Source: Elsinoe ampelina
Lineage: Eukaryota
Reading direction: 5' to 3'
Assembly: GCA_010093995.1 (NCBI GenBank)
Contig: ML992503.1
Span: 118,984-182,983, forward strand
Length of the DNA: 64,000 bases
Shown: positions 1 through 64,000 of the stretch, one piece after another
Layout of the letters: each line of letters begins with the position of its first letter
Position numbering within the stretch: position 1 is the stretch's first letter
Translations under genes and position numbers: made by a program
Notes under the pieces: model-generated
What the model was told of the DNA's origin: nothing
The model's input: the letters and a program-made list of their open reading frames with translations, nothing else
The model's database searches: none

Positions 1-3000
1 TATAGGCTCTTTATATACCTAATCTTAGTGTTAATTTAGTCTTCTATCGTAAGCTATATATAGATTTAGAAGTTTCTAGAGTTCTTAATTTAAATTCTTT
101 TCTTGTTCTTAATTTATAAAAGTAGCTACTACTTAAAGCTAGAATTCGAGGGGGGGTATATATTATCTAATCCCTCTTTAAGTAGTTAGCTAATTAAAAG
201 CTACATTCTAGATCTAAGCCCGGCTTAATTCTAGATTTAGCTAATTAGGACATAGTATTCCTTACTACTTAGCTAGTAATTATATTACACACTAAGTATG
301 TATATCTAACCTAGGATAAGCAATATAAGAATCTTATTAATTTAAGACCTGACAACTCTAATATAGAGTACTAACTCTAGCATAGGAGATTTGCTTACCT
401 TAGAGTTAAGAAGCTTAGGGATCTTTATAAAGTTATAACCCTTAAGAAGCTTATTAATTTAAACTATAATTTGTTAATCCTATATAAGGTCTATTCCTTA
501 ACAAAGATAAGAAATAGAAGAGGCAAAACTTTATAGAGAAGACTAGAGGTTCTTTAGCTTATTTATGCTAACATCTATAGCCTAATTAAAGTAAGTAGGG
601 AAGGATTTAGATACTTCCTAGAGCTTATAGATAGCTATTTAAGAATAATATAGATTATACTACTTAAGATAAGAGATAAAGCTCTATAGAGGCTTATTAA
701 GTAGAAGCTAAGGGTTAAGAAGGAAAGTAATACTAAAGTTAAGGTTACTAGATTAGATAATACTAGTAAGCTTAATAAGATCCTAAAGTAGTAAGAGCGC
801 TAAGAAGGCATCTATTATACAACTACTAAGCTATATAATTTAATCTAGAATAGACTAGTAGAGAAAGGCATCTAAACCTTAGAGAATAGTATAAGAGCAA
901 TACTTAAGGACTTAAAGATGCTAAATAAGTTCTAGCCTAAAGTAGTTTAGGTAGATATATATCTAAGGAACAGGACAGTAACTAGACCTATAATTAATAA
1001 TAAGTAAGTTACATTAATTAAGACCTATATAGGTATTAAGCTATTAGTTAATTATATTAGAGTCTAGAGCTATAAGGTATATACCTATATAAACCTAAAG
1101 TCTCTTCCTATATATAGAAGAAAAGATAAGCTTATAGACAGAGGGAGAGTAGAAGTATTTCTTAGCTATATAGATAGAACTAACAGGATATATAAGATAT
1201 AGGCGCCTAATAGGAAGGCAGTAATTATATTACTAAATGTTAAGTTCTCTAAATTTAAGAAAGGTAGGAATATTAATCTTAGTATTAAGATTAGTACTAT
1301 AAGTAATTAAGCACTAGTTAGGAGACTAATTAGTAGACTAACCTAGATCCGAGCCTAGCTTAATCCTAAGGTAGACTAATTAGATTAGCCTATTTAGCAA
1401 GAAGCGCCTATAGGGAGAATCTTCTTATACATTAAGATCCTAAGAGTTAACTCTATTAACCTTATAGAATTCTAACGTAAAGAAGAGCTAATAGTTTAAT
1501 CTATATTACTTAATTATATAGGTTAATTACTTAAGAGATTAAGAGATAAAGAATCTAATAATAAAGAGTCTAAGGTAAAGTATTATAGAGTATTTATTGC
1601 TAAGTATATTAATTAGTAAGATAAGGTTAATAAGATTACTATAACAGCCTCTATTAAGTAATATGTCCTAATTCTAAGAGACTACTATAAGGCTATTACT
1701 AATCTAGTTTAGGGAAGCAAGTAGTAGAAAGCAATTAATGTAGAGCTTAATACTCTAGAATTAAATAACACATAGGAAGAGGTTATTCCTCTAAAAGGAT
1801 TAAACTTAGTAACATCTAAGTAGGTCTTTAATGTTAAATACAATATAGATAGCTCTATTAAGAAGTTTAAGGCTAGACTTGTTACTAGAGGCTTCTTATA
1901 GAAGTATAGTATTAACTATAAAGACACATTTATACTAATAGTTAGAGTAGATACACTAAGACTATTCTTTGATATTGTATATATACTTAACCTTAAATGT
2001 TATTAGGTAGATATTAATAATACCTTTATAGAATTATTCCTTAGGGAAGTAATTTATATAAGGCTACTACCTAGACTTAAGGTCTAACCTAGTATTGCCT
2101 TCTATATTCTTAGGAGCTTATATAGACTTAAGTAAGCTACTAGAGATTAGAATTAGTACTACATCTCTAAGCTTTTAAAGCTAGGCTTTACTTAGAGCAA
2201 AGTAGACCTCTATCTTCTTATATACTATAATAAGAAGATTATTCTCTTAGTTTATGTTAATAACATACTATTTATAGCATAAAGCAAAGAGAACATCTAG
2301 TAGTTTAAGCAAGAGCTTAGTAGAATCTTTAAGATTAAGAATCTTAGTAAGGTTAGTAAAGTTCTTAGGGTTAAGGTTATAAGGGACAGATAATAAGGAA
2401 CCTTAAGGCTTAACTAGACCTACTATATAGATAATGTGCTATAGAGGCTTAATATAACCTCTAACAAGGCTACTCTAATAAAGTAGCTAATAGACAATAA
2501 GCTCCCTTAGAGAGCTTAGACTAAAGATGTAAGGTTTAGTAGAACTAAGTACTTATATACTATTAGAAGCTAGATATACCTTAGTACCCTAATAAGACTA
2601 GACACTACCTTTGCCTTAGGAAGGCTTAGTTAGTTTATAGCAGATCTAATAGACAGCTATACTATTAAGATAAAGAAGATATTAAGATATATTAGATTAA
2701 CTAAAGATCTTAGTATAGTGTTTAGGAGGAATAGTAATAAGACTCTTAAGGGATATTCTAATTTAGACTATACCTTAGACAAGATAGATAGAGTCTCTAT
2801 TCTTAGATACGTCTTTATACTTATAGGTGGTCCTATTAGCTAGATAAGTAGGAAGTAGAAGTCTATTTTAACCTCTACTATAGAGGCTAAATATATAGTA
2901 ATATACTCTTATATAAAGAGATTACAGTTTCTATCTTAGTTACTAAGAGACATAGGCTATTATAAGATAGTTAGTTAATTACCTTAGAAGCTAACTATAA

Positions 3001-3505
3001 AGGAGTCTTAGAAAGCAATAATAAGATTACCCTTTACTACTAAGATTAATAGTGATAACTAGGTAGCTCTTTTACTTATAAAGGAGCTATATACTTATAA
3101 AAGGGCAAAACACATTAATGTTACTTACTACTACGTTAGGAGGCTATAGAGGGACTAGAGAATATAGGTTAAGTTTGTAAGGATAGTAGACATAGTAGCT
3201 AATAGGTTAACTAAGCTATTATAAGGTTAGAACTTTACGAGGTTTATAAAGTAACTTAGCTTATTATTAACCTAATAGCTTATCTATAGGAGCTAAGTAG
3301 GAGTGCTAAGAATATAGCTCTCTCTAGATAATTAGGCCTAAAGGTTATATAACTACAAGTTATGTAATGCTAAGTCTTAGGGATTTATAGCTATTCTTTC
3401 CTTCGGTAGATAGACTTCTTAATTAATTAACTCGTCTATTACCTAACTAGTGTGCGGATTAGTTCTATATAATACTCTACTTCTAAACGTGTCTTCCGCT
3501 TAACA
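1..3505 (+). mobile_element. RIP-degraded Ty1/Copia LTR retrotransposon, copy A (5' part lies outside the window)
   Basis: Decayed Copia pol motifs: KKFKARLV(T)RGF at ~1860-1895, VYV(N)(N)I (from YVDD) at ~2250, GYS..DY at ~2750 and KHI(N)V.Y..VR at ~3105-3140. A polypurine tract precedes an LTR starting TG at 3304 and ending CA at 3505. Colinear with 9272-12777 at a constant offset of 9271. TpA excess and dense TAA/TAG stops are typical of RIP. Confidence 0.93.
3304..3505 (+). repeat. 3' LTR of Copia copy A
   Basis: TGCTAAGAAT...CCGCTTAACA; homologous to 7471-7659 and 12575-12777; preceded by PPT GGAGCTAAGTAGGAG. Confidence 0.92.
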
Positions 3506-4662
3506 TAGTTTAATATATTAAGTTACTATACTACTTACTAATATATATACCTATATAAAGGGATATAACTTAATATTACTACGATTTAACTATAATTTAC
3601 CCTCGGTAGAAGAATATTTATAGGTTAAAGAGTTTATAGAGATTAAGGAATAATTTTACTAAGGTTAGTACTAAGCCTAAGGTTTTTATAACTAAGATAT
3701 ATAAGACTAAGAAGGTAGTAGCTATAGATAACTTTACCTTCTATATATATATTTATATATTAATTTCTATATTAATTAATTTAGCTTTATTACTTCTATT
3801 ATTTAATATATATATTATACTAGTAACTTCTATATAAGGTAGATATATTAGCCCTTAAAATATAGCCTCTATTAGCTTTACCTATAGCGAACTAAATTAC
3901 GAGATAGATCTATATAATAGCTAAATTAGGCGTAGGTATAAGCGAGTCTATTTAACTACTAAGATAGCTTAAATTCTCTATCTAGTAAAACTACCTTCTC
4001 TAAAAACCTTACTTCTTTCTTTATACTTTATAAATATATATAAAAGAGTAGTCTATAATTTATACTAGCGCTTAACTTACTCTACTAGCTATTTAATAAC
4101 ACTATATAAGCTAGATAGCTCTCTATCTTAGCCTCTAGCTATAGCTAAAGTAGTACGCTTCTTAGCGATATATACTATAATTTTATAGTTAGTATCTAAC
4201 TCTATATTATGCTAACTACTATACTAATAAACGCCTTAAGATCTACTTCTACCTCTAGTAGTACTTGCCGAGCTATTATAACTAGTACTACTATACTCTA
4301 TCTCTAGTAGAGTAGGCGCTATAGTAGTAGCGATAGTAGTAGTATTAGTACTAGTCTTATTCTTCTTATTCTTCTTCTCTATCTTATCCTTCTTATCTAA
4401 CTAATTATTCTTACTCTAGTATAGGCCTTAGTAAGTAGAAAGAGATATTAACTAGTAATTAAGGTAAGTTACCTTAGCCTTAGTATCTTTCTCCTCTATA
4501 CTCTTTACTTTTTACTTATAAGGCTTCTATACCTCCTTAATAAAGAAGTTTATCTATAGCTTTAAATTTGTTATATTTTTTAATTTACTTAGATTATTAT
4601 AATAGTACTATATTTACTTCTTATATCGAGTCTTAATCTAGCCTTTAAATATATAAGTTAGA
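3506..4662. other. Unclassified RIP-degraded sequence, left part (host of the Gypsy insertion)
   Basis: AT-rich, CpA/TpG-depleted, no recognisable domain; joins 16234 onward once the Gypsy and one TTAGA TSD are removed. Confidence 0.55.
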
Positions 4663-4865
4663 TAATTACGACTAGCAAGATAAGAGGTTAATTACGTCTA
4701 TTCGTTAAGATATTAAGACTTAGAAGAAGAAGAAGAAAAGCTAGTATATAAAGCACATATAATATCGAGAGCGGAGCGGCCGGAAGTCTAGGCTATAATA
4801 CTAAGATTATATAACTAATCTAAACTAGATCCTAACTAAATCTAGTTCGTATCTATCTCGTATTA
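4663..4865 (-). repeat. 3' LTR of the Gypsy element
   Basis: TAATTACG...TCGTATTA (TG..CA termini apparently converted by RIP); near-identical to 16026-16228. Confidence 0.9.
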
Positions 4866-7470
4866 CTACTTTCTCTCTTAAGCGCGTTTACTCTTAAACG
4901 CTATTATATATTATTTATTAATCTATTTTAGCCTTAGCTTATCCGTGTAAGAGTCTAGATAGTTATATAGTATGTCGGCTACTTCTTTAAGGTTGTCGAT
5001 TAGCTACTAGGTAAGATCCTCTAGATAGCTCTTCTAGCTTATATAAGTAACTAGCTTCCCTTATAGTATATATATATTAATTACGTCGTCTACCTTATAC
5101 TTTTCCTTACTATTAATCTCTACTAGAGGTAGTTCCTTAAAGGCTTAGCCTAGTAGGGGGTTATTTAGGTGCTTAGTAAGGAGGTCGGCGTAGAATACGA
5201 AGTAAATCCTTTATAGAGTAGCTAGTAGATCGAGCTTATATACTAATAGTAACTATTTTTCGAGGATCTTATAAGGACTAATATACTTCGATAGTAGCTT
5301 TAGATTGCCCTATAGCTAAAGGTTTTTCGTCGATAACTACACTAAATCGCTAGCTTCGAACTCTATTAGCTAGTAGTGTTTATTAGCTTACTCTACTATT
5401 CGTAACTAAGTAATAGCAAGGTTAGCTTTAGTAATAGTAAGGGCTTCTTCTAGTTGTTTAGTAAGCGCGCGAATTTCGGCCTTATTAAGCTTAGCTCTTA
5501 TTAATAGTAAGTTAGTAGAGGGCTAGAAGCTTATTCTTAGCTTATATCCTCTAGTTACCTCGAATAGTAATAGCTTAGTACTTTCTAAGGGGTTAGCGTT
5601 TATAGAGAACTCTATAACTAGTAAGATAAGAGTCTAATTACTAAACTGTGTTATATAGGATTAAATAACTCGTTCGAACTCTCGGTTTATAACTTCTAAT
5701 TAGCTATCTATTTAAGGGTAGCCGGCGGTAGATAGCTTAGCTATAATCTTTAGGATCTAGTAGAGCCTCTTCTATACGTCGCTAACGAACTAAGGGCCGT
5801 AGTTAAAGGTAATACTATCTAGTAGGCTATATAGTTTCTATATATAGAAGAATAATAGCTTAGCTATCTTAAATATAGAGGTTTCTTCTTCTCCCTAGAG
5901 GTAAGGGATTAAGTGTCGCTTCTTAGATAAGCGATCGATAATATATAGTACTACGTTATAGCTATCTACTAGAGGTAGGCTAGTAACGAAGTCTATAGTA
6001 ATATATTACTAAGGTCTCACCGGAATAGGTAATAGCGATAGGAGGCTAGCTAGTAAGCTATAGCGAGCCTTTAAGCGCTTATAGTTGTAATAGTTAGCTA
6101 CGAACCTCTTAATAAAGTTATTATAGCTCGAGATATAAAAGGTAGTTTTAATTATAGTAGCCGTTTTAGTAGCTCCTCTATGTGTATAGTTCTTTAATAT
6201 ATAGACTTCTTAGATAACCTTTGCGGCTATTAACTATAGCATAAATAGTTAGCTAGCGACCTATAATACCTCTTTATTAATAGTAACATCGCTCGACAGT
6301 AGCTATTTCCTCTTTAGGAAGGCCTCTATTATATAGTAGATGCCTCTAACTGTTTTAAACTTAGCGTCTCGTAAGTTAGCTTTAGCTACTTCTTCGAAAA
6401 GAGGTAAAGATTCTTCCGTAGCTAAGATAGGTACTACGTAAATACCTAGTTCGGCGGCCGAAATAAGCGCCGATATAGGTAGCGAAATAGGAGGCAAAAT
6501 CGGTAGCGAACTAGATAGCAAACTAGTCCGCGAACTAGATACTAAACTAGATCTTAGTTCGGCTTAGATTAGTAATCTAGTTCGGATGCGACCTAGATTT
6601 AGTTCGTTAATAATACGCTAATCTAGCACCTTATATAGTAGTAGCGTCTAGCGTAGATTAGAGTCTTCTCTCGAACGTAGTATATCTCTATTCCTTCTTA
6701 TAAGCGTATTAGCCTTACTATTAGCGGCGCTAGGCCTATATATAATCTTAAAGTTAAACTATATAAGGTAGAGGGCCTAGCGTACTTAGTAGCGTAACAG
6801 CTTCTAAGTCTTTATAAAGTGTATTAAGGATTAGTAGTTAGTAAGAACATAGATAGCCTTATTAGATTAAGTACTTATAAGCTTAGGGGCCTATTTCTCG
6901 AAGGCTTAGACAATTACTAGTAGTTCCTTATCGTAGATAGCGTAGTTATATTCGGCTTTATTTATAGATTTACTAAAAAAGGTAATAGGCTAAAGAACAT
7001 TAGACTTGTTATATTACGATAGAATTCTAGCAGTAGTAGTATTAGAGGCGTTAGTCTTAAGGACTATCTACTTCGAGCGATCGAAATATATAAGGATAGG
7101 CGTACTTATAATAGTGTACTTTATATAGTTAAATACAGTAGTACACTTATCGTTCTATAGTGTAGCGTCCTTCTTAAGAAGATTATTTAGTAGCTTAGCG
7201 ATAGTGCTAAATCCCTTAATAAAGTAGCGATAGTAGCTATAGAAACTAATAAAGCTTCTTACCTAAGTAGTATTACTAGGAGCTAGCTATTTCTAGGCTT
7301 ATATAGCTTCTATCTTCTTTAGATCTATTTTAACTCTATCTTAGCTAATAATAATACTAAGATACTTTACCTCTATTAGGTAGGACTTACTCTTTTTAAT
7401 ATTAGCGTTTAGGTCTAATTCGTAGAGCCTCTAGAGTACTAGCTTAATATGCTTAGTATACTCTTAGTAG

Positions 7471-7659
7471 TGTTAAGAATATAGCTCTCTCTAGATAGTT
7501 AGGCTAGGAAGTTACATGACCTATAGTTATATAATACTAAGGCCTAGGGATTTTTTCTAGTAGATAGACTCTTTAATCAATTAACTTGTCTATTATCTAA
7601 CTAGTGTGCGGATTAGTTCTATATAATACTCTATCCCTAAATGTGCCTTTCGCTTAACA
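7471..7659 (+). repeat. 5' LTR of Copia copy B
   Basis: TGTTAAGAAT...CGCTTAACA; about 14 nt shorter than the 3' LTR because of an internal deletion. Confidence 0.92.
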
Positions 7660-10600
7660 GGTTATAAGCCTAGAGCTTATAGCACAAGTATAGAATTATA
7701 TATATAGTAGTTGGCCTACTACTTAAACAAAACGGAAGCGGAATTATAATATCCCTACCGCCTTATAGTTAACTATCTAGAGACCTTTAGTAAGCCTAGT
7801 AGACTATACTATAAGTCGTAAAAGATTATACTACTTAGGACAACAAGTAGGAATAGTACTTCTATTTAGTATAGGTTTAACTCCTGTAATTGTTCTACTA
7901 TAGCTACTGTTTATTAGCTAGATTAACTAAACATATTCGATTTACTAACTTCCTCTAAGGCCTAGCTAGCCTTATAGACAACTATTAACTAGAGGTTATT
8001 AACTAAACTTAACCTTTATCTATTTATTTAATTCTCTTCTCCTTAGAGAACTTAATTCCTAACTATAGAAGATTAGTCCTTATCTTTAAGAAGACTAGTT
8101 ATTAAGCTTAATAGACTTAACTAGAGAGAATAGTTCTACTAGATAGAAATGTACCTTATAAGTAAGAATGTCTTCTAGACTATTCGTAGTTAGACTACCC
8201 CTTTAGTAATACTATTATCTAATAACACCTCTAGCTCCTTTTTAGTCCTACTTATTAAGTTAAAAGACTAGTAAAAGGCTAATGTAACTACTAAGTACTA
8301 GGTTATCTAGTATATCTTATAAGATAATAAAAAGTTACTATATAAGGAAGAGCTTATATTAGAGTATTAGAGATTACTTAAGTCTAAGTACAAAACAAAC
8401 CTTAAGGCAAGCGTAAGGGAGCTAGTTATCTAATTTATAAACTATAAGATAGATAAGTAGGACACTATTAATAAAGCTTAGTCCTACCTTACTAGCCTAG
8501 GAAGACAGATTACTATTGTCTACCTAGATAAGGGTTATTAGAGGGTAGTAGAGAGATTATAGTAGCTTCTCTCTTCTCTTCCTAACAACTATAGGTTTAT
8601 AAGGTAAGTAATTAAAGTAAGGGGATTAAATAACATAGATAAGGTCCTTCTTGTTCTTAAGAAGGAAGAGAGACGCCTTAGTAAGCATAAGATTGCTATG
8701 TTTACTAGGGAGAGACTAAATTAAGGACCTAGTAGAAGTATAAGCTACATATATATCCTCTACTTATAGGCTAGTTACACTATAACTAGATACCCTTAAC
8801 TTTAAAGAGTATAGAGGCATATTTAGCCTTTCTATAGAATTACTAAGAGCCTACTAAGGAGGAGAAGATCTCTATTAGCTTCTAATAATCTAGTTACCCT
8901 TATTAGGCATCTTACTAAGAAGGTTAATAGACTAGAAGCAGCATCTAAGTTAAAGAAAGGCAAAGCCTTTGCTACTACTAAAGGCCGGTCCGAACCTTCC
9001 TCTCTAATCTTAACTCTACTACCTAAAGTTCTATTAGGTAAAGAGAAACTTAAGACTATAGGCTCTATATTAGAGGTGTAAGGTAAGCTTCTACATTATT
9101 AGTAGATACTTAACTCTAGAGTATCTAACTATATAATAGACAAGCTAACTCTCTTTAGGGGCCTATTAAGTAAGATACGCACTTAATAGATCTAGGTTAG
9201 AGGGGGTTACCTTTAGTTATAGTTAATAGGAACTATAGTTATTAGGACTAAGAAGGGAGATAAGATAAAGGTATAGGCTCTTTATATACCTAATCTTAGT
9301 ATTAATTTAGTCTTCTATTACAAGCTATATACAGATTTAGGAGTTTCTAAAGTTCTTAATTTAAATTCTTTTCTTGTTCTTAATTTATAAAAGTAGCTAC
9401 TACTTAAAGCTAGAATTCGAGGGGAAGTATACATTATCTAATTCCTCTTTAAGTAGTTAGCTAATTAAAAGCCGTATTCTAGATCTAAGCCCGGCTTAAT
9501 TCTAGATCTAGCTAATTAGGACATAGTATTCCTTACTACTTAGCTAGTAATTATATTATATACTAAGTATATATATCTAACCTAGGATAAGTAACATAAG
9601 AATCTTATTAATTTAAGACCTAACAACTCTAATATAGAGTACTAACTCTAGTATAGGAGATTTACTTACCTTAGAGTTAAGAAGCTTAGGGATCTTTATA
9701 AGGTTATAACCCTTAAGAAGCTTATTAATTTAAACTATAATTTGTTAATCCTATATAAGGTCTGTTCCTTAATAAAGATAAGGAATAGAAGAGGCAAAAC
9801 TTTATAGAGAAGACTAGAGGTTCTTTAGCTTATTTATGCTAACATCTATAGCCTAATTAAAATAAGTAGGGAAGGATTTAGATACTTTCTAGATCTTATA
9901 GACAGCTATTTAAGAATAATATAGATTATACTACTTAAGACAAGAGATAAAGCTCTATAGAGGCTTATTAAGTAGAAGCTAAGGGTTAAGAAGGAAAGTA
10001 ATACTAAAGTTAAGGTTACTAGATTAGACAATACTAGTAAGCTTAACAAGATCCTAAAGTAGTAGAAGCGCTAAGAAGGCATCTATTACACAACTACTAA
10101 GCTATATAATTTAATCTAGAATAGACTAGTAGAGAAAGGCATCTAAACCTTAGAGAATAGCATAAGAGCAATACTTAAGGACTTAAAGATACTAAATAAG
10201 TTCTAGCCTAAAGCAGTTTAGGTAGATATATATCTAAGGAATAGGACAGCAACTAGACCTATAATTAATAATAAGTAAGTTACACTAATTAAGGCCTATA
10301 TAGGCATTAAGCTATTAGTTAATTATATTAGAGTCTAGAGCTATAAGGTATATATCTATATAAACCTAAAGTCCCTTCCTATATATAGAAGAAAAGATAA
10401 GCTTATAGATAGAGGGAGAGTAGGAGTATTCCTTAGCTATATAGATAGAACTAACAGGATATACAAGATATAGGCACCTAATAGAAAGGCAGTAATTATA
10501 TTACTAAATATTAAGTTCTCTAGATTTAAGAAAGGTAGGAATATTAATCTTAGTATTAAGATTAGCACCACGAGTAATTAAGCACTAGTTAGGAGACTAA

Positions 10601-12574
10601 TTAGTAGACTAACCTAGATCTAAGCCCGGCTTAATCCTAAGGTAGACTAATTAGATTAGCCTATTTAGCAAGAAGCGCCTATAGGGAGAATCTTCTTATA
10701 TATCGAGATCCTAAGAGTTAACTCTATTAACCTTATAGAATTCTAACGTAGAGAAGAGCTAATAGTTCAATCTATATTACCTAATTATGTAAGTTAATTA
10801 CTTAAGAGATTAAGAGATAAAGAGTCTAATAATAAAGAGCCTAAGGTAAAGTATTATAGAGTATTTATTACTAAGTGTATTAATTAGCAAGATAAGGTTA
10901 ATAAGATTACTATAATAGCCTCTATTAAGTAATATGTCCTAATTCTAAGAGACTACTATAAGGCTATTACTAATCTAGTTTAGGGAAGCAAGTAGTAGAA
11001 AGCAATTAATGTAGAGCTTAATACTCTAAGATTAAACAACATATAGGAAGAGGTTGTCCCTCTAAAAGGATTAAACTTAGTAATATCTAAGTAGGTCTTT
11101 AATATTAAATACAACACGAATAGCTCTATTAAGAAGTTTAAGGCTAGACTTGTTACTAAAGGCTTCTTATAGAAGTATAGTATTAACTATAAAGACATAT
11201 TTGCACTAATAGTTAGAGTAGATACACTAAGACTGTTCTTTGCTATCGTATATATACTTAACCTTAAATATCATTAGGTAGATATTAATAATGCCTTTAT
11301 AGAATTATTCCTTAGAGAAGTAATTTACATAAGACTACTACCTAGACTTAAGGTCTAACCTAGTATTGCCTTCCGTATTCTTAGGAGCTTATATAGACTT
11401 AAGTAAGCTACTAGAGATTAGAATTAGCACTACATCTCTAAGCTTTTAAAGTTAGGCTTTACTTAGAGCAAAGTAGACCTCTATCTTCTTATATACTATA
11501 ATAAGAAGATTATTCTTTTAGTTTATGTTAATAATATACCATTTATAGTACAAAGCAAAGAGAATATCTAGTAGTTTAAGCAAGAGCTTAGTAGAATCTT
11601 TAAGATTAAGAATCTTAGTAAGGTTAGTAAAGTTCTTAGTATTAAAGTTATAAGAGACAGACAACAAGGAACCTTAAGGCTTAACTAAACCCACTATATA
11701 GATAATGTGCTATAGAGGCTTAATATAACCTCTAATAAGGCTACTCTAACAAAGTAGCTAATAGACAATAAGCTCCCTTAGAGAGCTTAGACTAAAGATA
11801 TAAGATTTAGTAGAACTAAGTACTTATATGCTATTAGAAGCTAGATGTACCTTAGTACTCTAATAAGGCTAGATACTACCTTTGCCTTAGGAAGGCTTAG
11901 TTAGTTTATAGCAGATCTAATAGACAGCTATACTATTAAGATAAAGAGGATATTAAGATATATTAGATTAACTAGAGATCTAAGTATTATATTTAGAAGG
12001 AATAGCAATAAGACTCTTAAGGGATATTCTAATTCAGATTATGCCTTAGATAAGACAGATAGAGTCTCTATTCTTAGATATGTCTTTATGCTTGTAGGTA
12101 GTTCTATTAGCTAGATAAGTAGGAAGTAGAAGTCTGTTTTAACCTCTACTATAGAGGCTAAATATATAGTAATATACTCTTATATAAAGAGATTACAGTT
12201 CCTGTCTTAGTTACTAAGAGATATAGGCTGTTATAAGATAGTTAGTTAGTCACCTTAGAAACTAACTATAAAGGAGTCTTAGAAAGCAATAATAAGATTA
12301 CTCTTTACTACTAAGATTAATAGTAATAATTAAGTAGCTCTTTTACTTATAAAGGAGCTATATACTTATAAAAGGGTAAAGCACATTAATGTTGCTTACT
12401 ATTACGTTAGGAGGCTATAGAGAGACTAGAGAATACAGGTTAAGTTTGTAAGGACAGTAGACATAGTTACTAATAGATTAACTAAGCTATTATAAGGTTA
12501 GAACTTTACAAGATTTGTAAAGCAACTTAGCTTATTATTAATCTAATAGCTTACCTATAGGAGCTAAGTAGGAG

Positions 12575-12777
12575 TGTTAAGAATATAGCTCTCTCTAGAT
12601 AGTTAGGCTAGGAAGTTATATAACCTATAGTTATATAATGCTAAGGCCTAGGGATTTATAAGCTGTTCTTTCTTCTAGTGAATAGACTCTTTAATTAATT
12701 AACTCGTCTATTACCTAACTAGTGTACGGATTAGTTCTATATAATACTCTATCCCTAAACGTGCCTTCCGCTTAACA
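12575..12777 (+). repeat. 3' LTR of Copia copy B
   Basis: TGTTAAGAAT...CCGCTTAACA, followed by TSD AGTAG. Confidence 0.92.
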
Positions 12778-15700
12778 AGTAGGAGCTATTCGTATAGATA
12801 AGAATATCGTCTAGGTAGATCGATATAAAGCGCTCTAGTATGTCGACGAAGTTGTAATTTATAAACCTCTACTAGACTATAGAGGTATTAGTAAGGCCGA
12901 ACGGTATTACTAGCTACTTAAAGTTACCTATACGTATAGAGAACATAGTAAGATCTTTACTATCGACGGAGTTATAGAGGTAGTAGAAGGCTTAATAGAT
13001 GTTAATCTTACTAAACTATTTAGCCTTACTTACGCGCGTAAGTGTTTCTTCGATAAGGAGTAGAGAATAGATATCTTACTTAGTTACCTCGTTAAGGCTA
13101 TAGTAGTTAATATAGAGACGAAGTCCTCTACCTAGCTTACGAATAAAGAGAATAGGTAAGAAATAGCTAGCGGAACTTAGTGTAATAAAGCCTTTATTAA
13201 GATATTCTTAGATAAATTATTCTACTATATCGAGTTCTTCTAGCGATAGGCGGTATAAAGGCTCTATACATAGTAGCTTAGTACTATCTTTAAGTATAAT
13301 ATAGTTGTTAAAATCCGGCCGATACTAAGGGAGCATATTAGATTATTCTTTAGAGAAGATATTAGTAAACTCTTATAACTTCTCTAGGAGAACTACTATA
13401 GGATCTAGTTCTAGCTTAGAGACTATCTAGTAGTAGTCTTCGATATTCTTTACCGAGATTATAAACACCTTATTCTTTTAGTATTTAGCTACTAATACGA
13501 AGGTAGCGGCGCTAATAAAAGTAATAGTTAGCTCTTCTTACTTAGTATTACTTACGTAGGTAAGTACGTAGAAGAACTTATACATTAACTAAGTACTATA
13601 GGAGATTAGCTTAAACTCTCCCTAATTTAGCTTAAAGTTCGACCTAAGAGCTAGTAGTTAATATAATCTAGTTCGCCCTATCTTAGTAGCTAAGCTAGGA
13701 CCTAGTTTACGTATTAAACTAGGACTAAACTAATTCTAAACTAAAACGGCAGCTTTGCCGAGCTAGGTTCCTAGATCTAAGCTAGGCTTAGATCTAGATT
13801 CTAGCCTTTTAATTAGCTATAGTAGCTCCTACTTAACGACTATCGGCGAAAACTCTTCTTTATATATAACTTAGCCGTGCTTATAGTCGATAGTAGCCCT
13901 ATTAGCCTTAAGCTAGCTAAGGCTAAGGATAATGTCGAATTAGCTAATATCTATAATATAAAAGGTAGTAAGGTTATTTAGCTTACTAGAAACGGTAGTA
14001 GTAAGGGGAATACTATATATAACTTACTCTATTAGAACACCGTTATAGGCTTAAAGCTAAATAGAACTAGCTAGTGCCACGGGGCAGCCGAAGCTCTTTA
14101 GCTTATTAAGAACGTTATAATTAACTATAGCGCTAATAAGCGCGCTAGTATTAATAAAGGCTTAAAGTATAATAGTACGCGAGCGGTTATAGGGGTTGTA
14201 AATAGTAATAGGAGTTATAATAGCAAGGATATAGTAGCTAATAACACTATTTAGTAACTATACACCTCCGGATTTATCTCGAATTACTCTTATTTCGCTA
14301 GAGAATAGAACTTGTTCTCTAGCTACTTATTTCTCTAGCTAGAGAAACTAGTAGGCTTATAGTCTATTTCGGGGTTGAACTAAGGCTTAACTAGATCTAG
14401 TTTGTAAGCCGAACTAGTGTCGACCTAGTTACTTAACTTAGCTAAGCGATCCTAGAGCTACTATATCTCCTCTACGGTACTAATACGTACGGGGCGTATA
14501 GTAGCGTAAGTAGCCTTCTCTAAGGCGCTAGCTATATACTTAGTAGAGATATATCTAGGCTTACTGTATATATAATAGGTAAGTACTAGAGCTAGACGGA
14601 AAGGCTATAGAGTACCTCCGGCAATAGAGTAGAAGGTAGGTAGAGCTATAGGCGTAGAGGTAGAATAAGGTACGTAAGTAGGTATAGTAGTAGCGTAGCT
14701 TATAGCTAGCATAGAACGTAAAGCCTAAGTGCGCTTAGTAATAAGGTTATTCTATCGAATATTATAGTTAGTAGCGTAGGCCTTAGTAATAAAGGCGGTA
14801 AGGTTATTAGTATCGTAGTTAACTAGAGTATTATATAGCTCGTTAGATATCTTCTAACGGATCTAGTATAGCTACTTCTCTTTAGCAATCTTAGCGTAAA
14901 GAGCGTACTTATTAAACTCGCTAATAAAGAAGTTAAATATACTATTATACTAGAAGAGGTTAGTAAACTAAGTACGTATAGTAGCCTTATAGTTAGGATC
15001 CTCGAAGCGCTAGGCTAGAAGAGTAAGGACCTCTTCGACGCTAATAACGTTATTACTAGCTAAGTCTATAATAAGGGTATAGGCTTCTCTAGAGAGGCGT
15101 AAGTATAGATAGGTAAACTAGGTGTCTCTCGTAGAGAAATAATCTACATTAGTACGTATCTTATTCCTTATCTAGTACTTAAAGACCTCGAACTACTCTA
15201 GTATACCTATACTAAAGATAGTAGAGTCTAGTATCTTTTCTAATAAGGTAGAGCTATATATAAAAAGGGCTAGTATACTACGCTCTATCTTGTTTCTTAG
15301 TTAATCTACCTTAGCCTTAAGCTCTTAGATTTTGTCTAAGTAGCGAGTAGCTTAGGTAGTAACGCCGTCGGTATAGAACTAAGATACGTCTAGTTCGGAT
15401 TAGAGGTTACTAAGCTAGGCCTAAGTAGTATCTAACTCGTAGTAATAGTAGAGAGCGTTAGTATAAGCGCCTTTTACCTACGTAGTCTACTTATTATAGA
15501 AGAACTCGATATAGTTAAATACGTCTCTTAGTGCCTATATACTATACTCTTTCTATAGCTTCTTAAGGAGTATAGCGTTAAAGAGAGCAAAAAGATTATA
15601 GTAGAGAGAGTAGATAGAGGCGTTATTATTATTAGAGATAGGTTAAGGTAGCTTACTTTAGTAGCGCTCTTCGTTGCTATAGTTAGATCGAGCTATACTC

Positions 15701-16025
15701 GGCGTAGTTAGTCGTAAATAGAATAGTATAAAAAGTTAATATGTAATAAAGGAAATATTAAAATTTTTAGCTAGCGGCCTACTTCCTTTAAGAGTCGTCT
15801 ATAACTCGACTTATTACCTTCTTCTTATATCTTCGAGGTTTGTAGTATTAACCTATATAGTAGTAGCGAGGATCTATTATAGTATACGTAGGAACTATAG
15901 TTATAATAGCTTCTTCTTCGATTCTTCGTAAGTGGTAGTTATTAGTAGTTACGTAAGTAGTAGAATAACTAGATAGTTTAATAGCTCTATTACTCGGTCG
16001 TAGCTTCTTTAAAGTCTCGATATAG

Positions 16026-16228
16026 TAATTACAACTAGTAAGATAAGAGGTTAATTACGTCTATTCGTTAAAATATTAAGACTTAGAAGAAGAAGAAGAA
16101 AAGCTAGTATATAAAGCATACGTAATATCGAGAGTAAAGTAGCTAGAAGCCCGGGCTATAATACTAAGATTATATAACTAATCTAAACTAGATCCTAACT
16201 AAATCTAGTTCGTATCTATCTCGTATTA
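16026..16228 (-). repeat. 5' LTR of the Gypsy element
   Basis: Direct repeat of 4663-4865, followed by TSD TTAGA. Confidence 0.9.
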
Positions 16229-16233
16229 TTAGA

Positions 16234-17100
16234 TAGGTATAATTCTTACTAGTCTTTTACTTCTAGTTTAACCTTAGCTTCTTAAACTAAGCTATAAGAG
16301 GCTTACTATATATAAGCGCTAGTCTAATCTCTTAAGCTATTACTAAGATTATTTTCTTTTATATATCTAACTAGTAAGTACTTAGCTTAGTACTACTACT
16401 ACTCTTAGCTATAGCTATTACCTTCTACTTCTTCCTTAGTAGCGTTTTCTTTACTAGCTACTTTTACTTCTTTAAGACAATAATAACTTTCTTTTCTTTC
16501 TTATTAGCCTTAGTATCTTTCTTCTTCTCTAGCTCTTTCTCTTCTACTAATACTACTAAGTCTACTACCTTAGCTAAATTCTAGCGCGCTACTTATAGGG
16601 TATATAAACTCGATACTATAACTAGTAGTATAGTAGGTTAAGTAGTTAGTATAACTAGTAATAGTATTAGCTATAGAGGAGGCTATATTAAAGAAGATAC
16701 TAGTAAGGCTAGTACTATCTAGTTAACTAGTTATAAGGCTTAAGGTTAAGGCTAAAGAGGTAGTAGCTATAACAATTATATACTATATCTACTATAATAA
16801 GAAGATAGTAGAGGCTATAATAATAGCTATAAATATAGTATCTATAGTTACTAGTATCTAACTAAATATTAATACTACTATAAGTGCTCTATTTTACACC
16901 TATTTAAAAAGGTATAATAGTAAATATTTAATAACGCTAGCTACTAGATAAAAGGTTATCTAGATAGCTTTTAACTATCTCCGGCCTCTAGTCTCTTTAG
17001 TATGTGCTTTACTCCTTCTAATAGCTATAGAGTTAGTGTAGCTAGCTACACTAACTCTGTAGCCAGTTTTATAGTTTAATAGTGTTATCTATTGTCTCGG
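16234..17100. other. Unclassified RIP-degraded sequence, right part, grading into normal GC content
   Basis: TpA-rich and CpA-poor until ~17,050; the minus strand looks like a decayed K/E-rich coding sequence. Confidence 0.5.
17024..17063. repeat. 40-bp near-perfect palindrome at the RIP boundary
   Basis: GCTATAGAGTTAGTGTAGCT|AGCTACACTAACTCTGTAGC, with one transition mismatch. Confidence 0.85.
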
Positions 17101-17563
17101 CGCTGTCGTTAACGGCCTATCGACGGCCAATCGACGGTGAGTGCTGGTTTCACGCTATCTGGCTAGAAGGAGGAGCGATCGACTCTGGCTGCACAGACTG
17201 TGCAGCTGCTAAAACCACCTAAAAAGGGCCAACTTGCCCTGCGTCTTGGTCCTCCCATCCGAGCCGCTTGTCATTTTCTTCCCCTTGTGCCTGCAGCTGT
17301 TTTGAAACACTCGGACAAGCTGTGGGTCTGTTCAACATTCTCGCAGATCCCGGGCACTGCCACCTGTGCCACGACGGGACACGTCGTCAGCAAGCAATTT
17401 CTTCTGAGGTTCTCCATCGTGCACGTGATTCGTCCGATGCCCGAGAACTTGCACATGTCTTGACTACAAGAAGTACACAGCTCACTTCACCAGGTATGTC
17501 ATTTCACAAGTCAATCTCTTGACTTTGACTTCCCATATTGATACATGGGACTAATTGCTTCAG

Positions 17564-17877
17564 AACTTGAGCCAAGTTGGGCCTCACAGGATGCATGTGA
17601 CACTACTTACATCCGTAAAGCTCTACAACCTGGACCAAGTTGCATGCCATTAGGACTGAAGCTAAAGAGTGGCGCACTCTCAACCTGGCCCAGGTTCCGC
17701 ACCTCCAGAGAATACTGCACCATGCTTGAATGACCTCTGAACTCGGTCCAAGCTCCACGCCAATATGTGTGGATGTCAATCCTTTGCAAGTCCTCAACTT
17801 GGTCCGAGTTCCATAGCATGAGGGGGGAAATTGGGTACCAGCAGTCACATGCTGGACCATGAAACTTGACTCGAGCT
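17564..17877. repeat. Array of six 15-bp imperfect palindromes (AACYYGRNYCRRGYT) separated by unique 40-52 bp spacers
   Basis: Copies start at 17564, 17627, 17682, 17740, 17796 and 17863. Confidence 0.8.
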
Positions 17878-18015
17878 CCGTGCCATTCGCATGTGTGCTG
17901 AATGCTCTTGTTCTATTTCACATGCCTGCATCGAGCCGGAGACACTCGCCTCTCATGACAACGCTTCTGCTGAGGGCCTGTGTGAAAGGTATGCATTCAT
18001 GACAAGGTACTACTT

Positions 18016-20556
18016 TTAATCCACCACCCCCTCAGGGAAGATCGAGATGTAGTCCACCGGCGCAGGCTCAATCCCATCCGGCTTCCCCACTACCCTGAGC
18101 ACATCTCCCTTCTGCACCTCCACCCCCTTGAACGTGATCCTCGTCGCCGACTGTGCATCAATGTAATTCGATGGCGCATGCCCGAGCGTGAGATCACTAT
18201 CCCCAATCCAGCTCCCCACAAGCCTGTCCCCGAGATCGAGCTCCCACGTCGACCGCCCAATAGCCATGTCGAAGTAATTCACCGCGACGTCATACCTGCC
18301 TGACTCGTTCTCCAGTGTCGTCGAGATAGTACCAGTCGTAGTATTGCTCGCAGTGACGACGGCAGTCTTGCCACTCGCACTGTTGAACGGTGACACAGCA
18401 TAGCGGACGTAGCCATCGAGCTGCATGTTCTCGGCCTCGATCCTGTAGGGGTGGTTCTCCACCCGCCCGGCTTCGTCAGGGATGCTGCTGAGGTTGAAGT
18501 AGAAGTTGTTGATCGAGTCTCGCCAGATAATGGAGTGGCCTGCTTGGTATATAAAGCGGAAGAGGACTTCGTCGTAGCGTTGCTTGTCGATCTTGTTCTT
18601 GAGTGCTTCCCAGCGTGGGGCGTAGGTTTGGGCGTTTTGGCTGCCTAGGTAGTGGGAGTCATAGAAGTGTTGGATGACTGTCTTGCCAGACTTGAGAAGC
18701 TGGGTGTAAGGGACGTGATGGAACCAGAGGATCAGGTCGTCGGGTGTGGTTTCGATGTTCTCGTAGGCTTCCGCCACTTCGGGTGGATACTGGCCGGAAA
18801 ACCTAGTCCCATTGTATACTGTCCGATCCATACCAATGCTATTTCCGTCTGCTCTTGTCCATTGCCCCCAAGGATTAAAGTCTTGGCTAGCAGGGTTCGC
18901 ACCGTAGTGAGCGTATAAGATATCTGTGAGGGTTTGTATGCCCAAGTTGCCGGTATAGTTCTCATATGTCCGCCAAGACTCGAGGCTCATTTCGGCGACG
19001 ACATCGACGACCTGGGGGTCAGAACCGAACGTCAGACGGGTCCAGTCCCTTATTATTGTCTCTGAGTCTGCCGTCGGTGCCCAGGCAAGTCGCCCGAAGG
19101 CGTAGAGGTTGCTCATGGCCAGATGGCTTCCCAGCCAAGTCTGATTCGTACCGACGTTGGCAACGCCAGCATACCCACCCAGCTTATTCCCGAATCGCTT
19201 TCCGGAGATGATATCTCTTACTTTGCTCTCCTGGCCGTCGACTTTCAGGTCGAAACTCAAGATTGTCTGCCACAGTGGCGGAAGATAGACCAAGTGACAT
19301 TGTTGGCCGAGATACTCCTGGCTGATCTGCAACTCCACCGCCGAAGCCGTGTTCTGCAGATGGGCAAACAGTGGGCTCACTGGCTCGCGAACCTGAAAGT
19401 CGATTGGACCATATTTGACCTGAACAACCACGTTGTCATCAAATTCCTCGTCGAGATCGCGGAAAAACTCAACGGCGGCGTTGGCTCGGTCGGCACGCCA
19501 ATTGGTAGTCTGATTGAGCGTAGTACTGTCGTAGACAAAGGCACGGAACATGACAATGCCGCCGTGTGGAGCCAGAGCACGAGCAAAGAGGTTGGCACCC
19601 TCAGCCAATGTTCTATTGTATGTAAGCGGACCAGGCTGGCCTTCACTATTGGCTTTGACGAGAACACCTGCGAAGTCAGGGACCCGCTTGTATACCTCAT
19701 CGAATCTGTTATGCCACCAGTCGACAACCTCGGGGTCAAGAGGGTCGAAGGTGGGTAGCTCGCGGAGTGCAAGTGGAGAAGCGAAGTACAGCGACATTCC
19801 AATGCGAATACCGTAAGGTCGCATGGTGTCCGCAATGCGGCCAAGCCCATCCATCACTGGTGGGGTGAGGAAGCTCTCATTTGCGTTGACATTGTTTACA
19901 ATGATGGCGTTGATGCCGATGGATGAAAGGAGTCGAGCATATTGGGCCACTCGAGTGAGATTCTGCTTGACCTGGCCATCCTGGAAGAAGATTGATGGTC
20001 CTCCATAGCCACGCTCCACACTTCCATGAACGCTCTGGTTTGCTCGAAGATTATCCCACTGATTGATCCAGCGGATCGGTGCATCCGGGTTGGAAGCATA
20101 GGTAGTGTCCTTCACATTGGCTTGGGCCAACCTCTCCAGATACTGGAATGTCCCGTGCAGAGCGCCTCTTTCGTTCTGGCCAATGATGTTGACAGTCGAG
20201 CCCTTGATGTCGAGCCAGAAACCGTCCTCGATCAGTTCAGGAATGTCGGCGGCATTGATGCTTGTCGAGTTCAGCTGACTCAAAGTGCCGACTGTGACTG
20301 TGCCGGTCCGGTCGGAAGAGGGGCGGTGCGACACTCCGCATTGCTTGCCGAAGATGCCATCAAGGCCTTGCCGCAATTCTTGGCCGGCAGTGAAGACCGG
20401 ACTGCCCTCTGTACTGTTGAGAGTGACAATCTTGTTTGGGATCGATTTGTGATATCGCTGGGCATTTGTTATACGAGCATATCGCAGCCACCCATCGATC
20501 CCGTTCTCTGCAGAGACAAGCCCAAAGGCAATTAAGACAACGATAAAGACGAACAT
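18016..20556 (-). CDS. aguA: Secreted alpha-glucuronidase, glycoside hydrolase family 67
   Basis: 846-aa single-exon ORF with a signal peptide; ENGIDGWLRY, RWINQWDN, GSVERGYGG, VKANSEGQPGP, KYGPIDFQVREP and QWTRAD are GH67 motifs. Confidence 0.96.
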   Translation of the reverse strand: MFVFIVVLIAFGLVSAENGIDGWLRYARITNAQRYHKSIPNKIVTLNSTEGSPVFTAGQELRQGLDGIFGKQCGVSHRPSSDRTGTVTVGTLSQLNSTSINAADIPELIEDGFWLDIKGSTVNIIGQNERGALHGTFQYLERLAQANVKDTTYASNPDAPIRWINQWDNLRANQSVHGSVERGYGGPSIFFQDGQVKQNLTRVAQYARLLSSIGINAIIVNNVNANESFLTPPVMDGLGRIADTMRPYGIRIGMSLYFASPLALRELPTFDPLDPEVVDWWHNRFDEVYKRVPDFAGVLVKANSEGQPGPLTYNRTLAEGANLFARALAPHGGIVMFRAFVYDSTTLNQTTNWRADRANAAVEFFRDLDEEFDDNVVVQVKYGPIDFQVREPVSPLFAHLQNTASAVELQISQEYLGQQCHLVYLPPLWQTILSFDLKVDGQESKVRDIISGKRFGNKLGGYAGVANVGTNQTWLGSHLAMSNLYAFGRLAWAPTADSETIIRDWTRLTFGSDPQVVDVVAEMSLESWRTYENYTGNLGIQTLTDILYAHYGANPASQDFNPWGQWTRADGNSIGMDRTVYNGTRFSGQYPPEVAEAYENIETTPDDLILWFHHVPYTQLLKSGKTVIQHFYDSHYLGSQNAQTYAPRWEALKNKIDKQRYDEVLFRFIYQAGHSIIWRDSINNFYFNLSSIPDEAGRVENHPYRIEAENMQLDGYVRYAVSPFNSASGKTAVVTASNTTTGTISTTLENESGRYDVAVNYFDMAIGRSTWELDLGDRLVGSWIGDSDLTLGHAPSNYIDAQSATRITFKGVEVQKGDVLRVVGKPDGIEPAPVDYISIFPEGVVD

Positions 20557-20610
20557 GATGTCTCACTCTCGTCAGGTGCGACCATCTCTGCGGACCTACC
20601 AGTACAGCAC

Positions 20611-20890
20611 TATATATTCACGCCTTGTACACGACAGTGCATTTAGCCGGAGCGAGCATGAGGGGCGAACAGAATCACTCGTTCCCAAGACGGCGCGCAG
20701 ATCACGCCAAGTGGACGGAATTGTGAAGGGAAGGTGAGAAGATCTTTGGCACAGGTTCAAAAATATTCATATCACCCCGCTGGAGATCCCCAAACCAAAG
20801 ACCCGCTCGTGTCATCATTCCGCCAATTGCGGAGGTCTGGGGAGGGCGATGCAAGGGTGAAACGTGGACGAAGCTGGCATTTAGCCGGAA
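20611..20890 (-). promoter_or_regulatory. aguA promoter: TATA-like box, two XlnR/Xyr1 sites (GGCTAAA) and several CreA-type SYGGRG sites
   Basis: TATATA at 20611-20616; TTTAGCC at 20642-20648 and 20880-20886, each within an identical 13-mer GCATTTAGCCGGA; CCCCGC, CTGGAG, GCGGAG and CTGGGG between ~20775 and 20845. Confidence 0.65.
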
Positions 20891-21335
20891 AACCTAGACC
20901 GACAAACCTGCGTCGATGAGCCCTTTTGTACTTTACGTACTGTTACTCCAAAGGTGTGGCTTGCATCCACGGCCTCTCGTAAAGTGTCTTCCTTGCACCC
21001 GGAAAAGGGATTCCATGCTCGGAATAGCGATTACATGCTCGGAGAGCAGCTGTGGTCGTGCGAATTAGTCGGCATGGAGAGACACTTGAGCCGCGTCACG
21101 TGGGCAAGGTCTACTTGGCCACCTCGTTAGACTTGCCCGACAAGTCTTCACTTACTTTCTGATCACTCATCCCATTACTTCAAGGCTGTACGGCCTGGTA
21201 GGATGAGGGGAATCGATACTACCAGAATGTGCTTTCACATGGAACGACCAGGTGTATGGTCATTTTGACGATGAAAAGTATCCAGCTATCGTATCGCTTG
21301 ATGTAAAGCTCCTGATCTGTTGCAGGGATGAATGG

Positions 21336-23990
21336 TCAGTCGGCCGGCATATTTGCCCAAGTCGAGTAGGTAGTTTCTGTTGCTTGCATGCCCGGAAGTA
21401 CGCTTCTTTTGAATCGCCGGTCTAGACGAGCCTCAGGCTTTGTACCTTGATGGGAGTCTTCTATGTCCTCCCAGTCCTCGTTACCGCCGTCTACAATCGG
21501 GACGACACCATCTGCACCAGCCTCGACATTGTCCTCCTCACCACTTTCTTCCTCCGAACTCAGGCTATCCTCGACCTCTTCAAGCTGAGTACCAATAGCT
21601 ATGTCTTCATCATGGAGTGGTAGGCCTTCTTCTTCCTCCGCAAATAGCTCCTGCTCGGCCTCAAAGTCGTTGAGCTCGTCGTCGTCCAGTTCTGACGCTT
21701 CTGGTAGCGCTTTTGATGAATCCGGCGGCATAGCGTAGGCGGTTTCGAATTTTGGAGTGTTCGAATGATCTCGGGCGACAGAATGCTGCTGTTTGACTGC
21801 GAGGTTGAAACGTGTGTCGAGACGGACATCTCTCGAATGTGTGGCTGCCCCGACAAGCAACGAGGCCGCGCTTGCCTCAGAAAACCTCGTCCGCTTTTTG
21901 AAACACTTTGTCACCTCGACACCACACCCCAACTGGCCAACAATCCATCAAGAGTCTCATTGCCATCATCATGGCCTTCCTCTCAGCATTGAACGTGCTT
22001 GAACGCTCGTTGGGGGGGGGGGGGGGGGGCGTTTACAGCGACGACTCCGTCTGATCCTGAGTACTTCAACCAATTGCACATTGTAGAACGAACTAATTCA
22101 AGCGTAGTACTCCTTCTGGTCCTGCCAATTTCGCCGCTGATGAACCTTCCTCTGATACCGGACACAATGGCCTCGAGCATAGCGATCAGTCATCTGCCTC
22201 CGAACCTTCCTCGGATACCGAACGCAATGGCCTCGAGCATAGCGACCAGCCATCTGCCTCCTCTATGCAGCCCACTTCGGATTCTTCGCACGATACAATC
22301 AATCAGTCCAAGGACGGCACTACCACGAACGGCGTTGTGACTCAGTCGGCCCAGGACCTCGACACCATTCGAGTCGGAGCCGGAAGCAGCAACGTTGAGA
22401 CTGTACGTATACCGGATGGAGGGCTATATCAGCATTGAACTAATATCAACAGGTCTCGGACCATATCCGTCCAGCCAAGGTCGCCCGTACCAGCATCCCC
22501 ACCAAGAGGTCCAAACGGTGCAAGAGGTCAGAATCACCCTTGCGAACCGCTCGCCATCAGCAAGTGGGTGGAGTTCAGTTCCTCCATCCACACACCAGCG
22601 AACAGGCATTCCCGTAGGTGTGCTCGACTATTCTCACCAACGCGGAAATCGGGGTACCATTTCCCGATGCCCGTGACCCATTGTGATCGATTACCCCGGA
22701 TCGTGTGTCTTCTACTTCGGTGACCTCTGCGTGTAGTCAGATGATGAAGTTGTACACTAGGAGCCTCATATGACGGTGAGGGCAAGCGAGGTTGGCGCAA
22801 GGATGGCGCGGTGGAGAGCCTTCATTTCGGAAAGTGTAATCTTGAAATCATGTTTTCCGTCATCACTGGTTAGAGTCTGTCCGACATTAGCAAGCACGAG
22901 TGGTGAGATATGGACAGATCAAACAGTGTACTCCTCGACAGCCGCCTTCGCCTGTTTGGTCATAAACACACGGGCTGGCGTCAAAGCGCGCATGAGATTT
23001 TTCGTCTTCTGAAGTCCCCCCTCGTTTTGAGGATCTCCGATGCTCTGTCTTGCCTTGGCGAGGGTAGCGATGGCATTGGCCTCAGTCGGCATGACGAGGG
23101 AGTCGATGAACAGCATCGCGACTTGGTTGCTGATAGTACGGGTCGCGCGAGGCACAGTCCGTGGCAGGGTGATGGCACGGTCTGCGATCTCCGCTCCCTC
23201 GTCGGTATGCTTGGTAGTCGGAAATCCAAGCCTGGTCATCTCCTGATGGACAAGTTCGGCACCCTCTCTGCCGCGATCATCTAACTTGCGACATTTTCTT
23301 GTACGCAACATCATGGTCGCTGAACGCCGATGAGGCGCTAAGGAAATGGTAGACAATGGTCTCCTTCGACTCCTGCAGGGTCGTGACGACAAGTGTGCAA
23401 TGCGGCTCGGATGCAATCGTGTTCGAGGTTGGGTCATACACGTCCGGTGCCTTGTTGGATCGTGTAAGCTTCGCAGTGTGGAGCCCAGGAAAGTTCTTTT
23501 GCACATCGTGGGATAGAGCTCGGAATCCCGTTGGAGCACTGCTAACGACGACTGCGCAAATACCCTAGGCTGATGCTGAAAAGGCCTGGCAGCCGACCTG
23601 GTAGTTTATACGCGCGGGTCTGGTACGAAATCTCGAGTCCGCGGAGGGTTTGACCTTATCCTTCCATCTTGATTACCCATGGTTTGCAATTCATGCGGGC
23701 GTAGCTCGGATCCTGGTGGTAGCTCACAAAGGCAGCGTTCATCGTAACGTAGCGTACGATGAGGGGGTTTTTGTGCAGCCCCCCTCCTTTGTGCACCACG
23801 TGACTTCTACGAGTTCCGGGAGCTTTCCGAGGGCGATCGCAAAAGGTTTCTTGGTAAAGAACCCTCAAGTACACAGGGGGGAGATGCACAAAGCGCCGTG
23901 TCGGACGTCAATCGAGGCGAGGTCGGTTGGTTGTGCATCTGTTGTGGTTGTGGAGAGAGCTTGGGATGAAGATCACAACTCATGATATGA
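21336..23990 (-). pseudogene. Probable decayed gene(s) of unknown family
   Basis: Successive protein-like minus-strand segments in different frames (23656-23889, 23277-23504, 22919-23280, acidic ORF 21336-21932), broken by stops and frameshifts. Confidence 0.3.
22141..22260. repeat. 60-bp tandem duplication
   Basis: 22141-22200 and 22201-22260 match at 54 of 60 positions. Confidence 0.9.
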
Positions 23991-24437
23991 GAGTGAAATA
24001 AATTTAGATGTGGTGCAAGAGGAGGGCGGAGAGAAGAATGGACGCGGCTTCAGCTACTCTCCATGACCTTCTCATCGAATCCTAATCATGCGACATCAAG
24101 ATGCTACCGGACTTATCGCACCACGTTGTGATGTTAGGACTGAGCTTCTGTTCGGGGATGAGGCTTGCCATCAGTGATGACAAAAAGCGAAGTAAGGTAT
24201 GCACGGCGCTAACGATAGATTGCAGCCGAGCTGAACCACGCCTCAAATTGGCTTCCCATTCAGCTAGCGCGAGCTGCGCCGCCTTCATACACCGATGATT
24301 TCGTTTCCTACCATCTTCTTGTTCGAAAGGCGTTTTTTGCTACATGCAGACCTGCTCGCGACTTCACCGGAACGCGGGATCGTGCAGGCGACAGACACTG
24401 TCCGTGGTCACTTCGCTATGCACATTGCTCACCGGTC

Positions 24438-25885
24438 ATGACACAACGCGACAGCCGCCTCCCGGAGGCGTATTACCTCCCATCAGATCTACCGGAACTC
24501 AATGTTGACCGGAAGGACTTGCATGGAAAAATCGCCTTCTTCACAGATGAGCGGGAAAGCAGCCATCCGGAAGTAGTTCCTTTCTTTCACTTTCTCAACC
24601 CGGACGAGAAGCACACCCATGGCAATTATCGCAAAGGCTCGATGCTAGATCGAATACGCAAAGTCAGTCGGAGAAGACTCGTCGTTATCGGCGTTCTGCT
24701 TCTGGCAATTTGCGTAGGCCTCGGAGTCGGTCTTGGACTTAAACTGCGCTCTGCTTCTCCCGGGAGTGAGCAAGAATCCAGTGGACCGAAGAATGGCGGC
24801 GTTGATCCAGACTTCAATTCGGACAACAGTGGCAAGGTCAGCCCTGTACGGGTCTTGACGAGCACTGGTCTTGCAAGTACTGTCCGAGGTGACGGCGCTG
24901 GAGTGCTGCTCTATTATCAAGCTGCGAATGGGACACTCATTGAGGACTTCTATCAGACGAGCAGCGTGTCCTTGAACAGTCTGAAAGGCGGACCGCTGGG
25001 TAACACCACTCGAAAAGTCGTCGATGTACCGTCAATAGCGGACGAGTCACCGCTGGCAGCAATCTCGTATACTCTCAGCAACACTATCTGGGTATGTCAC
25101 TGCTACTTTGCTTCGAGATGATCAATTGCTAATCTAAATAGCGACACCTTTTCTACGTCGATAGCCAAGGCCGTGTATGTGGAATGAACAGCTCTTCGGC
25201 AGACTCAACATGGTCGTCCTCATCAATCCTGTATGATGTTGTAGCCCGAGCCGGATCCTCTAGCCTGTCCGCCTGCTACAGCTCTGATAACAATGTCGGA
25301 CTAAGGCTATACTACGGTATTGCGAACAACACCGTGCTGGAACTCCAAAACACCCTGTCCGCCTCCTCGTCCTGGTTGTCACTTGGGTCAGTTCCAAACG
25401 CCTCCTCTGCAGCTGGCATCGTATGCTCCACCTCCCATAACACAACCTCTGATCACACATATCTCAATCTCTTCGCTCGCGACGCTTCTTCCAAAGCTAT
25501 CCTACACATATCTCAAACCCTCCCCTCAAGTCCCACATGGACAACAATCAACGAGCAGTCTCTGGTCCAATCCGCCTCCATGAACCTCGGCGACAACTCC
25601 ACACTCGCACTCGCCACCAACGCCAACGCCAGCACAAGCTATATCTTTTACCAAGGCGCAGACGGCGACCTGAAGCGGCTCAGCTCGGCGCCAATGGAGA
25701 ACAGAAACGTGACAGAGTTCCGATCAGGGGATGTCAAGCTCGTGCCGAACAGCAAAATTGCTGCGGCGTGGAGCGAAGCTAATGAGGAAGGCCCGGTTGT
25801 GTTCTATCAGACTTTGCAGAATGAGCTACGACTCACGGTGTTTGGACGGGAGGGTGATATATTAGTGAACGGGACCATAGTGTAA
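24438..25885 (+). CDS. Type II membrane protein with a fungal fucose-specific-lectin-like beta-propeller ectodomain (2 exons; intron 25092-25141)
   Basis: TM segment RRRLVVIGVLLLAICVGLGVGLGL; repeated propeller-like motifs LLYYQ, RHLFYV, LRLYY, LNLFA, YIFYQG, VVFYQ; a GTATGT...CTAAT...TAG intron joins the two ORFs in frame. Confidence 0.7.
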
Positions 25886-26019
25886 TGCTTGGATGTGATG
25901 TACATGACCTTCTGTCGTCATTCCAGGTCTCTTCCATGCTCGTGTTGACATGTCCGATCTTTTCTCCATGCTACATCTCCACCATTATGCTCGCCATCTG
26001 TCTTGCCCTGACGTTTAGC

Positions 26020-27501
26020 CTACAAGTACTCCTTCGAAGCCGTGCATTGCCCGCAGAAACCACAATCCTCATCGCAGTACCAGATCGATGATCCTGGTCC
26101 GCCTTTACCCTTCTTCAGGGGCACCTTCACCTCCGCCTCCATCTCTGAGCCTGAACCATCCTCGTGCATGAGCACGATTGCCTCCTCCCCTCTATCGTAC
26201 AAAGTGGCACCGAGAGTCGCTGACTGCTCGATCGAACCTCTCGGACGCTCATCCCCTGCACCATCAAAGCGACCCACAGCCTGCTCCTGCTCATCTCCCC
26301 CCATCGTCTCCTCGATGGACCGTCCCCTGAACCCTCTGGACCTATTCGGTGCCTGTCGAATAGCCTCCAAAGTCCCAGACTGGCTGCCCAATCCAACGAC
26401 CACTGATGAATTGTCTCCCACGTCTCCCTCGGACGGTGATGATACCTCAGAAGCTTGCTGGATTTCGTCTGCCGATTTTGCTCCTGCCGTTGTGGATCGA
26501 TAGCGATCCACCTCTGATGCGCTCAGTAGTCCCAGCTGAAATGCCTGAGCTCGTGTTGTTGCGCCTGCGTTTCTCAGAGTGAGATCTGCGGCATCGAGGC
26601 CCACGATCATGGATCCGTGGTCGCTTCCGGTTGCCTCACAGCCGACGTCGTCTTCGGTGTTGGTGGTCCAGGACATATCCGATTGCGTCAAGGTCGTGTC
26701 GGCATCCGAGACCTTCCTCGTCGGCTCTCCCCTCTTCTCCTTTGCCACTCTCGCATCCTCAACGTCATTCCCAGAAGTCGCCATGTCATTGCCCGTAGCG
26801 CTCCTCATCATTGCAACATCCCTACCCACTCCAGTTCTTTCCTTCGTCCCCCTCTCCACCTCCTCCCACAACTCCTTCGTCATCCTCCCATCATACCCCT
26901 CATACAAACCCGGCAAATACACCACATCCACCACCGCATTCCCCAGCACCACCTCCTTCACCGGCCTCGCATAAATATCCCCCACCCACTTCCCCTCCCC
27001 CGTCCTCGTCCACCCACCCCGCTCAGCCACGACATCCCTGAACACCCTCTTCTCTTCCTTCGAGACCGCCGACTCCGCCATCACGCAGCGCTGAAGCGGG
27101 AGCAACCTCTCGCTTCCCCCGAACGTGGCGCGAGCGAGACGGGCTTGCATGACTTGCACCTCCACCGCGTTGGCAAGGGAGACGCCGAAGTGGCGTCGCA
27201 GGACCGTGGTGGCGTAGCGGGCGTCGAAGAAGATCTTGGTCGTGGTGGGAGAGGCGAGGATGGAAGCGAGGGAGGTGCCGTGGGGGGAGGTGGTGGATGT
27301 TGCGCCGCGTAAAGAGAGGACGTCGATGATGAAGGTCTCTTCTGTGGTGGTGAGGTGGATCTGGAGCAGGCTTAGGGGCCGGTCGGGGTCGAGACTTTGA
27401 GGGGTTGTGGCGAGGTAGATGGGTTGGTCAGGAGGGTGGTCGGCGAGGACGGAGAGGAGGCATTGGAGGGCGTCGGGTGTGTCGACGAGGTAGATCGCCA
27501 T
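26020..27501 (-). CDS. DEDDy 3'-5' exonuclease-fold protein (EXD1-like) with degenerate catalytic motifs and a Cys-rich C-terminal tail
   Basis: LSLLQI, TFIIDVLSL, TSLASILASP..TKIFFD.R and RP....L.....DV.YL match the fungal exonuclease family; first in-frame ATG at 27501. Confidence 0.75.
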   Translation of the reverse strand: MAIYLVDTPDALQCLLSVLADHPPDQPIYLATTPQSLDPDRPLSLLQIHLTTTEETFIIDVLSLRGATSTTSPHGTSLASILASPTTTKIFFDARYATTVLRRHFGVSLANAVEVQVMQARLARATFGGSERLLPLQRCVMAESAVSKEEKRVFRDVVAERGGWTRTGEGKWVGDIYARPVKEVVLGNAVVDVVYLPGLYEGYDGRMTKELWEEVERGTKERTGVGRDVAMMRSATGNDMATSGNDVEDARVAKEKRGEPTRKVSDADTTLTQSDMSWTTNTEDDVGCEATGSDHGSMIVGLDAADLTLRNAGATTRAQAFQLGLLSASEVDRYRSTTAGAKSADEIQQASEVSSPSEGDVGDNSSVVVGLGSQSGTLEAIRQAPNRSRGFRGRSIEETMGGDEQEQAVGRFDGAGDERPRGSIEQSATLGATLYDRGEEAIVLMHEDGSGSEMEAEVKVPLKKGKGGPGSSIWYCDEDCGFCGQCTASKEYL

Positions 27502-27858
27502 GCTTTTGAGTGATGTGGTTTGAAGAGGTACCAGTTTGTCCGGCGACCAAGTTGGTCTTATGTACCGCAGAGGGGTGAAAAGGAAAGACAAGCAAGCTTA
27601 CCTCGTTTGCTGTGGTGGTTCGTGAGTTGAGCTTTTCACATGCTGAAGAGTTAGGAGCAAGCGAGACAAACTTGGCCCGGATATGTAGACAATTGATGTG
27701 AATTAAGGAAAGAAGTTGTATGTACCAATAAACCGAGCTTGACCTGCTCTTCTATCAATGCCTTGCCGTAGCTATGCTTTCTCTGGTACCAAACCTGAAC
27801 GCCTGAAACGCAGTCTCTTCCAAGTCGATCCCCTGGGTGGTAGATGCGTATTGCCAAT

Positions 27859-29097
27859 CTACTGCGGAGGGGTCTTTGATGCATCGTCCGGCGACAAGGG
27901 CGGCGAGTGTGCTCCCCGTTGCAGGCTGTCCAGATTCAACACCCACTTCATACGACCCATGACCTCTACCATGTCTTCGGCGAGTTTGACCTTCTCTTTC
28001 TCCTTTTCATCTATGCCGACGCTGAGTTTCCGTGCGCCTTCTTGTATACCTTCCACTTCCAGGTTCTTTGACGTTTCGAATTTGTGCCAGACGTTGAGCA
28101 GCTCGGCATGCATCCTCCTCATCCTCTCGACCTCGCCTCGCATCTGTCCCCCAACCACGTCCAATCTCGCAAGCCTTTTTCTGTCCTCCTCCTTCTGCCC
28201 TTCGAGATCCCGTAGACCCTTGTGTAGACCCGCGATTCTCTGCCTGTACTCCTTGGCCAATTGGACGTGGCTTGTCTGTAAGATCTCTGCATGGACAGCG
28301 CTGTGCCTCGCCTCCTCTCTCGTCACGGCCAGATCCTTCCGTAGACTTTCTACCACTTCATCTCTCTCCTTCTCGCTATCAGCGGCCCTCTTCTCTGCAT
28401 CCTCCCGCCGTGCCTTCTCCGAATCCAGCTCTGCTTTCAACTCCTCGATTTTTCTCTCACGCCTCTTGATGACCGCATCGTCCATACCCTTGATGTTGAC
28501 CAGCCTGGCATTCTCCGTTTCCAGCTTCTCCAATTTTGGTTTCGCCGTCGCAACAGCCCGTGCCAGCTCCTCCCTCTTAGTGATCTCAGCCTTGATCTCT
28601 CGTCGTAGTCTGTCATTCTCCGCCATCAATCGTTCTATGACTCTCCCCGACTTGCCCAACCCAGTGTTACCGAGCCCGTGCCCTCCAATCCATGGTGAGG
28701 TATCGGGTGTGCTCGCGGGTGAATCCATAGAGACTTCCATGGCCGAGAGCATCGAGTGAGTCTTTGGGGTGGCCACATTCGTGATGATTGTGTATTTTGT
28801 GCCGTTTGGTGATGAGGCCGGTGAAGAGTTGGAAAAGAGATGCAGTTGTTGTTTTGGCGGTGTTAATGGGCTGCTGTCGAGTCCGTCCGGGAAGGACATT
28901 AGTGTTTTGCGACGCGGTGAAGCAGGCTCATTGGCGCTGGTGTCGGCGTCGTCGGCGGACGTGTTATTTTGGATCGAGGAAATTTGGGCGGTCGAAGAGT
29001 GGTACGAGTGAGGTCTTGCCAGGGTCGTCGTGGTCGGGGGAACGAGTGACATTGTTGCTGATTGCGCTGCGGCGGCGTCTGCGGCAGGCACGGACAT
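27859..29097 (-). CDS. Conserved fungal coiled-coil protein (She3-like family); 5' end uncertain, possibly with an upstream exon near 29190-29383
   Basis: S/P-rich N-terminus, conserved GKSGRVIERLMAENDRLRRE motif, long heptad coiled coil. Confidence 0.65.
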   Translation of the reverse strand: MSVPAADAAAAQSATMSLVPPTTTTLARPHSYHSSTAQISSIQNNTSADDADTSANEPASPRRKTLMSFPDGLDSSPLTPPKQQLHLFSNSSPASSPNGTKYTIITNVATPKTHSMLSAMEVSMDSPASTPDTSPWIGGHGLGNTGLGKSGRVIERLMAENDRLRREIKAEITKREELARAVATAKPKLEKLETENARLVNIKGMDDAVIKRRERKIEELKAELDSEKARREDAEKRAADSEKERDEVVESLRKDLAVTREEARHSAVHAEILQTSHVQLAKEYRQRIAGLHKGLRDLEGQKEEDRKRLARLDVVGGQMRGEVERMRRMHAELLNVWHKFETSKNLEVEGIQEGARKLSVGIDEKEKEKVKLAEDMVEVMGRMKWVLNLDSLQRGAHSPPLSPDDASKTPPQ

Positions 29098-29689
29098 GAC
29101 TGCCTTGTGTCTCTCAGTGTTTACTTTTGCAGCGATCAATCTCTTTGGCAACGACACGACACGTCCATGTACAAAGATCTTCTCAGCAGGTATAGACAGT
29201 CTCGGAGGATTTGGAAAGGGTTGAATTCGCATCTTCATCATCTGTTTCATCATACAAACGGCCGTCCATTTTGGGATCTGCAGCCGGTTGGGCCAACAAC
29301 ACTGGCACATCAAAAGAGAGATCTTCAGGTACAAGGGACATTTCGAGTTTGGCTGACCGTTCACCGGCCCGTGGAAGATCCATCGAAGTCTGTTTCTTTT
29401 CTTCTTTCAGGCTTCTTCTTTTCACATCGAGACGTCGGTGGCTGGGGAGTCAAGATGGTGAAATGAACCTTCGGACAAGATTGTCTGAAGCACGATTGAA
29501 CAAGTATTTCGAGTGCGATGGAGCCTGCAGGCAGTGCAGGCAGGACCTGTCATCGCCTGGGCGGCGACGTGTGTTAGCGCCCGGAGGAAGGTCATCTCCG
29601 CAAGGCTAAAGTTCAGCTCGACAGGTAGGCCACACATCTCCTGCTGCACCATCAAGTTTCCATCAAAGATCCATATTCACGAGTCGAGA

Positions 29690-30901
29690 ATGTCTTTGCC
29701 GGTGTCTGTCGGAGAGATTCTTGAACTTATTAGACTCGCTAAAAAAGGCTACGACGCTATCAAGGATACCAATGACAAGATAAAGCAAGCTGTACAGCAA
29801 GTGCTCGATCAGCAGTACCTCGTCCAAGACATTCAGCGCATCTTGGATGCCGATACACAACTGCAACGGAGCTCGCAGGATGGTCAGCGCACCCTCTTGA
29901 TGAGAGAGAAGGTTGACCAAGTGCATCGTTCGATGCAGTTGGTCAACAAGCTTATTGATGAATACAAGTCTCATCGAGGGTCTTCCGGGTCTGTTTCGGT
30001 CTTTTACAAAAGCAGATTCAACATGAGTGGCAAGATGACAAAACTAGAGACAGCTTGCGCATTAGTAGCCACGAACGTTGGGGCATTGCATGCATGGCTC
30101 TCGAACCTCACCACGTCCTATACTCAGGAGATTCACAGTGTGGCTCACAGACTAGGCACGGGCATGCAGGATGTCCAATCAAGCATGCAAGACATCCTTA
30201 GAGCTGTCAACGGATCGCGACAAGTCGATGCTGCTCTGATCGATTCACAATCGGCCAGTATTATTTTCATCGACAAAGACAACACCGGCCGCAGCAAGGT
30301 CGCAGAAGCGTACGCAATGCTGGTCAACCACTGGACTTCCGCAAATCCTGATCGATGGCCAGTAAAGCGTGTTAGCTCCGCAGGTTTGAATGTTCGTTGG
30401 CACAATGAGTGCACAGACTACTATGATAAGGTCGAGATGAAGCTGAAGGACGATGGTCAAGAGCGTCCGTCATCCGCGGCTATCGACGCGCTTTTCGACG
30501 ACGGCGAGTTCGCCCACGAAGCATTCAACTCGACCCTGAAGGAAGCGGTCCTCAAGACAAGATCCCGTGGGCTGCCTTCCGCCATTTTCCAGGATTACAA
30601 GTATGTCATTACTTTCACTCGGAGTCTCAAAAAGGCGCTGGTACAACTCAAGGAAGAGATTGGGAAGAGCAACCCTGAACATGAGCCAAGAGACATGGGC
30701 CAGATAATCTCGCTTGGAAGCTTTGGTCAACAAACGAAGACCGATATACTCCATCCAACGACAAAAGGCAAGGATCCGGCCGCCGACCTCGCGAATTGGC
30801 GTGCAAGGATCTCTCTCATCCAAGCGGCTTACAAGAACTTGTTGGAGCAAGAAATGGGCTGGAGGCCACCGGTGGCACAGCCGATGTCGACTACACTTTA
30901 A
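29690..30901 (+). CDS. HeLo-like/SesA-type N-terminal helical domain fused to an LMW-PTP/ArsC-like domain with a D-x5-R loop (paralog 1)
   Basis: Starts MSLPVSVGEILELIRLAKKGY; C-terminal IIFIDKDNTGRSKVAEAY, VSSAG, DYKYVITF, IISLGSF and DILHP correspond to LMW-PTP fold elements. Confidence 0.75.
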   Translation: MSLPVSVGEILELIRLAKKGYDAIKDTNDKIKQAVQQVLDQQYLVQDIQRILDADTQLQRSSQDGQRTLLMREKVDQVHRSMQLVNKLIDEYKSHRGSSGSVSVFYKSRFNMSGKMTKLETACALVATNVGALHAWLSNLTTSYTQEIHSVAHRLGTGMQDVQSSMQDILRAVNGSRQVDAALIDSQSASIIFIDKDNTGRSKVAEAYAMLVNHWTSANPDRWPVKRVSSAGLNVRWHNECTDYYDKVEMKLKDDGQERPSSAAIDALFDDGEFAHEAFNSTLKEAVLKTRSRGLPSAIFQDYKYVITFTRSLKKALVQLKEEIGKSNPEHEPRDMGQIISLGSFGQQTKTDILHPTTKGKDPAADLANWRARISLIQAAYKNLLEQEMGWRPPVAQPMSTTL

Positions 30902-30909
30902 TCTTCAAC

Positions 30910-31175
30910 CTATACTGATATCCGCAACTGCTCAGTCGTGCCAGCATGGAGGAGATGAAGCTGACGAAGAAGAGGCTGCCAATAAGCAATGGCAGATATC
31001 TTGGGCCCATAGACTCCAGGTGAATTGACTATCTCCCAAGTGCTCATGACGATGCAGAAGGAGGCGAGGACAAGTAGAAGGGACTTTCGTCTGCTATCCA
31101 TGCTCCATTTTACCGTGTGGCTTGGTTCCTCGTACCCGTCCATCTCATTGCCGTCGTGTGAGGCCAAGTCCATGG
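30910..31175 (-). pseudogene. Possible relic of the 5' end of an APC-family (GABA/choline-type) amino-acid permease
   Basis: SLLLVLASFCIVMSTWE resembles TM1 (S.LGF....M.TWE); a shifted frame gives FFVSFISSMLARLSSCGYQYR, resembling SLAE.AS....GGQY.W; then truncated. Confidence 0.35.
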
Positions 31176-31585
31176 CTTCTGAAGGCTGCCCATTATCCCG
31201 AGCATGGCTGATGTCAAAATGATGCCCACGATGACCTCGGCTAGCCAAATGGGCCGTTTGCTTTTCCCGGCTCCTTATGCAACAACATGGTATTTATCAT
31301 TTGGACCATCGACTTTTTTTTTTTCGGCGTGCCTGTCTCTGTTTTTTGTCACATGATGCATTTGTCGCTACTGTAATACCACGATGGCGCAAAAGCTAGT
31401 GGATGGTTGGTGGCCGTCATGCAGTCAGCGCGGGCGCAGCCACAGCTTCAGCCCGACGGGTTCTAAAATTGAGGCAACAATGATGATAAGCAACAAGTAT
31501 CTTGTTCATCTCCGATTTCCATATCCACTTTTCATGTCCTGGACCTGCTAGCTAATGCAGTTGGCTGTACTCAGCACATGACAAC

Positions 31586-32770
31586 ATGTCTTTGCCGGTG
31601 TCGATTGGGGACATTTTGACCCTGGTGGACATTGCTAAAAGCGTCTACGAAAAGGTCAGGAAAGTCAAGGGTCAAATCGAAAAGGCAGGCTCAAAGATCA
31701 TTCGACTCGAAGGATATCTCAGAAATCTTCACTTTATACTCGTCAAAGACAAAGGCATCGGCCAGAGTGCACTCCGCAAAGATCAGGTTGCCGAGATGGA
31801 AACCATGCTCAAGGAGACTTACGAGGACGTGGCAAAATTGACTCGATTGCTGCAGGATTTTCGGGACAAGAAAGGTCCATGGGACACGCAATGGGCAAGT
31901 AGCACAGCGCACAAGATATACTGGGCTACTGGTGGTGGAGCAAAAGAACTGGAGGAATTGTCAGAAGACCTCGAAGAGAAGGTGATCGAAATTGACCGCT
32001 GGATCGGGCAGCTCAATCTTGCCATTACGCAGCAGATTCTTTCAAATCAGCTCAAGCAACAGATGAAACTAACACAACCACCGACGCAGCAATTGCCCAC
32101 TGCGTCTTCTTCGAAGCGTACCGGCGTCAGCATCCTGTTCGTCGACAAGGAAAACACAGGGCGTGGCAAGATTGCAGAGGCGTATGCAAAACTTGTCAAT
32201 CAATGGACCAGCCCCAGTCGCCAGAGTTGGCCCGCAGGTATCGTCCATTCGGTCGGTCTCAACGTAAGGCGACGAAATCAGTGCCTTCAATACGTTGAGA
32301 AACTCGATGTCAAGCACTTTCTGGATGGTAATGATACTCCAGTGGACCTGGCCATGCAGGCACTGTTCGACAACAAGCTCTTCAATCACCCTTACAAGGC
32401 AAAAATTGAGGCGAGCGTCAGGAGCTCGCGATCCCGGGGCCCTGAGCTCTCTCTGTTCAAGGAATACGACTATATACTGGTCTTCAATCGTCAAGTCGAG
32501 ACAAACATGGTGCGACTACGGCAGGAGCTTGTCAAAGCAGGTGGACTATCGGTAGCCCCCAAAGGAAAGGGGCAGATCAAGCTGCTTGGGGAGTATGGCA
32601 ACTCGAAGAATGCGGTGATATACCACCCAGTCGAGTTGAAAGCCATCAAAGGCGAGCTGGAGAGGTGGCAGAAGACAGTGTCCATGATCAAGGTAGCGTA
32701 CAAGGGTTTCTTGAAAAAAGAACTTGGATGGGAGCAGCCAACGCCAAAGGCACAAGGGGTAAAGTCGTGA
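31586..32770 (+). CDS. HeLo-like/SesA-type N-terminal helical domain fused to an LMW-PTP/ArsC-like domain with a D-x5-R loop (paralog 2)
   Basis: Starts MSLPVSIGDILTLVDIAKSVYEK; contains KIYW...KELEEL; C-terminal ILFVDKENTGRGKIAEAY, VHSVG, EYDYILVF, IKLLGEY and VIYHP; clear homolog of 29690-30901. Confidence 0.8.
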   Translation: MSLPVSIGDILTLVDIAKSVYEKVRKVKGQIEKAGSKIIRLEGYLRNLHFILVKDKGIGQSALRKDQVAEMETMLKETYEDVAKLTRLLQDFRDKKGPWDTQWASSTAHKIYWATGGGAKELEELSEDLEEKVIEIDRWIGQLNLAITQQILSNQLKQQMKLTQPPTQQLPTASSSKRTGVSILFVDKENTGRGKIAEAYAKLVNQWTSPSRQSWPAGIVHSVGLNVRRRNQCLQYVEKLDVKHFLDGNDTPVDLAMQALFDNKLFNHPYKAKIEASVRSSRSRGPELSLFKEYDYILVFNRQVETNMVRLRQELVKAGGLSVAPKGKGQIKLLGEYGNSKNAVIYHPVELKAIKGELERWQKTVSMIKVAYKGFLKKELGWEQPTPKAQGVKS

Positions 32771-33245
32771 TGGGCAGTTGATGATCATCAAGCGCCGATT
32801 TCGGGGGGTCTGGATCGACATGTGAAGCTCGAACAGACTGTATATATGAAGCTTGACACAAACTGACAAGGGAGCACACTGGACTTGTGAGAATAATGGT
32901 ACAATCCACGACCCTCTTTCGACGAACCCACGCCCTGTGAAAATAATATCTAGCATGCTATATACAAAGCTGGATTGCCCGGCGTGTTCCGAACCGCGAT
33001 TGAAACATGACGACGCCCGATTCGTAAAAAGTCCGGGGAAAGCTGGAGAAAAAGCGGGTCTCAGCTTGCCCCGCAGTGTCACGAGAGCTCCTTTGGGTGT
33101 TGCTCGTTGTTCCTCCCACTTCCACCTGTTCCCTCGTTGGCCAGGGGTCTTTTCTATCGTCTGACTCCTCCGAAGCTCTCTCTTCCTTCGTCACACAACC
33201 AATACACATTTCACAAACATCAATTGATACTTCAATACCGTCACA

Positions 33246-34241
33246 ATGAGTGCAATCGCTGAGGAGAATGGCGATGCCGTTCCAGAGATCAAAGTCCTCT
33301 TCTGCTTGTACGACAACTTTGACACCCTCGACGTCGCCGGTCCATTAGAGACATTGGGTCTGGCGGTCCATGACACCGACAGTAAGTCACCTCTTCTCCA
33401 CCATTGATGCTTCACTTCGCTCCAGGAGAGATGCCGACCTCACATTGCATGCCCATCCCCACCTCTGCCCTACCCAGACACTATGTGAGAATGGTGCTGA
33501 CCTCACATCACAGAGCGCAAGGCCTTCAAAGCCATTTTCGCTGCTCCCGCCGAGCACACCGTCTCTCGCCAGGGTGCCTCCTTCCGTGCCCACGTCGACT
33601 ACAAGGAAGCCGCCAAACTCCTCCCCGACGTCGATGTTCTCGTTGTTCCCGGCGGTGACTACGAATCCGTCATCAAGAACAAGACCGAACCTCTCAACAT
33701 CGTCAAGAACTTTGCCGAATTGCAGAAGAAGAATCCCGCCCGCGAGCGTACACTCTTCTCCGTCTGCACCGGAGCCTTTATCCTCGCCCAGCAGGGTATC
33801 CTCGCCGGCCAGTGTGCTACCACTCACCCCGACTTCTACACCAAGTTCGAGATCCTCTGCAAGAGCGTCACCCAGCGTGACATGACCGAGCGTACCGATG
33901 TCATGGAAGAGCGTTATGTCGTCAACAACCCTCGCTTCGACCTCGGTGACGAAGATGAGAACCCATACATCAGGACAAGAAAGGACCGTCGTCCAAGCAA
34001 CGCCAGGAAGGGCAGCAACTCCTGGAAGCAGAGTAATACCAGACGCGAAAGTAACGCCAGGCGTATGAGCTTGGCTTGGGGCGGGCTAAGAGTCATCACC
34101 TCCGGAGGTATCACCACTGGTCTGGACGCGGCCTTGTACCTGGTCAGTGCAATGGTCAGTCTCGAGTCTGCCAACGAGGTGGCCAGGATCATGCAGTATG
34201 AGTGGCACAAGGGTGTTGTCGTCAAGGGCGTTGATGTCTAG
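33246..34241 (+). CDS. DJ-1/PfpI (ThiJ) family protein (2 exons; intron 33382-33513)
   Basis: FDTLDVAGPLETL, DVLVVPGG, FSVCTGA (nucleophile elbow), ATTH, VITSGGITTGLDAAL; GTAAGT...CTGAC...CAG intron. Confidence 0.9.
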
Positions 34242-35137
34242 ACTGGCAATATGCTTTTCCGTGGGAAATTACAGATCGTCCAGACACGGGGGATAGATCA
34301 CGTGAGCCGGCCAGCTTTGACAGAAATGATTGAATGCAAGATGTAAAATATTCCCACTATACCCAAGTGACTTTGTTGCCCTCAATTGCGTGGTTCATGA
34401 GGAGCGTGGACTTGGTTGTTTCTGATCATCACATGGATAGGGTTCAGGAGACGTTTTACAAAGTTACCGCAATTGAGTGCTTCAGCTATTTTGGCTCCAC
34501 CTCGGAGCTTGGTCCAGTATAGCTGCCACTCGGAGTAGTCACTGGGCGGAATATGAGCTGCTTCGGCCGTGCTCAACACATGTGACATCAACCTACCTCC
34601 GGGGACTTACCTTGCCCGCCATCAGTCGCGGCAGGGCAGCTGATGACAACCATCCATCCGATCTGTCTACCCCAGCATCTTCTCCGACACATCCATGACC
34701 CGGCTTCACATGGTCATGGGTCCACCCTGGGCTCAGTTTCATTCCTTCTGTGTCCGTACCCGCCGAGCTGTGCACTACACGTCAAAAACAACAACTCGTC
34801 TCCGTGAACTAGATCATGTCCACGTGCAGTGATCTCATTTCCGATTCACGCGACCAACCAGTCCCGACCCCTGTTCTTCCCACCTCCCCTGAAGCCCTAT
34901 ACCACGAAGCCCAAACACATTGTCTCGAACCTACCCTCCAGCCCCAGCTATACCATCACGCACGACAACAACGCCCCTGACGTCTTCCTAACTCGCAAGC
35001 AGCAGAATGTATATCTTCCGAAACCCATCCTCCGCTCCACTCATTCTCTCTCAGAAACACATCCCTCCAAAACACATCACCGTCCAACTTCTCCCCATCA
35101 CCTCCTTCTCTCTCAACTCTCCTTTCCAGTCAACAAC

Positions 35138-36226
35138 ATGAAGAACGCTCTCCTCCTCGGCCCCTTGCTTCTGGGCACAACCCTCGCCGCGCCCCTCCCT
35201 TCCTCTTTCCACGAGAAGAGGACGTGGGGCCTCATCAATGCCCTTCTCGGCGGTGGTCTGGGCGGCGCTATTGGTGGTAACTCGGGATACGGAGCTGGGG
35301 TCAGCTTACCTGGTGTAGGGGTCAGCTTACCTGGCGTCGGCGCCAATGTCGGCCTTGGTGGTAGTGGGTATAAGAGTGGGGATGTCGATGCTGGTGTTGG
35401 CGTCGGTGTGGGCGGGGATGGGGGTGCGGGTGCCGGTGTGGGTGGGAGTGCGGGCGCCGGTGTGGGTGGGTACAAGGGTGGGGACTTGAACGTTGGTGCT
35501 GGCGTGGGTGGGAAGGCTGGTGGGGGTGTGGGTGGAGATGTTGGCGCTGGTGTTGGTGGTGGTGCTGGAGGGGAAGGATCTGGTGAGGGTGATACCGAGG
35601 GATCGGATGAGGGTGATACCGAGGGATCGGGTGAGGGAGGCAGCAGTGGGTCTGGTGAGGGAGGTAGTGGCAGCTACGGAGGAGGCGGCTCAGGTGGTAC
35701 TACTCCTGACACAACCTCGCCGGATACCTCGTCTCCAGGGACCACTACACCCGACAAGTCTTCTTCGAAAGGCACTACACCCGACACATCTTCCCCAGAA
35801 AGCACCACTCCAGACACTTCCGGCCCGGGTGGCACTACTCCAGAGAAAACCACTCCCGACACCACTGGTTCAGGTAGCTACGGCGGCAGCTCAGGCAGTG
35901 GGTCTGGCAGCGGCTCAGGCAGCGGCTCATGCTCCAGCCCTCCCAACGCGCCTCCACCCAAAGACTCGACCACCAAGCCCGCCGACTCTCCATCCTCCCC
36001 TGCCCCAGCCCCAGCCCCAGCCCCGGGTGGGACCACACCCGGCACCACCGCCCCCGGCTTCCCCAAAGAGTTTGGCCAAAACACAGGCCCCGCTGCACCA
36101 GCGCCCGCCCCAGTCTCCGGGAAGGGAGCCGGCGCTTACGGTAGCCCGAATAACCCTGAGCAACCTACATCCAAGTCAAAGGGCCCGGGAGGGTATAAGC
36201 GTGGAGTCGAGGCGGGGTTGCCTTGA
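35138..36226 (+). CDS. Secreted glycine-rich protein 1 (Gly-rich N-half, TTPDT repeats, Pro/Ala-rich tail)
   Basis: Signal peptide MKNALLLGPLLLGTTLAAP, Kex2-type EKR site, GVG/GAG runs, GYK motifs. Confidence 0.85.
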   Translation: MKNALLLGPLLLGTTLAAPLPSSFHEKRTWGLINALLGGGLGGAIGGNSGYGAGVSLPGVGVSLPGVGANVGLGGSGYKSGDVDAGVGVGVGGDGGAGAGVGGSAGAGVGGYKGGDLNVGAGVGGKAGGGVGGDVGAGVGGGAGGEGSGEGDTEGSDEGDTEGSGEGGSSGSGEGGSGSYGGGGSGGTTPDTTSPDTSSPGTTTPDKSSSKGTTPDTSSPESTTPDTSGPGGTTPEKTTPDTTGSGSYGGSSGSGSGSGSGSGSCSSPPNAPPPKDSTTKPADSPSSPAPAPAPAPGGTTPGTTAPGFPKEFGQNTGPAAPAPAPVSGKGAGAYGSPNNPEQPTSKSKGPGGYKRGVEAGLP

Positions 36227-37179
36227 CTTCCTGTGGTGGGAGGGTCGAAGAGATACGATCAGCACCCTGGACAGGTCAAGGGGGAGGAGCCGGAAATCCC
36301 TGGACAGGAGTACTGAAGAAGAGATGGAGTGGTAGTCGAGGGGACAAAGCGGGGGGCGTTGGTAATGTTGGTGGAGATAGATTGGGTATCGCAATTGTTA
36401 GTTCCCTTGCCGGATTGTCGTGCGTGGTGTTTGGTTGCATGATCTGAAGCGCTGTGTTGTGTGTACGAGAGTTTGGTAACTCTTGCAGCCCTGTATAGGT
36501 TCATCCGTGATGATCTGCCAGAATTAGAACATGTGGCTGGTCTTGTCTCATCATGAAGCCCTGTCGAGCTTTGTTGCAGGCAAGCCTGTGGCGACACACT
36601 ATGTCACCTGTGTACCTAGGTATTTACTTCATTTCATATTAGGGCTTTCCTGTCAGAATGATTTTTCAGATCAGCCGTCAATCGCTCATGAGTATCATCA
36701 TTCCAACTACGAACATGTTCCGATGCAATTAAGATGACTGATTGGAGTTTCCGCGTGTTTGAGTGACCTGCTGTCGGCATCACAGCTCCACTCAATCCTC
36801 GAAAGAAGTGCACCCACCTACCGGCATTGATGGTCAAGCCCTACAAGCCTGTAATCTCGACATTAGAATGGACCAGTGCGATCATGTTTCAGTCGGACAG
36901 AATCGTTTCAGTGGCCGACTGTCCAGTAGTTCCTGTCAACTCATTGACGTTGACATATGGTCGCTCACAGATATGCGACACTAGCGAGGGAAGGGCTAGC
37001 AGCACATCATTGCCACCTTTGAAATTGCCTCGGTCTGTGAAGATCGTCACCATGAGAGAGACGAATATAAGAAAGGTTCAACCGTCGATGGATTGATGCA
37101 GAACAATTCAATCGCAGTCCAGCTTCTTTCGTCTTTGTCTTTCACCTAGTAATCAAGCCTTACATTTTCTCTCCCTACC

Positions 37180-38112
37180 ATGAGGACCACAATCATAATC
37201 GCTGCGCTGGCCGCGGCTGCCTCTGCAGCTCCCATCGCTGCAGACGCCAGTGGGCCTTCTAGCTATGACACTGGTGCCGCTGGCGGCGTCGGTGGGACAG
37301 CTGGTGTTGGTGCCAATGGTGGCTCAGGCGGTACTGGTACCGGCACCGGCGGTGCAGATACCAGTACCGGGAAGAATCCTGGTGTTGGACTAGGAGCTTC
37401 TCCACGTATCGGGGGCATTCCTAACCCAGATAGCCCTCCTAATGGGGGCACTGGAGCTGCTCCGGGTACCACAGGCGACAAATCACCGAGCTATGGTGGC
37501 GGTTCCCCTCCTGTCCCAGGTAGCGGAGCGCCCGGTGCAGGCGATGCTGGCAGTGGCAGTGCTGGAGGCGGCATTGGCAGTGGAAATCTCGGTGGCGGCA
37601 TCGGTGGAGGCTTTCCATCGTTTCCAGGTCTCGGTGGCGCAGGATACGGTGGCACAGGCACAGGAGGTAGCCTTGGTGGTGCTGGCTCCGGAAGTAACCC
37701 TTTCCTCGACTTTTGGAAGCACTTGAAGGAAGGATTCGGCAAGTACGGAGGATCTGGCGGTAGCAAACTCCTCGGAGGTCTTCCAGGAGGTCTTCCCGGA
37801 GGTCTTCCAGGCGGCTACCCTGGAGGTCTGCCTGGTAGTAGCCCCGGCACGGGCGTGCAGCCAGGTGGTGGAGACAAGCAGCCTACGGATCAGCCCTCAA
37901 CCGAGCAGCCAAAGACCGAGCAGCCAGAGACTGAACAGCCAAACACTGAACAACCCACTACCCAGCAGCCGGACACCACGCAGCCAGATACTGGCGCCGA
38001 TAAGCCCGCTGGCGACACCCCTGCTGGTGGCTACACTCCAGGCGCTGATGGGTCCGAGACTTCCAAGGATGATGCATCAAAGACTCAGCCATATAATCCG
38101 CTCGACTCTTAG
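37180..38112 (+). CDS. Secreted glycine-rich protein 2 (GGLP and TEQP repeats)
   Basis: Signal peptide MRTTIIIAALAAAASAAP; 310-aa single ORF; TATAA at ~37066. Confidence 0.85.
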   Translation: MRTTIIIAALAAAASAAPIAADASGPSSYDTGAAGGVGGTAGVGANGGSGGTGTGTGGADTSTGKNPGVGLGASPRIGGIPNPDSPPNGGTGAAPGTTGDKSPSYGGGSPPVPGSGAPGAGDAGSGSAGGGIGSGNLGGGIGGGFPSFPGLGGAGYGGTGTGGSLGGAGSGSNPFLDFWKHLKEGFGKYGGSGGSKLLGGLPGGLPGGLPGGYPGGLPGSSPGTGVQPGGGDKQPTDQPSTEQPKTEQPETEQPNTEQPTTQQPDTTQPDTGADKPAGDTPAGGYTPGADGSETSKDDASKTQPYNPLDS

Positions 38113-39460
38113 ATGCCAGCATCAGAGCGCAGGTGTTGGGAGGTAGTCATAGCTGCTGTGACCACAGGGTCCAGAATATGTTCGGAAGATGTATCACGGG
38201 ACGAGATAGACTTCTTCGCCAAGTTGTCATATTCAATGTGCTATTCATCCAAGTTTCAGCTTCATCATTCTGTGATTTATGGTATGATTGACACAAGGTA
38301 TAAGAGTAGCTTTCAGCCCACCCAATGCCAAACGCAAGTGCCTTGCGTTTTGCTCGCAGTGAGGGGAGACGTGAAGGTTCAGATGACGACGCGGGATCAA
38401 GCCAGACGACAGCTTCGCGGGATCACTCGTGACTCTGCATTCCAGACCGTGGCATTATCGGGCTGAGCTTGTAGCAGCATGTTGTTGTAGGTCGAGAAAT
38501 AGACAGGGCATGACACGCGAGGTTGGCGGATTCTTTGACCTCGGCTGTCACGGGTGGCAAAGTTTTCGAACGCCTCCCACATGTCAACGACTTCTCTCCC
38601 ATCCCAACGCATGCCATCGCTTGATCTCTGTTTCTACACACTCCGCTTCACAGAACGTTAACAAGAGGTCGATCCTGGTTTCCGAGTGACTGGTCAAGCT
38701 TTCCGCCCAAGCTCATCAAAAGCTTGGTCAAGTTTGCCCTGCTGGCCATGTTTCACTCTGGTTCCTCCCCCTGAACATGGGGGCCGGCCAAAGAGGTATA
38801 CTGTTTGAGCTTTTTATAACTTTTTTCGCATTTTCTCTGGTCCACCATCACATGCTGGGAGCGATGATGGAGGAAAATCAAGCACTAGACGTGTTTCTCT
38901 GACGAGCGCCATGGTGCTCGACCGCTCCCGGTCTGTTCAACAACAGGACCACTCCAGACTCCTCCCAACAACGGAACCATCGAGCTTCTCCGCTCATCAC
39001 ATCAAGCCCTGAGAATAGTCTCACCACCATCTCCCCACAAGAGCAATTCTGCCCGAGGCAGGATTCTGTGCCCTTCATCACAAGCCTACTTTTGCCTCTC
39101 ATCCTGACATCAACCACTACATCCCAAGCAAACACATTTTGAACTATCGTTTCATGCCATCCTCTAACATGATGTCTTCGTATTCATCTCTTTGATGCAA
39201 TCTGCCCTGAGGACACCATCTCACTTCCCCGGTCGGGGGCAAAACAACACCCATCTCCTCGGCACGTAAGTCTCTGTATCGTCACAGCACAACAAGACAT
39301 AAAAGGCCAAGCATCTCCTTCCACAACCCCCATCCTTGCCAGTCACTCACTCATCTCTCTCATTCTCTCCCATCCCTCAAGAAGAAGAACGACCGGCTCG
39401 TTCCTCCCTTCATCCCAATCCTTAATCCATCACCCAAAAAAGCAAACACTATAATCAAAA

Positions 39461-40063
39461 ATGAAGACCTTCATCCCCCTCCTCGCCCTCGCCTCCATCG
39501 CCCTCGCCGCTCCTGTCCCGCAGAGCTACACTCCTTCCTCTTACGGCGGCGGCAGTGGCAGCGGTAGTGTCGACACCTCCGGCTCCGGCTCCGGCTCCGG
39601 CTCTGGCTCCGGCTCGTCTGGCCTTCCTTTCTACGGTGGTGGCTCTGGCGGCGGGACCGGCGGCGGAGCGAATGGAGGCGTAGGTGGTGGCGCTAATGGA
39701 GGCGGCAATGTTGGTGGCGGAGCTGGTGGGAATGTTGGTGGTGGTGTCGGCGCTGGTCTGCCCGGTGGATATGGCGGGTATAAGGGAGGTCTCGGGGGAC
39801 TTGGTGGCGGTGTCGGTACGGGCGCTGGACTCGGCGCGGGTCTTCGTGGTGGTCTAGGTGGTAGTGGCTATGGTGGTGGAAGCGGGGATGGGGGCAAGGG
39901 TTTGGGCATCGCCAGTGGTGTTTTGGGTAGCGTCGCCAAGGGGCTGGGTGGATTCGGGCTGGCCCTTCCAGCTGGCATTCTCGGAACTGTTGGGTCAGGT
40001 CTCGGTGCAGGGGCAGCTGCAAAGGGTGGACTTGGTGGAGGGCTGGGAGGCTACAAGTCCTGA
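39461..40063 (+). CDS. Secreted glycine-rich protein 3
   Basis: Signal peptide MKTFIPLLALASIALAAP; 200 aa, about half Gly; GGYK motifs; strong AAAATG start context. Confidence 0.85.
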   Translation: MKTFIPLLALASIALAAPVPQSYTPSSYGGGSGSGSVDTSGSGSGSGSGSGSSGLPFYGGGSGGGTGGGANGGVGGGANGGGNVGGGAGGNVGGGVGAGLPGGYGGYKGGLGGLGGGVGTGAGLGAGLRGGLGGSGYGGGSGDGGKGLGIASGVLGSVAKGLGGFGLALPAGILGTVGSGLGAGAAAKGGLGGGLGGYKS

Positions 40064-40242
40064 AGAGACAATGGGATTCTACTTCAATGACACTCCGTGT
40101 CTAATCTTGGTATTTCACAAGCAGGATACAATCCAATTTGACAGCATCTGTTGCAGGCCTTGGGGTGGTATGGGAATGATGAATTGCCAAATTGCTACAT
40201 TCGCTTGCTGTGAATCTCCATATGCACGTGCGGGCTCTGCTT

Positions 40243-41838
40243 CTAGTTGGGCGTGAACTTCTTGGTAATCCTGACCAGCAGACGGCCGTCTGTTTCTTTG
40301 CCTTCCTCGTCCATGATCTTGATGACTCGAACACCTTCTTTGAGACGCTTGAATCTGTAGCAAGCCCAGCCCACCATGTCATCCTTGGAAAAGCTCTCAT
40401 CATCCATAATCTTGAAGCGGACAAAGCTGAGATCCTCGGTAACATGCTTGACCCCTTTGAACTCCAGCTTCTGCCCTTTGAAGTCTGGATCGCGGCCTTC
40501 CTTGGCAGTGGACGTCTTTGCCTTGTACTCGCCTTCCTTCTCCTGGCCATCATCGGGCAGACCAGCTGCCTTACGCTCATCTTCCTGCTCGACATGCAGC
40601 TCCGCCTTGACGTATGCCTTGAGCTTGGTCTTTGGCAAGGCGAGGTTGGAACCGGCGAAGACTTCAATAGTAAGATCAATGGTGCCACGTTGGATAGATG
40701 AAGATCCCCAGTAGCCGGGCGGCTTCAAGACGTATCCACCAGTGCCGGCAAATAGTCCATGGTTCAACATCATCGGTTCATTGACGTATTGCCAGTTTAA
40801 CGCGGCGATCTGAACTCCGAGTCTCCAGAAAGGAGCAGGATCCAGGTTGCTCGAAGTCACACGGGTGCCTTTAGGGTATGCTCGCATGATAAAGTCCTTG
40901 TTGTGGTTGAAGAGCTTGACTGGTTCTTTGGAGTATACACTGCTCAGCTTGAACTCGCTCATGGAGAAGACATGTGTAGGATACTTGGCTTCGGGTTGAT
41001 CAAAGTCGGTGAAGTGGTAGCTACGGGTATAAAGACCCATATTGCCGAGTTCAGGAATGATCTTGCCCTTGCTGACCGACACTGACTGGGACTCATCCTC
41101 TGAATCCTTTCCGCCGGCGGTCGGCTTGGCTTGCTCTGGTGGAGAGTACTTGACCTTGATAAGGATCTTCTTCTTCAATTCATCGAGACTTGGGAGTGGC
41201 GTCTTCTCGTTCCAGTCAAAGTTGTCGATCAAGTAGGGTCCCCAGTACTCCTTCATGATCTCCACCATGATTTCCTGCTGCTCGTGCGATGTGTGGACCT
41301 CCAAGCTGATGATCAATGGCAGATCGGTTTTGGTGAAGGCATAGAGGCCAATGTTCTCAACGACATCTCGGAAAGAGCATTCTTGAGTGGCGGTAAAGCC
41401 GTGGAGAACTCTTGGTTCCACTCTGTCTGGCCTCCACTTATGGACCTTGTCGGGAGCGTGAGTATGCTGGACTTTCTTGACCCTCCCTTTCTCCTCATCA
41501 CTTGAACTCTCTGATGACGAGAGATTCTCGCCGTCCCACACATCAATCTCGACACATCTACATGCTCGCTCAAGAACCTTGGAATCATTAGGGCTGGAAA
41601 GTGGCAGCGAGATCTTTATACTCACAATTTGATATGGCTCTGCACTCGCCTTACCGTAAAGTTGGTGACCCCACAAGTACGTATTGTGACTGCTGGAAAT
41701 GAAGTAGTGTGAAAGAGGGTGCTTGGGATCAAGGTCTGTCTCCGGCGCCAGGGCGTCGCCCTCGTCGGAGGTCAATAGCTTTGTATCGATGCCCAACTTT
41801 CCAGCATGATCGAGAATTGACTGGCTAAGATTTGGCAT
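40243..41838 (-). CDS. Phosphoinositide-specific phospholipase C (X, Y and C2 domains; probable 48-nt intron 41578-41625)
   Basis: HPLSHYFISSSHNTYL, CRCVEIDVWDG, HGFT, PLIISLEVH, RAYPKG.R..SSN, GVQIAALNWQ, GYVLKP. Confidence 0.93.
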   Translation of the reverse strand: MPNLSQSILDHAGKLGIDTKLLTSDEGDALAPETDLDPKHPLSHYFISSSHNTYLWGHQLYGKASAEPYQIVSIKISLPLSSPNDSKVLERACRCVEIDVWDGENLSSSESSSDEEKGRVKKVQHTHAPDKVHKWRPDRVEPRVLHGFTATQECSFRDVVENIGLYAFTKTDLPLIISLEVHTSHEQQEIMVEIMKEYWGPYLIDNFDWNEKTPLPSLDELKKKILIKVKYSPPEQAKPTAGGKDSEDESQSVSVSKGKIIPELGNMGLYTRSYHFTDFDQPEAKYPTHVFSMSEFKLSSVYSKEPVKLFNHNKDFIMRAYPKGTRVTSSNLDPAPFWRLGVQIAALNWQYVNEPMMLNHGLFAGTGGYVLKPPGYWGSSSIQRGTIDLTIEVFAGSNLALPKTKLKAYVKAELHVEQEDERKAAGLPDDGQEKEGEYKAKTSTAKEGRDPDFKGQKLEFKGVKHVTEDLSFVRFKIMDDESFSKDDMVGWACYRFKRLKEGVRVIKIMDEEGKETDGRLLVRITKKFTPN

Positions 41839-42259
41839 GGTTGAAGGACACTGGTCTCAGGGCTGGTAGGAGGGAAGCACGGGACGGTGTTTGTTCAACA
41901 GACCCAGACGACAGTCAGGCGGTGACAGGGTGACTGCTCAAGCTGCCGTTTGAGTTCGCTTCCCGCAATTGAGTGCCCGGTCAAGCTTCGATCGGTCCAA
42001 GATTCTCTTTGAATATTTGCTCAACGGTCAGGGCTCTTCGACAAGAGTTTTGACATGTAGGAATGAGGTGCGGCTTGTGAAACAGCAAAAGTTGGCAGGT
42101 CAAGTCAGCTGGAATCCCTCGAATCGTCCCAAAACGGCAATCAAGCAACACAGAGGCTTGGCGGGAGAGCGGGCCGAAAGAGGGGCGGCGACGACGTCAG
42201 AATGCAGATCATTCGACATCTTTCATTCGACCTCAATCTCTGTGCCTTCAACTACCAAC

Positions 42260-42591
42260 ATGTGGTCATCTCAAAAAGAGGCAGAGGCCGAAGCCCGCAA
42301 GAACTTTTCTCACGTCTTCACGTGGTCAGACCGGCCAGTGAGTATCTCCATCATTTGCCACACCTCAAGTCACGTGCTCATATCCCACAGAATGCACACT
42401 ATCCACCTCACACACACTCAGGGCTTACAACCCATCTAATTCTGCGAGGTCAACTCACAATATCATACCCGGATGATGCCAGTCCGAAGAAGGACACTTT
42501 TGGACCTGGAGCTGTCGTGGATGTCGACGCGGGAAGGAAGCACGAGGTATGGATAGGCTCAGAGGGCTGCACATATGTGATTGGAGAATGA
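42260..42591 (+). CDS. Small RmlC-like cupin protein (2 exons; intron 42338-42390)
   Basis: Spliced product FSHVFTWSDRP|NAHYPPHTHSGLTTHLILRG...KHEVWIGSEGCTYVIGE; His-rich cupin motifs; GTGAGT...CAG intron. Confidence 0.85.
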
Positions 42592-42799
42592 TCGCAGAAG
42601 TGCTGCTTGTGGAGGAAGCAGCTAGACTCGCGACTGCCATTCCCTTGTCCCGGTGTGCAGCACATAATCAGATCTCATCTGTCTGCCCTGCTTTTCTGCT
42701 TCAGCACAACAACATCCAACACAACCAAGTTGCACTTCAAACACGGCTACTAAGACCAAGCCCTGCCATCACGTCAGGCATATCGACACCACCGAACTA

Positions 42800-43225
42800 A
42801 TGATGGCTTCGTTCACTTCCAACGTTCCCGATGCCGCTCTCATCAATGATTTGGAAGAGCAAGCAGCAGAGCATCAAAAGGCACTTGACCATGCCAAGGT
42901 GAGTCCAGCAGCAAACTTTGTTGAGCTCCAATTGCTGACGGCACCAGAATCCGAACCTTGCTGCTACCACTATCGGCAAGAAGATGGAGGAGCACCCAGA
43001 GTCCATCACGGCCAAGGTACACACAATTGATAGATTGTTCTGTCACTTCTGACTGACGTTGCTTAGGACGCCAGCACCATCAAGTCAGCAGAAGCCAAGT
43101 ACACCGGTGTCGCCCAGCCTTCAAAGGGGACCCTCTCGGCACACGCTGATCAGCTCGCATCCAACAACGCCAATGCAGCGAAAGCAGAAAAGTCGGTCCA
43201 CGGTTCTAGCGAGAAGAAGGCTTGA
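42800..43225 (+). CDS. Small SMP/LEA-like stress protein (3 exons; introns 42899-42947 and 43017-43066)
   Basis: Two canonical phase-0 introns with CTGAC branch sites; the product contains ITAKDASTIKSAEAKYTG...KGTLSAHADQLASNN, resembling the seed-maturation-protein repeat. Confidence 0.7.
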
Positions 43226-43372
43226 GCATTGGGAGGAAGCTCCAAGGGGTAGAAGGGGTTGGTAAGATGGAAGGGTGTTGACCACAAGTGTAGCTGAAGC
43301 ATCGGATCGGAAAGTATGAATTGTTAACATCGTTATATCTGGTCACTGTGATGTTTCCGCATCTGATAGTGG

Positions 43373-44509
43373 TCAAGTGCCCATGACGTACCCACTGGTA
43401 CAAATAGTGAGATCGCCGAAAAGCCATGGGTATTCGTACGTCTCCCACAAGCCGACCTTGACCTTACCAGGCTCTGCCAATATATCGGCAACCTGGTCCC
43501 GCCAAAGTTTGACCTTGTCCACCCACTTTTCCTGGTGTTCTGGTAGTATCATTTGCAGCCCATCTAGACCCTGACAAAGCATAACATTCTCCCACATTCT
43601 CTGCCTCCAGTCCCGCTCTCCAATATCAGCATGCCACTCCTCCTCTTCTCTATTAGGATCAAAGTCCCCTCCAGCCAGCTCCCTCAACTTCTTCCAGCAC
43701 GGCGTCCATCTCGAGCTCTTCAGTACCCACGTCATACCAAGAGCACTATTCCACTTGAGATCCGCCACGGTTCCCGGAGATTTCTGGTAGGGTCCCACAG
43801 GCTTCACATCCCTCCTCGGATCCATCGTCCCCCCTTCAGACCTCACTCCCCTCGCAAGAATCCTCCCACCCAACTCCATGGCAAAGTCAGGCATACAGTA
43901 CTTGATGAACTCCAACCTCGTCGCAACACTCAATCTCCTCTCATCCTTGGCTTCAGGGCTGAGAAACACCCCAAAATCCCCACCGAAAACCCCCCCGTAG
44001 ATGGCGAGGTGGAAGAACGTCTCATCCGCGTCGGCACAGATGGTGTAGGCGTCATCTACGCCACCGTCCCAGAAGTCTGCGGTGGAGCTCCATTGTGCGC
44101 CGACGCATTGGTCTATGATGTTCGTGATGGGATTGATGGTCGAGAAGCGAAGGGCGTGGAGTTCACGGATGCGAGGGAGGGTGAGGCCGCAGTGGGAGAG
44201 GCAGAGGGGGAGGAGGGCTTCGATGCCGGATTGGCATGTTTCTGCGAGGAGGGCTTCGTTGGCGGGGGAGAGGCGGGCCCAGGAGCCGAGTTGGGGGGCG
44301 AGGGCGGCGAGGAGGAAGTGGGGCGAGGGGCGGAAGAAGGTGGTTGATTGGGCGGCGCAGAGCTGGAGGATGGTGTTGGGGGAGGTGGAAGGGAGGAGGG
44401 AGTGGAGCTTGCGGTTGGTGGAGGAGAGGGAGGTGAAGTCTTCGATGTTGTGCAGGTAGCGGGGGAGAGAGAGGATGAGCTCGATGGGGAGGTCTGTGAG
44501 TCTGGCCAT
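43373..44509 (-). CDS. Hypothetical protein with an N-terminal F-box-like motif
   Basis: MARLTDLPIELILSL...L..LSST.R.L; 378-aa uninterrupted ORF. Confidence 0.75.
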   Translation of the reverse strand: MARLTDLPIELILSLPRYLHNIEDFTSLSSTNRKLHSLLPSTSPNTILQLCAAQSTTFFRPSPHFLLAALAPQLGSWARLSPANEALLAETCQSGIEALLPLCLSHCGLTLPRIRELHALRFSTINPITNIIDQCVGAQWSSTADFWDGGVDDAYTICADADETFFHLAIYGGVFGGDFGVFLSPEAKDERRLSVATRLEFIKYCMPDFAMELGGRILARGVRSEGGTMDPRRDVKPVGPYQKSPGTVADLKWNSALGMTWVLKSSRWTPCWKKLRELAGGDFDPNREEEEWHADIGERDWRQRMWENVMLCQGLDGLQMILPEHQEKWVDKVKLWRDQVADILAEPGKVKVGLWETYEYPWLFGDLTICTSGYVMGT

Positions 44510-45020
44510 GGCGGAAAAGAGTGAATACTTGCGGAGAATTATGAGATGAAGATGAGAGAATACTACCTTGTATTTGTGCTTGAACGTCAAGAGATGGATA
44601 GAGTCATTCGATGTTGGAGCTGGAAAGACGGCGGCTATGTCAGAGCCGCAGTCCCAAAACGAACACCGACCTGGCCCTCAGCCGCCTTGCCATCCACATC
44701 AACAAGAATTCGCATCCGTTCATGATTGGCCAGTCGTTCATCGCATTGTTCAGGAACAACAACTGTGAACAAAAAGTGATAACTTGTAGGTTGAAATGGG
44801 TGAGAAAAGTCCCTTATCTATTGCCGACTTGTATCTCCACGGAGCTCGAATCAGCCAATGACCTGATTGCATTACCTCTTACACCTCAACGACAATGCAT
44901 CAGACCTCGGACGTCATGATGGAGAGATCTGAGCTCTTTCCGAAGCTCATGCATTACTTGAGCTTGAATTGCTTCATTCTATCTTCCTACACACTCCCCA
45001 CCTAATCTCAAGCACAAAAC

Positions 45021-45921
45021 ATGGCCGGCCCATCCACCAACGGTACAGGCACAAACCTAGCTCCAGGCGAGACAGAAAGCCAACATTTCTCCCCCTACCG
45101 CAGCGATGGCAAATTGGTATGGTTCCTCACTCTCACATCCCCTTCCTCCCAAATTGACCCCCCCCCAGTACGGCTTCGTCTGCATCGTCACAAACGCCAC
45201 CTCCCCCATCGGCCAATCCATCATAACCGAACTCTCCACCCACGGCGCCGCCAGCATCTACGCCTGCACCCTCCCCTCCTCCCCCTCCTTCCCATCCCCG
45301 TCATCCACCCCCTCCCACCCCACCGGCCAAACCAAAATCATCCCCTACCCCTACCTCCCGACGGAAGAAGGCACCCTCCAACTCATCGACGACGTGCTCA
45401 ACGCCCACGGCCGACTCGACATCTGGACCACGATCGCCACATCCCCCGCTTCGGGACCCAAGAGTCTCTCCTCCACCACGCCGTCGCATCTATCCTCGTT
45501 GTTCGAGGCGAATGCCCTCGTGCCGTTTTACGCGCTCAAGTACGCGCCCCCCGCCATGGCCAAGCTGTGCATCAAAGGGAGTTACCCCAATGCTGCGCCC
45601 AAGGAGCAGAGGTACGGGAGTGTTATCGTTGTCGCGGGGATGGGGCCGGGGCCGACCGGGTGGGGCATGAGTTTCCAGGCGGGAATGGGGGTGGTCAAGG
45701 GTGGGGTGAGGGAGTTGATGGGGACCGGGGTGAGGGTGAATGGGATTCGGTATGCCGGGGTGGAAGGGGAGGAGGGGGTGGATGCGCGGGGGGAGGGGAG
45801 GAAGGGGAGGACCGAGGAGGTGGCGCGGGTGGCGGGGTTTTTGGCGAGCGGGTTTAGTGTGCATGTTACGGGGAGTGAGATTGTGGTTGATGGGGGGGCG
45901 AGCGCGATCGGTGGGTTTTGA
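45021..45921 (+). CDS. Atypical short-chain dehydrogenase/reductase (2 exons; intron 45117-45168)
   Basis: KL|YGFVCIVT...PIG, GRLDIW, GSVIVV, GVRVNGI, EEVARVAGFLAS....VTGSEIVVDGG. Confidence 0.85.
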
Positions 45922-46273
45922 TATAGTTTCTAGATTGTGGTATCCAATGATATTCAACGATATCCATCGTTTTTCAGGCTGATGTCGTGGCTTGTGGCTC
46001 CTTCCTGTATGTCAGGTGCCGTTCTCTGGACTTCTGTAAGCGTTCAAGTGGTTTACAACTGTAACCCCTCCTTGGAGACACTCCGGCACCCAGTGTCTAA
46101 ACTGTCCGCTCCTCGGTTCGGGTGTGCGGTCACAGTGTCTTCCGCACTTACAGCATCGTACACCTCTATTCTCGCGCGTGTGATGCCTCTTCGTCTGCAC
46201 CCTCTGCCGCTATCGGGGCGTCCCACTCATGGCCCGACCAGAAATACATCCTTCCATCCCAGCCTCTCCCCCT

Positions 46274-46882
46274 TCAAACCTCCTCCCTGCCTTTCCCACT
46301 CTCCCTCTCCCTCTCCCTCTCCTCCCTCTCCCTCCTCCTCCTCTCCCTCAACTCCTCCTCGTGTAAAATATCCTCAATCTTCTGCCCCACCGTCGGCTCC
46401 TTCTTCTTCCGCGGCACCAGATCCCTGTACTGCTCGCTCTGGAGGATCTCCTTCTTCTTGCGTTCTTGCAGCTTCCACTGCGATTTGCCGTCTATGCTGT
46501 AGGGGTTTTGAGAGGGGTAGCCTACGATCATGGCGCGCGAGACTTCGGGGAGGTTGCAGAGGGTTTCCCACCCCGTCTGGCATTCGGTGTGTTCGGAGAG
46601 GAGGTAGTCGCGTTTGCCGAAGGTGGAGTCGGTCTGTCAGGTGGGCGATTAGTAAAAGGTTCTTTCGGCGGTTGGGAAATTGGGAAGACGTACAGTGTAC
46701 CATTGTAACCGCAGCATTCCCGGCTCGACGTCGAGGACTACATCCCCTGTCCAGGCAGTCATGAGGTGCTTGGCGAACCGATTGATCGAGTCACGGACGA
46801 TACCGGCTTGTGGTTCTGGGTGCGAGTCGAAGAAGACGATGGGACGTTCGTCGAGGAGGCCGCGGCCTATGGTCGAGTACAT
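46274..46882 (-). CDS. Hypothetical protein (2 exons; intron 46634-46693)
   Basis: A GTACGT...CTAAT...CAG intron joins MYSTIG...QWYT to TDSTFGKRDY...EREERERESGKGREEV in frame. Confidence 0.6.
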
Positions 46883-47272
46883 GTTTGCTGAGAAATGGAT
46901 AGTAATGTTGTTCGAGAGTACCGCGGTGGTTTAGTAATTTCTAGTCTGTAGAGAAGATCAAGAAATGAATGAGTGATTTATTAATCAAGGTTGTTATAAG
47001 TTAGTCCGGCGTTGACTTGCGGCCCACACGGATGACCATGTGGGGTGCGTCTTCACTTGTGGCGGTGCGCTTGAGGCTGGTGGCGACGACATGGTCGACC
47101 CCTAAATCGTGTGCAGGCAGCAACGCAAAGCATAATATTCCTGGTCCTTGTATATACTGTCGTCGCTCTGTTGCATGCAAACCGTCTAATGCAAAATGCC
47201 GTCCCAATGCGTGTACGCTGACATAATCCAATGCATCCCATAGTCGTTCATGCCCTGACCGGTACCAAAACA

Positions 47273-50200
47273 TCATGGCCGGTTCGCCAGCTCCTTGATC
47301 AGCGGCACCAGCTTGCCAATTGAATATGGCTTACACACCACATCATCGAACCCAGCCTCCTTTGCCGTCGTCACCTGCTCATGTCTCGCATTGCCCGTCA
47401 CAGCGACCATGGGCACGTAGTCCAGCTTCTCATCCGCTTGCATCTCTCGAACATGCTTGACACATGTCAAGCCATCCATGACCGGCATTTCCAAGTCGCA
47501 AAGTACCACGCTGATGGGTGTCAAATCGGCATCTCGACTCCCCTTCCAGAGTTCGGACTTGCGTAGTCGTTCCAAAGCTTCCTCACCATTGTCTGCAGTG
47601 ACCGTCTGGAAGCCTGCTCTTTTGAGCTGTCGCACCAGTACAGTCTGGTTGATCTTGTTGTCCTCGACTACCAAGACAGTCACCTTCTTGTCGCTGTCCG
47701 TGCCGTCGGTGTCGACTGGATCAGCTTGTGAGATTGCGGACAAGACTGGGCTCTTGATCTCTTTTAACTTGTAGCCCGGGATCTCGGCAGCTGGCGATTT
47801 CGGGTTCATCCGTGCTTCTTCTAGTGACGAAGCAGACTCCGCGTTCGTCGGCATATAGCCCTGTACGTAGAAAGCGAATGTACTTCCTTCTTCCACCGCC
47901 GACTTGAGTCCAATCTCTCCTCCATGCAGCTCAGCCAATTCCCTCGAGATGAAGAGACCAAGCCCAGAACCTCCATACTGAGTATGCGTCCGCGGAGAAG
48001 CCTGTTTGAAACGACCAAAGAGCTTATTAGACTCTTCCGGCGTCATACCAGGGCCAGTGTCAACAATCGAGTAGTACATGTAGACAATCTGATGATCAGC
48101 CCATCCTGGCAGACTCTCGAGGCTGTTCTTCCGCCGATTGCCAGATGGAAACCATGCTACCTCGAGCGAAGGAGGTCTCTCGGTCGAATTTTTGCAATTG
48201 ATCTGAAGCCGCCGGTGTGGTCTACCTTTCAAGAACTTGACTGCGTTACCGATAAGGTTGATGAGGACTTGAAGTACTCGACCAGCATCCATCATGACGT
48301 TTCCGTTGGTGAAGCTATCCCTCTGATTGAATGAGACATCGATGTTGGAGGCTCGAAGTTCACTATTGTAGATCTGTACGGCTTGTCGGGCTACAGACAT
48401 TGGTTGTGCTTCAGTGGGGGCAAGCGTGAGCAGATTCGAGTCGAGTTTCGAGATAGTCAGGACATCGTCGATGATTTGTTTCTGGTGGTGACCGCAGTAT
48501 AGAATTGTGTTGACTGCATCGAGTGTCGCTGTCAATTCTTCCTCAGTCGGTGATCGAGACGTTCGTTGCGCAGCAGGGTCTATCAATTGAGACGCTTCCT
48601 CTGCACACTGTATGATCGCATTGAGTGGATTGCGCATCTCATGTGACACCATATCTGCAGCTTTGTCAGCCTTGTTCTTTCGATTGAGACAAGTTGGTTT
48701 TACCCATGAAATTCTCTTGTGCTCGCTTTGCCTCCAGTGCATCAGTCAGTCGTGTAGCAACTTCCCTTTCATGAGCTCGATGTACAGTATTGTCGATAAT
48801 CACACCAGTCACCGATTTGAGGTTGCCGTCTTGATCCGTCTCAGCGAAACAAGATGAGCTGAGGTATCCGCAGTCGTCGTCATCGTCTACACTACCTGTC
48901 GTTGGGTTCCGGCGTACCCTGAACTCGAATTGGGCATGATTCGTAGCGTGGTAGGCAAGCATCTGCCACTTTTCATCCACCATCCAGAGGTCTTCCGGGT
49001 GGATGAAGGAGCGCCACAGCCGATCGCCTTTCGATTTGTAAGGTATACCAAGAAGCTCGTACCATGCTTGGTTTGCGAAGAGTATCTCCCCAGTTGGTCC
49101 AAATGTGTAGACACCCACCTAAGCAAGTCAGCAAAGCGTCCATGGGATGACTGTGGAAAGATTACTGGTGCATGTTCGGCAAAGCCCATGAATTGCATGG
49201 CGCTCTTCTCGGCCTCCCTGCGCTGCTGCGCTAGCTCTTTGGAGAGCCTCTGTTTTTCCAAGTGAGCCTCTTCGACCGAGCTTTCCATATGTTTTCTTTC
49301 CTCCTCCAGCATGACCAGTGAGGATGCAGCCGTTTCAATTTGCCGAGCGAGCAGGCTGATAAAAGCCTGGTAGTCTTTATTAAAAGGTCTGTGGTCTTGC
49401 ACACCAAACACAACCCAGGCTTCTTGGCGCGCAGATGAGAGGTGAAGAGGGACAACCAGAGCCCTCGATTCCTCCGCTAGAGGTGCCGTCTCGTCCAGCT
49501 GGGACGGTTGTTGCTTCCAGAGGTCTGCTGTGCGAAGCACAGTGCGAAGCACAGAGGGATCGGAAGAGACCATAGATCGTTTCATGGCGAGAGCGATGCC
49601 GGTTGTCTCGGACAAGTCGATTGAAGGCGGCCAGGCACCTGACTCGTGCTGCCGCCCTATTGTACCTTCGCAAATGAGTTTCTCTTCGTCGCGCGAAGGA
49701 GTACCCTTGTTAGGATCTTGTGAAGCGAGGAATCCACCACGAGAATATACTGCGGCGAAAGGGACTTCAGAGCCCGCGAATTCAAAGGAGTGGAGCACGC
49801 TGTCCCAGAATGAAGCCAGTGATGTTGCTGACGATGTGGCCTCTCCAATTTGTAACAGGTTTGCCATCCGACGCTGCGAAATTATGTGTCCGCTCGCTTC
49901 GACTGCACTGTTATAGACACCCAGGACACGACCTTCCGAATCCTTGATCGGAATGAATAAATAGGAGAAAGAAGCCTCCTCCATGCCGTGGTCTGATCTT
50001 TTGAGCGTGGTCGAAGCGTTCTGATGTCCTCTGGTCTGACCGGTGAACTCGACATCTTTGACAAGGGCTTCAAAGAATGGCCAAAAGGCAGCAAAAGGAA
50101 GCTTTGCTGATCTTCCCATGGCCGCCGGGTGCAGCGCCCCGATCAGGGTGGGATATGCTTCGTTGTACAGCATGCTGCGTTGCGAACCCCAGTGTATGAC

Positions 50201-50761
50201 GACTGGATCTGGTGAAGAAAGCGCCATGGATACAGTGTCGCATATCTCTGGTGACCATGAATCCGGATGTCCGTAAGCTGTAGCGCTCCAGTCGACGCTG
50301 TTGAGGAGTCGGTAGTGTTCTTCGGAGATGCATCCTGAATCGCGTGCTATATCGAACTCATTTCTGCGATGGGAGTCTGTGAAGCGTTGAGTGGCAGGCG
50401 TGCCAGTGAAGATCCGCCACCGGTCCTGGTATACGTTGAGGTACCAATCGATTTCCTGGTAGTTGTGTACAGCTCCAGGTTGAGCGCGATGGATATATTG
50501 AAGCCATTCCGAACTCGAGTCGTGGCTTCCTACGTGACCATTCGTATCAGCAGTAGAGTTGAATAAAGAAGAGTGGGCAAGGTAAGCTTGATTCGCAAAC
50601 TTTGGGACGAGGCGTAGACGATTTGTTTGTGCCGTCGATTTAGTACTTGATGTGGGTGTATCTATAACAAACACCGGTCGTGAGTCTGCTGCGAGGTACC
50701 CAAGAAGGTCAGCCTGTCGTAAACCCTCTTCCGAGCTGTCAGCGGAGATCCGAGAGGCCAT
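47273..50761 (-). CDS. Hybrid sensor histidine kinase (PAS/GAF-like, HisKA, HATPase, receiver; introns 49119-49165 and 48655-48703)
   Basis: H-box FMDMVSHEMRNPL after splicing, N-box QVLINLIGNAVKF, DTGPG, GGSGLGL; receiver VLVVEDN, DLEMPVMDG, KP. Confidence 0.95.
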
Positions 50762-51664
50762 GTGCGGCCTTCATTAGATGCGGATAGGTGGAAACAGTGT
50801 TGAACGCTGAAGGTTTGCGGCTCCACGGCAGGTCGGAGGGTCCAAGGGGTCAATGGGAGTCGAGAAGGGGCACTGCACTTGACGCGGGATCTGCGGTTGT
50901 CCTTCGATTGCTTTCCTGGCATTCTGGAACGCTTCGATCGCGATGCGGGAAGCACAGTTCGCGGGTGAGACGTCAGAGACGGACTCTGCTCAAAGAAAGA
51001 TAGAGAGGCGAATTCTGTCCCAATCACAGATACATTCTCCAGATCCAGATGGAATCAAGTAACCTTGAAATTGTGGTGATTATTCTGAGTTCTGCCACAG
51101 CGGGCTACAGCGATGATCGACGGCGGATTAACATTGACCATCATTTTGTCGTACCACGCCTCAAACCTGGCTTGAACAGTATCGATTCCAGGCCGGTAGG
51201 TCAAGGGGAAGTTTGTGAAGCGTATACAGCAGTTACTTCCCTTCCTACATGGCCGCGAAGATCCGAAGTGGCCTGAAGACTACAAAGTCAAACAGGTAGG
51301 TTGAAAATAGTCGTACAAGTATGCAGTACATAACAGGATAGCCCACGCCCTCCTCAACAGCTACGTAGTTGACGAATGGCTCCAGATCCTCGTAGTACCA
51401 ATCCACGAGTAGGTCTGGGTCGCAGACAATGGCGAGAGGAGGTGGTATAGTTTGCAATATAACGTCGTATGGGGTTTTCCATAGTGTCGGTTTCTGTGCA
51501 GGCACACAAGTAGCATGATGGCATATGCGTTGAGAAAGACGAAAGCTGCCACGATGAAATTTTCCAGAGCAGAAGTAAATCCAAAGATTCAAAGTTCGTA
51601 ACAAGAATGCATGAATATACACGTATCGCTATCATCACTCATTACACCCTTCCCAGCCGTCACC

Positions 51665-53695
51665 CTAATTCAATCCCCTCTTTTCATCCTCCTCACTTCC
51701 ACTCCCACTCCCACCCTTCTCCTCCGCCCCCACCTGCCCCTTCTCTTTGGCACTTATCCCCGGACTCCCCATGAGCGTACTACTCCCCTTTGTCCTCTGG
51801 AAGAACCCACTGAGTTCACTATGCCAATCCTCGCCCTCCTCACCCTCATCCCTCTTCTCCTTCTCCTCCGCCTTCCTCTTCTGCGCTCCCTCCCACTCAC
51901 TCCTCATCTCCTCGACGCGCTGCTCGTAGTCCTTCTGCGCATCGTAGTTGCGCCCTGCACCACGCCAACGTTCCCAGTACGACAAGTGGCGAGGGTGGAT
52001 CGCGATACCGTGGTAGTCCTCCTCGCGGCCGGCGCGGATGAAGGCCCAGCGGCGTTCTTGTTCTTTGAGGTCGAGACCGGTGGTGTCGGGGAGAAACAGA
52101 AAGGTGAGGATGAGACCGGCGAGGCCGAACCAGGGGACGACGTAGAATTTGGTTTGCGTGTCGATGTAGTTGTAGAGGACCGCGGCGAGGAGGGCGCCGA
52201 GTTTGCCGACCGCGGCGGAGAAGCCGTGTGCTGTGGCACGAATTGGGGTCGGGTAGACCTCAGCGGCGACGATGAACGTCACGGAGTTGGGTCCGAACTG
52301 GTTAAAGAATGAGGATATAAAGTAGAGGGCTTGAAAGGCGTGGACACCGCGGCGGGAGGTGAAGTAGGAGTAGTCGAAGGCTGGGATGATGAAGCAAATA
52401 AAATCCATTAGGAAGCCGACATTCATCATGGTACGGCGGCCGTAGAGCTTGTTGTCGATGAAGAAGGAGGCAAGGTAGTACCCACAAAGAGAGACGCCGA
52501 TGTTGATCAGGTTGTACAGCCAGCCGACCATGACAGACTTGTTGCCAGGAATGAGGACTGCAATAAATTCGTCCTGGAAGAGCTTGTTGCCGTAGAAGAA
52601 GACATCGTTGGCAAACCAGGCTCCTGCTGTTGCGAGAAGACGAGGTCCAAAGTATTTCAGAGTAAGCTTGAGGGACTGGCTATCGTAACCAGTGACCTTG
52701 GACTTCTTCTTTGCGAGTGCAAGCTGTTTCGAAGCAGATCGCATCTTGTAGGTACGGTAGTAGACGAGCCAGAGTGTGCCCACTGCCGGGATTGCGAAAG
52801 AAACTCGGAAAGTCCATTGAGCAGACAATTTCGAGTACGGTGGATTGCCAGATCCGTGATGGAAAATGAGGAGAAGGAGGATCAGAACGACTTGGTTCGA
52901 GAATTGACCCCATCCCTGCATCAGGAAAGCGGATGTGACCTTCCGGCCACGATGGAGACGATCATCCCGAGTCGATACTTTGCCAGATCCAACAGCATTC
53001 TCCATTCCAGAAGTAGCAGTCATCGGGTACTCTCCACCCACACCGATACCATAGAAGAATAACGACCAGACGTAGCAGATCACCCATCCGTTCAGAGTGA
53101 CACCCCAAGAAGCCGTAAGCATTAGCAGTCCAACAAACATGATCAAAGCATCCTGGATCAGACCCCAGCGTCGTCCAACCCAATCACCAATGATCCCCAC
53201 CAAAATCTGCCCAACAATAATACCACAAATCTCCAGATACTCGACCGACCGCACCCAAGTGAGATCGCAATCGGTCGGATTCTTCCCCCAACACGACGGG
53301 AAAACAGCAGCCAGCAACGGCTTGACATTTCCGATGGAAAACAAGACATACCCTTCCAGAAGCAGTCCAGCACCAGGAATCACCATGTTCCGGACATAGT
53401 AGCCAAGCGGACTAAGCGGGTCCTTCTTCATCATCGCCCAGATGGATCGAGTCTCCTTCTTCGCCTCCTGGCGGTCGACTTTGGAGACAAAAGCCATGCG
53501 TTGTCGGAGAGGCATGTCTGCCCAGTAAGTGCCGTTCTCGTCGTAGCTGTCGTCCGGTCGGAGCAGGCTTTGGAAGACGGTGGCTTCTTTCTCGCTCATG
53601 TGGGCAAAGTCGGCGAAATTGGCGGTAGCGACGTGTTGGCCGGTCATGTTGGGGCCGTGGGGTGCGGCAGCGCCGTAGTCTCGTATCGAATCCAT
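51665..53695 (-). CDS. MFS phosphate:H+ symporter-family transporter (Pho84-like)
   Basis: GIIGDWVGRR, GIGVGGEYP, MQGWG, FFNQFGPNSVTFIVAAEVYPT.IRATAHG.SAA.GK.GA; about 12 TM segments. Confidence 0.9.
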   Translation of the reverse strand: MDSIRDYGAAAPHGPNMTGQHVATANFADFAHMSEKEATVFQSLLRPDDSYDENGTYWADMPLRQRMAFVSKVDRQEAKKETRSIWAMMKKDPLSPLGYYVRNMVIPGAGLLLEGYVLFSIGNVKPLLAAVFPSCWGKNPTDCDLTWVRSVEYLEICGIIVGQILVGIIGDWVGRRWGLIQDALIMFVGLLMLTASWGVTLNGWVICYVWSLFFYGIGVGGEYPMTATSGMENAVGSGKVSTRDDRLHRGRKVTSAFLMQGWGQFSNQVVLILLLLIFHHGSGNPPYSKLSAQWTFRVSFAIPAVGTLWLVYYRTYKMRSASKQLALAKKKSKVTGYDSQSLKLTLKYFGPRLLATAGAWFANDVFFYGNKLFQDEFIAVLIPGNKSVMVGWLYNLINIGVSLCGYYLASFFIDNKLYGRRTMMNVGFLMDFICFIIPAFDYSYFTSRRGVHAFQALYFISSFFNQFGPNSVTFIVAAEVYPTPIRATAHGFSAAVGKLGALLAAVLYNYIDTQTKFYVVPWFGLAGLILTFLFLPDTTGLDLKEQERRWAFIRAGREEDYHGIAIHPRHLSYWERWRGAGRNYDAQKDYEQRVEEMRSEWEGAQKRKAEEKEKRDEGEEGEDWHSELSGFFQRTKGSSTLMGSPGISAKEKGQVGAEEKGGSGSGSEEDEKRGLN

Positions 53696-53996
53696 GATGG
53701 TGGGATATGACTGATGTGTAAAAACACTAGCAGTAAATAGTTATGTGGTGAGACCAGCACAATGGCTGGTGGGAGTAGACTAAAATGCCTGAAAGATGGC
53801 GGGAGGGAGCAAAGAAATACTAAGCCTGCTGGGAGGAGTTTGAAAAAAGCTTGTGGGGCTTGGGGTCTTGGGAGTGGATCATCAAAATGCCAACCGCGGA
53901 CGGCGCGGATCTCGCTCTTCTGTTCGGTCGAGTCCGATGAATCCGATTGATCTCGCAAGGGGATGTAAAAGATGGAATAGTCGACATCGAGGCTGC

Positions 53997-54446
53997 AACG
54001 TGGTGGAAAACGTGCTGCTTCTGTAGCTTTTGTCTGGACTTGCTACAGCTTCCATGACATGGAGGCGTATCAGATCCCATGATTGTAGGGCGGGAATACG
54101 TCAGATCTGGGAAGCTTCATCGACAAGGTTGACAGGTGGGAAAGGGTCCTCGGCCGTAATGCTATACATCTCGAATGCGTGCATCAGTTCTGTGCAGTGC
54201 CACAGAGTAGAGATGAATGGTCTCCCTTTCCGTGTGCTGCACCATCTCTATTCCAGAGACCGAGCAAAACCTCAATTATCTTCTCGATTCGTAATGAGGT
54301 CTCAGGCTCAAACTTGAGGCGAGCCACAAAGCGCCGAACAGCTTGGCCAGAAGTTGGTGACTTTGTCAAAAACCGCTGTTGCAACAGAGTTACAGAGGTA
54401 GATGAGGTTGTGGGCAGCCAATCAGAAGCTGAAAATGCACCACGTG
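53997..54446. promoter_or_regulatory. Putative Pho4/NUC-1/PalcA bHLH sites upstream of the phosphate transporter
   Basis: AACGTG (CACGTT) at 53997-54002 and 54009-54014; CACGTG at 54441-54446. Confidence 0.4.
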
Positions 54447-54877
54447 TACCAGGTCCAGAATCCTTCTGGTCCCTGGCCAGACGCGGCCCGTCGGGGAGTC
54501 GCGAGCATGTTGAGACTCGAGAGCGGGACAGGATCTTCACGGAATTCGCATGTCGTGAAAATACTGAAAGCTGGGGGGCCCGGCCCGAATTTCTCGGCGG
54601 TGGAGCTTGGACAAAGCATGATGGAGAGCTTAATTCGTGCCCTGCTTGATGACGATGGTCTGCCTGTAATTCGCCTGGTGCTGCAGAGCATGTCGCTTTT
54701 AACGCCTTGTATTGACCCTTGTCACGTCACGGATTTGATAGATGGGTCTCGAGTTGAGTTCATGATCATTATGCTCCCGTTGTAGAGCTCTGGTCTATGC
54801 TGCTGGTATCATCTTCGCTAATCTCATCCGTGACATTGCAAACCTCATGAACGCCCTTTTCTTCCTGCCGATGCATA

Positions 54878-57157
54878 TCATGTCTCCTGTCCTTGAGCAT
54901 GAAGTCCGCTGGTGGCAAATACCTGCGCAGGTGGTGCAGCATCAATGGACATGCCTGGCGTCCGACCCTCGCCGACCACAGTCCCATCCGCAGGCGCATC
55001 GATCGTTGACGCGCTTGATAATCCTGAAAAATCTCTCCTTGCCCCTACTGCACGCTTGACATGCGCTGTAGGTGAAGTATCTCCTCCTTGTTCGTAAGTC
55101 ATCAAACGAATCCTGTCCACTGTAGGTGGCGCGGGCTGCACACTCGACGGCGGATCACTCAAGACACCAACTGTGTCATTTGATCCTGGTGGTCGAGCTT
55201 CGCTGCCCGGAATCTTCTCCACCCCAATCTGCGGGGTTGCAAAAGCTGAGGTCTGCCTCCCTAACATGCTGAAGCCAGGGCTAGAGTGATTGTGCAACCC
55301 ATGGTGTCCGAACGCTGATGGTGTCCTCGATTGCGCATGGACCGGATGTCGAGGATTGGCCCAGGGTGTCTGTTCTAGGAATTCTTTCTGTGCGCTCTGG
55401 TCTGATTTGGCATCTGTGCCGAAAAACGTTGGTCGCTTACTAGGGTGGGTGACAACTTTGGCTGGCATTTGCACCTTCGTCCTGATGGCCGCGAGATCGT
55501 CGTTCACGTCCTTTGAGCTCATCCCGCCGATATCAGGGGCTGCTGGAAAGCCCACGTATTTGGCGACACCTGACAAGATCGATACCTCGGTATTGTACTT
55601 GTGTTGCTGTCGGACCTGAACCGATCGTTTGGTGGGAAACACTTGGCCAAAGCTTCCAAGCTCGTCGGCCTGAGATGCCCGTCGCTCTTTCTGAATGTCA
55701 TACCATTGCTTGCCGAGCTCGTAGAGCAGTCTTTCTCGAACATCACGCGCCTCTTGCATGTATTGGCTGAGCAATTGAGCGCGATTGGCGAGGGTTGAAG
55801 TCCGTAGGGTTTGCTTCTTGTACTCATGTAGACGCATTTCTTGTTGTATCTTCGTATCCCGCCTAGCGGTGACTGCTTGAAGCTGCTTGATGAATTCGGG
55901 GTGTATGGGGTGTTGTTGCTGTAGCTGTGCGAGCTCCGCTTCTGCTTCTGCAATCTTCTCGGCGTGTATCGACGACCGTAAAGCAGCGAATTGCTCAGCC
56001 AATACTTGAAAGTTCTTTGTAGCTTCTTCGCGGCGAGCGACTGTGAAATTTGTTAATCTTTGAAAGCTGATTCCCAGACAAGTACTCACGTTCAGCAGGA
56101 TCAACCACATCCGCCTGCTCTTCTTCATCCTCATCTGCATTCTCACCGTTTTCTTCTGCTTCTCCTAGCTCTTCCTCTTCGGCGGTCGTCTCCACCCGCT
56201 TCTTGTGTGACTTTCCGTGACCTTTCCCCTTTCCACGCTTGTGCTCTTTTGTAGGTGATCGCACTTCTGGGACTGCGATGTTGTCGCTTTCCTCGATCGC
56301 TTCGTCGAGATGCTGCGCGATTGCTGCAACTCCGACAGTGTTTGGGTTCCCGGCGAGTTCGATATCCAAAGCGGACTTTTTGTGCCCTCGTTCTAGCGAA
56401 ACGCTCTCGGAATCTGACTCGTCTGATTGCGCGAAACTAGAGACATTGCGCGCCAGTGTTCGTTTCCGCTTACGTCCTGCAAGACCTAGCATTTGCTGTC
56501 AGTTGCCAGACCAACTTGCTGACAGACTTGTACGTACCTGTAGGTTGTCTCGACCGATCGCCTTCGTCCATGGTAGCGGTCGAATCATTATCCGACATGC
56601 CATCTTCTCGAAGGACATCGAGAGGCGTATTCAATGCCCCGATCAACGTTCTGTTCTCTTTTTGTGGAGTTGGCTTTATTCGCTCAGTCTCGGCCTCGGA
56701 ATCATTATCGTCTCCTTCGATTGGTGTCAAACCGTCTTCAGACCCGGACTGTCCCTCCTCCTGCTCTTGCTCCTGGTCGTCAAAATCACCTTCAATATCG
56801 CTAAGGCTGCTAGATCGATCGCGCCGATCTTGCTCCATCCCATGTTCGAGCGCATTGTGGAGGTTGGTGTGCGCACCATTCGTAAGTGATTCGAGAGGTT
56901 TGGCAGAGTCGTGGTGTATTTTTGAGGTATTGCTCAGTGGGGAAATTGAGGGGGTAGAGTTGCGCCCATCGTTTGTTGACTTGGGCGACTTGAAAGAGTT
57001 GGCAGTGGATGGGCGGTGAATCGAGTCTGTGCAAAGGAGAAAGACATTAGCTACTGTCGCGCAGTATGAAATTGTGAGGTTCGAGGTTGGAGTAGAGCTT
57101 ACCATGAGGAGGTGGGTGCTGCTCGTTGCTGCGACCAGCAGCAGCGGCAGCCAGCAT
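54878..57157 (-). CDS. Sds3-like domain protein, Rpd3L HDAC subunit (Dep1-like); introns 57027-57102, 56486-56537, 56041-56089
   Basis: RSSSLSDI and DSEAETER motifs, coiled coil with HPEF, EVSILSGVAKYVGFPAAP; three canonical introns restore one frame. Confidence 0.8.
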
Positions 57158-57665
57158 GCTATCGGCCGTGCTTCAATTATGCTAGAACTTGGTGATATGA
57201 TGTCTCAAGCTCTTCCGAACACCTCTCCGTCAAGATGGAGGTTGCAGTAGCTGTCGGTCGAGGTCTGCCGTTCGTAGTCGTGTCGCCCAATGCAGATCTT
57301 GGAAATAGAAATCGCGCCCACGAGAACCGGTTACATGGCGTGTTCAGGATGGGTATGGTTGGCAGTCGATATTCTCTATGCGAGCCAAGGTCGAGAGGAT
57401 ACCACTGGGGACGGGGAGAGCTCTTTGTGCTGGCGATGTCGGGATGGTTGAGGGGAGGGTGAGGGAACGAATACCTGTGCCTGTGACAGCATCCTCTCTG
57501 ATCTTCCCCCGGCTCAAGTCTCTCCAACCGCCCTCGCTCGGCTGATTAGGAAAGCCAAGCCCGACAATCTAATCTGATCTCATCTAGCAATTTTCACCTC
57601 TCCCAATCTCGTGCCTTCATAGTCACAGAAACCCAATTTTTACCCTGCTGAACATCTGTGCAACC

Positions 57666-59555
57666 ATGTCAAAGACTCGAGACGAGGGGATGTCTCGCAA
57701 GAGAAAATCTGCGCCACAAGAGGACGCAGAGAAGCCCAAAGTCAAGAAACATCGAAAAGAACCTGGTCCTAAAGAAAAATCAAAAGATGCAGCGGATCTC
57801 ACAGCATCAAGATCGCAGACATTCAATCCAGCCCTCGCGTCGCTTTTTGCTATCAACGGGGATGTCAGAATCAACGAGTCTTTGCTTTCTAAATCACACA
57901 CGAAGCCACTGAAGAAAGTTCCAGAATCGGTGGACGAGTCTTCGAGTGGCGATGATGAAGATGTCCCGATCACCCACGAGTCCCTGGATCCGAATACTGC
58001 CACGGAGAACAATGACTCGGGCTCAGAAGAGGATGACGAGACTCTGTCGTCCATATCGGATGCTCCGTCTGACCTGGACGACGTTGAGGTGAATGATGAG
58101 GTAGACGAGCCGGTCGAGGAACAGGCTCCCCAGAAGCGAAGACGGAAGCAGCAGGATGATTTCGAAGACCTGGAAAGCAAGTACCTGGACAAGTTGTCAA
58201 ACGAGAACGCGAAGGCAAAATCGAAAGACAAGCTTGCGAAGAGTTCTACTAAGAAGCTGGATGTCGCCACCTCTACCGCTGAAGGCGAGCAGGACTCTGA
58301 AGTTGACGACAGTGGCAGTGCCAGCGCTGAAGATGAGGATGAGGACGATGCAGCATCATCCGTCTCCCTCACACCAGCCCCTCAGCACGAATCCCTTACC
58401 GCCCAAGACAACGAATTCGAAAAAGCCCAACGCACCGTCTTCCTAGGCAACGTCTCCCTTTCGGCCATCTCATCCAAATCCGCCCTCAAAACCCTCAAAA
58501 CCCACCTCACCTCCTTCTTCCCCCTCCTCAAGAACGACGGCCCCTCCTCCACGTCCTCCCCTCCTCCAGCCCTCCTCTCCCTCCGCTTCCGCTCCACCCC
58601 CTTCGCCACCGCAATCCCCAAACGCGCCTCCTTCGCCAAGAAAGAACTAATGGACGCCACCGCACACTCCACCAACGCATACGCAGTCTTCTCCACCCCT
58701 TCCCTCGCCCGCTCCGCCACCACCCACCTCAACGGCACCATCGTCCTCGACCGCCACCTCCGCGTCGACAGCGTAGCCCACCCGTCCCCAGTAGACCACA
58801 AACGCTGCATCTTCATCGGCAACCTCGGCTTCGTAGACGACGAGACGTTAGTGGACAAGGCGAACGAAGAATCAGGCCGCTCGAAGCGGAAAGGCACCAA
58901 GACTCCCGGCGACGTCGAAGAAGGGCTATGGCGCACCTTTTCCAAAGTCGGGACCGTCGAGTCCGTACGCGTGATCCGCGACAGCAAGACTCGCGTCGGC
59001 AAAGGCGTTGCGTACGTCCAGTTCAAAGAGGAGATGAGCGTTGAAGAAGCTTTGGCTTGGGACGGGAAGAAGGATCCGCCTTTGTTGCCGCGGAAGATGC
59101 GGGTCGCGAGGGCGAAGGCGGTCAAGCGGAATAGGGGGGTGAAGGTGGAGGAGGAGAGGAGGGAGGGGAAAGGGAGAGGGGGGTATGTGAGGAAGTTGAC
59201 GAATCAGGAGAGGAGTCAGGTGGGGAGGGCGGAGAGGTTGTTGGGGAAGAGCGGGGCGAGAGGGGTGGTGGGGAGGGGTGGGTTTGGTGCTGGGAGAGGA
59301 AGAGGGGGGTTTGGTGGGAGAAGAGGGTTTGGGCAGGGGAGGGGTGGGAGGCAGGGTGGTGCTGGGGATAGAGGTCGGGAAGGAGCAGCGGGGCCGATCA
59401 GGGCGCCGGAGTCGTTTGTGTTTGAGGGTCAGAGGGCGAAGAGTGATGGCGATGCTGGGGTGAAGATGAAGAAGGGGCTTGGGAAGAAGGCAAAGCCGAC
59501 GAAGAACAGCAACAAGCGTGCTGCTGCATTCAAGGCGAAGAAGGCTAAGGCGTAG
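57666..59555 (+). CDS. NOP12: Nucleolar protein 12 (two RRMs, RGG-rich tail)
   Basis: RTVFLGNV, SLRFRS, STNAYAVF, RHLRVDSVAHP, RCIFIGNLGF, VRVIRD..TRVGKGVAYVQF, FVFEGQRA. Confidence 0.9.
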   Translation: MSKTRDEGMSRKRKSAPQEDAEKPKVKKHRKEPGPKEKSKDAADLTASRSQTFNPALASLFAINGDVRINESLLSKSHTKPLKKVPESVDESSSGDDEDVPITHESLDPNTATENNDSGSEEDDETLSSISDAPSDLDDVEVNDEVDEPVEEQAPQKRRRKQQDDFEDLESKYLDKLSNENAKAKSKDKLAKSSTKKLDVATSTAEGEQDSEVDDSGSASAEDEDEDDAASSVSLTPAPQHESLTAQDNEFEKAQRTVFLGNVSLSAISSKSALKTLKTHLTSFFPLLKNDGPSSTSSPPPALLSLRFRSTPFATAIPKRASFAKKELMDATAHSTNAYAVFSTPSLARSATTHLNGTIVLDRHLRVDSVAHPSPVDHKRCIFIGNLGFVDDETLVDKANEESGRSKRKGTKTPGDVEEGLWRTFSKVGTVESVRVIRDSKTRVGKGVAYVQFKEEMSVEEALAWDGKKDPPLLPRKMRVARAKAVKRNRGVKVEEERREGKGRGGYVRKLTNQERSQVGRAERLLGKSGARGVVGRGGFGAGRGRGGFGGRRGFGQGRGGRQGGAGDRGREGAAGPIRAPESFVFEGQRAKSDGDAGVKMKKGLGKKAKPTKNSNKRAAAFKAKKAKA

Positions 59556-59673
59556 AAATACTCTCACCATATGTGGCACTGTCATGAGACGATCCATCAT
59601 TGAAGACCACTGTTGATACACAAGCTATGCTACAGCTCTTGACCCTATTCGTCCCGTTTCCTGCCATGACCGT

Positions 59674-61042
59674 CTAGTTGTACTGCGCATAAGCTGCCGT
59701 ACTGTTGAACTTGAGACCACCACGGATGACCTTCTCCACTGCGCTCAAGAAATCCTTCTCACTGGCAACCTTTCTCCTTGCTCGGATGGCGAACATGCCT
59801 GCCTCTGTCGCAACACTCCTCAGCTCAGCGCCCGTCGAGTTGGGACACAATCTACTGATCAGCTCCCATCTGATATCCCTTTCCACACTCATACTCTTCG
59901 CATGGATGCGAAGAATATTGGCCCTGCCCTCCATATCTGGTAGCGAGAACTCGATCTTGCGGTCGATACGGCCAGGTCTCATGAGCGCTGGATCAAGCGT
60001 TGATGGTCTGTTGGTCGCGAACATGACCTTGATGTTGCCTCTTGAATCGAAACCGTCCAGCTGTGTGATGAGTTCCAACATGGTTCGTTGTACTTCGTTG
60101 TCTCCACCTGCTCCATCGTCGAAACGTGCTCCTCCCACAGCATCAATTTCGTCGAAGAAGATGATGCACGCCTTCTTTGTCCGGGCCATTTCGAAAAGCT
60201 CGCGGACCATGCGGGCACCCTCTCCGACGTACTTCTGAACCAGCTCGGACCCGATGACACGGATGAACGTGGCGTCTGTCCTGTTGGCAACCGCTCGTGC
60301 GCATAGCGTCTTTCCTGTCCCAGGCGGTCCATACAATAGAGCTCCTTTTGGTGGATCGATACCCAGATTGACGAAGCGCTCGGGACTGAGCAAGGGCATC
60401 TCGACCACTTCTCTCAGCTTCTCGATCTGCTCTTTGCACCCTCCTACATCTCCATATGTGACATCCGGCTTGTCCTCGACCGTCATCATGGTCACGCTCG
60501 GGTCGATCTTTGGCGGAAGTGGCAGCATGATCTGATACTTGTTCCGATCCACACCGACCCTCATGCCCTCTTCAATATCCGTTGGTGATACCCTCTCGCC
60601 CAGGTTGACGACAAACTTTGCAATTTGCTTGACGTTGATAACATATTTGCTCTTCTCGTTGTCCTTCTCATCGGGGATGATCTTCGTGCATCGGGCAACT
60701 TGTAACGGTTGTTCTTCTGACATGCGCTGTCGGTCGGCGGCGATATCCCATAGATGTGGTGGAGCAAGACCGGTATCTGATTCCTTGACGCCAATCTTCT
60801 CATTTACTGATGTCTGCTTGTCCTTGATGGCCTTTTCGAGCTTCCTGAGATCTGCGGCGTATGGAGCGGCGCCATAGGTTTTCAGTACTTGAATATCCCT
60901 GAGAAGAGTCAGACTACTGCGTATTCGATGATATGAATGCTCCGTACTCGTCCGTTAAAGGTGTGATCTTCTTCTCCTCCTGCTCATCGTCGGCAAACTT
61001 CTTATTGTACTTCTCCCAGTTCTGGCCCGTGGCCGAAGGCAT
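59674..61042 (-). CDS. RPT1: 26S proteasome regulatory ATPase subunit 7 (2 exons; intron 60899-60947)
   Basis: [12 protein letters not shown] start, [39 protein letters not shown]. Confidence 0.97.
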
Positions 61043-61489
61043 GGTTGGTAATCGTTATGCGCCGAGTGTGTGTGTCGAGAGTAGTGATCCGATGCTCGTG
61101 TGTATATTTGAGTGATATCTGTGATGGGGAGAGTCGTCGGGTAGGGTCAGAGATGGCGGTGCGATATGGTGGGTGATGTTAGATAGATGTGATGATGAAG
61201 AGCTGTCGGAGCTCTTGAGTTCATGTCATGTCTTGGCAAATTGAATGGCCGACATGAGCAGCTTCACCAAACGCATACTCTCACATTCTCACGCGACAAA
61301 AGGTGACTCTCTGTTCTGAATTCGCTGTAAAGTATTTCGAACGTGTCATGGTTAACGTACATATATCTTGCGAATTCACGAGCTATATGGAGTGATCGAG
61401 CACTTGCTATAGGTGCTGGTTCCAGCGATCAGAACAGCAGCCATCCACTGTACTCTAAGCCGCCTCAGCTTTCTTCTCGCTAGTCCGCC

Positions 61490-63550
61490 ATGTCATCTTC
61501 TGCGAATCGGCGTGATGAAATCCTCGCCAAAAAAGCCAAACTCGCCGAACTTAAGCGTCAACGCGAACAGAGACAGAAGGAGCTTCAGACTTCTCGACAG
61601 TCTCTTGATGCTGCATCCACGGCAGCCTATACACCCAATTCGCGGACGGCCAATCGGGCAGATCTCGACAGTCTCATATCCTCACTAGTCGACCGGCCAA
61701 GCTCGAGCACTGGAACGCCCAGAGGAAGGGAGGGAAGCCCAGCGACAGGCACGGGATCTCGGACAAGAAGCAGCAGACCGACGAGCATTGTGAGTGGAGC
61801 GCACGATGAAGATGGGCCGGCAGGACATGGTGCGCGGGAGGAGAGGCCGGTGCAGAGCCTGGGTCTGGCGCAGATGAGGACGGTTTATGACAGTCCGGCG
61901 GAGGTGAGAAAGGAGGTGATCACATACAGCAAAGGCGTGCAGACGGACGATCTGCCAGAATCGCCGAGCGAAACGGATCGAGAGCTTGCTGACGACAGAG
62001 CTCGCAGAAAAGTCAACGAGGAGCAGGATAAGCAGCGGGAGGAGGAGATCAGGAAAAGGCTACGAGTGGAGGTGGAAGAGGAGCTCAAGGCAGCACGAAA
62101 CAACGAGGTGGTAACGGAGGAGCGCTATCCGGCACGACAATTGACAAGTGAAGAGCTGAATGCTGTGACTGGCAGTGACGATTTCTTGGACTTTGTAGAG
62201 AGGAGCAGCAAAGTCATCGAGCGGGCACTGGGAGAAGATTATGATCTGCTCGCAGACTATACGACAGGTATCGGCGCAGGTGAAGAGGACGACGAAGGCG
62301 GGACAACAAAAGGTAGACGAGGCAGAAGAATCAAAGAGGTAGTGCAGTTCCAGGACGAGAAGTGGACGAAACGGAGGATGCTGAGTGACCTTGACTTCTC
62401 TTCCAAATACCCAGAATTACTCCTGGCAAGCTACACGAAAGCGGCAAACTCGGTACAAGCAGCGCCTGGTCTTGCTCTGATCTGGAACTCACACATGCCG
62501 GATAGACCGGAATACTCTTTCACGGCAACGAGTGATTTGCTCTGCGCCAGATTCTCACCATATCACCCTAACGTCATTCTCGGCGGTACCTACTCGGGTC
62601 AAGTCTGCATGTGGGACACCAGGCAGAGATCGCAGGATGGTGCACCAGTGCAGAGAACGCCACTTGCAGGAGAGAGAGGTGGACATGCGCATCCGATCTA
62701 TAGCATCTCAGTAGTTGGCACAAAGAATGCCAGCAACATCATCAGTGTCAGCACAGACGGCACCACATGTGCTTGGAGCTTTGACATGCTATCGAAACCA
62801 CAAGAGCGTCTGGAACTTGTGTCGCCCCCTGGACGAAGTAGGACCGAGGACATTGCGCCTACCTGTATCAGCTTTCCACGGTCCGATCCCACGTATTTTC
62901 TTGCTGGCACAGAAGATGGCAGTGTGGTGCCCGTCCACAGGTACGACCGAGCTGGAGCCAAGGCGGGGATCGATCAAAGAATCGTATATAGAGGGCACAC
63001 AGCACCGGTGACGGGACTGCACTTCCATCCTTCTCGCGGCAAAATTGATCTCGGAGATTTGGCGTTGACTTCAGGTCTCGACTGGAGTGTCAAGCTCTGG
63101 CGAGTCCGACCGCACAGCAGTGCCTTGTCAACAGCCAACACTGCGACCAGTGGCTTGCAGGTGGAACGGCCATTGCTGGACATTATGCGAGAAGATGTCG
63201 TCTACGATGTCAAGTGGTCACCCACCAAACCTGGCGTCTTCGGATGTGTCGATGGAGCAGGTCGACTCGAGGTGTTTGACATTAACGTTGACGTGGAGAT
63301 TCCAGTAGCAAGGGCGGAACCTAGTCACGCTGCAGGGGACGTGTTTGGGGTCAAGAGCTTAAACAAGCTAGCATGGGAGCACAATGAGGGGCGCAAGGTG
63401 GCGGTAGGAGGACTGGATGGGATAGTGACCGTCTTTGAGGTCGGAACTGAATTGGGAGGAATTGATACCCTGGGAAAGACAGAGGACTGGATGAGTGTGA
63501 AGAAGCTGGCGGCCAAGCTTGACCGTGTTCGACAGGCAGACGGCAAGTAG
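61490..63550 (+). CDS. PAC11: Cytoplasmic dynein intermediate chain (WD40)
   Basis: N-terminal RRDEILAKKAKLAELKRQRE coiled coil, TYSKGVQT light-chain site, FVERSSKVIERAL, WD40 repeats (GGTYSGQV, DWSVKLW). Confidence 0.92.
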   Translation: MSSSANRRDEILAKKAKLAELKRQREQRQKELQTSRQSLDAASTAAYTPNSRTANRADLDSLISSLVDRPSSSTGTPRGREGSPATGTGSRTRSSRPTSIVSGAHDEDGPAGHGAREERPVQSLGLAQMRTVYDSPAEVRKEVITYSKGVQTDDLPESPSETDRELADDRARRKVNEEQDKQREEEIRKRLRVEVEEELKAARNNEVVTEERYPARQLTSEELNAVTGSDDFLDFVERSSKVIERALGEDYDLLADYTTGIGAGEEDDEGGTTKGRRGRRIKEVVQFQDEKWTKRRMLSDLDFSSKYPELLLASYTKAANSVQAAPGLALIWNSHMPDRPEYSFTATSDLLCARFSPYHPNVILGGTYSGQVCMWDTRQRSQDGAPVQRTPLAGERGGHAHPIYSISVVGTKNASNIISVSTDGTTCAWSFDMLSKPQERLELVSPPGRSRTEDIAPTCISFPRSDPTYFLAGTEDGSVVPVHRYDRAGAKAGIDQRIVYRGHTAPVTGLHFHPSRGKIDLGDLALTSGLDWSVKLWRVRPHSSALSTANTATSGLQVERPLLDIMREDVVYDVKWSPTKPGVFGCVDGAGRLEVFDINVDVEIPVARAEPSHAAGDVFGVKSLNKLAWEHNEGRKVAVGGLDGIVTVFEVGTELGGIDTLGKTEDWMSVKKLAAKLDRVRQADGK

Positions 63551-64000
63551 AAGAGGTCAATCGGCTTCTGACATGGAATGTGATGTGAACCCCTGCAAGC
63601 GTCCAGACAACGGCATGGTGTGATCTCATGCTGTCGGCCCGTCAAGGTCGCTGGGGAAGATGGCTGAGAAGGAAAACTACGTCAGAATTGCTTTTTTGGT
63701 CGCCCTGGCCCGAACGGCTGGATTCTTCTGTAGAGGCGAGCGAGCATTCCACAAATCACGTTCCGTTGCACAGTAGTCTCTGCGGGACGGGAGAGCTAGC
63801 CGTGAGCGGACGCATCCACGCATGTCACTGGTTCCGTCCCGTCTGCAGCTCGACTCCATTTTTTGCTGGAAGCTGCTGCAGCTTGAAGATCATCGACCTC
63901 GTAGCCTGTCCAACCTCCAAACCTTTTCTTCAACCTGTCTCCCCTTCAACGCATCTGCACCTCTTCTCCACCCAGACATTGTTTTCGCGGACAGAAACAC

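Follow-up and report, generated by a model that had tools for sequence, protein, structure and literature searches.

In MLKL of animals and plants, an N-terminal HeLo/MLKL-class bundle is connected by a long helix to a C-terminal domain that derives from an enzyme of phospho-signalling (a kinase fold that lacks its canonical catalytic residue), and this pseudokinase holds the four-helix bundle. HET-S, HELLP and MLKL owe their membrane attack to domains of the SesA/HeLo-like class, and an N-terminal all-helical bundle is also found in the fungal SesA/HELL effectors (NLRs, HET-S, HELLP). According to PMC4986451, there is overlap between the sesA set and the HeLo-like set, which were merged, and SesA profiles land on MLKL-like domains in PMC9815663; membrane attack is presented in review passages as demonstrated for HeLo and HELL domains and not for SesA itself. 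The LMW-PTP/ArsC proteins (human ACP1, yeast LTP1, Drosophila Primo-1 and pI258 ArsC) use a nucleophilic Cys, which is lost in pseudophosphatases that keep the fold, such as STYX (Cys to Gly), the receptor PTP D2 domains and fungal Ltp1 variants. These Cys-less proteins are described as binders or regulators in passages of PMC2559854, PMC7772506 and PMC13216928; the passages of the last, a paper on the fungal pseudophosphatome, deal with Ltp1 proteins without the whole motif and not with the family presented here.

The window analysed (the whole stretch of 64,000 nucleotides of Elsinoe ampelina DNA) contains two adjacent genes, A and B (Table), whose products consist of an N-terminal SesA/HeLo-like bundle, a long helix that leads into a short disordered linker, and an LMW-PTP-derived domain at the C-terminus. 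No description of this combination of a SesA-like bundle with a phosphatase fold of the Asp type was found in the literature searched, in agreement with a previous sequence-only reading of this DNA that knew of none. The domain order is that of MLKL, with a C-terminal domain deprived of its canonical catalytic residue in both systems and with the domains of the window proteins joined by a long helix (115-173 in P0001, 117-163 in P0002), but the C-terminal module is a phosphatase fold and not a kinase fold. The relation to MLKL is architectural, with a probable remote homology of the N-domain. Unlike the fungal SesA/HELL effectors, the window proteins have no NACHT/NB-ARC (NOD) domain, repeats or C-terminal amyloid motif, and end directly after the phosphatase-fold domain.

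Table. Features of the tandem pair and of the ORF lying between the two genes (positions in the window)
Feature	Position	Strand	Description	Basis
Gene A (copy A, P0001)	29690..30901	+	intronless CDS, 403 aa; fast-evolving paralog	ORF
Gene A N-domain, aa 1-173	29690..30208	+	predicted helical bundle plus long helix, SesA/HeLo-like	
Gene A C-domain, aa 188-392	30251..30865	+	LMW-PTP fold, enlarged by ~50 residues inserted between strands 2 and 3	
Gene A P-loop, D195-K-D-N198-T-G-R201-S202	30272..30295	+	Asp in place of nucleophilic Cys	
Gene A His355	30752..30754	+	at position of LMW-PTP general-acid Asp (DP motif)	
Small ORF	30910..31173	-	putative gene between A and B, 87 aa, one hydrophobic stretch	ORF list
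Gene B (copy B, P0002)	31586..32770	+	intronless CDS, 394 aa; conservative paralog	ORF
Gene B N-domain, aa 1-163	31586..32074	+	predicted SesA/HeLo-like bundle plus long helix; Q-rich linker after	
Gene B C-domain, aa 180-383	32123..32734	+	LMW-PTP fold	
Gene B P-loop, D187-K-E-N190-T-G-R193-G194	32144-32167	+	motif position	
Gene B His347	32624-32626	+	at general-acid position	

Genes A and B are expressed tandem paralogs. They are co-oriented and intronless, as the earlier reading had proposed for two paralogs of about 400 aa, and their proteins align end to end with 30% identity (E 7e-66), which amounts to 22% in the N-domains (39/175 aligned positions) and 38% in the C-domains (82/215). 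The intronless models are supported because contigs of run X1 cover each gene colinearly (29663-31301 over gene A, with 0 differences and 0 gaps, and 31552-32795 over gene B, again without a gap or difference). These contigs derive from RNA, as the next gene has a GT..AG intron (33381->33514) that is spliced out in contigs of three runs. The first 17 nt, whose identity in both genes had been pointed out before, are the sole exact match of at least 12 nt between them. Since 48 of the 113 identical residues use the same codon, a run of this length has a chance of about 0.03, and it is explained by the conserved MSLPVS start, so that it is no feature in itself. All the motifs quoted in that reading are present in both window proteins: MSLPVS(V/I)G(E/D)I, I(I/L)F(I/V)DK(D/E)NTGR(S/G)K(V/I)AEAY, S(A/V)G, Y(K/D)Y(V/I)..F, LG and HP. 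The small ORF between the genes matches no Pfam family at E <= 0.001 and is covered by the unstranded X1 contig 29663-31301.

The C-terminal domain has the LMW-PTP fold, as anticipated from the letters, and descends from the LMW protein tyrosine phosphatases. Ranks 1-21 of a Foldseek search with the C-domain of gene A, which has a strand (189-195) followed by the P-loop and a helix (201-216), are all LMW-PTP entries (E from 2.7e-6). Primo-1 is superimposed on it with a VIA Z of 18.5 (7cuy_B, rmsd 2.1 A over 152/153 residues) and on that of gene B with a VIA Z of 19.5 (rmsd 2.1 A, 152 residues), LTP1 scores 18.4 and 18.9, respectively, and pI258 ArsC 13.8-14.5. The family profile matches human LMW-PTP with an E of 2.8e-8, and 27 of 61 family members match Pfam LMWPc (PF01451) at E <= 0.01; both window proteins score under the cutoff of 23.2 bits of this Pfam family (P0001, E 4.9e-4, 20.8 bits; P0002, E 0.0037, 17.9 bits). 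In the profile alignment, the Cys, Asn, Arg and Ser of the CxGNxCRS loop of human LMW-PTP correspond to D, N, R and S in the family, so that the Asp that had been read as replacing the catalytic Cys, with Asn and Arg kept, falls exactly on the nucleophile position. Besides fold and profile homology, the family has in common with the LMW-PTP/ArsC proteins three loop residues (Asn, Arg and Ser), a Ser-Ala-Gly segment and an (F/Y)D(Y/F)I strand, and differs from them in the absence of the second loop Cys, in an insertion of ~50 residues between strands 2 and 3 and in the fused helical N-domain of 175 residues.

This family comprises 155 cluster representatives, appears to be restricted to Ascomycota and has a P-loop that reads D-x2-N-x2-R-S. 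The nucleophile column is D in 109 of 115 aligned family proteins (the others being E in 2, G in 2, A in 1 and S in 1) and Cys in none, the other loop columns hold Asn in 103/115, Arg in 112/123 and Ser in 105/123, and the Ser-Ala-Gly segment is almost invariant at S230 (131/132) and G232 (128/132). Judged from these alignments, the phosphate-binding loop and the Ser-Ala-Gly segment that supports it are shown to be under strong purifying selection, and the replacement of Cys by Asp is a family trait beyond chance. In contrast to the pseudophosphatases of Cys-loop families, the rest of the loop is not degenerate; its conservation is among the highest in the protein, with the replacement fixed as Asp. 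The general-acid column behaves differently from the rest: the earlier statement that its Asp appears as His holds for both window proteins, but not for the family, in which this position varies (D 20, E 15, H 10, N 9 and R 9 of 105), the family 'Ildp' lying opposite 'IEDP' in the profile alignment. The insertion has conserved residues of its own (G256 in 50/61, P260 in 52/61, F269 in 59/61 and the K280 column in 50/60).

Both domains are found in a single profile match in 67 of 157 proteins. A further 32 proteins bear the C-domain and have 110 or more residues in front of it; the same N-domain is recognised in 21 of them at a probability of at least 95% and is lacking in 9. In some distant relatives the C-terminus carries KH domains (found at E <= 0.01 in 7 of the 35 that were scanned, 4 of which exceed the cutoff), which points to nucleic acids rather than membranes, and one relative (P0154) is fused to a ZZ domain.

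The invariance of the Asp alongside Asn, Arg and Ser could be expected if the protein were an active enzyme in which the Asp acts as nucleophile (through an acyl-phosphate intermediate) or as general base for the attack of water within an intact P-loop, because Ser, Ala or Gly would be acceptable at this position if the module did no more than bind. The substrate of such an enzyme would not be phosphotyrosine and would be set by the conserved insertion of 50 residues, whose family-conserved residues suit this idea, and the N-domain would only target or oligomerise it; the KH fusions of the relatives would fit an action on nucleic-acid phosphate. A C215D mutant of PTP1B has reportedly been characterised functionally and structurally and is said to keep residual activity, which counts in the same direction. 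However, the general-acid position is unconserved, with D in only 20/105, a metal-binding motif is not apparent, and no natural P-loop phosphatase using Asp was found in the literature searched; to our knowledge, none of the LMW-PTP fold is known to use it. An active non-Cys enzyme is therefore considered unlikely.

The N-domain of both paralogs is assigned, from profile comparisons, to the SesA/HeLo-like group, as the sequence-only reading had it. P0001 matches Pfam SesA (PF17107) with an E of 0.002 and 18.7 bits, under the cutoff of 26.3, and PF17111 with an E of 0.038; P0002 has no Pfam SesA match, and its nearest named Atlas clusters contain SesA in 21% of their members or PF17111 in 29%. 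SesA is matched by 26/61 family members at E <= 0.01. One relative, P0093, exceeds the Pfam cutoff (33.8 bits against 26.3) and another, P0105, matches MLKL_N (E 5.4e-6). In hhalign comparisons, the N-profile of the family aligns with the SesA domain of P0093 with a probability of 97.0 (E 9e-11) and with P0105 with a probability of 96.7. The AF2 helices of gene A are 7-24, 29-39, 42-54, 62-94, 104-112 and 115-173, and those of gene B (model pLDDT 88.0) are 7-24, 30-54, 65-93, 106-115 and 117-163. Bundles of the MLKL, CC-R and CC types are among the structural matches of both paralogs at Z 8.3-11.9, a range to be read with care in helical bundles, where Z < ~13 is unspecific and can reflect a common arrangement. 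For gene A, the VIA Z is 12.2 with IncA, 9.9 with the Rx CC, 9.2 with the NRG1.1 CC-R, and 9.1 and 8.5 with the MLKL N-domain; for gene B, it is 13.4 with IncA, 11.1 with the NRG1.1 CC-R, 10.4 with the MLKL N-domain and 9.2 with the Rx CC. By MLKL entry, the values for A and B are 8.5 and 11.9 with 4btf (rmsd 2.8 A and 2.5 A, respectively, over 100 residues), 9.1 and 10.4 with 6ux8, and 8.3 and 9.7 with AtMLKL3.

Bacterial IncA thus outranks MLKL for both window models, and many unrelated helical proteins reach Z 8-11, as would be the case if the N-domain were a generic helical or coiled-coil adaptor unrelated to cell death (for example, in RNA or signalling scaffolds). The C-domain would then be an inert, ligand-free module for protein interaction, in which the carboxylate of the Asp fills the anion hole and is paired with the Arg of the loop. 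Asp and Arg are conserved together, as suits such an internal salt bridge, a change of Cys to Asp may also occur in non-catalytic modules of the rhodanese/Cdc25 Cys-loop family, and the KH and ZZ fusions of the relatives, as well as the housekeeping genes that neighbour the pair, also count in its favour. Nevertheless, the profile evidence ties the N-domain specifically to SesA and MLKL_N, beyond helical bundles in general, and the network of Asn, Ser and Ser-Ala-Gly that shapes an open phosphate cradle is retained entirely, making an inert scaffold quite unlikely.

The explanation that we favour, tentatively and as somewhat short of probable, is that, by analogy with MLKL, a non-classical P-loop module would bind a ligand and thereby control a membrane-directed helical bundle. 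The C-domain would be a ligand-binding or otherwise non-canonical P-loop module and no classical Cys-dependent phosphatase, its state (bound, unbound or modified) would determine the exposure or oligomerisation of the N-terminal bundle, and the exposed bundle would act on the membrane, following the same logic as the MLKL pseudokinase. Several observations weigh against this explanation: both window proteins are under the Pfam cutoffs for SesA and LMWPc, IncA ranks above MLKL for both models in a range of Z (< ~13) that is unspecific, membrane attack is known from HeLo/HELL and not from SesA itself in review passages, KH domains occur in distant relatives and the N-domain is missing from 9/32 of the further C-domain bearers. 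Moreover, the AF2 models have a pTM of 0.59 (A) and 0.62 (B) and a linker pLDDT < 50, and give no confident packing between the domains, on which gating would depend. Binding of a phosphate dianion should also be disfavoured by a carboxylate in the place of the nucleophile, so that a sensor of phospho-ligands is not the sole reading of the conserved loop. A more specific form of the proposal, and a rather doubtful one, is that of an ascomycete MLKL-like executioner in which the LMW-PTP-derived Asp-loop module replaces the pseudokinase, and phospho-ligand binding or a slow Asp-dependent turnover would release a membrane-attacking bundle of the SesA type. If true, gating of a cell-death effector by a phosphatase fold would be seen here for the first time, and the module could also represent natural Asp chemistry in a Cys-loop phosphatase scaffold.

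The pair has been shown to be a tandem duplication within the Elsinoe lineage. In the tree, an Elsinoe clade of 6 has an SH-aLRT of 99, and 55 of 61 aligned full-length family members are outside it. A word-index search found orthologues of copy B in 3 other Elsinoe species (E. batatas, 92% identity; E. fawcettii D9617_6g092740, 68%; E. australis, 61%) and of copy A in 1 (E. fawcettii D9617_6g092760, 42%), with the possibility of an unannotated gene. The ancestral pattern is retained in copy B, and divergence has been faster in copy A: between the window gene and E. fawcettii, the path in the tree measures 1.25 in the case of copy A and 0.43 in that of copy B, an evolution ~3 times faster, and copy A deviates at 8/36 family-conserved positions versus 2/36 in copy B.

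These asymmetric rates, together with the tandem arrangement retained in E. fawcettii and the RNA-derived contigs over both genes, could suggest an obligate heteromer of sensor and executor, or a polymorphic het-like locus of non-self recognition under balancing selection; the sequence-only reading had raised both ideas, and neither is borne out. A and B are alike in their complete architecture and in their P-loop, the duplication is limited to the Elsinoe clade, outside which most of the aligned full-length family members lie, and the copy A orthologue was found only in E. fawcettii in the word-index search. No NACHT, NB-ARC or HET domain was detected in the 33 window ORFs scanned, and the X2 and X3 contigs (from another study) have 0 differences over the covered parts of A and B, versus 10 positions and a 6-nt insertion in the neighbouring gene. 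A heteromer or het-like locus is thus highly improbable, and A and B most likely represent a single-protein device in two versions, redundant or sub- or neo-functionalised, and not two halves of a machine. In E. fawcettii, the locus-tag numbering leaves one tag (092750) between the orthologues of B (092740) and A (092760).

The two paralogs are encoded by co-oriented open reading frames, each beginning at the first ATG of its frame, and their products (P0001, from copy A, and P0002, from copy B) align over their full length with 30% identity (E 7e-66), with 22% identity in the N-terminal and 38% in the C-terminal halves. Contigs of four public sequencing runs, none recorded as RNA, were compared with the region 27000-35000. 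Those of three runs (X1, X2 and X3, from two studies) are RNA-derived, because they carry a spliced joint in the neighbouring DJ-1/PfpI gene, and X1 contigs cover both paralogs colinearly, in agreement with separate transcripts of the two genes, each intronless and with a short leader. These contigs carry neither strand nor expression level, and uncovered stretches between genes were excluded from the evidence. The pair of intronless paralogs of about 400 residues described in the sequence-only reading is thus borne out, as is its shared start: the first 17 nt are identical and form the sole exact match of at least 12 nt between the genes. As the same codon is used at 48 of the 113 identical residues, a run of this length would arise by chance with a probability of about 0.03. 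The identity is judged, from the sequences, to result from the conservation of MSLPVS at the start; gene conversion and a regulatory element were rejected as explanations.

Features of the paralog locus and its surroundings
Feature	Position	Strand	Remarks
AT-rich block	1-17000		GC 28-36% per 2-kb window, 40% at 16-18 kb; no ORF of at least 130 codons inside
Strain differences in the upstream gene	27684-29137		10 positions, and a 6-nt insertion behind 29047, in X2/X3 contigs
Upstream gene (ORF)	27859-29310	-	no Pfam family
X1 contig over gene A	29663-31301		RNA-derived; 0 differences from genome
Gene A (P0001)	29690-30901	+	403 aa; no internal stops
ORF between the paralogs	30910-31173	-	87 aa; one hydrophobic stretch; under the X1 contig of gene A
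X1 contig over gene B	31552-32795		RNA-derived; 0 differences from genome
Gene B (P0002)	31586-32770	+	394 aa; no internal stops
DJ-1/PfpI-family gene intron, downstream of the pair	33382-33513		GT..AG, 132 nt; contigs of three runs join 33381 to 33514
GAF, HisKA, HATPase_c and receiver ORFs	47276-50770	-	adjacent ORFs

The C-terminal domain adopts the fold of the protein tyrosine phosphatases of low molecular weight (LMW-PTP) in models made by AlphaFold2 with the family alignment (mean pLDDT 86.6 for P0001 and 88.0 for P0002). Single sequences reveal little of this: the Pfam LMWPc matches are weak and under the 23.2 cutoff (20.8 and 17.9 bits, respectively), and a search of PDB sequences with P0001 found no phosphatase, its best match being Spx (E 0.24). 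LMWPc is nevertheless matched by 27 of the 61 aligned full-length family members at E <= 0.01, and the profile of these 61 matches human LMW-PTP with E 2.8e-8. The profile alignment sets the family stretch silFvDpyNegrSvvAeay opposite sVLFVCLGNICRSPIAEA, so that the Asp of the family falls on the nucleophilic Cys, and its Asn, Arg and Ser fall on the equivalent residues; it also sets Ildp opposite the general-acid IEDP. Foldseek ranks 1-21 are LMW-PTP entries throughout; Drosophila Primo-1 superposes on P0001 188-390 with Z 18.5 and on P0002 180-381 with Z 19.5 (rmsd 2.1 A, 152 residues), yeast LTP1 with Z 18.4 and 18.9, and the arsenate reductase-type pI258 ArsC with Z 13.8 and 14.5. The fold that had been proposed from motifs is therefore upheld. 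Compared with LMW-PTP, the family domain has about 50 extra residues (strands 2-3) without counterpart, and this insertion bears the family-conserved G256, P260, F269 and K280 columns.

The phosphate loop was surveyed in all 157 proteins aligned to the profile, with the proteins aligned at each column as denominator. The nucleophile column (Asp195 of P0001) holds D in 109, E in 2, G in 2, and A and S in 1 each of 115 proteins, and Cys in none, while Asn198 is kept in 103/115, Arg201 in 112/123 and Ser202 in 105/123; the exchange of Cys for Asp with retention of Asn and Arg, noticed before in two proteins, is hence a property of the family. Ser230 (131/132), Gly232 (128/132), Arg293 (99/131) and Gly294 (123/131) complete a picture in which, by these counts, few parts of the protein are as well conserved as the phosphate cradle and the network that supports it. 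Of the classical catalytic residues, the nucleophile has given way to one fixed residue and the general acid varies freely (D 20, E 15, H 10, N 9 and R 9 of 105). Read from the columns, this is the pattern of neither a decaying relic nor a Cys-dependent phosphatase, and it speaks for the conservation of some function different from classical catalysis. A change from Cys to Asp may have a precedent in rhodanese. An enzyme that depends on the Asp itself would fit the fixed residue; with so variable a general-acid column, we regard such an enzyme as rather unlikely.

The N-terminal part is modelled as a helical bundle (residues about 7-112) followed by a long helix, which spans 115-173 in P0001 and 117-163 in P0002, and by a linker of low confidence. 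Pfam SesA is matched by P0001 under the cutoff (E 0.002) and leaves P0002 unmatched, and 26 of 61 members match it at E <= 0.01. Among distant relatives, P0093 exceeds the SesA cutoff (33.8 bits) and P0105 matches MLKL_N (E 5.4e-6), and the family N-domain profile matches the N-domains of these two proteins with 97.0% and 96.7% probability, respectively, so that the SesA/HeLo-like assignment made earlier is sustained. In the named Atlas clusters nearest to the P0002 N-domain, SesA is present in 21% of members or PF17111, formerly Helo_like_N, in 29%. Structural matches to the P0001 and P0002 bundles include MLKL (Z 8.5 and 11.9; a second entry, 9.1 and 10.4), AtMLKL3 (8.3 and 9.7), the CC-R domain of NRG1.1 (9.2 and 11.1) and the CC domain of Rx (9.9 and 9.2), besides IncA (12.2 and 13.4) and a large number of designed helical proteins; for these predicted bundles, Z values alone are unspecific. 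A match of the family profile to the ZAR1 CC domain (E 0.0056) was set aside, coiled-coil viral fusion proteins scoring alike in the list. In the accessible text of the respective sources, SesA profile matches land on MLKL-like domains (PMC9815663), and membrane attack is demonstrated for HeLo and HELL and not for SesA (PMC12881547). A Met-Gly start is found in 7 of the 61 members of the family alignment A2, 4 of which fit a simple N-myristoylation pattern, unlike P0001 and P0002, which both begin Met-Ser.

Word-index searches gave eight named matches: five from Elsinoe and, at about 30% identity, one each from Tothia, Diaporthe and Vermiconidia; a third such search, with A2, gave three proteins, none informative. 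In these searches, orthologues of copy B came from Elsinoe batatas (92%), from E. fawcettii (68%, D9617_6g092740) and from E. australis (61%), and one of copy A from E. fawcettii only (42%, D9617_6g092760). An exhaustive profile search collected 155 cluster representatives at E <= 1e-3, 65 of them at E <= 1e-30, and 67 of 157 proteins match over both domains. The nearest Atlas clusters are labelled Eukaryota, with Ascomycota commonest, and it is on this label that the taxonomic spread beyond the eight named matches rests. A further 32 proteins bear the C-domain behind at least 110 residues, in which the N-domain was found at >=95% probability in 21, at intermediate probability in 2 and not in 9. 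A C-terminal KH domain, an RNA/ssDNA-binding module, occurs (E <= 0.01) in 7 of the 35 variant proteins scanned, 4 of them above the Pfam cutoff; these relatives, of a distant branch, are P0102, P0131, P0111, P0123, P0149, P0108 and P0114, and in P0123 a single protein unites KH with both the phosphatase fold and the SesA-like N-domain. Wherever an aligned member with KH extends to the loop, the loop Asp is present. One N-domain-only protein carries a ZZ finger.

A maximum-likelihood tree (IQ-TREE quick search, LG+G4) was made from 61 full-length members, after removal of 6 of the 67, those of greatest length or irregularity. The six Elsinoe proteins form one group (SH-aLRT 99), in which copy A and its E. 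fawcettii orthologue are sister to (B australis, (B fawcettii, (B window, B batatas))); the duplication is thus lineage-specific and predates the split from E. fawcettii. From the window to E. fawcettii, the path measures 1.25 in copy A against 0.43 in copy B. At 36 positions conserved to at least 80% in the 55 non-Elsinoe members, copy A departs at 8, of which 5 are common to its orthologue (including Lys in the Asp304 column), and copy B at 2; both keep the loop Asp, Asn and Arg. The earlier suggestions of a sensor/executor pair and of a non-self-recognition locus find no backing here: the pair is a lineage-specific duplication with nothing to indicate a two-component device, X2 and X3 contigs show 0 differences over the covered parts of A and B, and the 33 other window ORFs scanned hold no NLR, HET or amyloid partner and no NACHT, NB-ARC or HET domain. 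A predicted complex of P0001 with P0002 scored 0.00, made without controls or family alignments and informative in neither direction. An obligate A/B heteromer or a het-like locus is considered very improbable.

We place the finding among putative effectors of the HeLo/MLKL class, here joined to a partner domain that resembles a pseudoenzyme. By analogy with MLKL, the cradle of the C-domain would take a ligand, or the state of this domain would otherwise change, and this state would govern the N-terminal bundle, which would act on membranes. This control of the bundle is the reading that we tentatively prefer, giving it somewhat less than an even chance; the KH fusions of relatives and the electrostatic cost of an Asp beside phosphate are the chief points against it. 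The same Asp could instead plug the cradle of an inert scaffold, which we think unlikely. No presumed effector class of fungal NLRs is more abundant than the SesA/HeLo-like domains, and to our knowledge little is known of their control outside NLRs and amyloid signalling, for which this family would offer a simple single-protein system to study bundle switching. For phosphatase biology it is a natural experiment, with the loop geometry kept, Cys always replaced, mostly by Asp, and the general acid variable. As the proteins are small, intronless and expressed, the N-domain could readily be assayed for toxicity and the C-domain for ligand binding and activity. Neither a link of LMWPc/LMW-PTP with SesA/HeLo-like domains, of which the sequence-only reading knew no description, nor an Asp-type LMW-PTP domain was found by full-text searches (about 1.7 million PMC articles and the subscription literature lay outside their scope). 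Passages of a 2026 survey of fungal pseudophosphatases (PMC13216928) mention only Ltp1 proteins without the whole motif.

Other functions encoded in the window are a GH67 glycosidase, a 3'-5' exonuclease domain, DJ-1/PfpI, PI-PLC, a short-chain dehydrogenase, a GAF/histidine-kinase/receiver protein, a sugar transporter, Sds3, an RRM protein, a proteasome ATPase and a WD40 protein. About 12 kb upstream of the pair lies the AT-rich block, which has the look of repeats degraded by RIP and borders on gene-rich sequence of GC 50-58%. Either the 87-aa ORF is a small antisense gene or its stretch belongs to the 3' UTR of gene A; in E. fawcettii, one locus tag lies between the orthologues of A and B. 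The upstream gene differs between strains in the same runs in which the paralogs do not. The GAF, HisKA, HATPase_c and receiver ORFs are probably one phytochrome-like hybrid histidine kinase divided by an intron.
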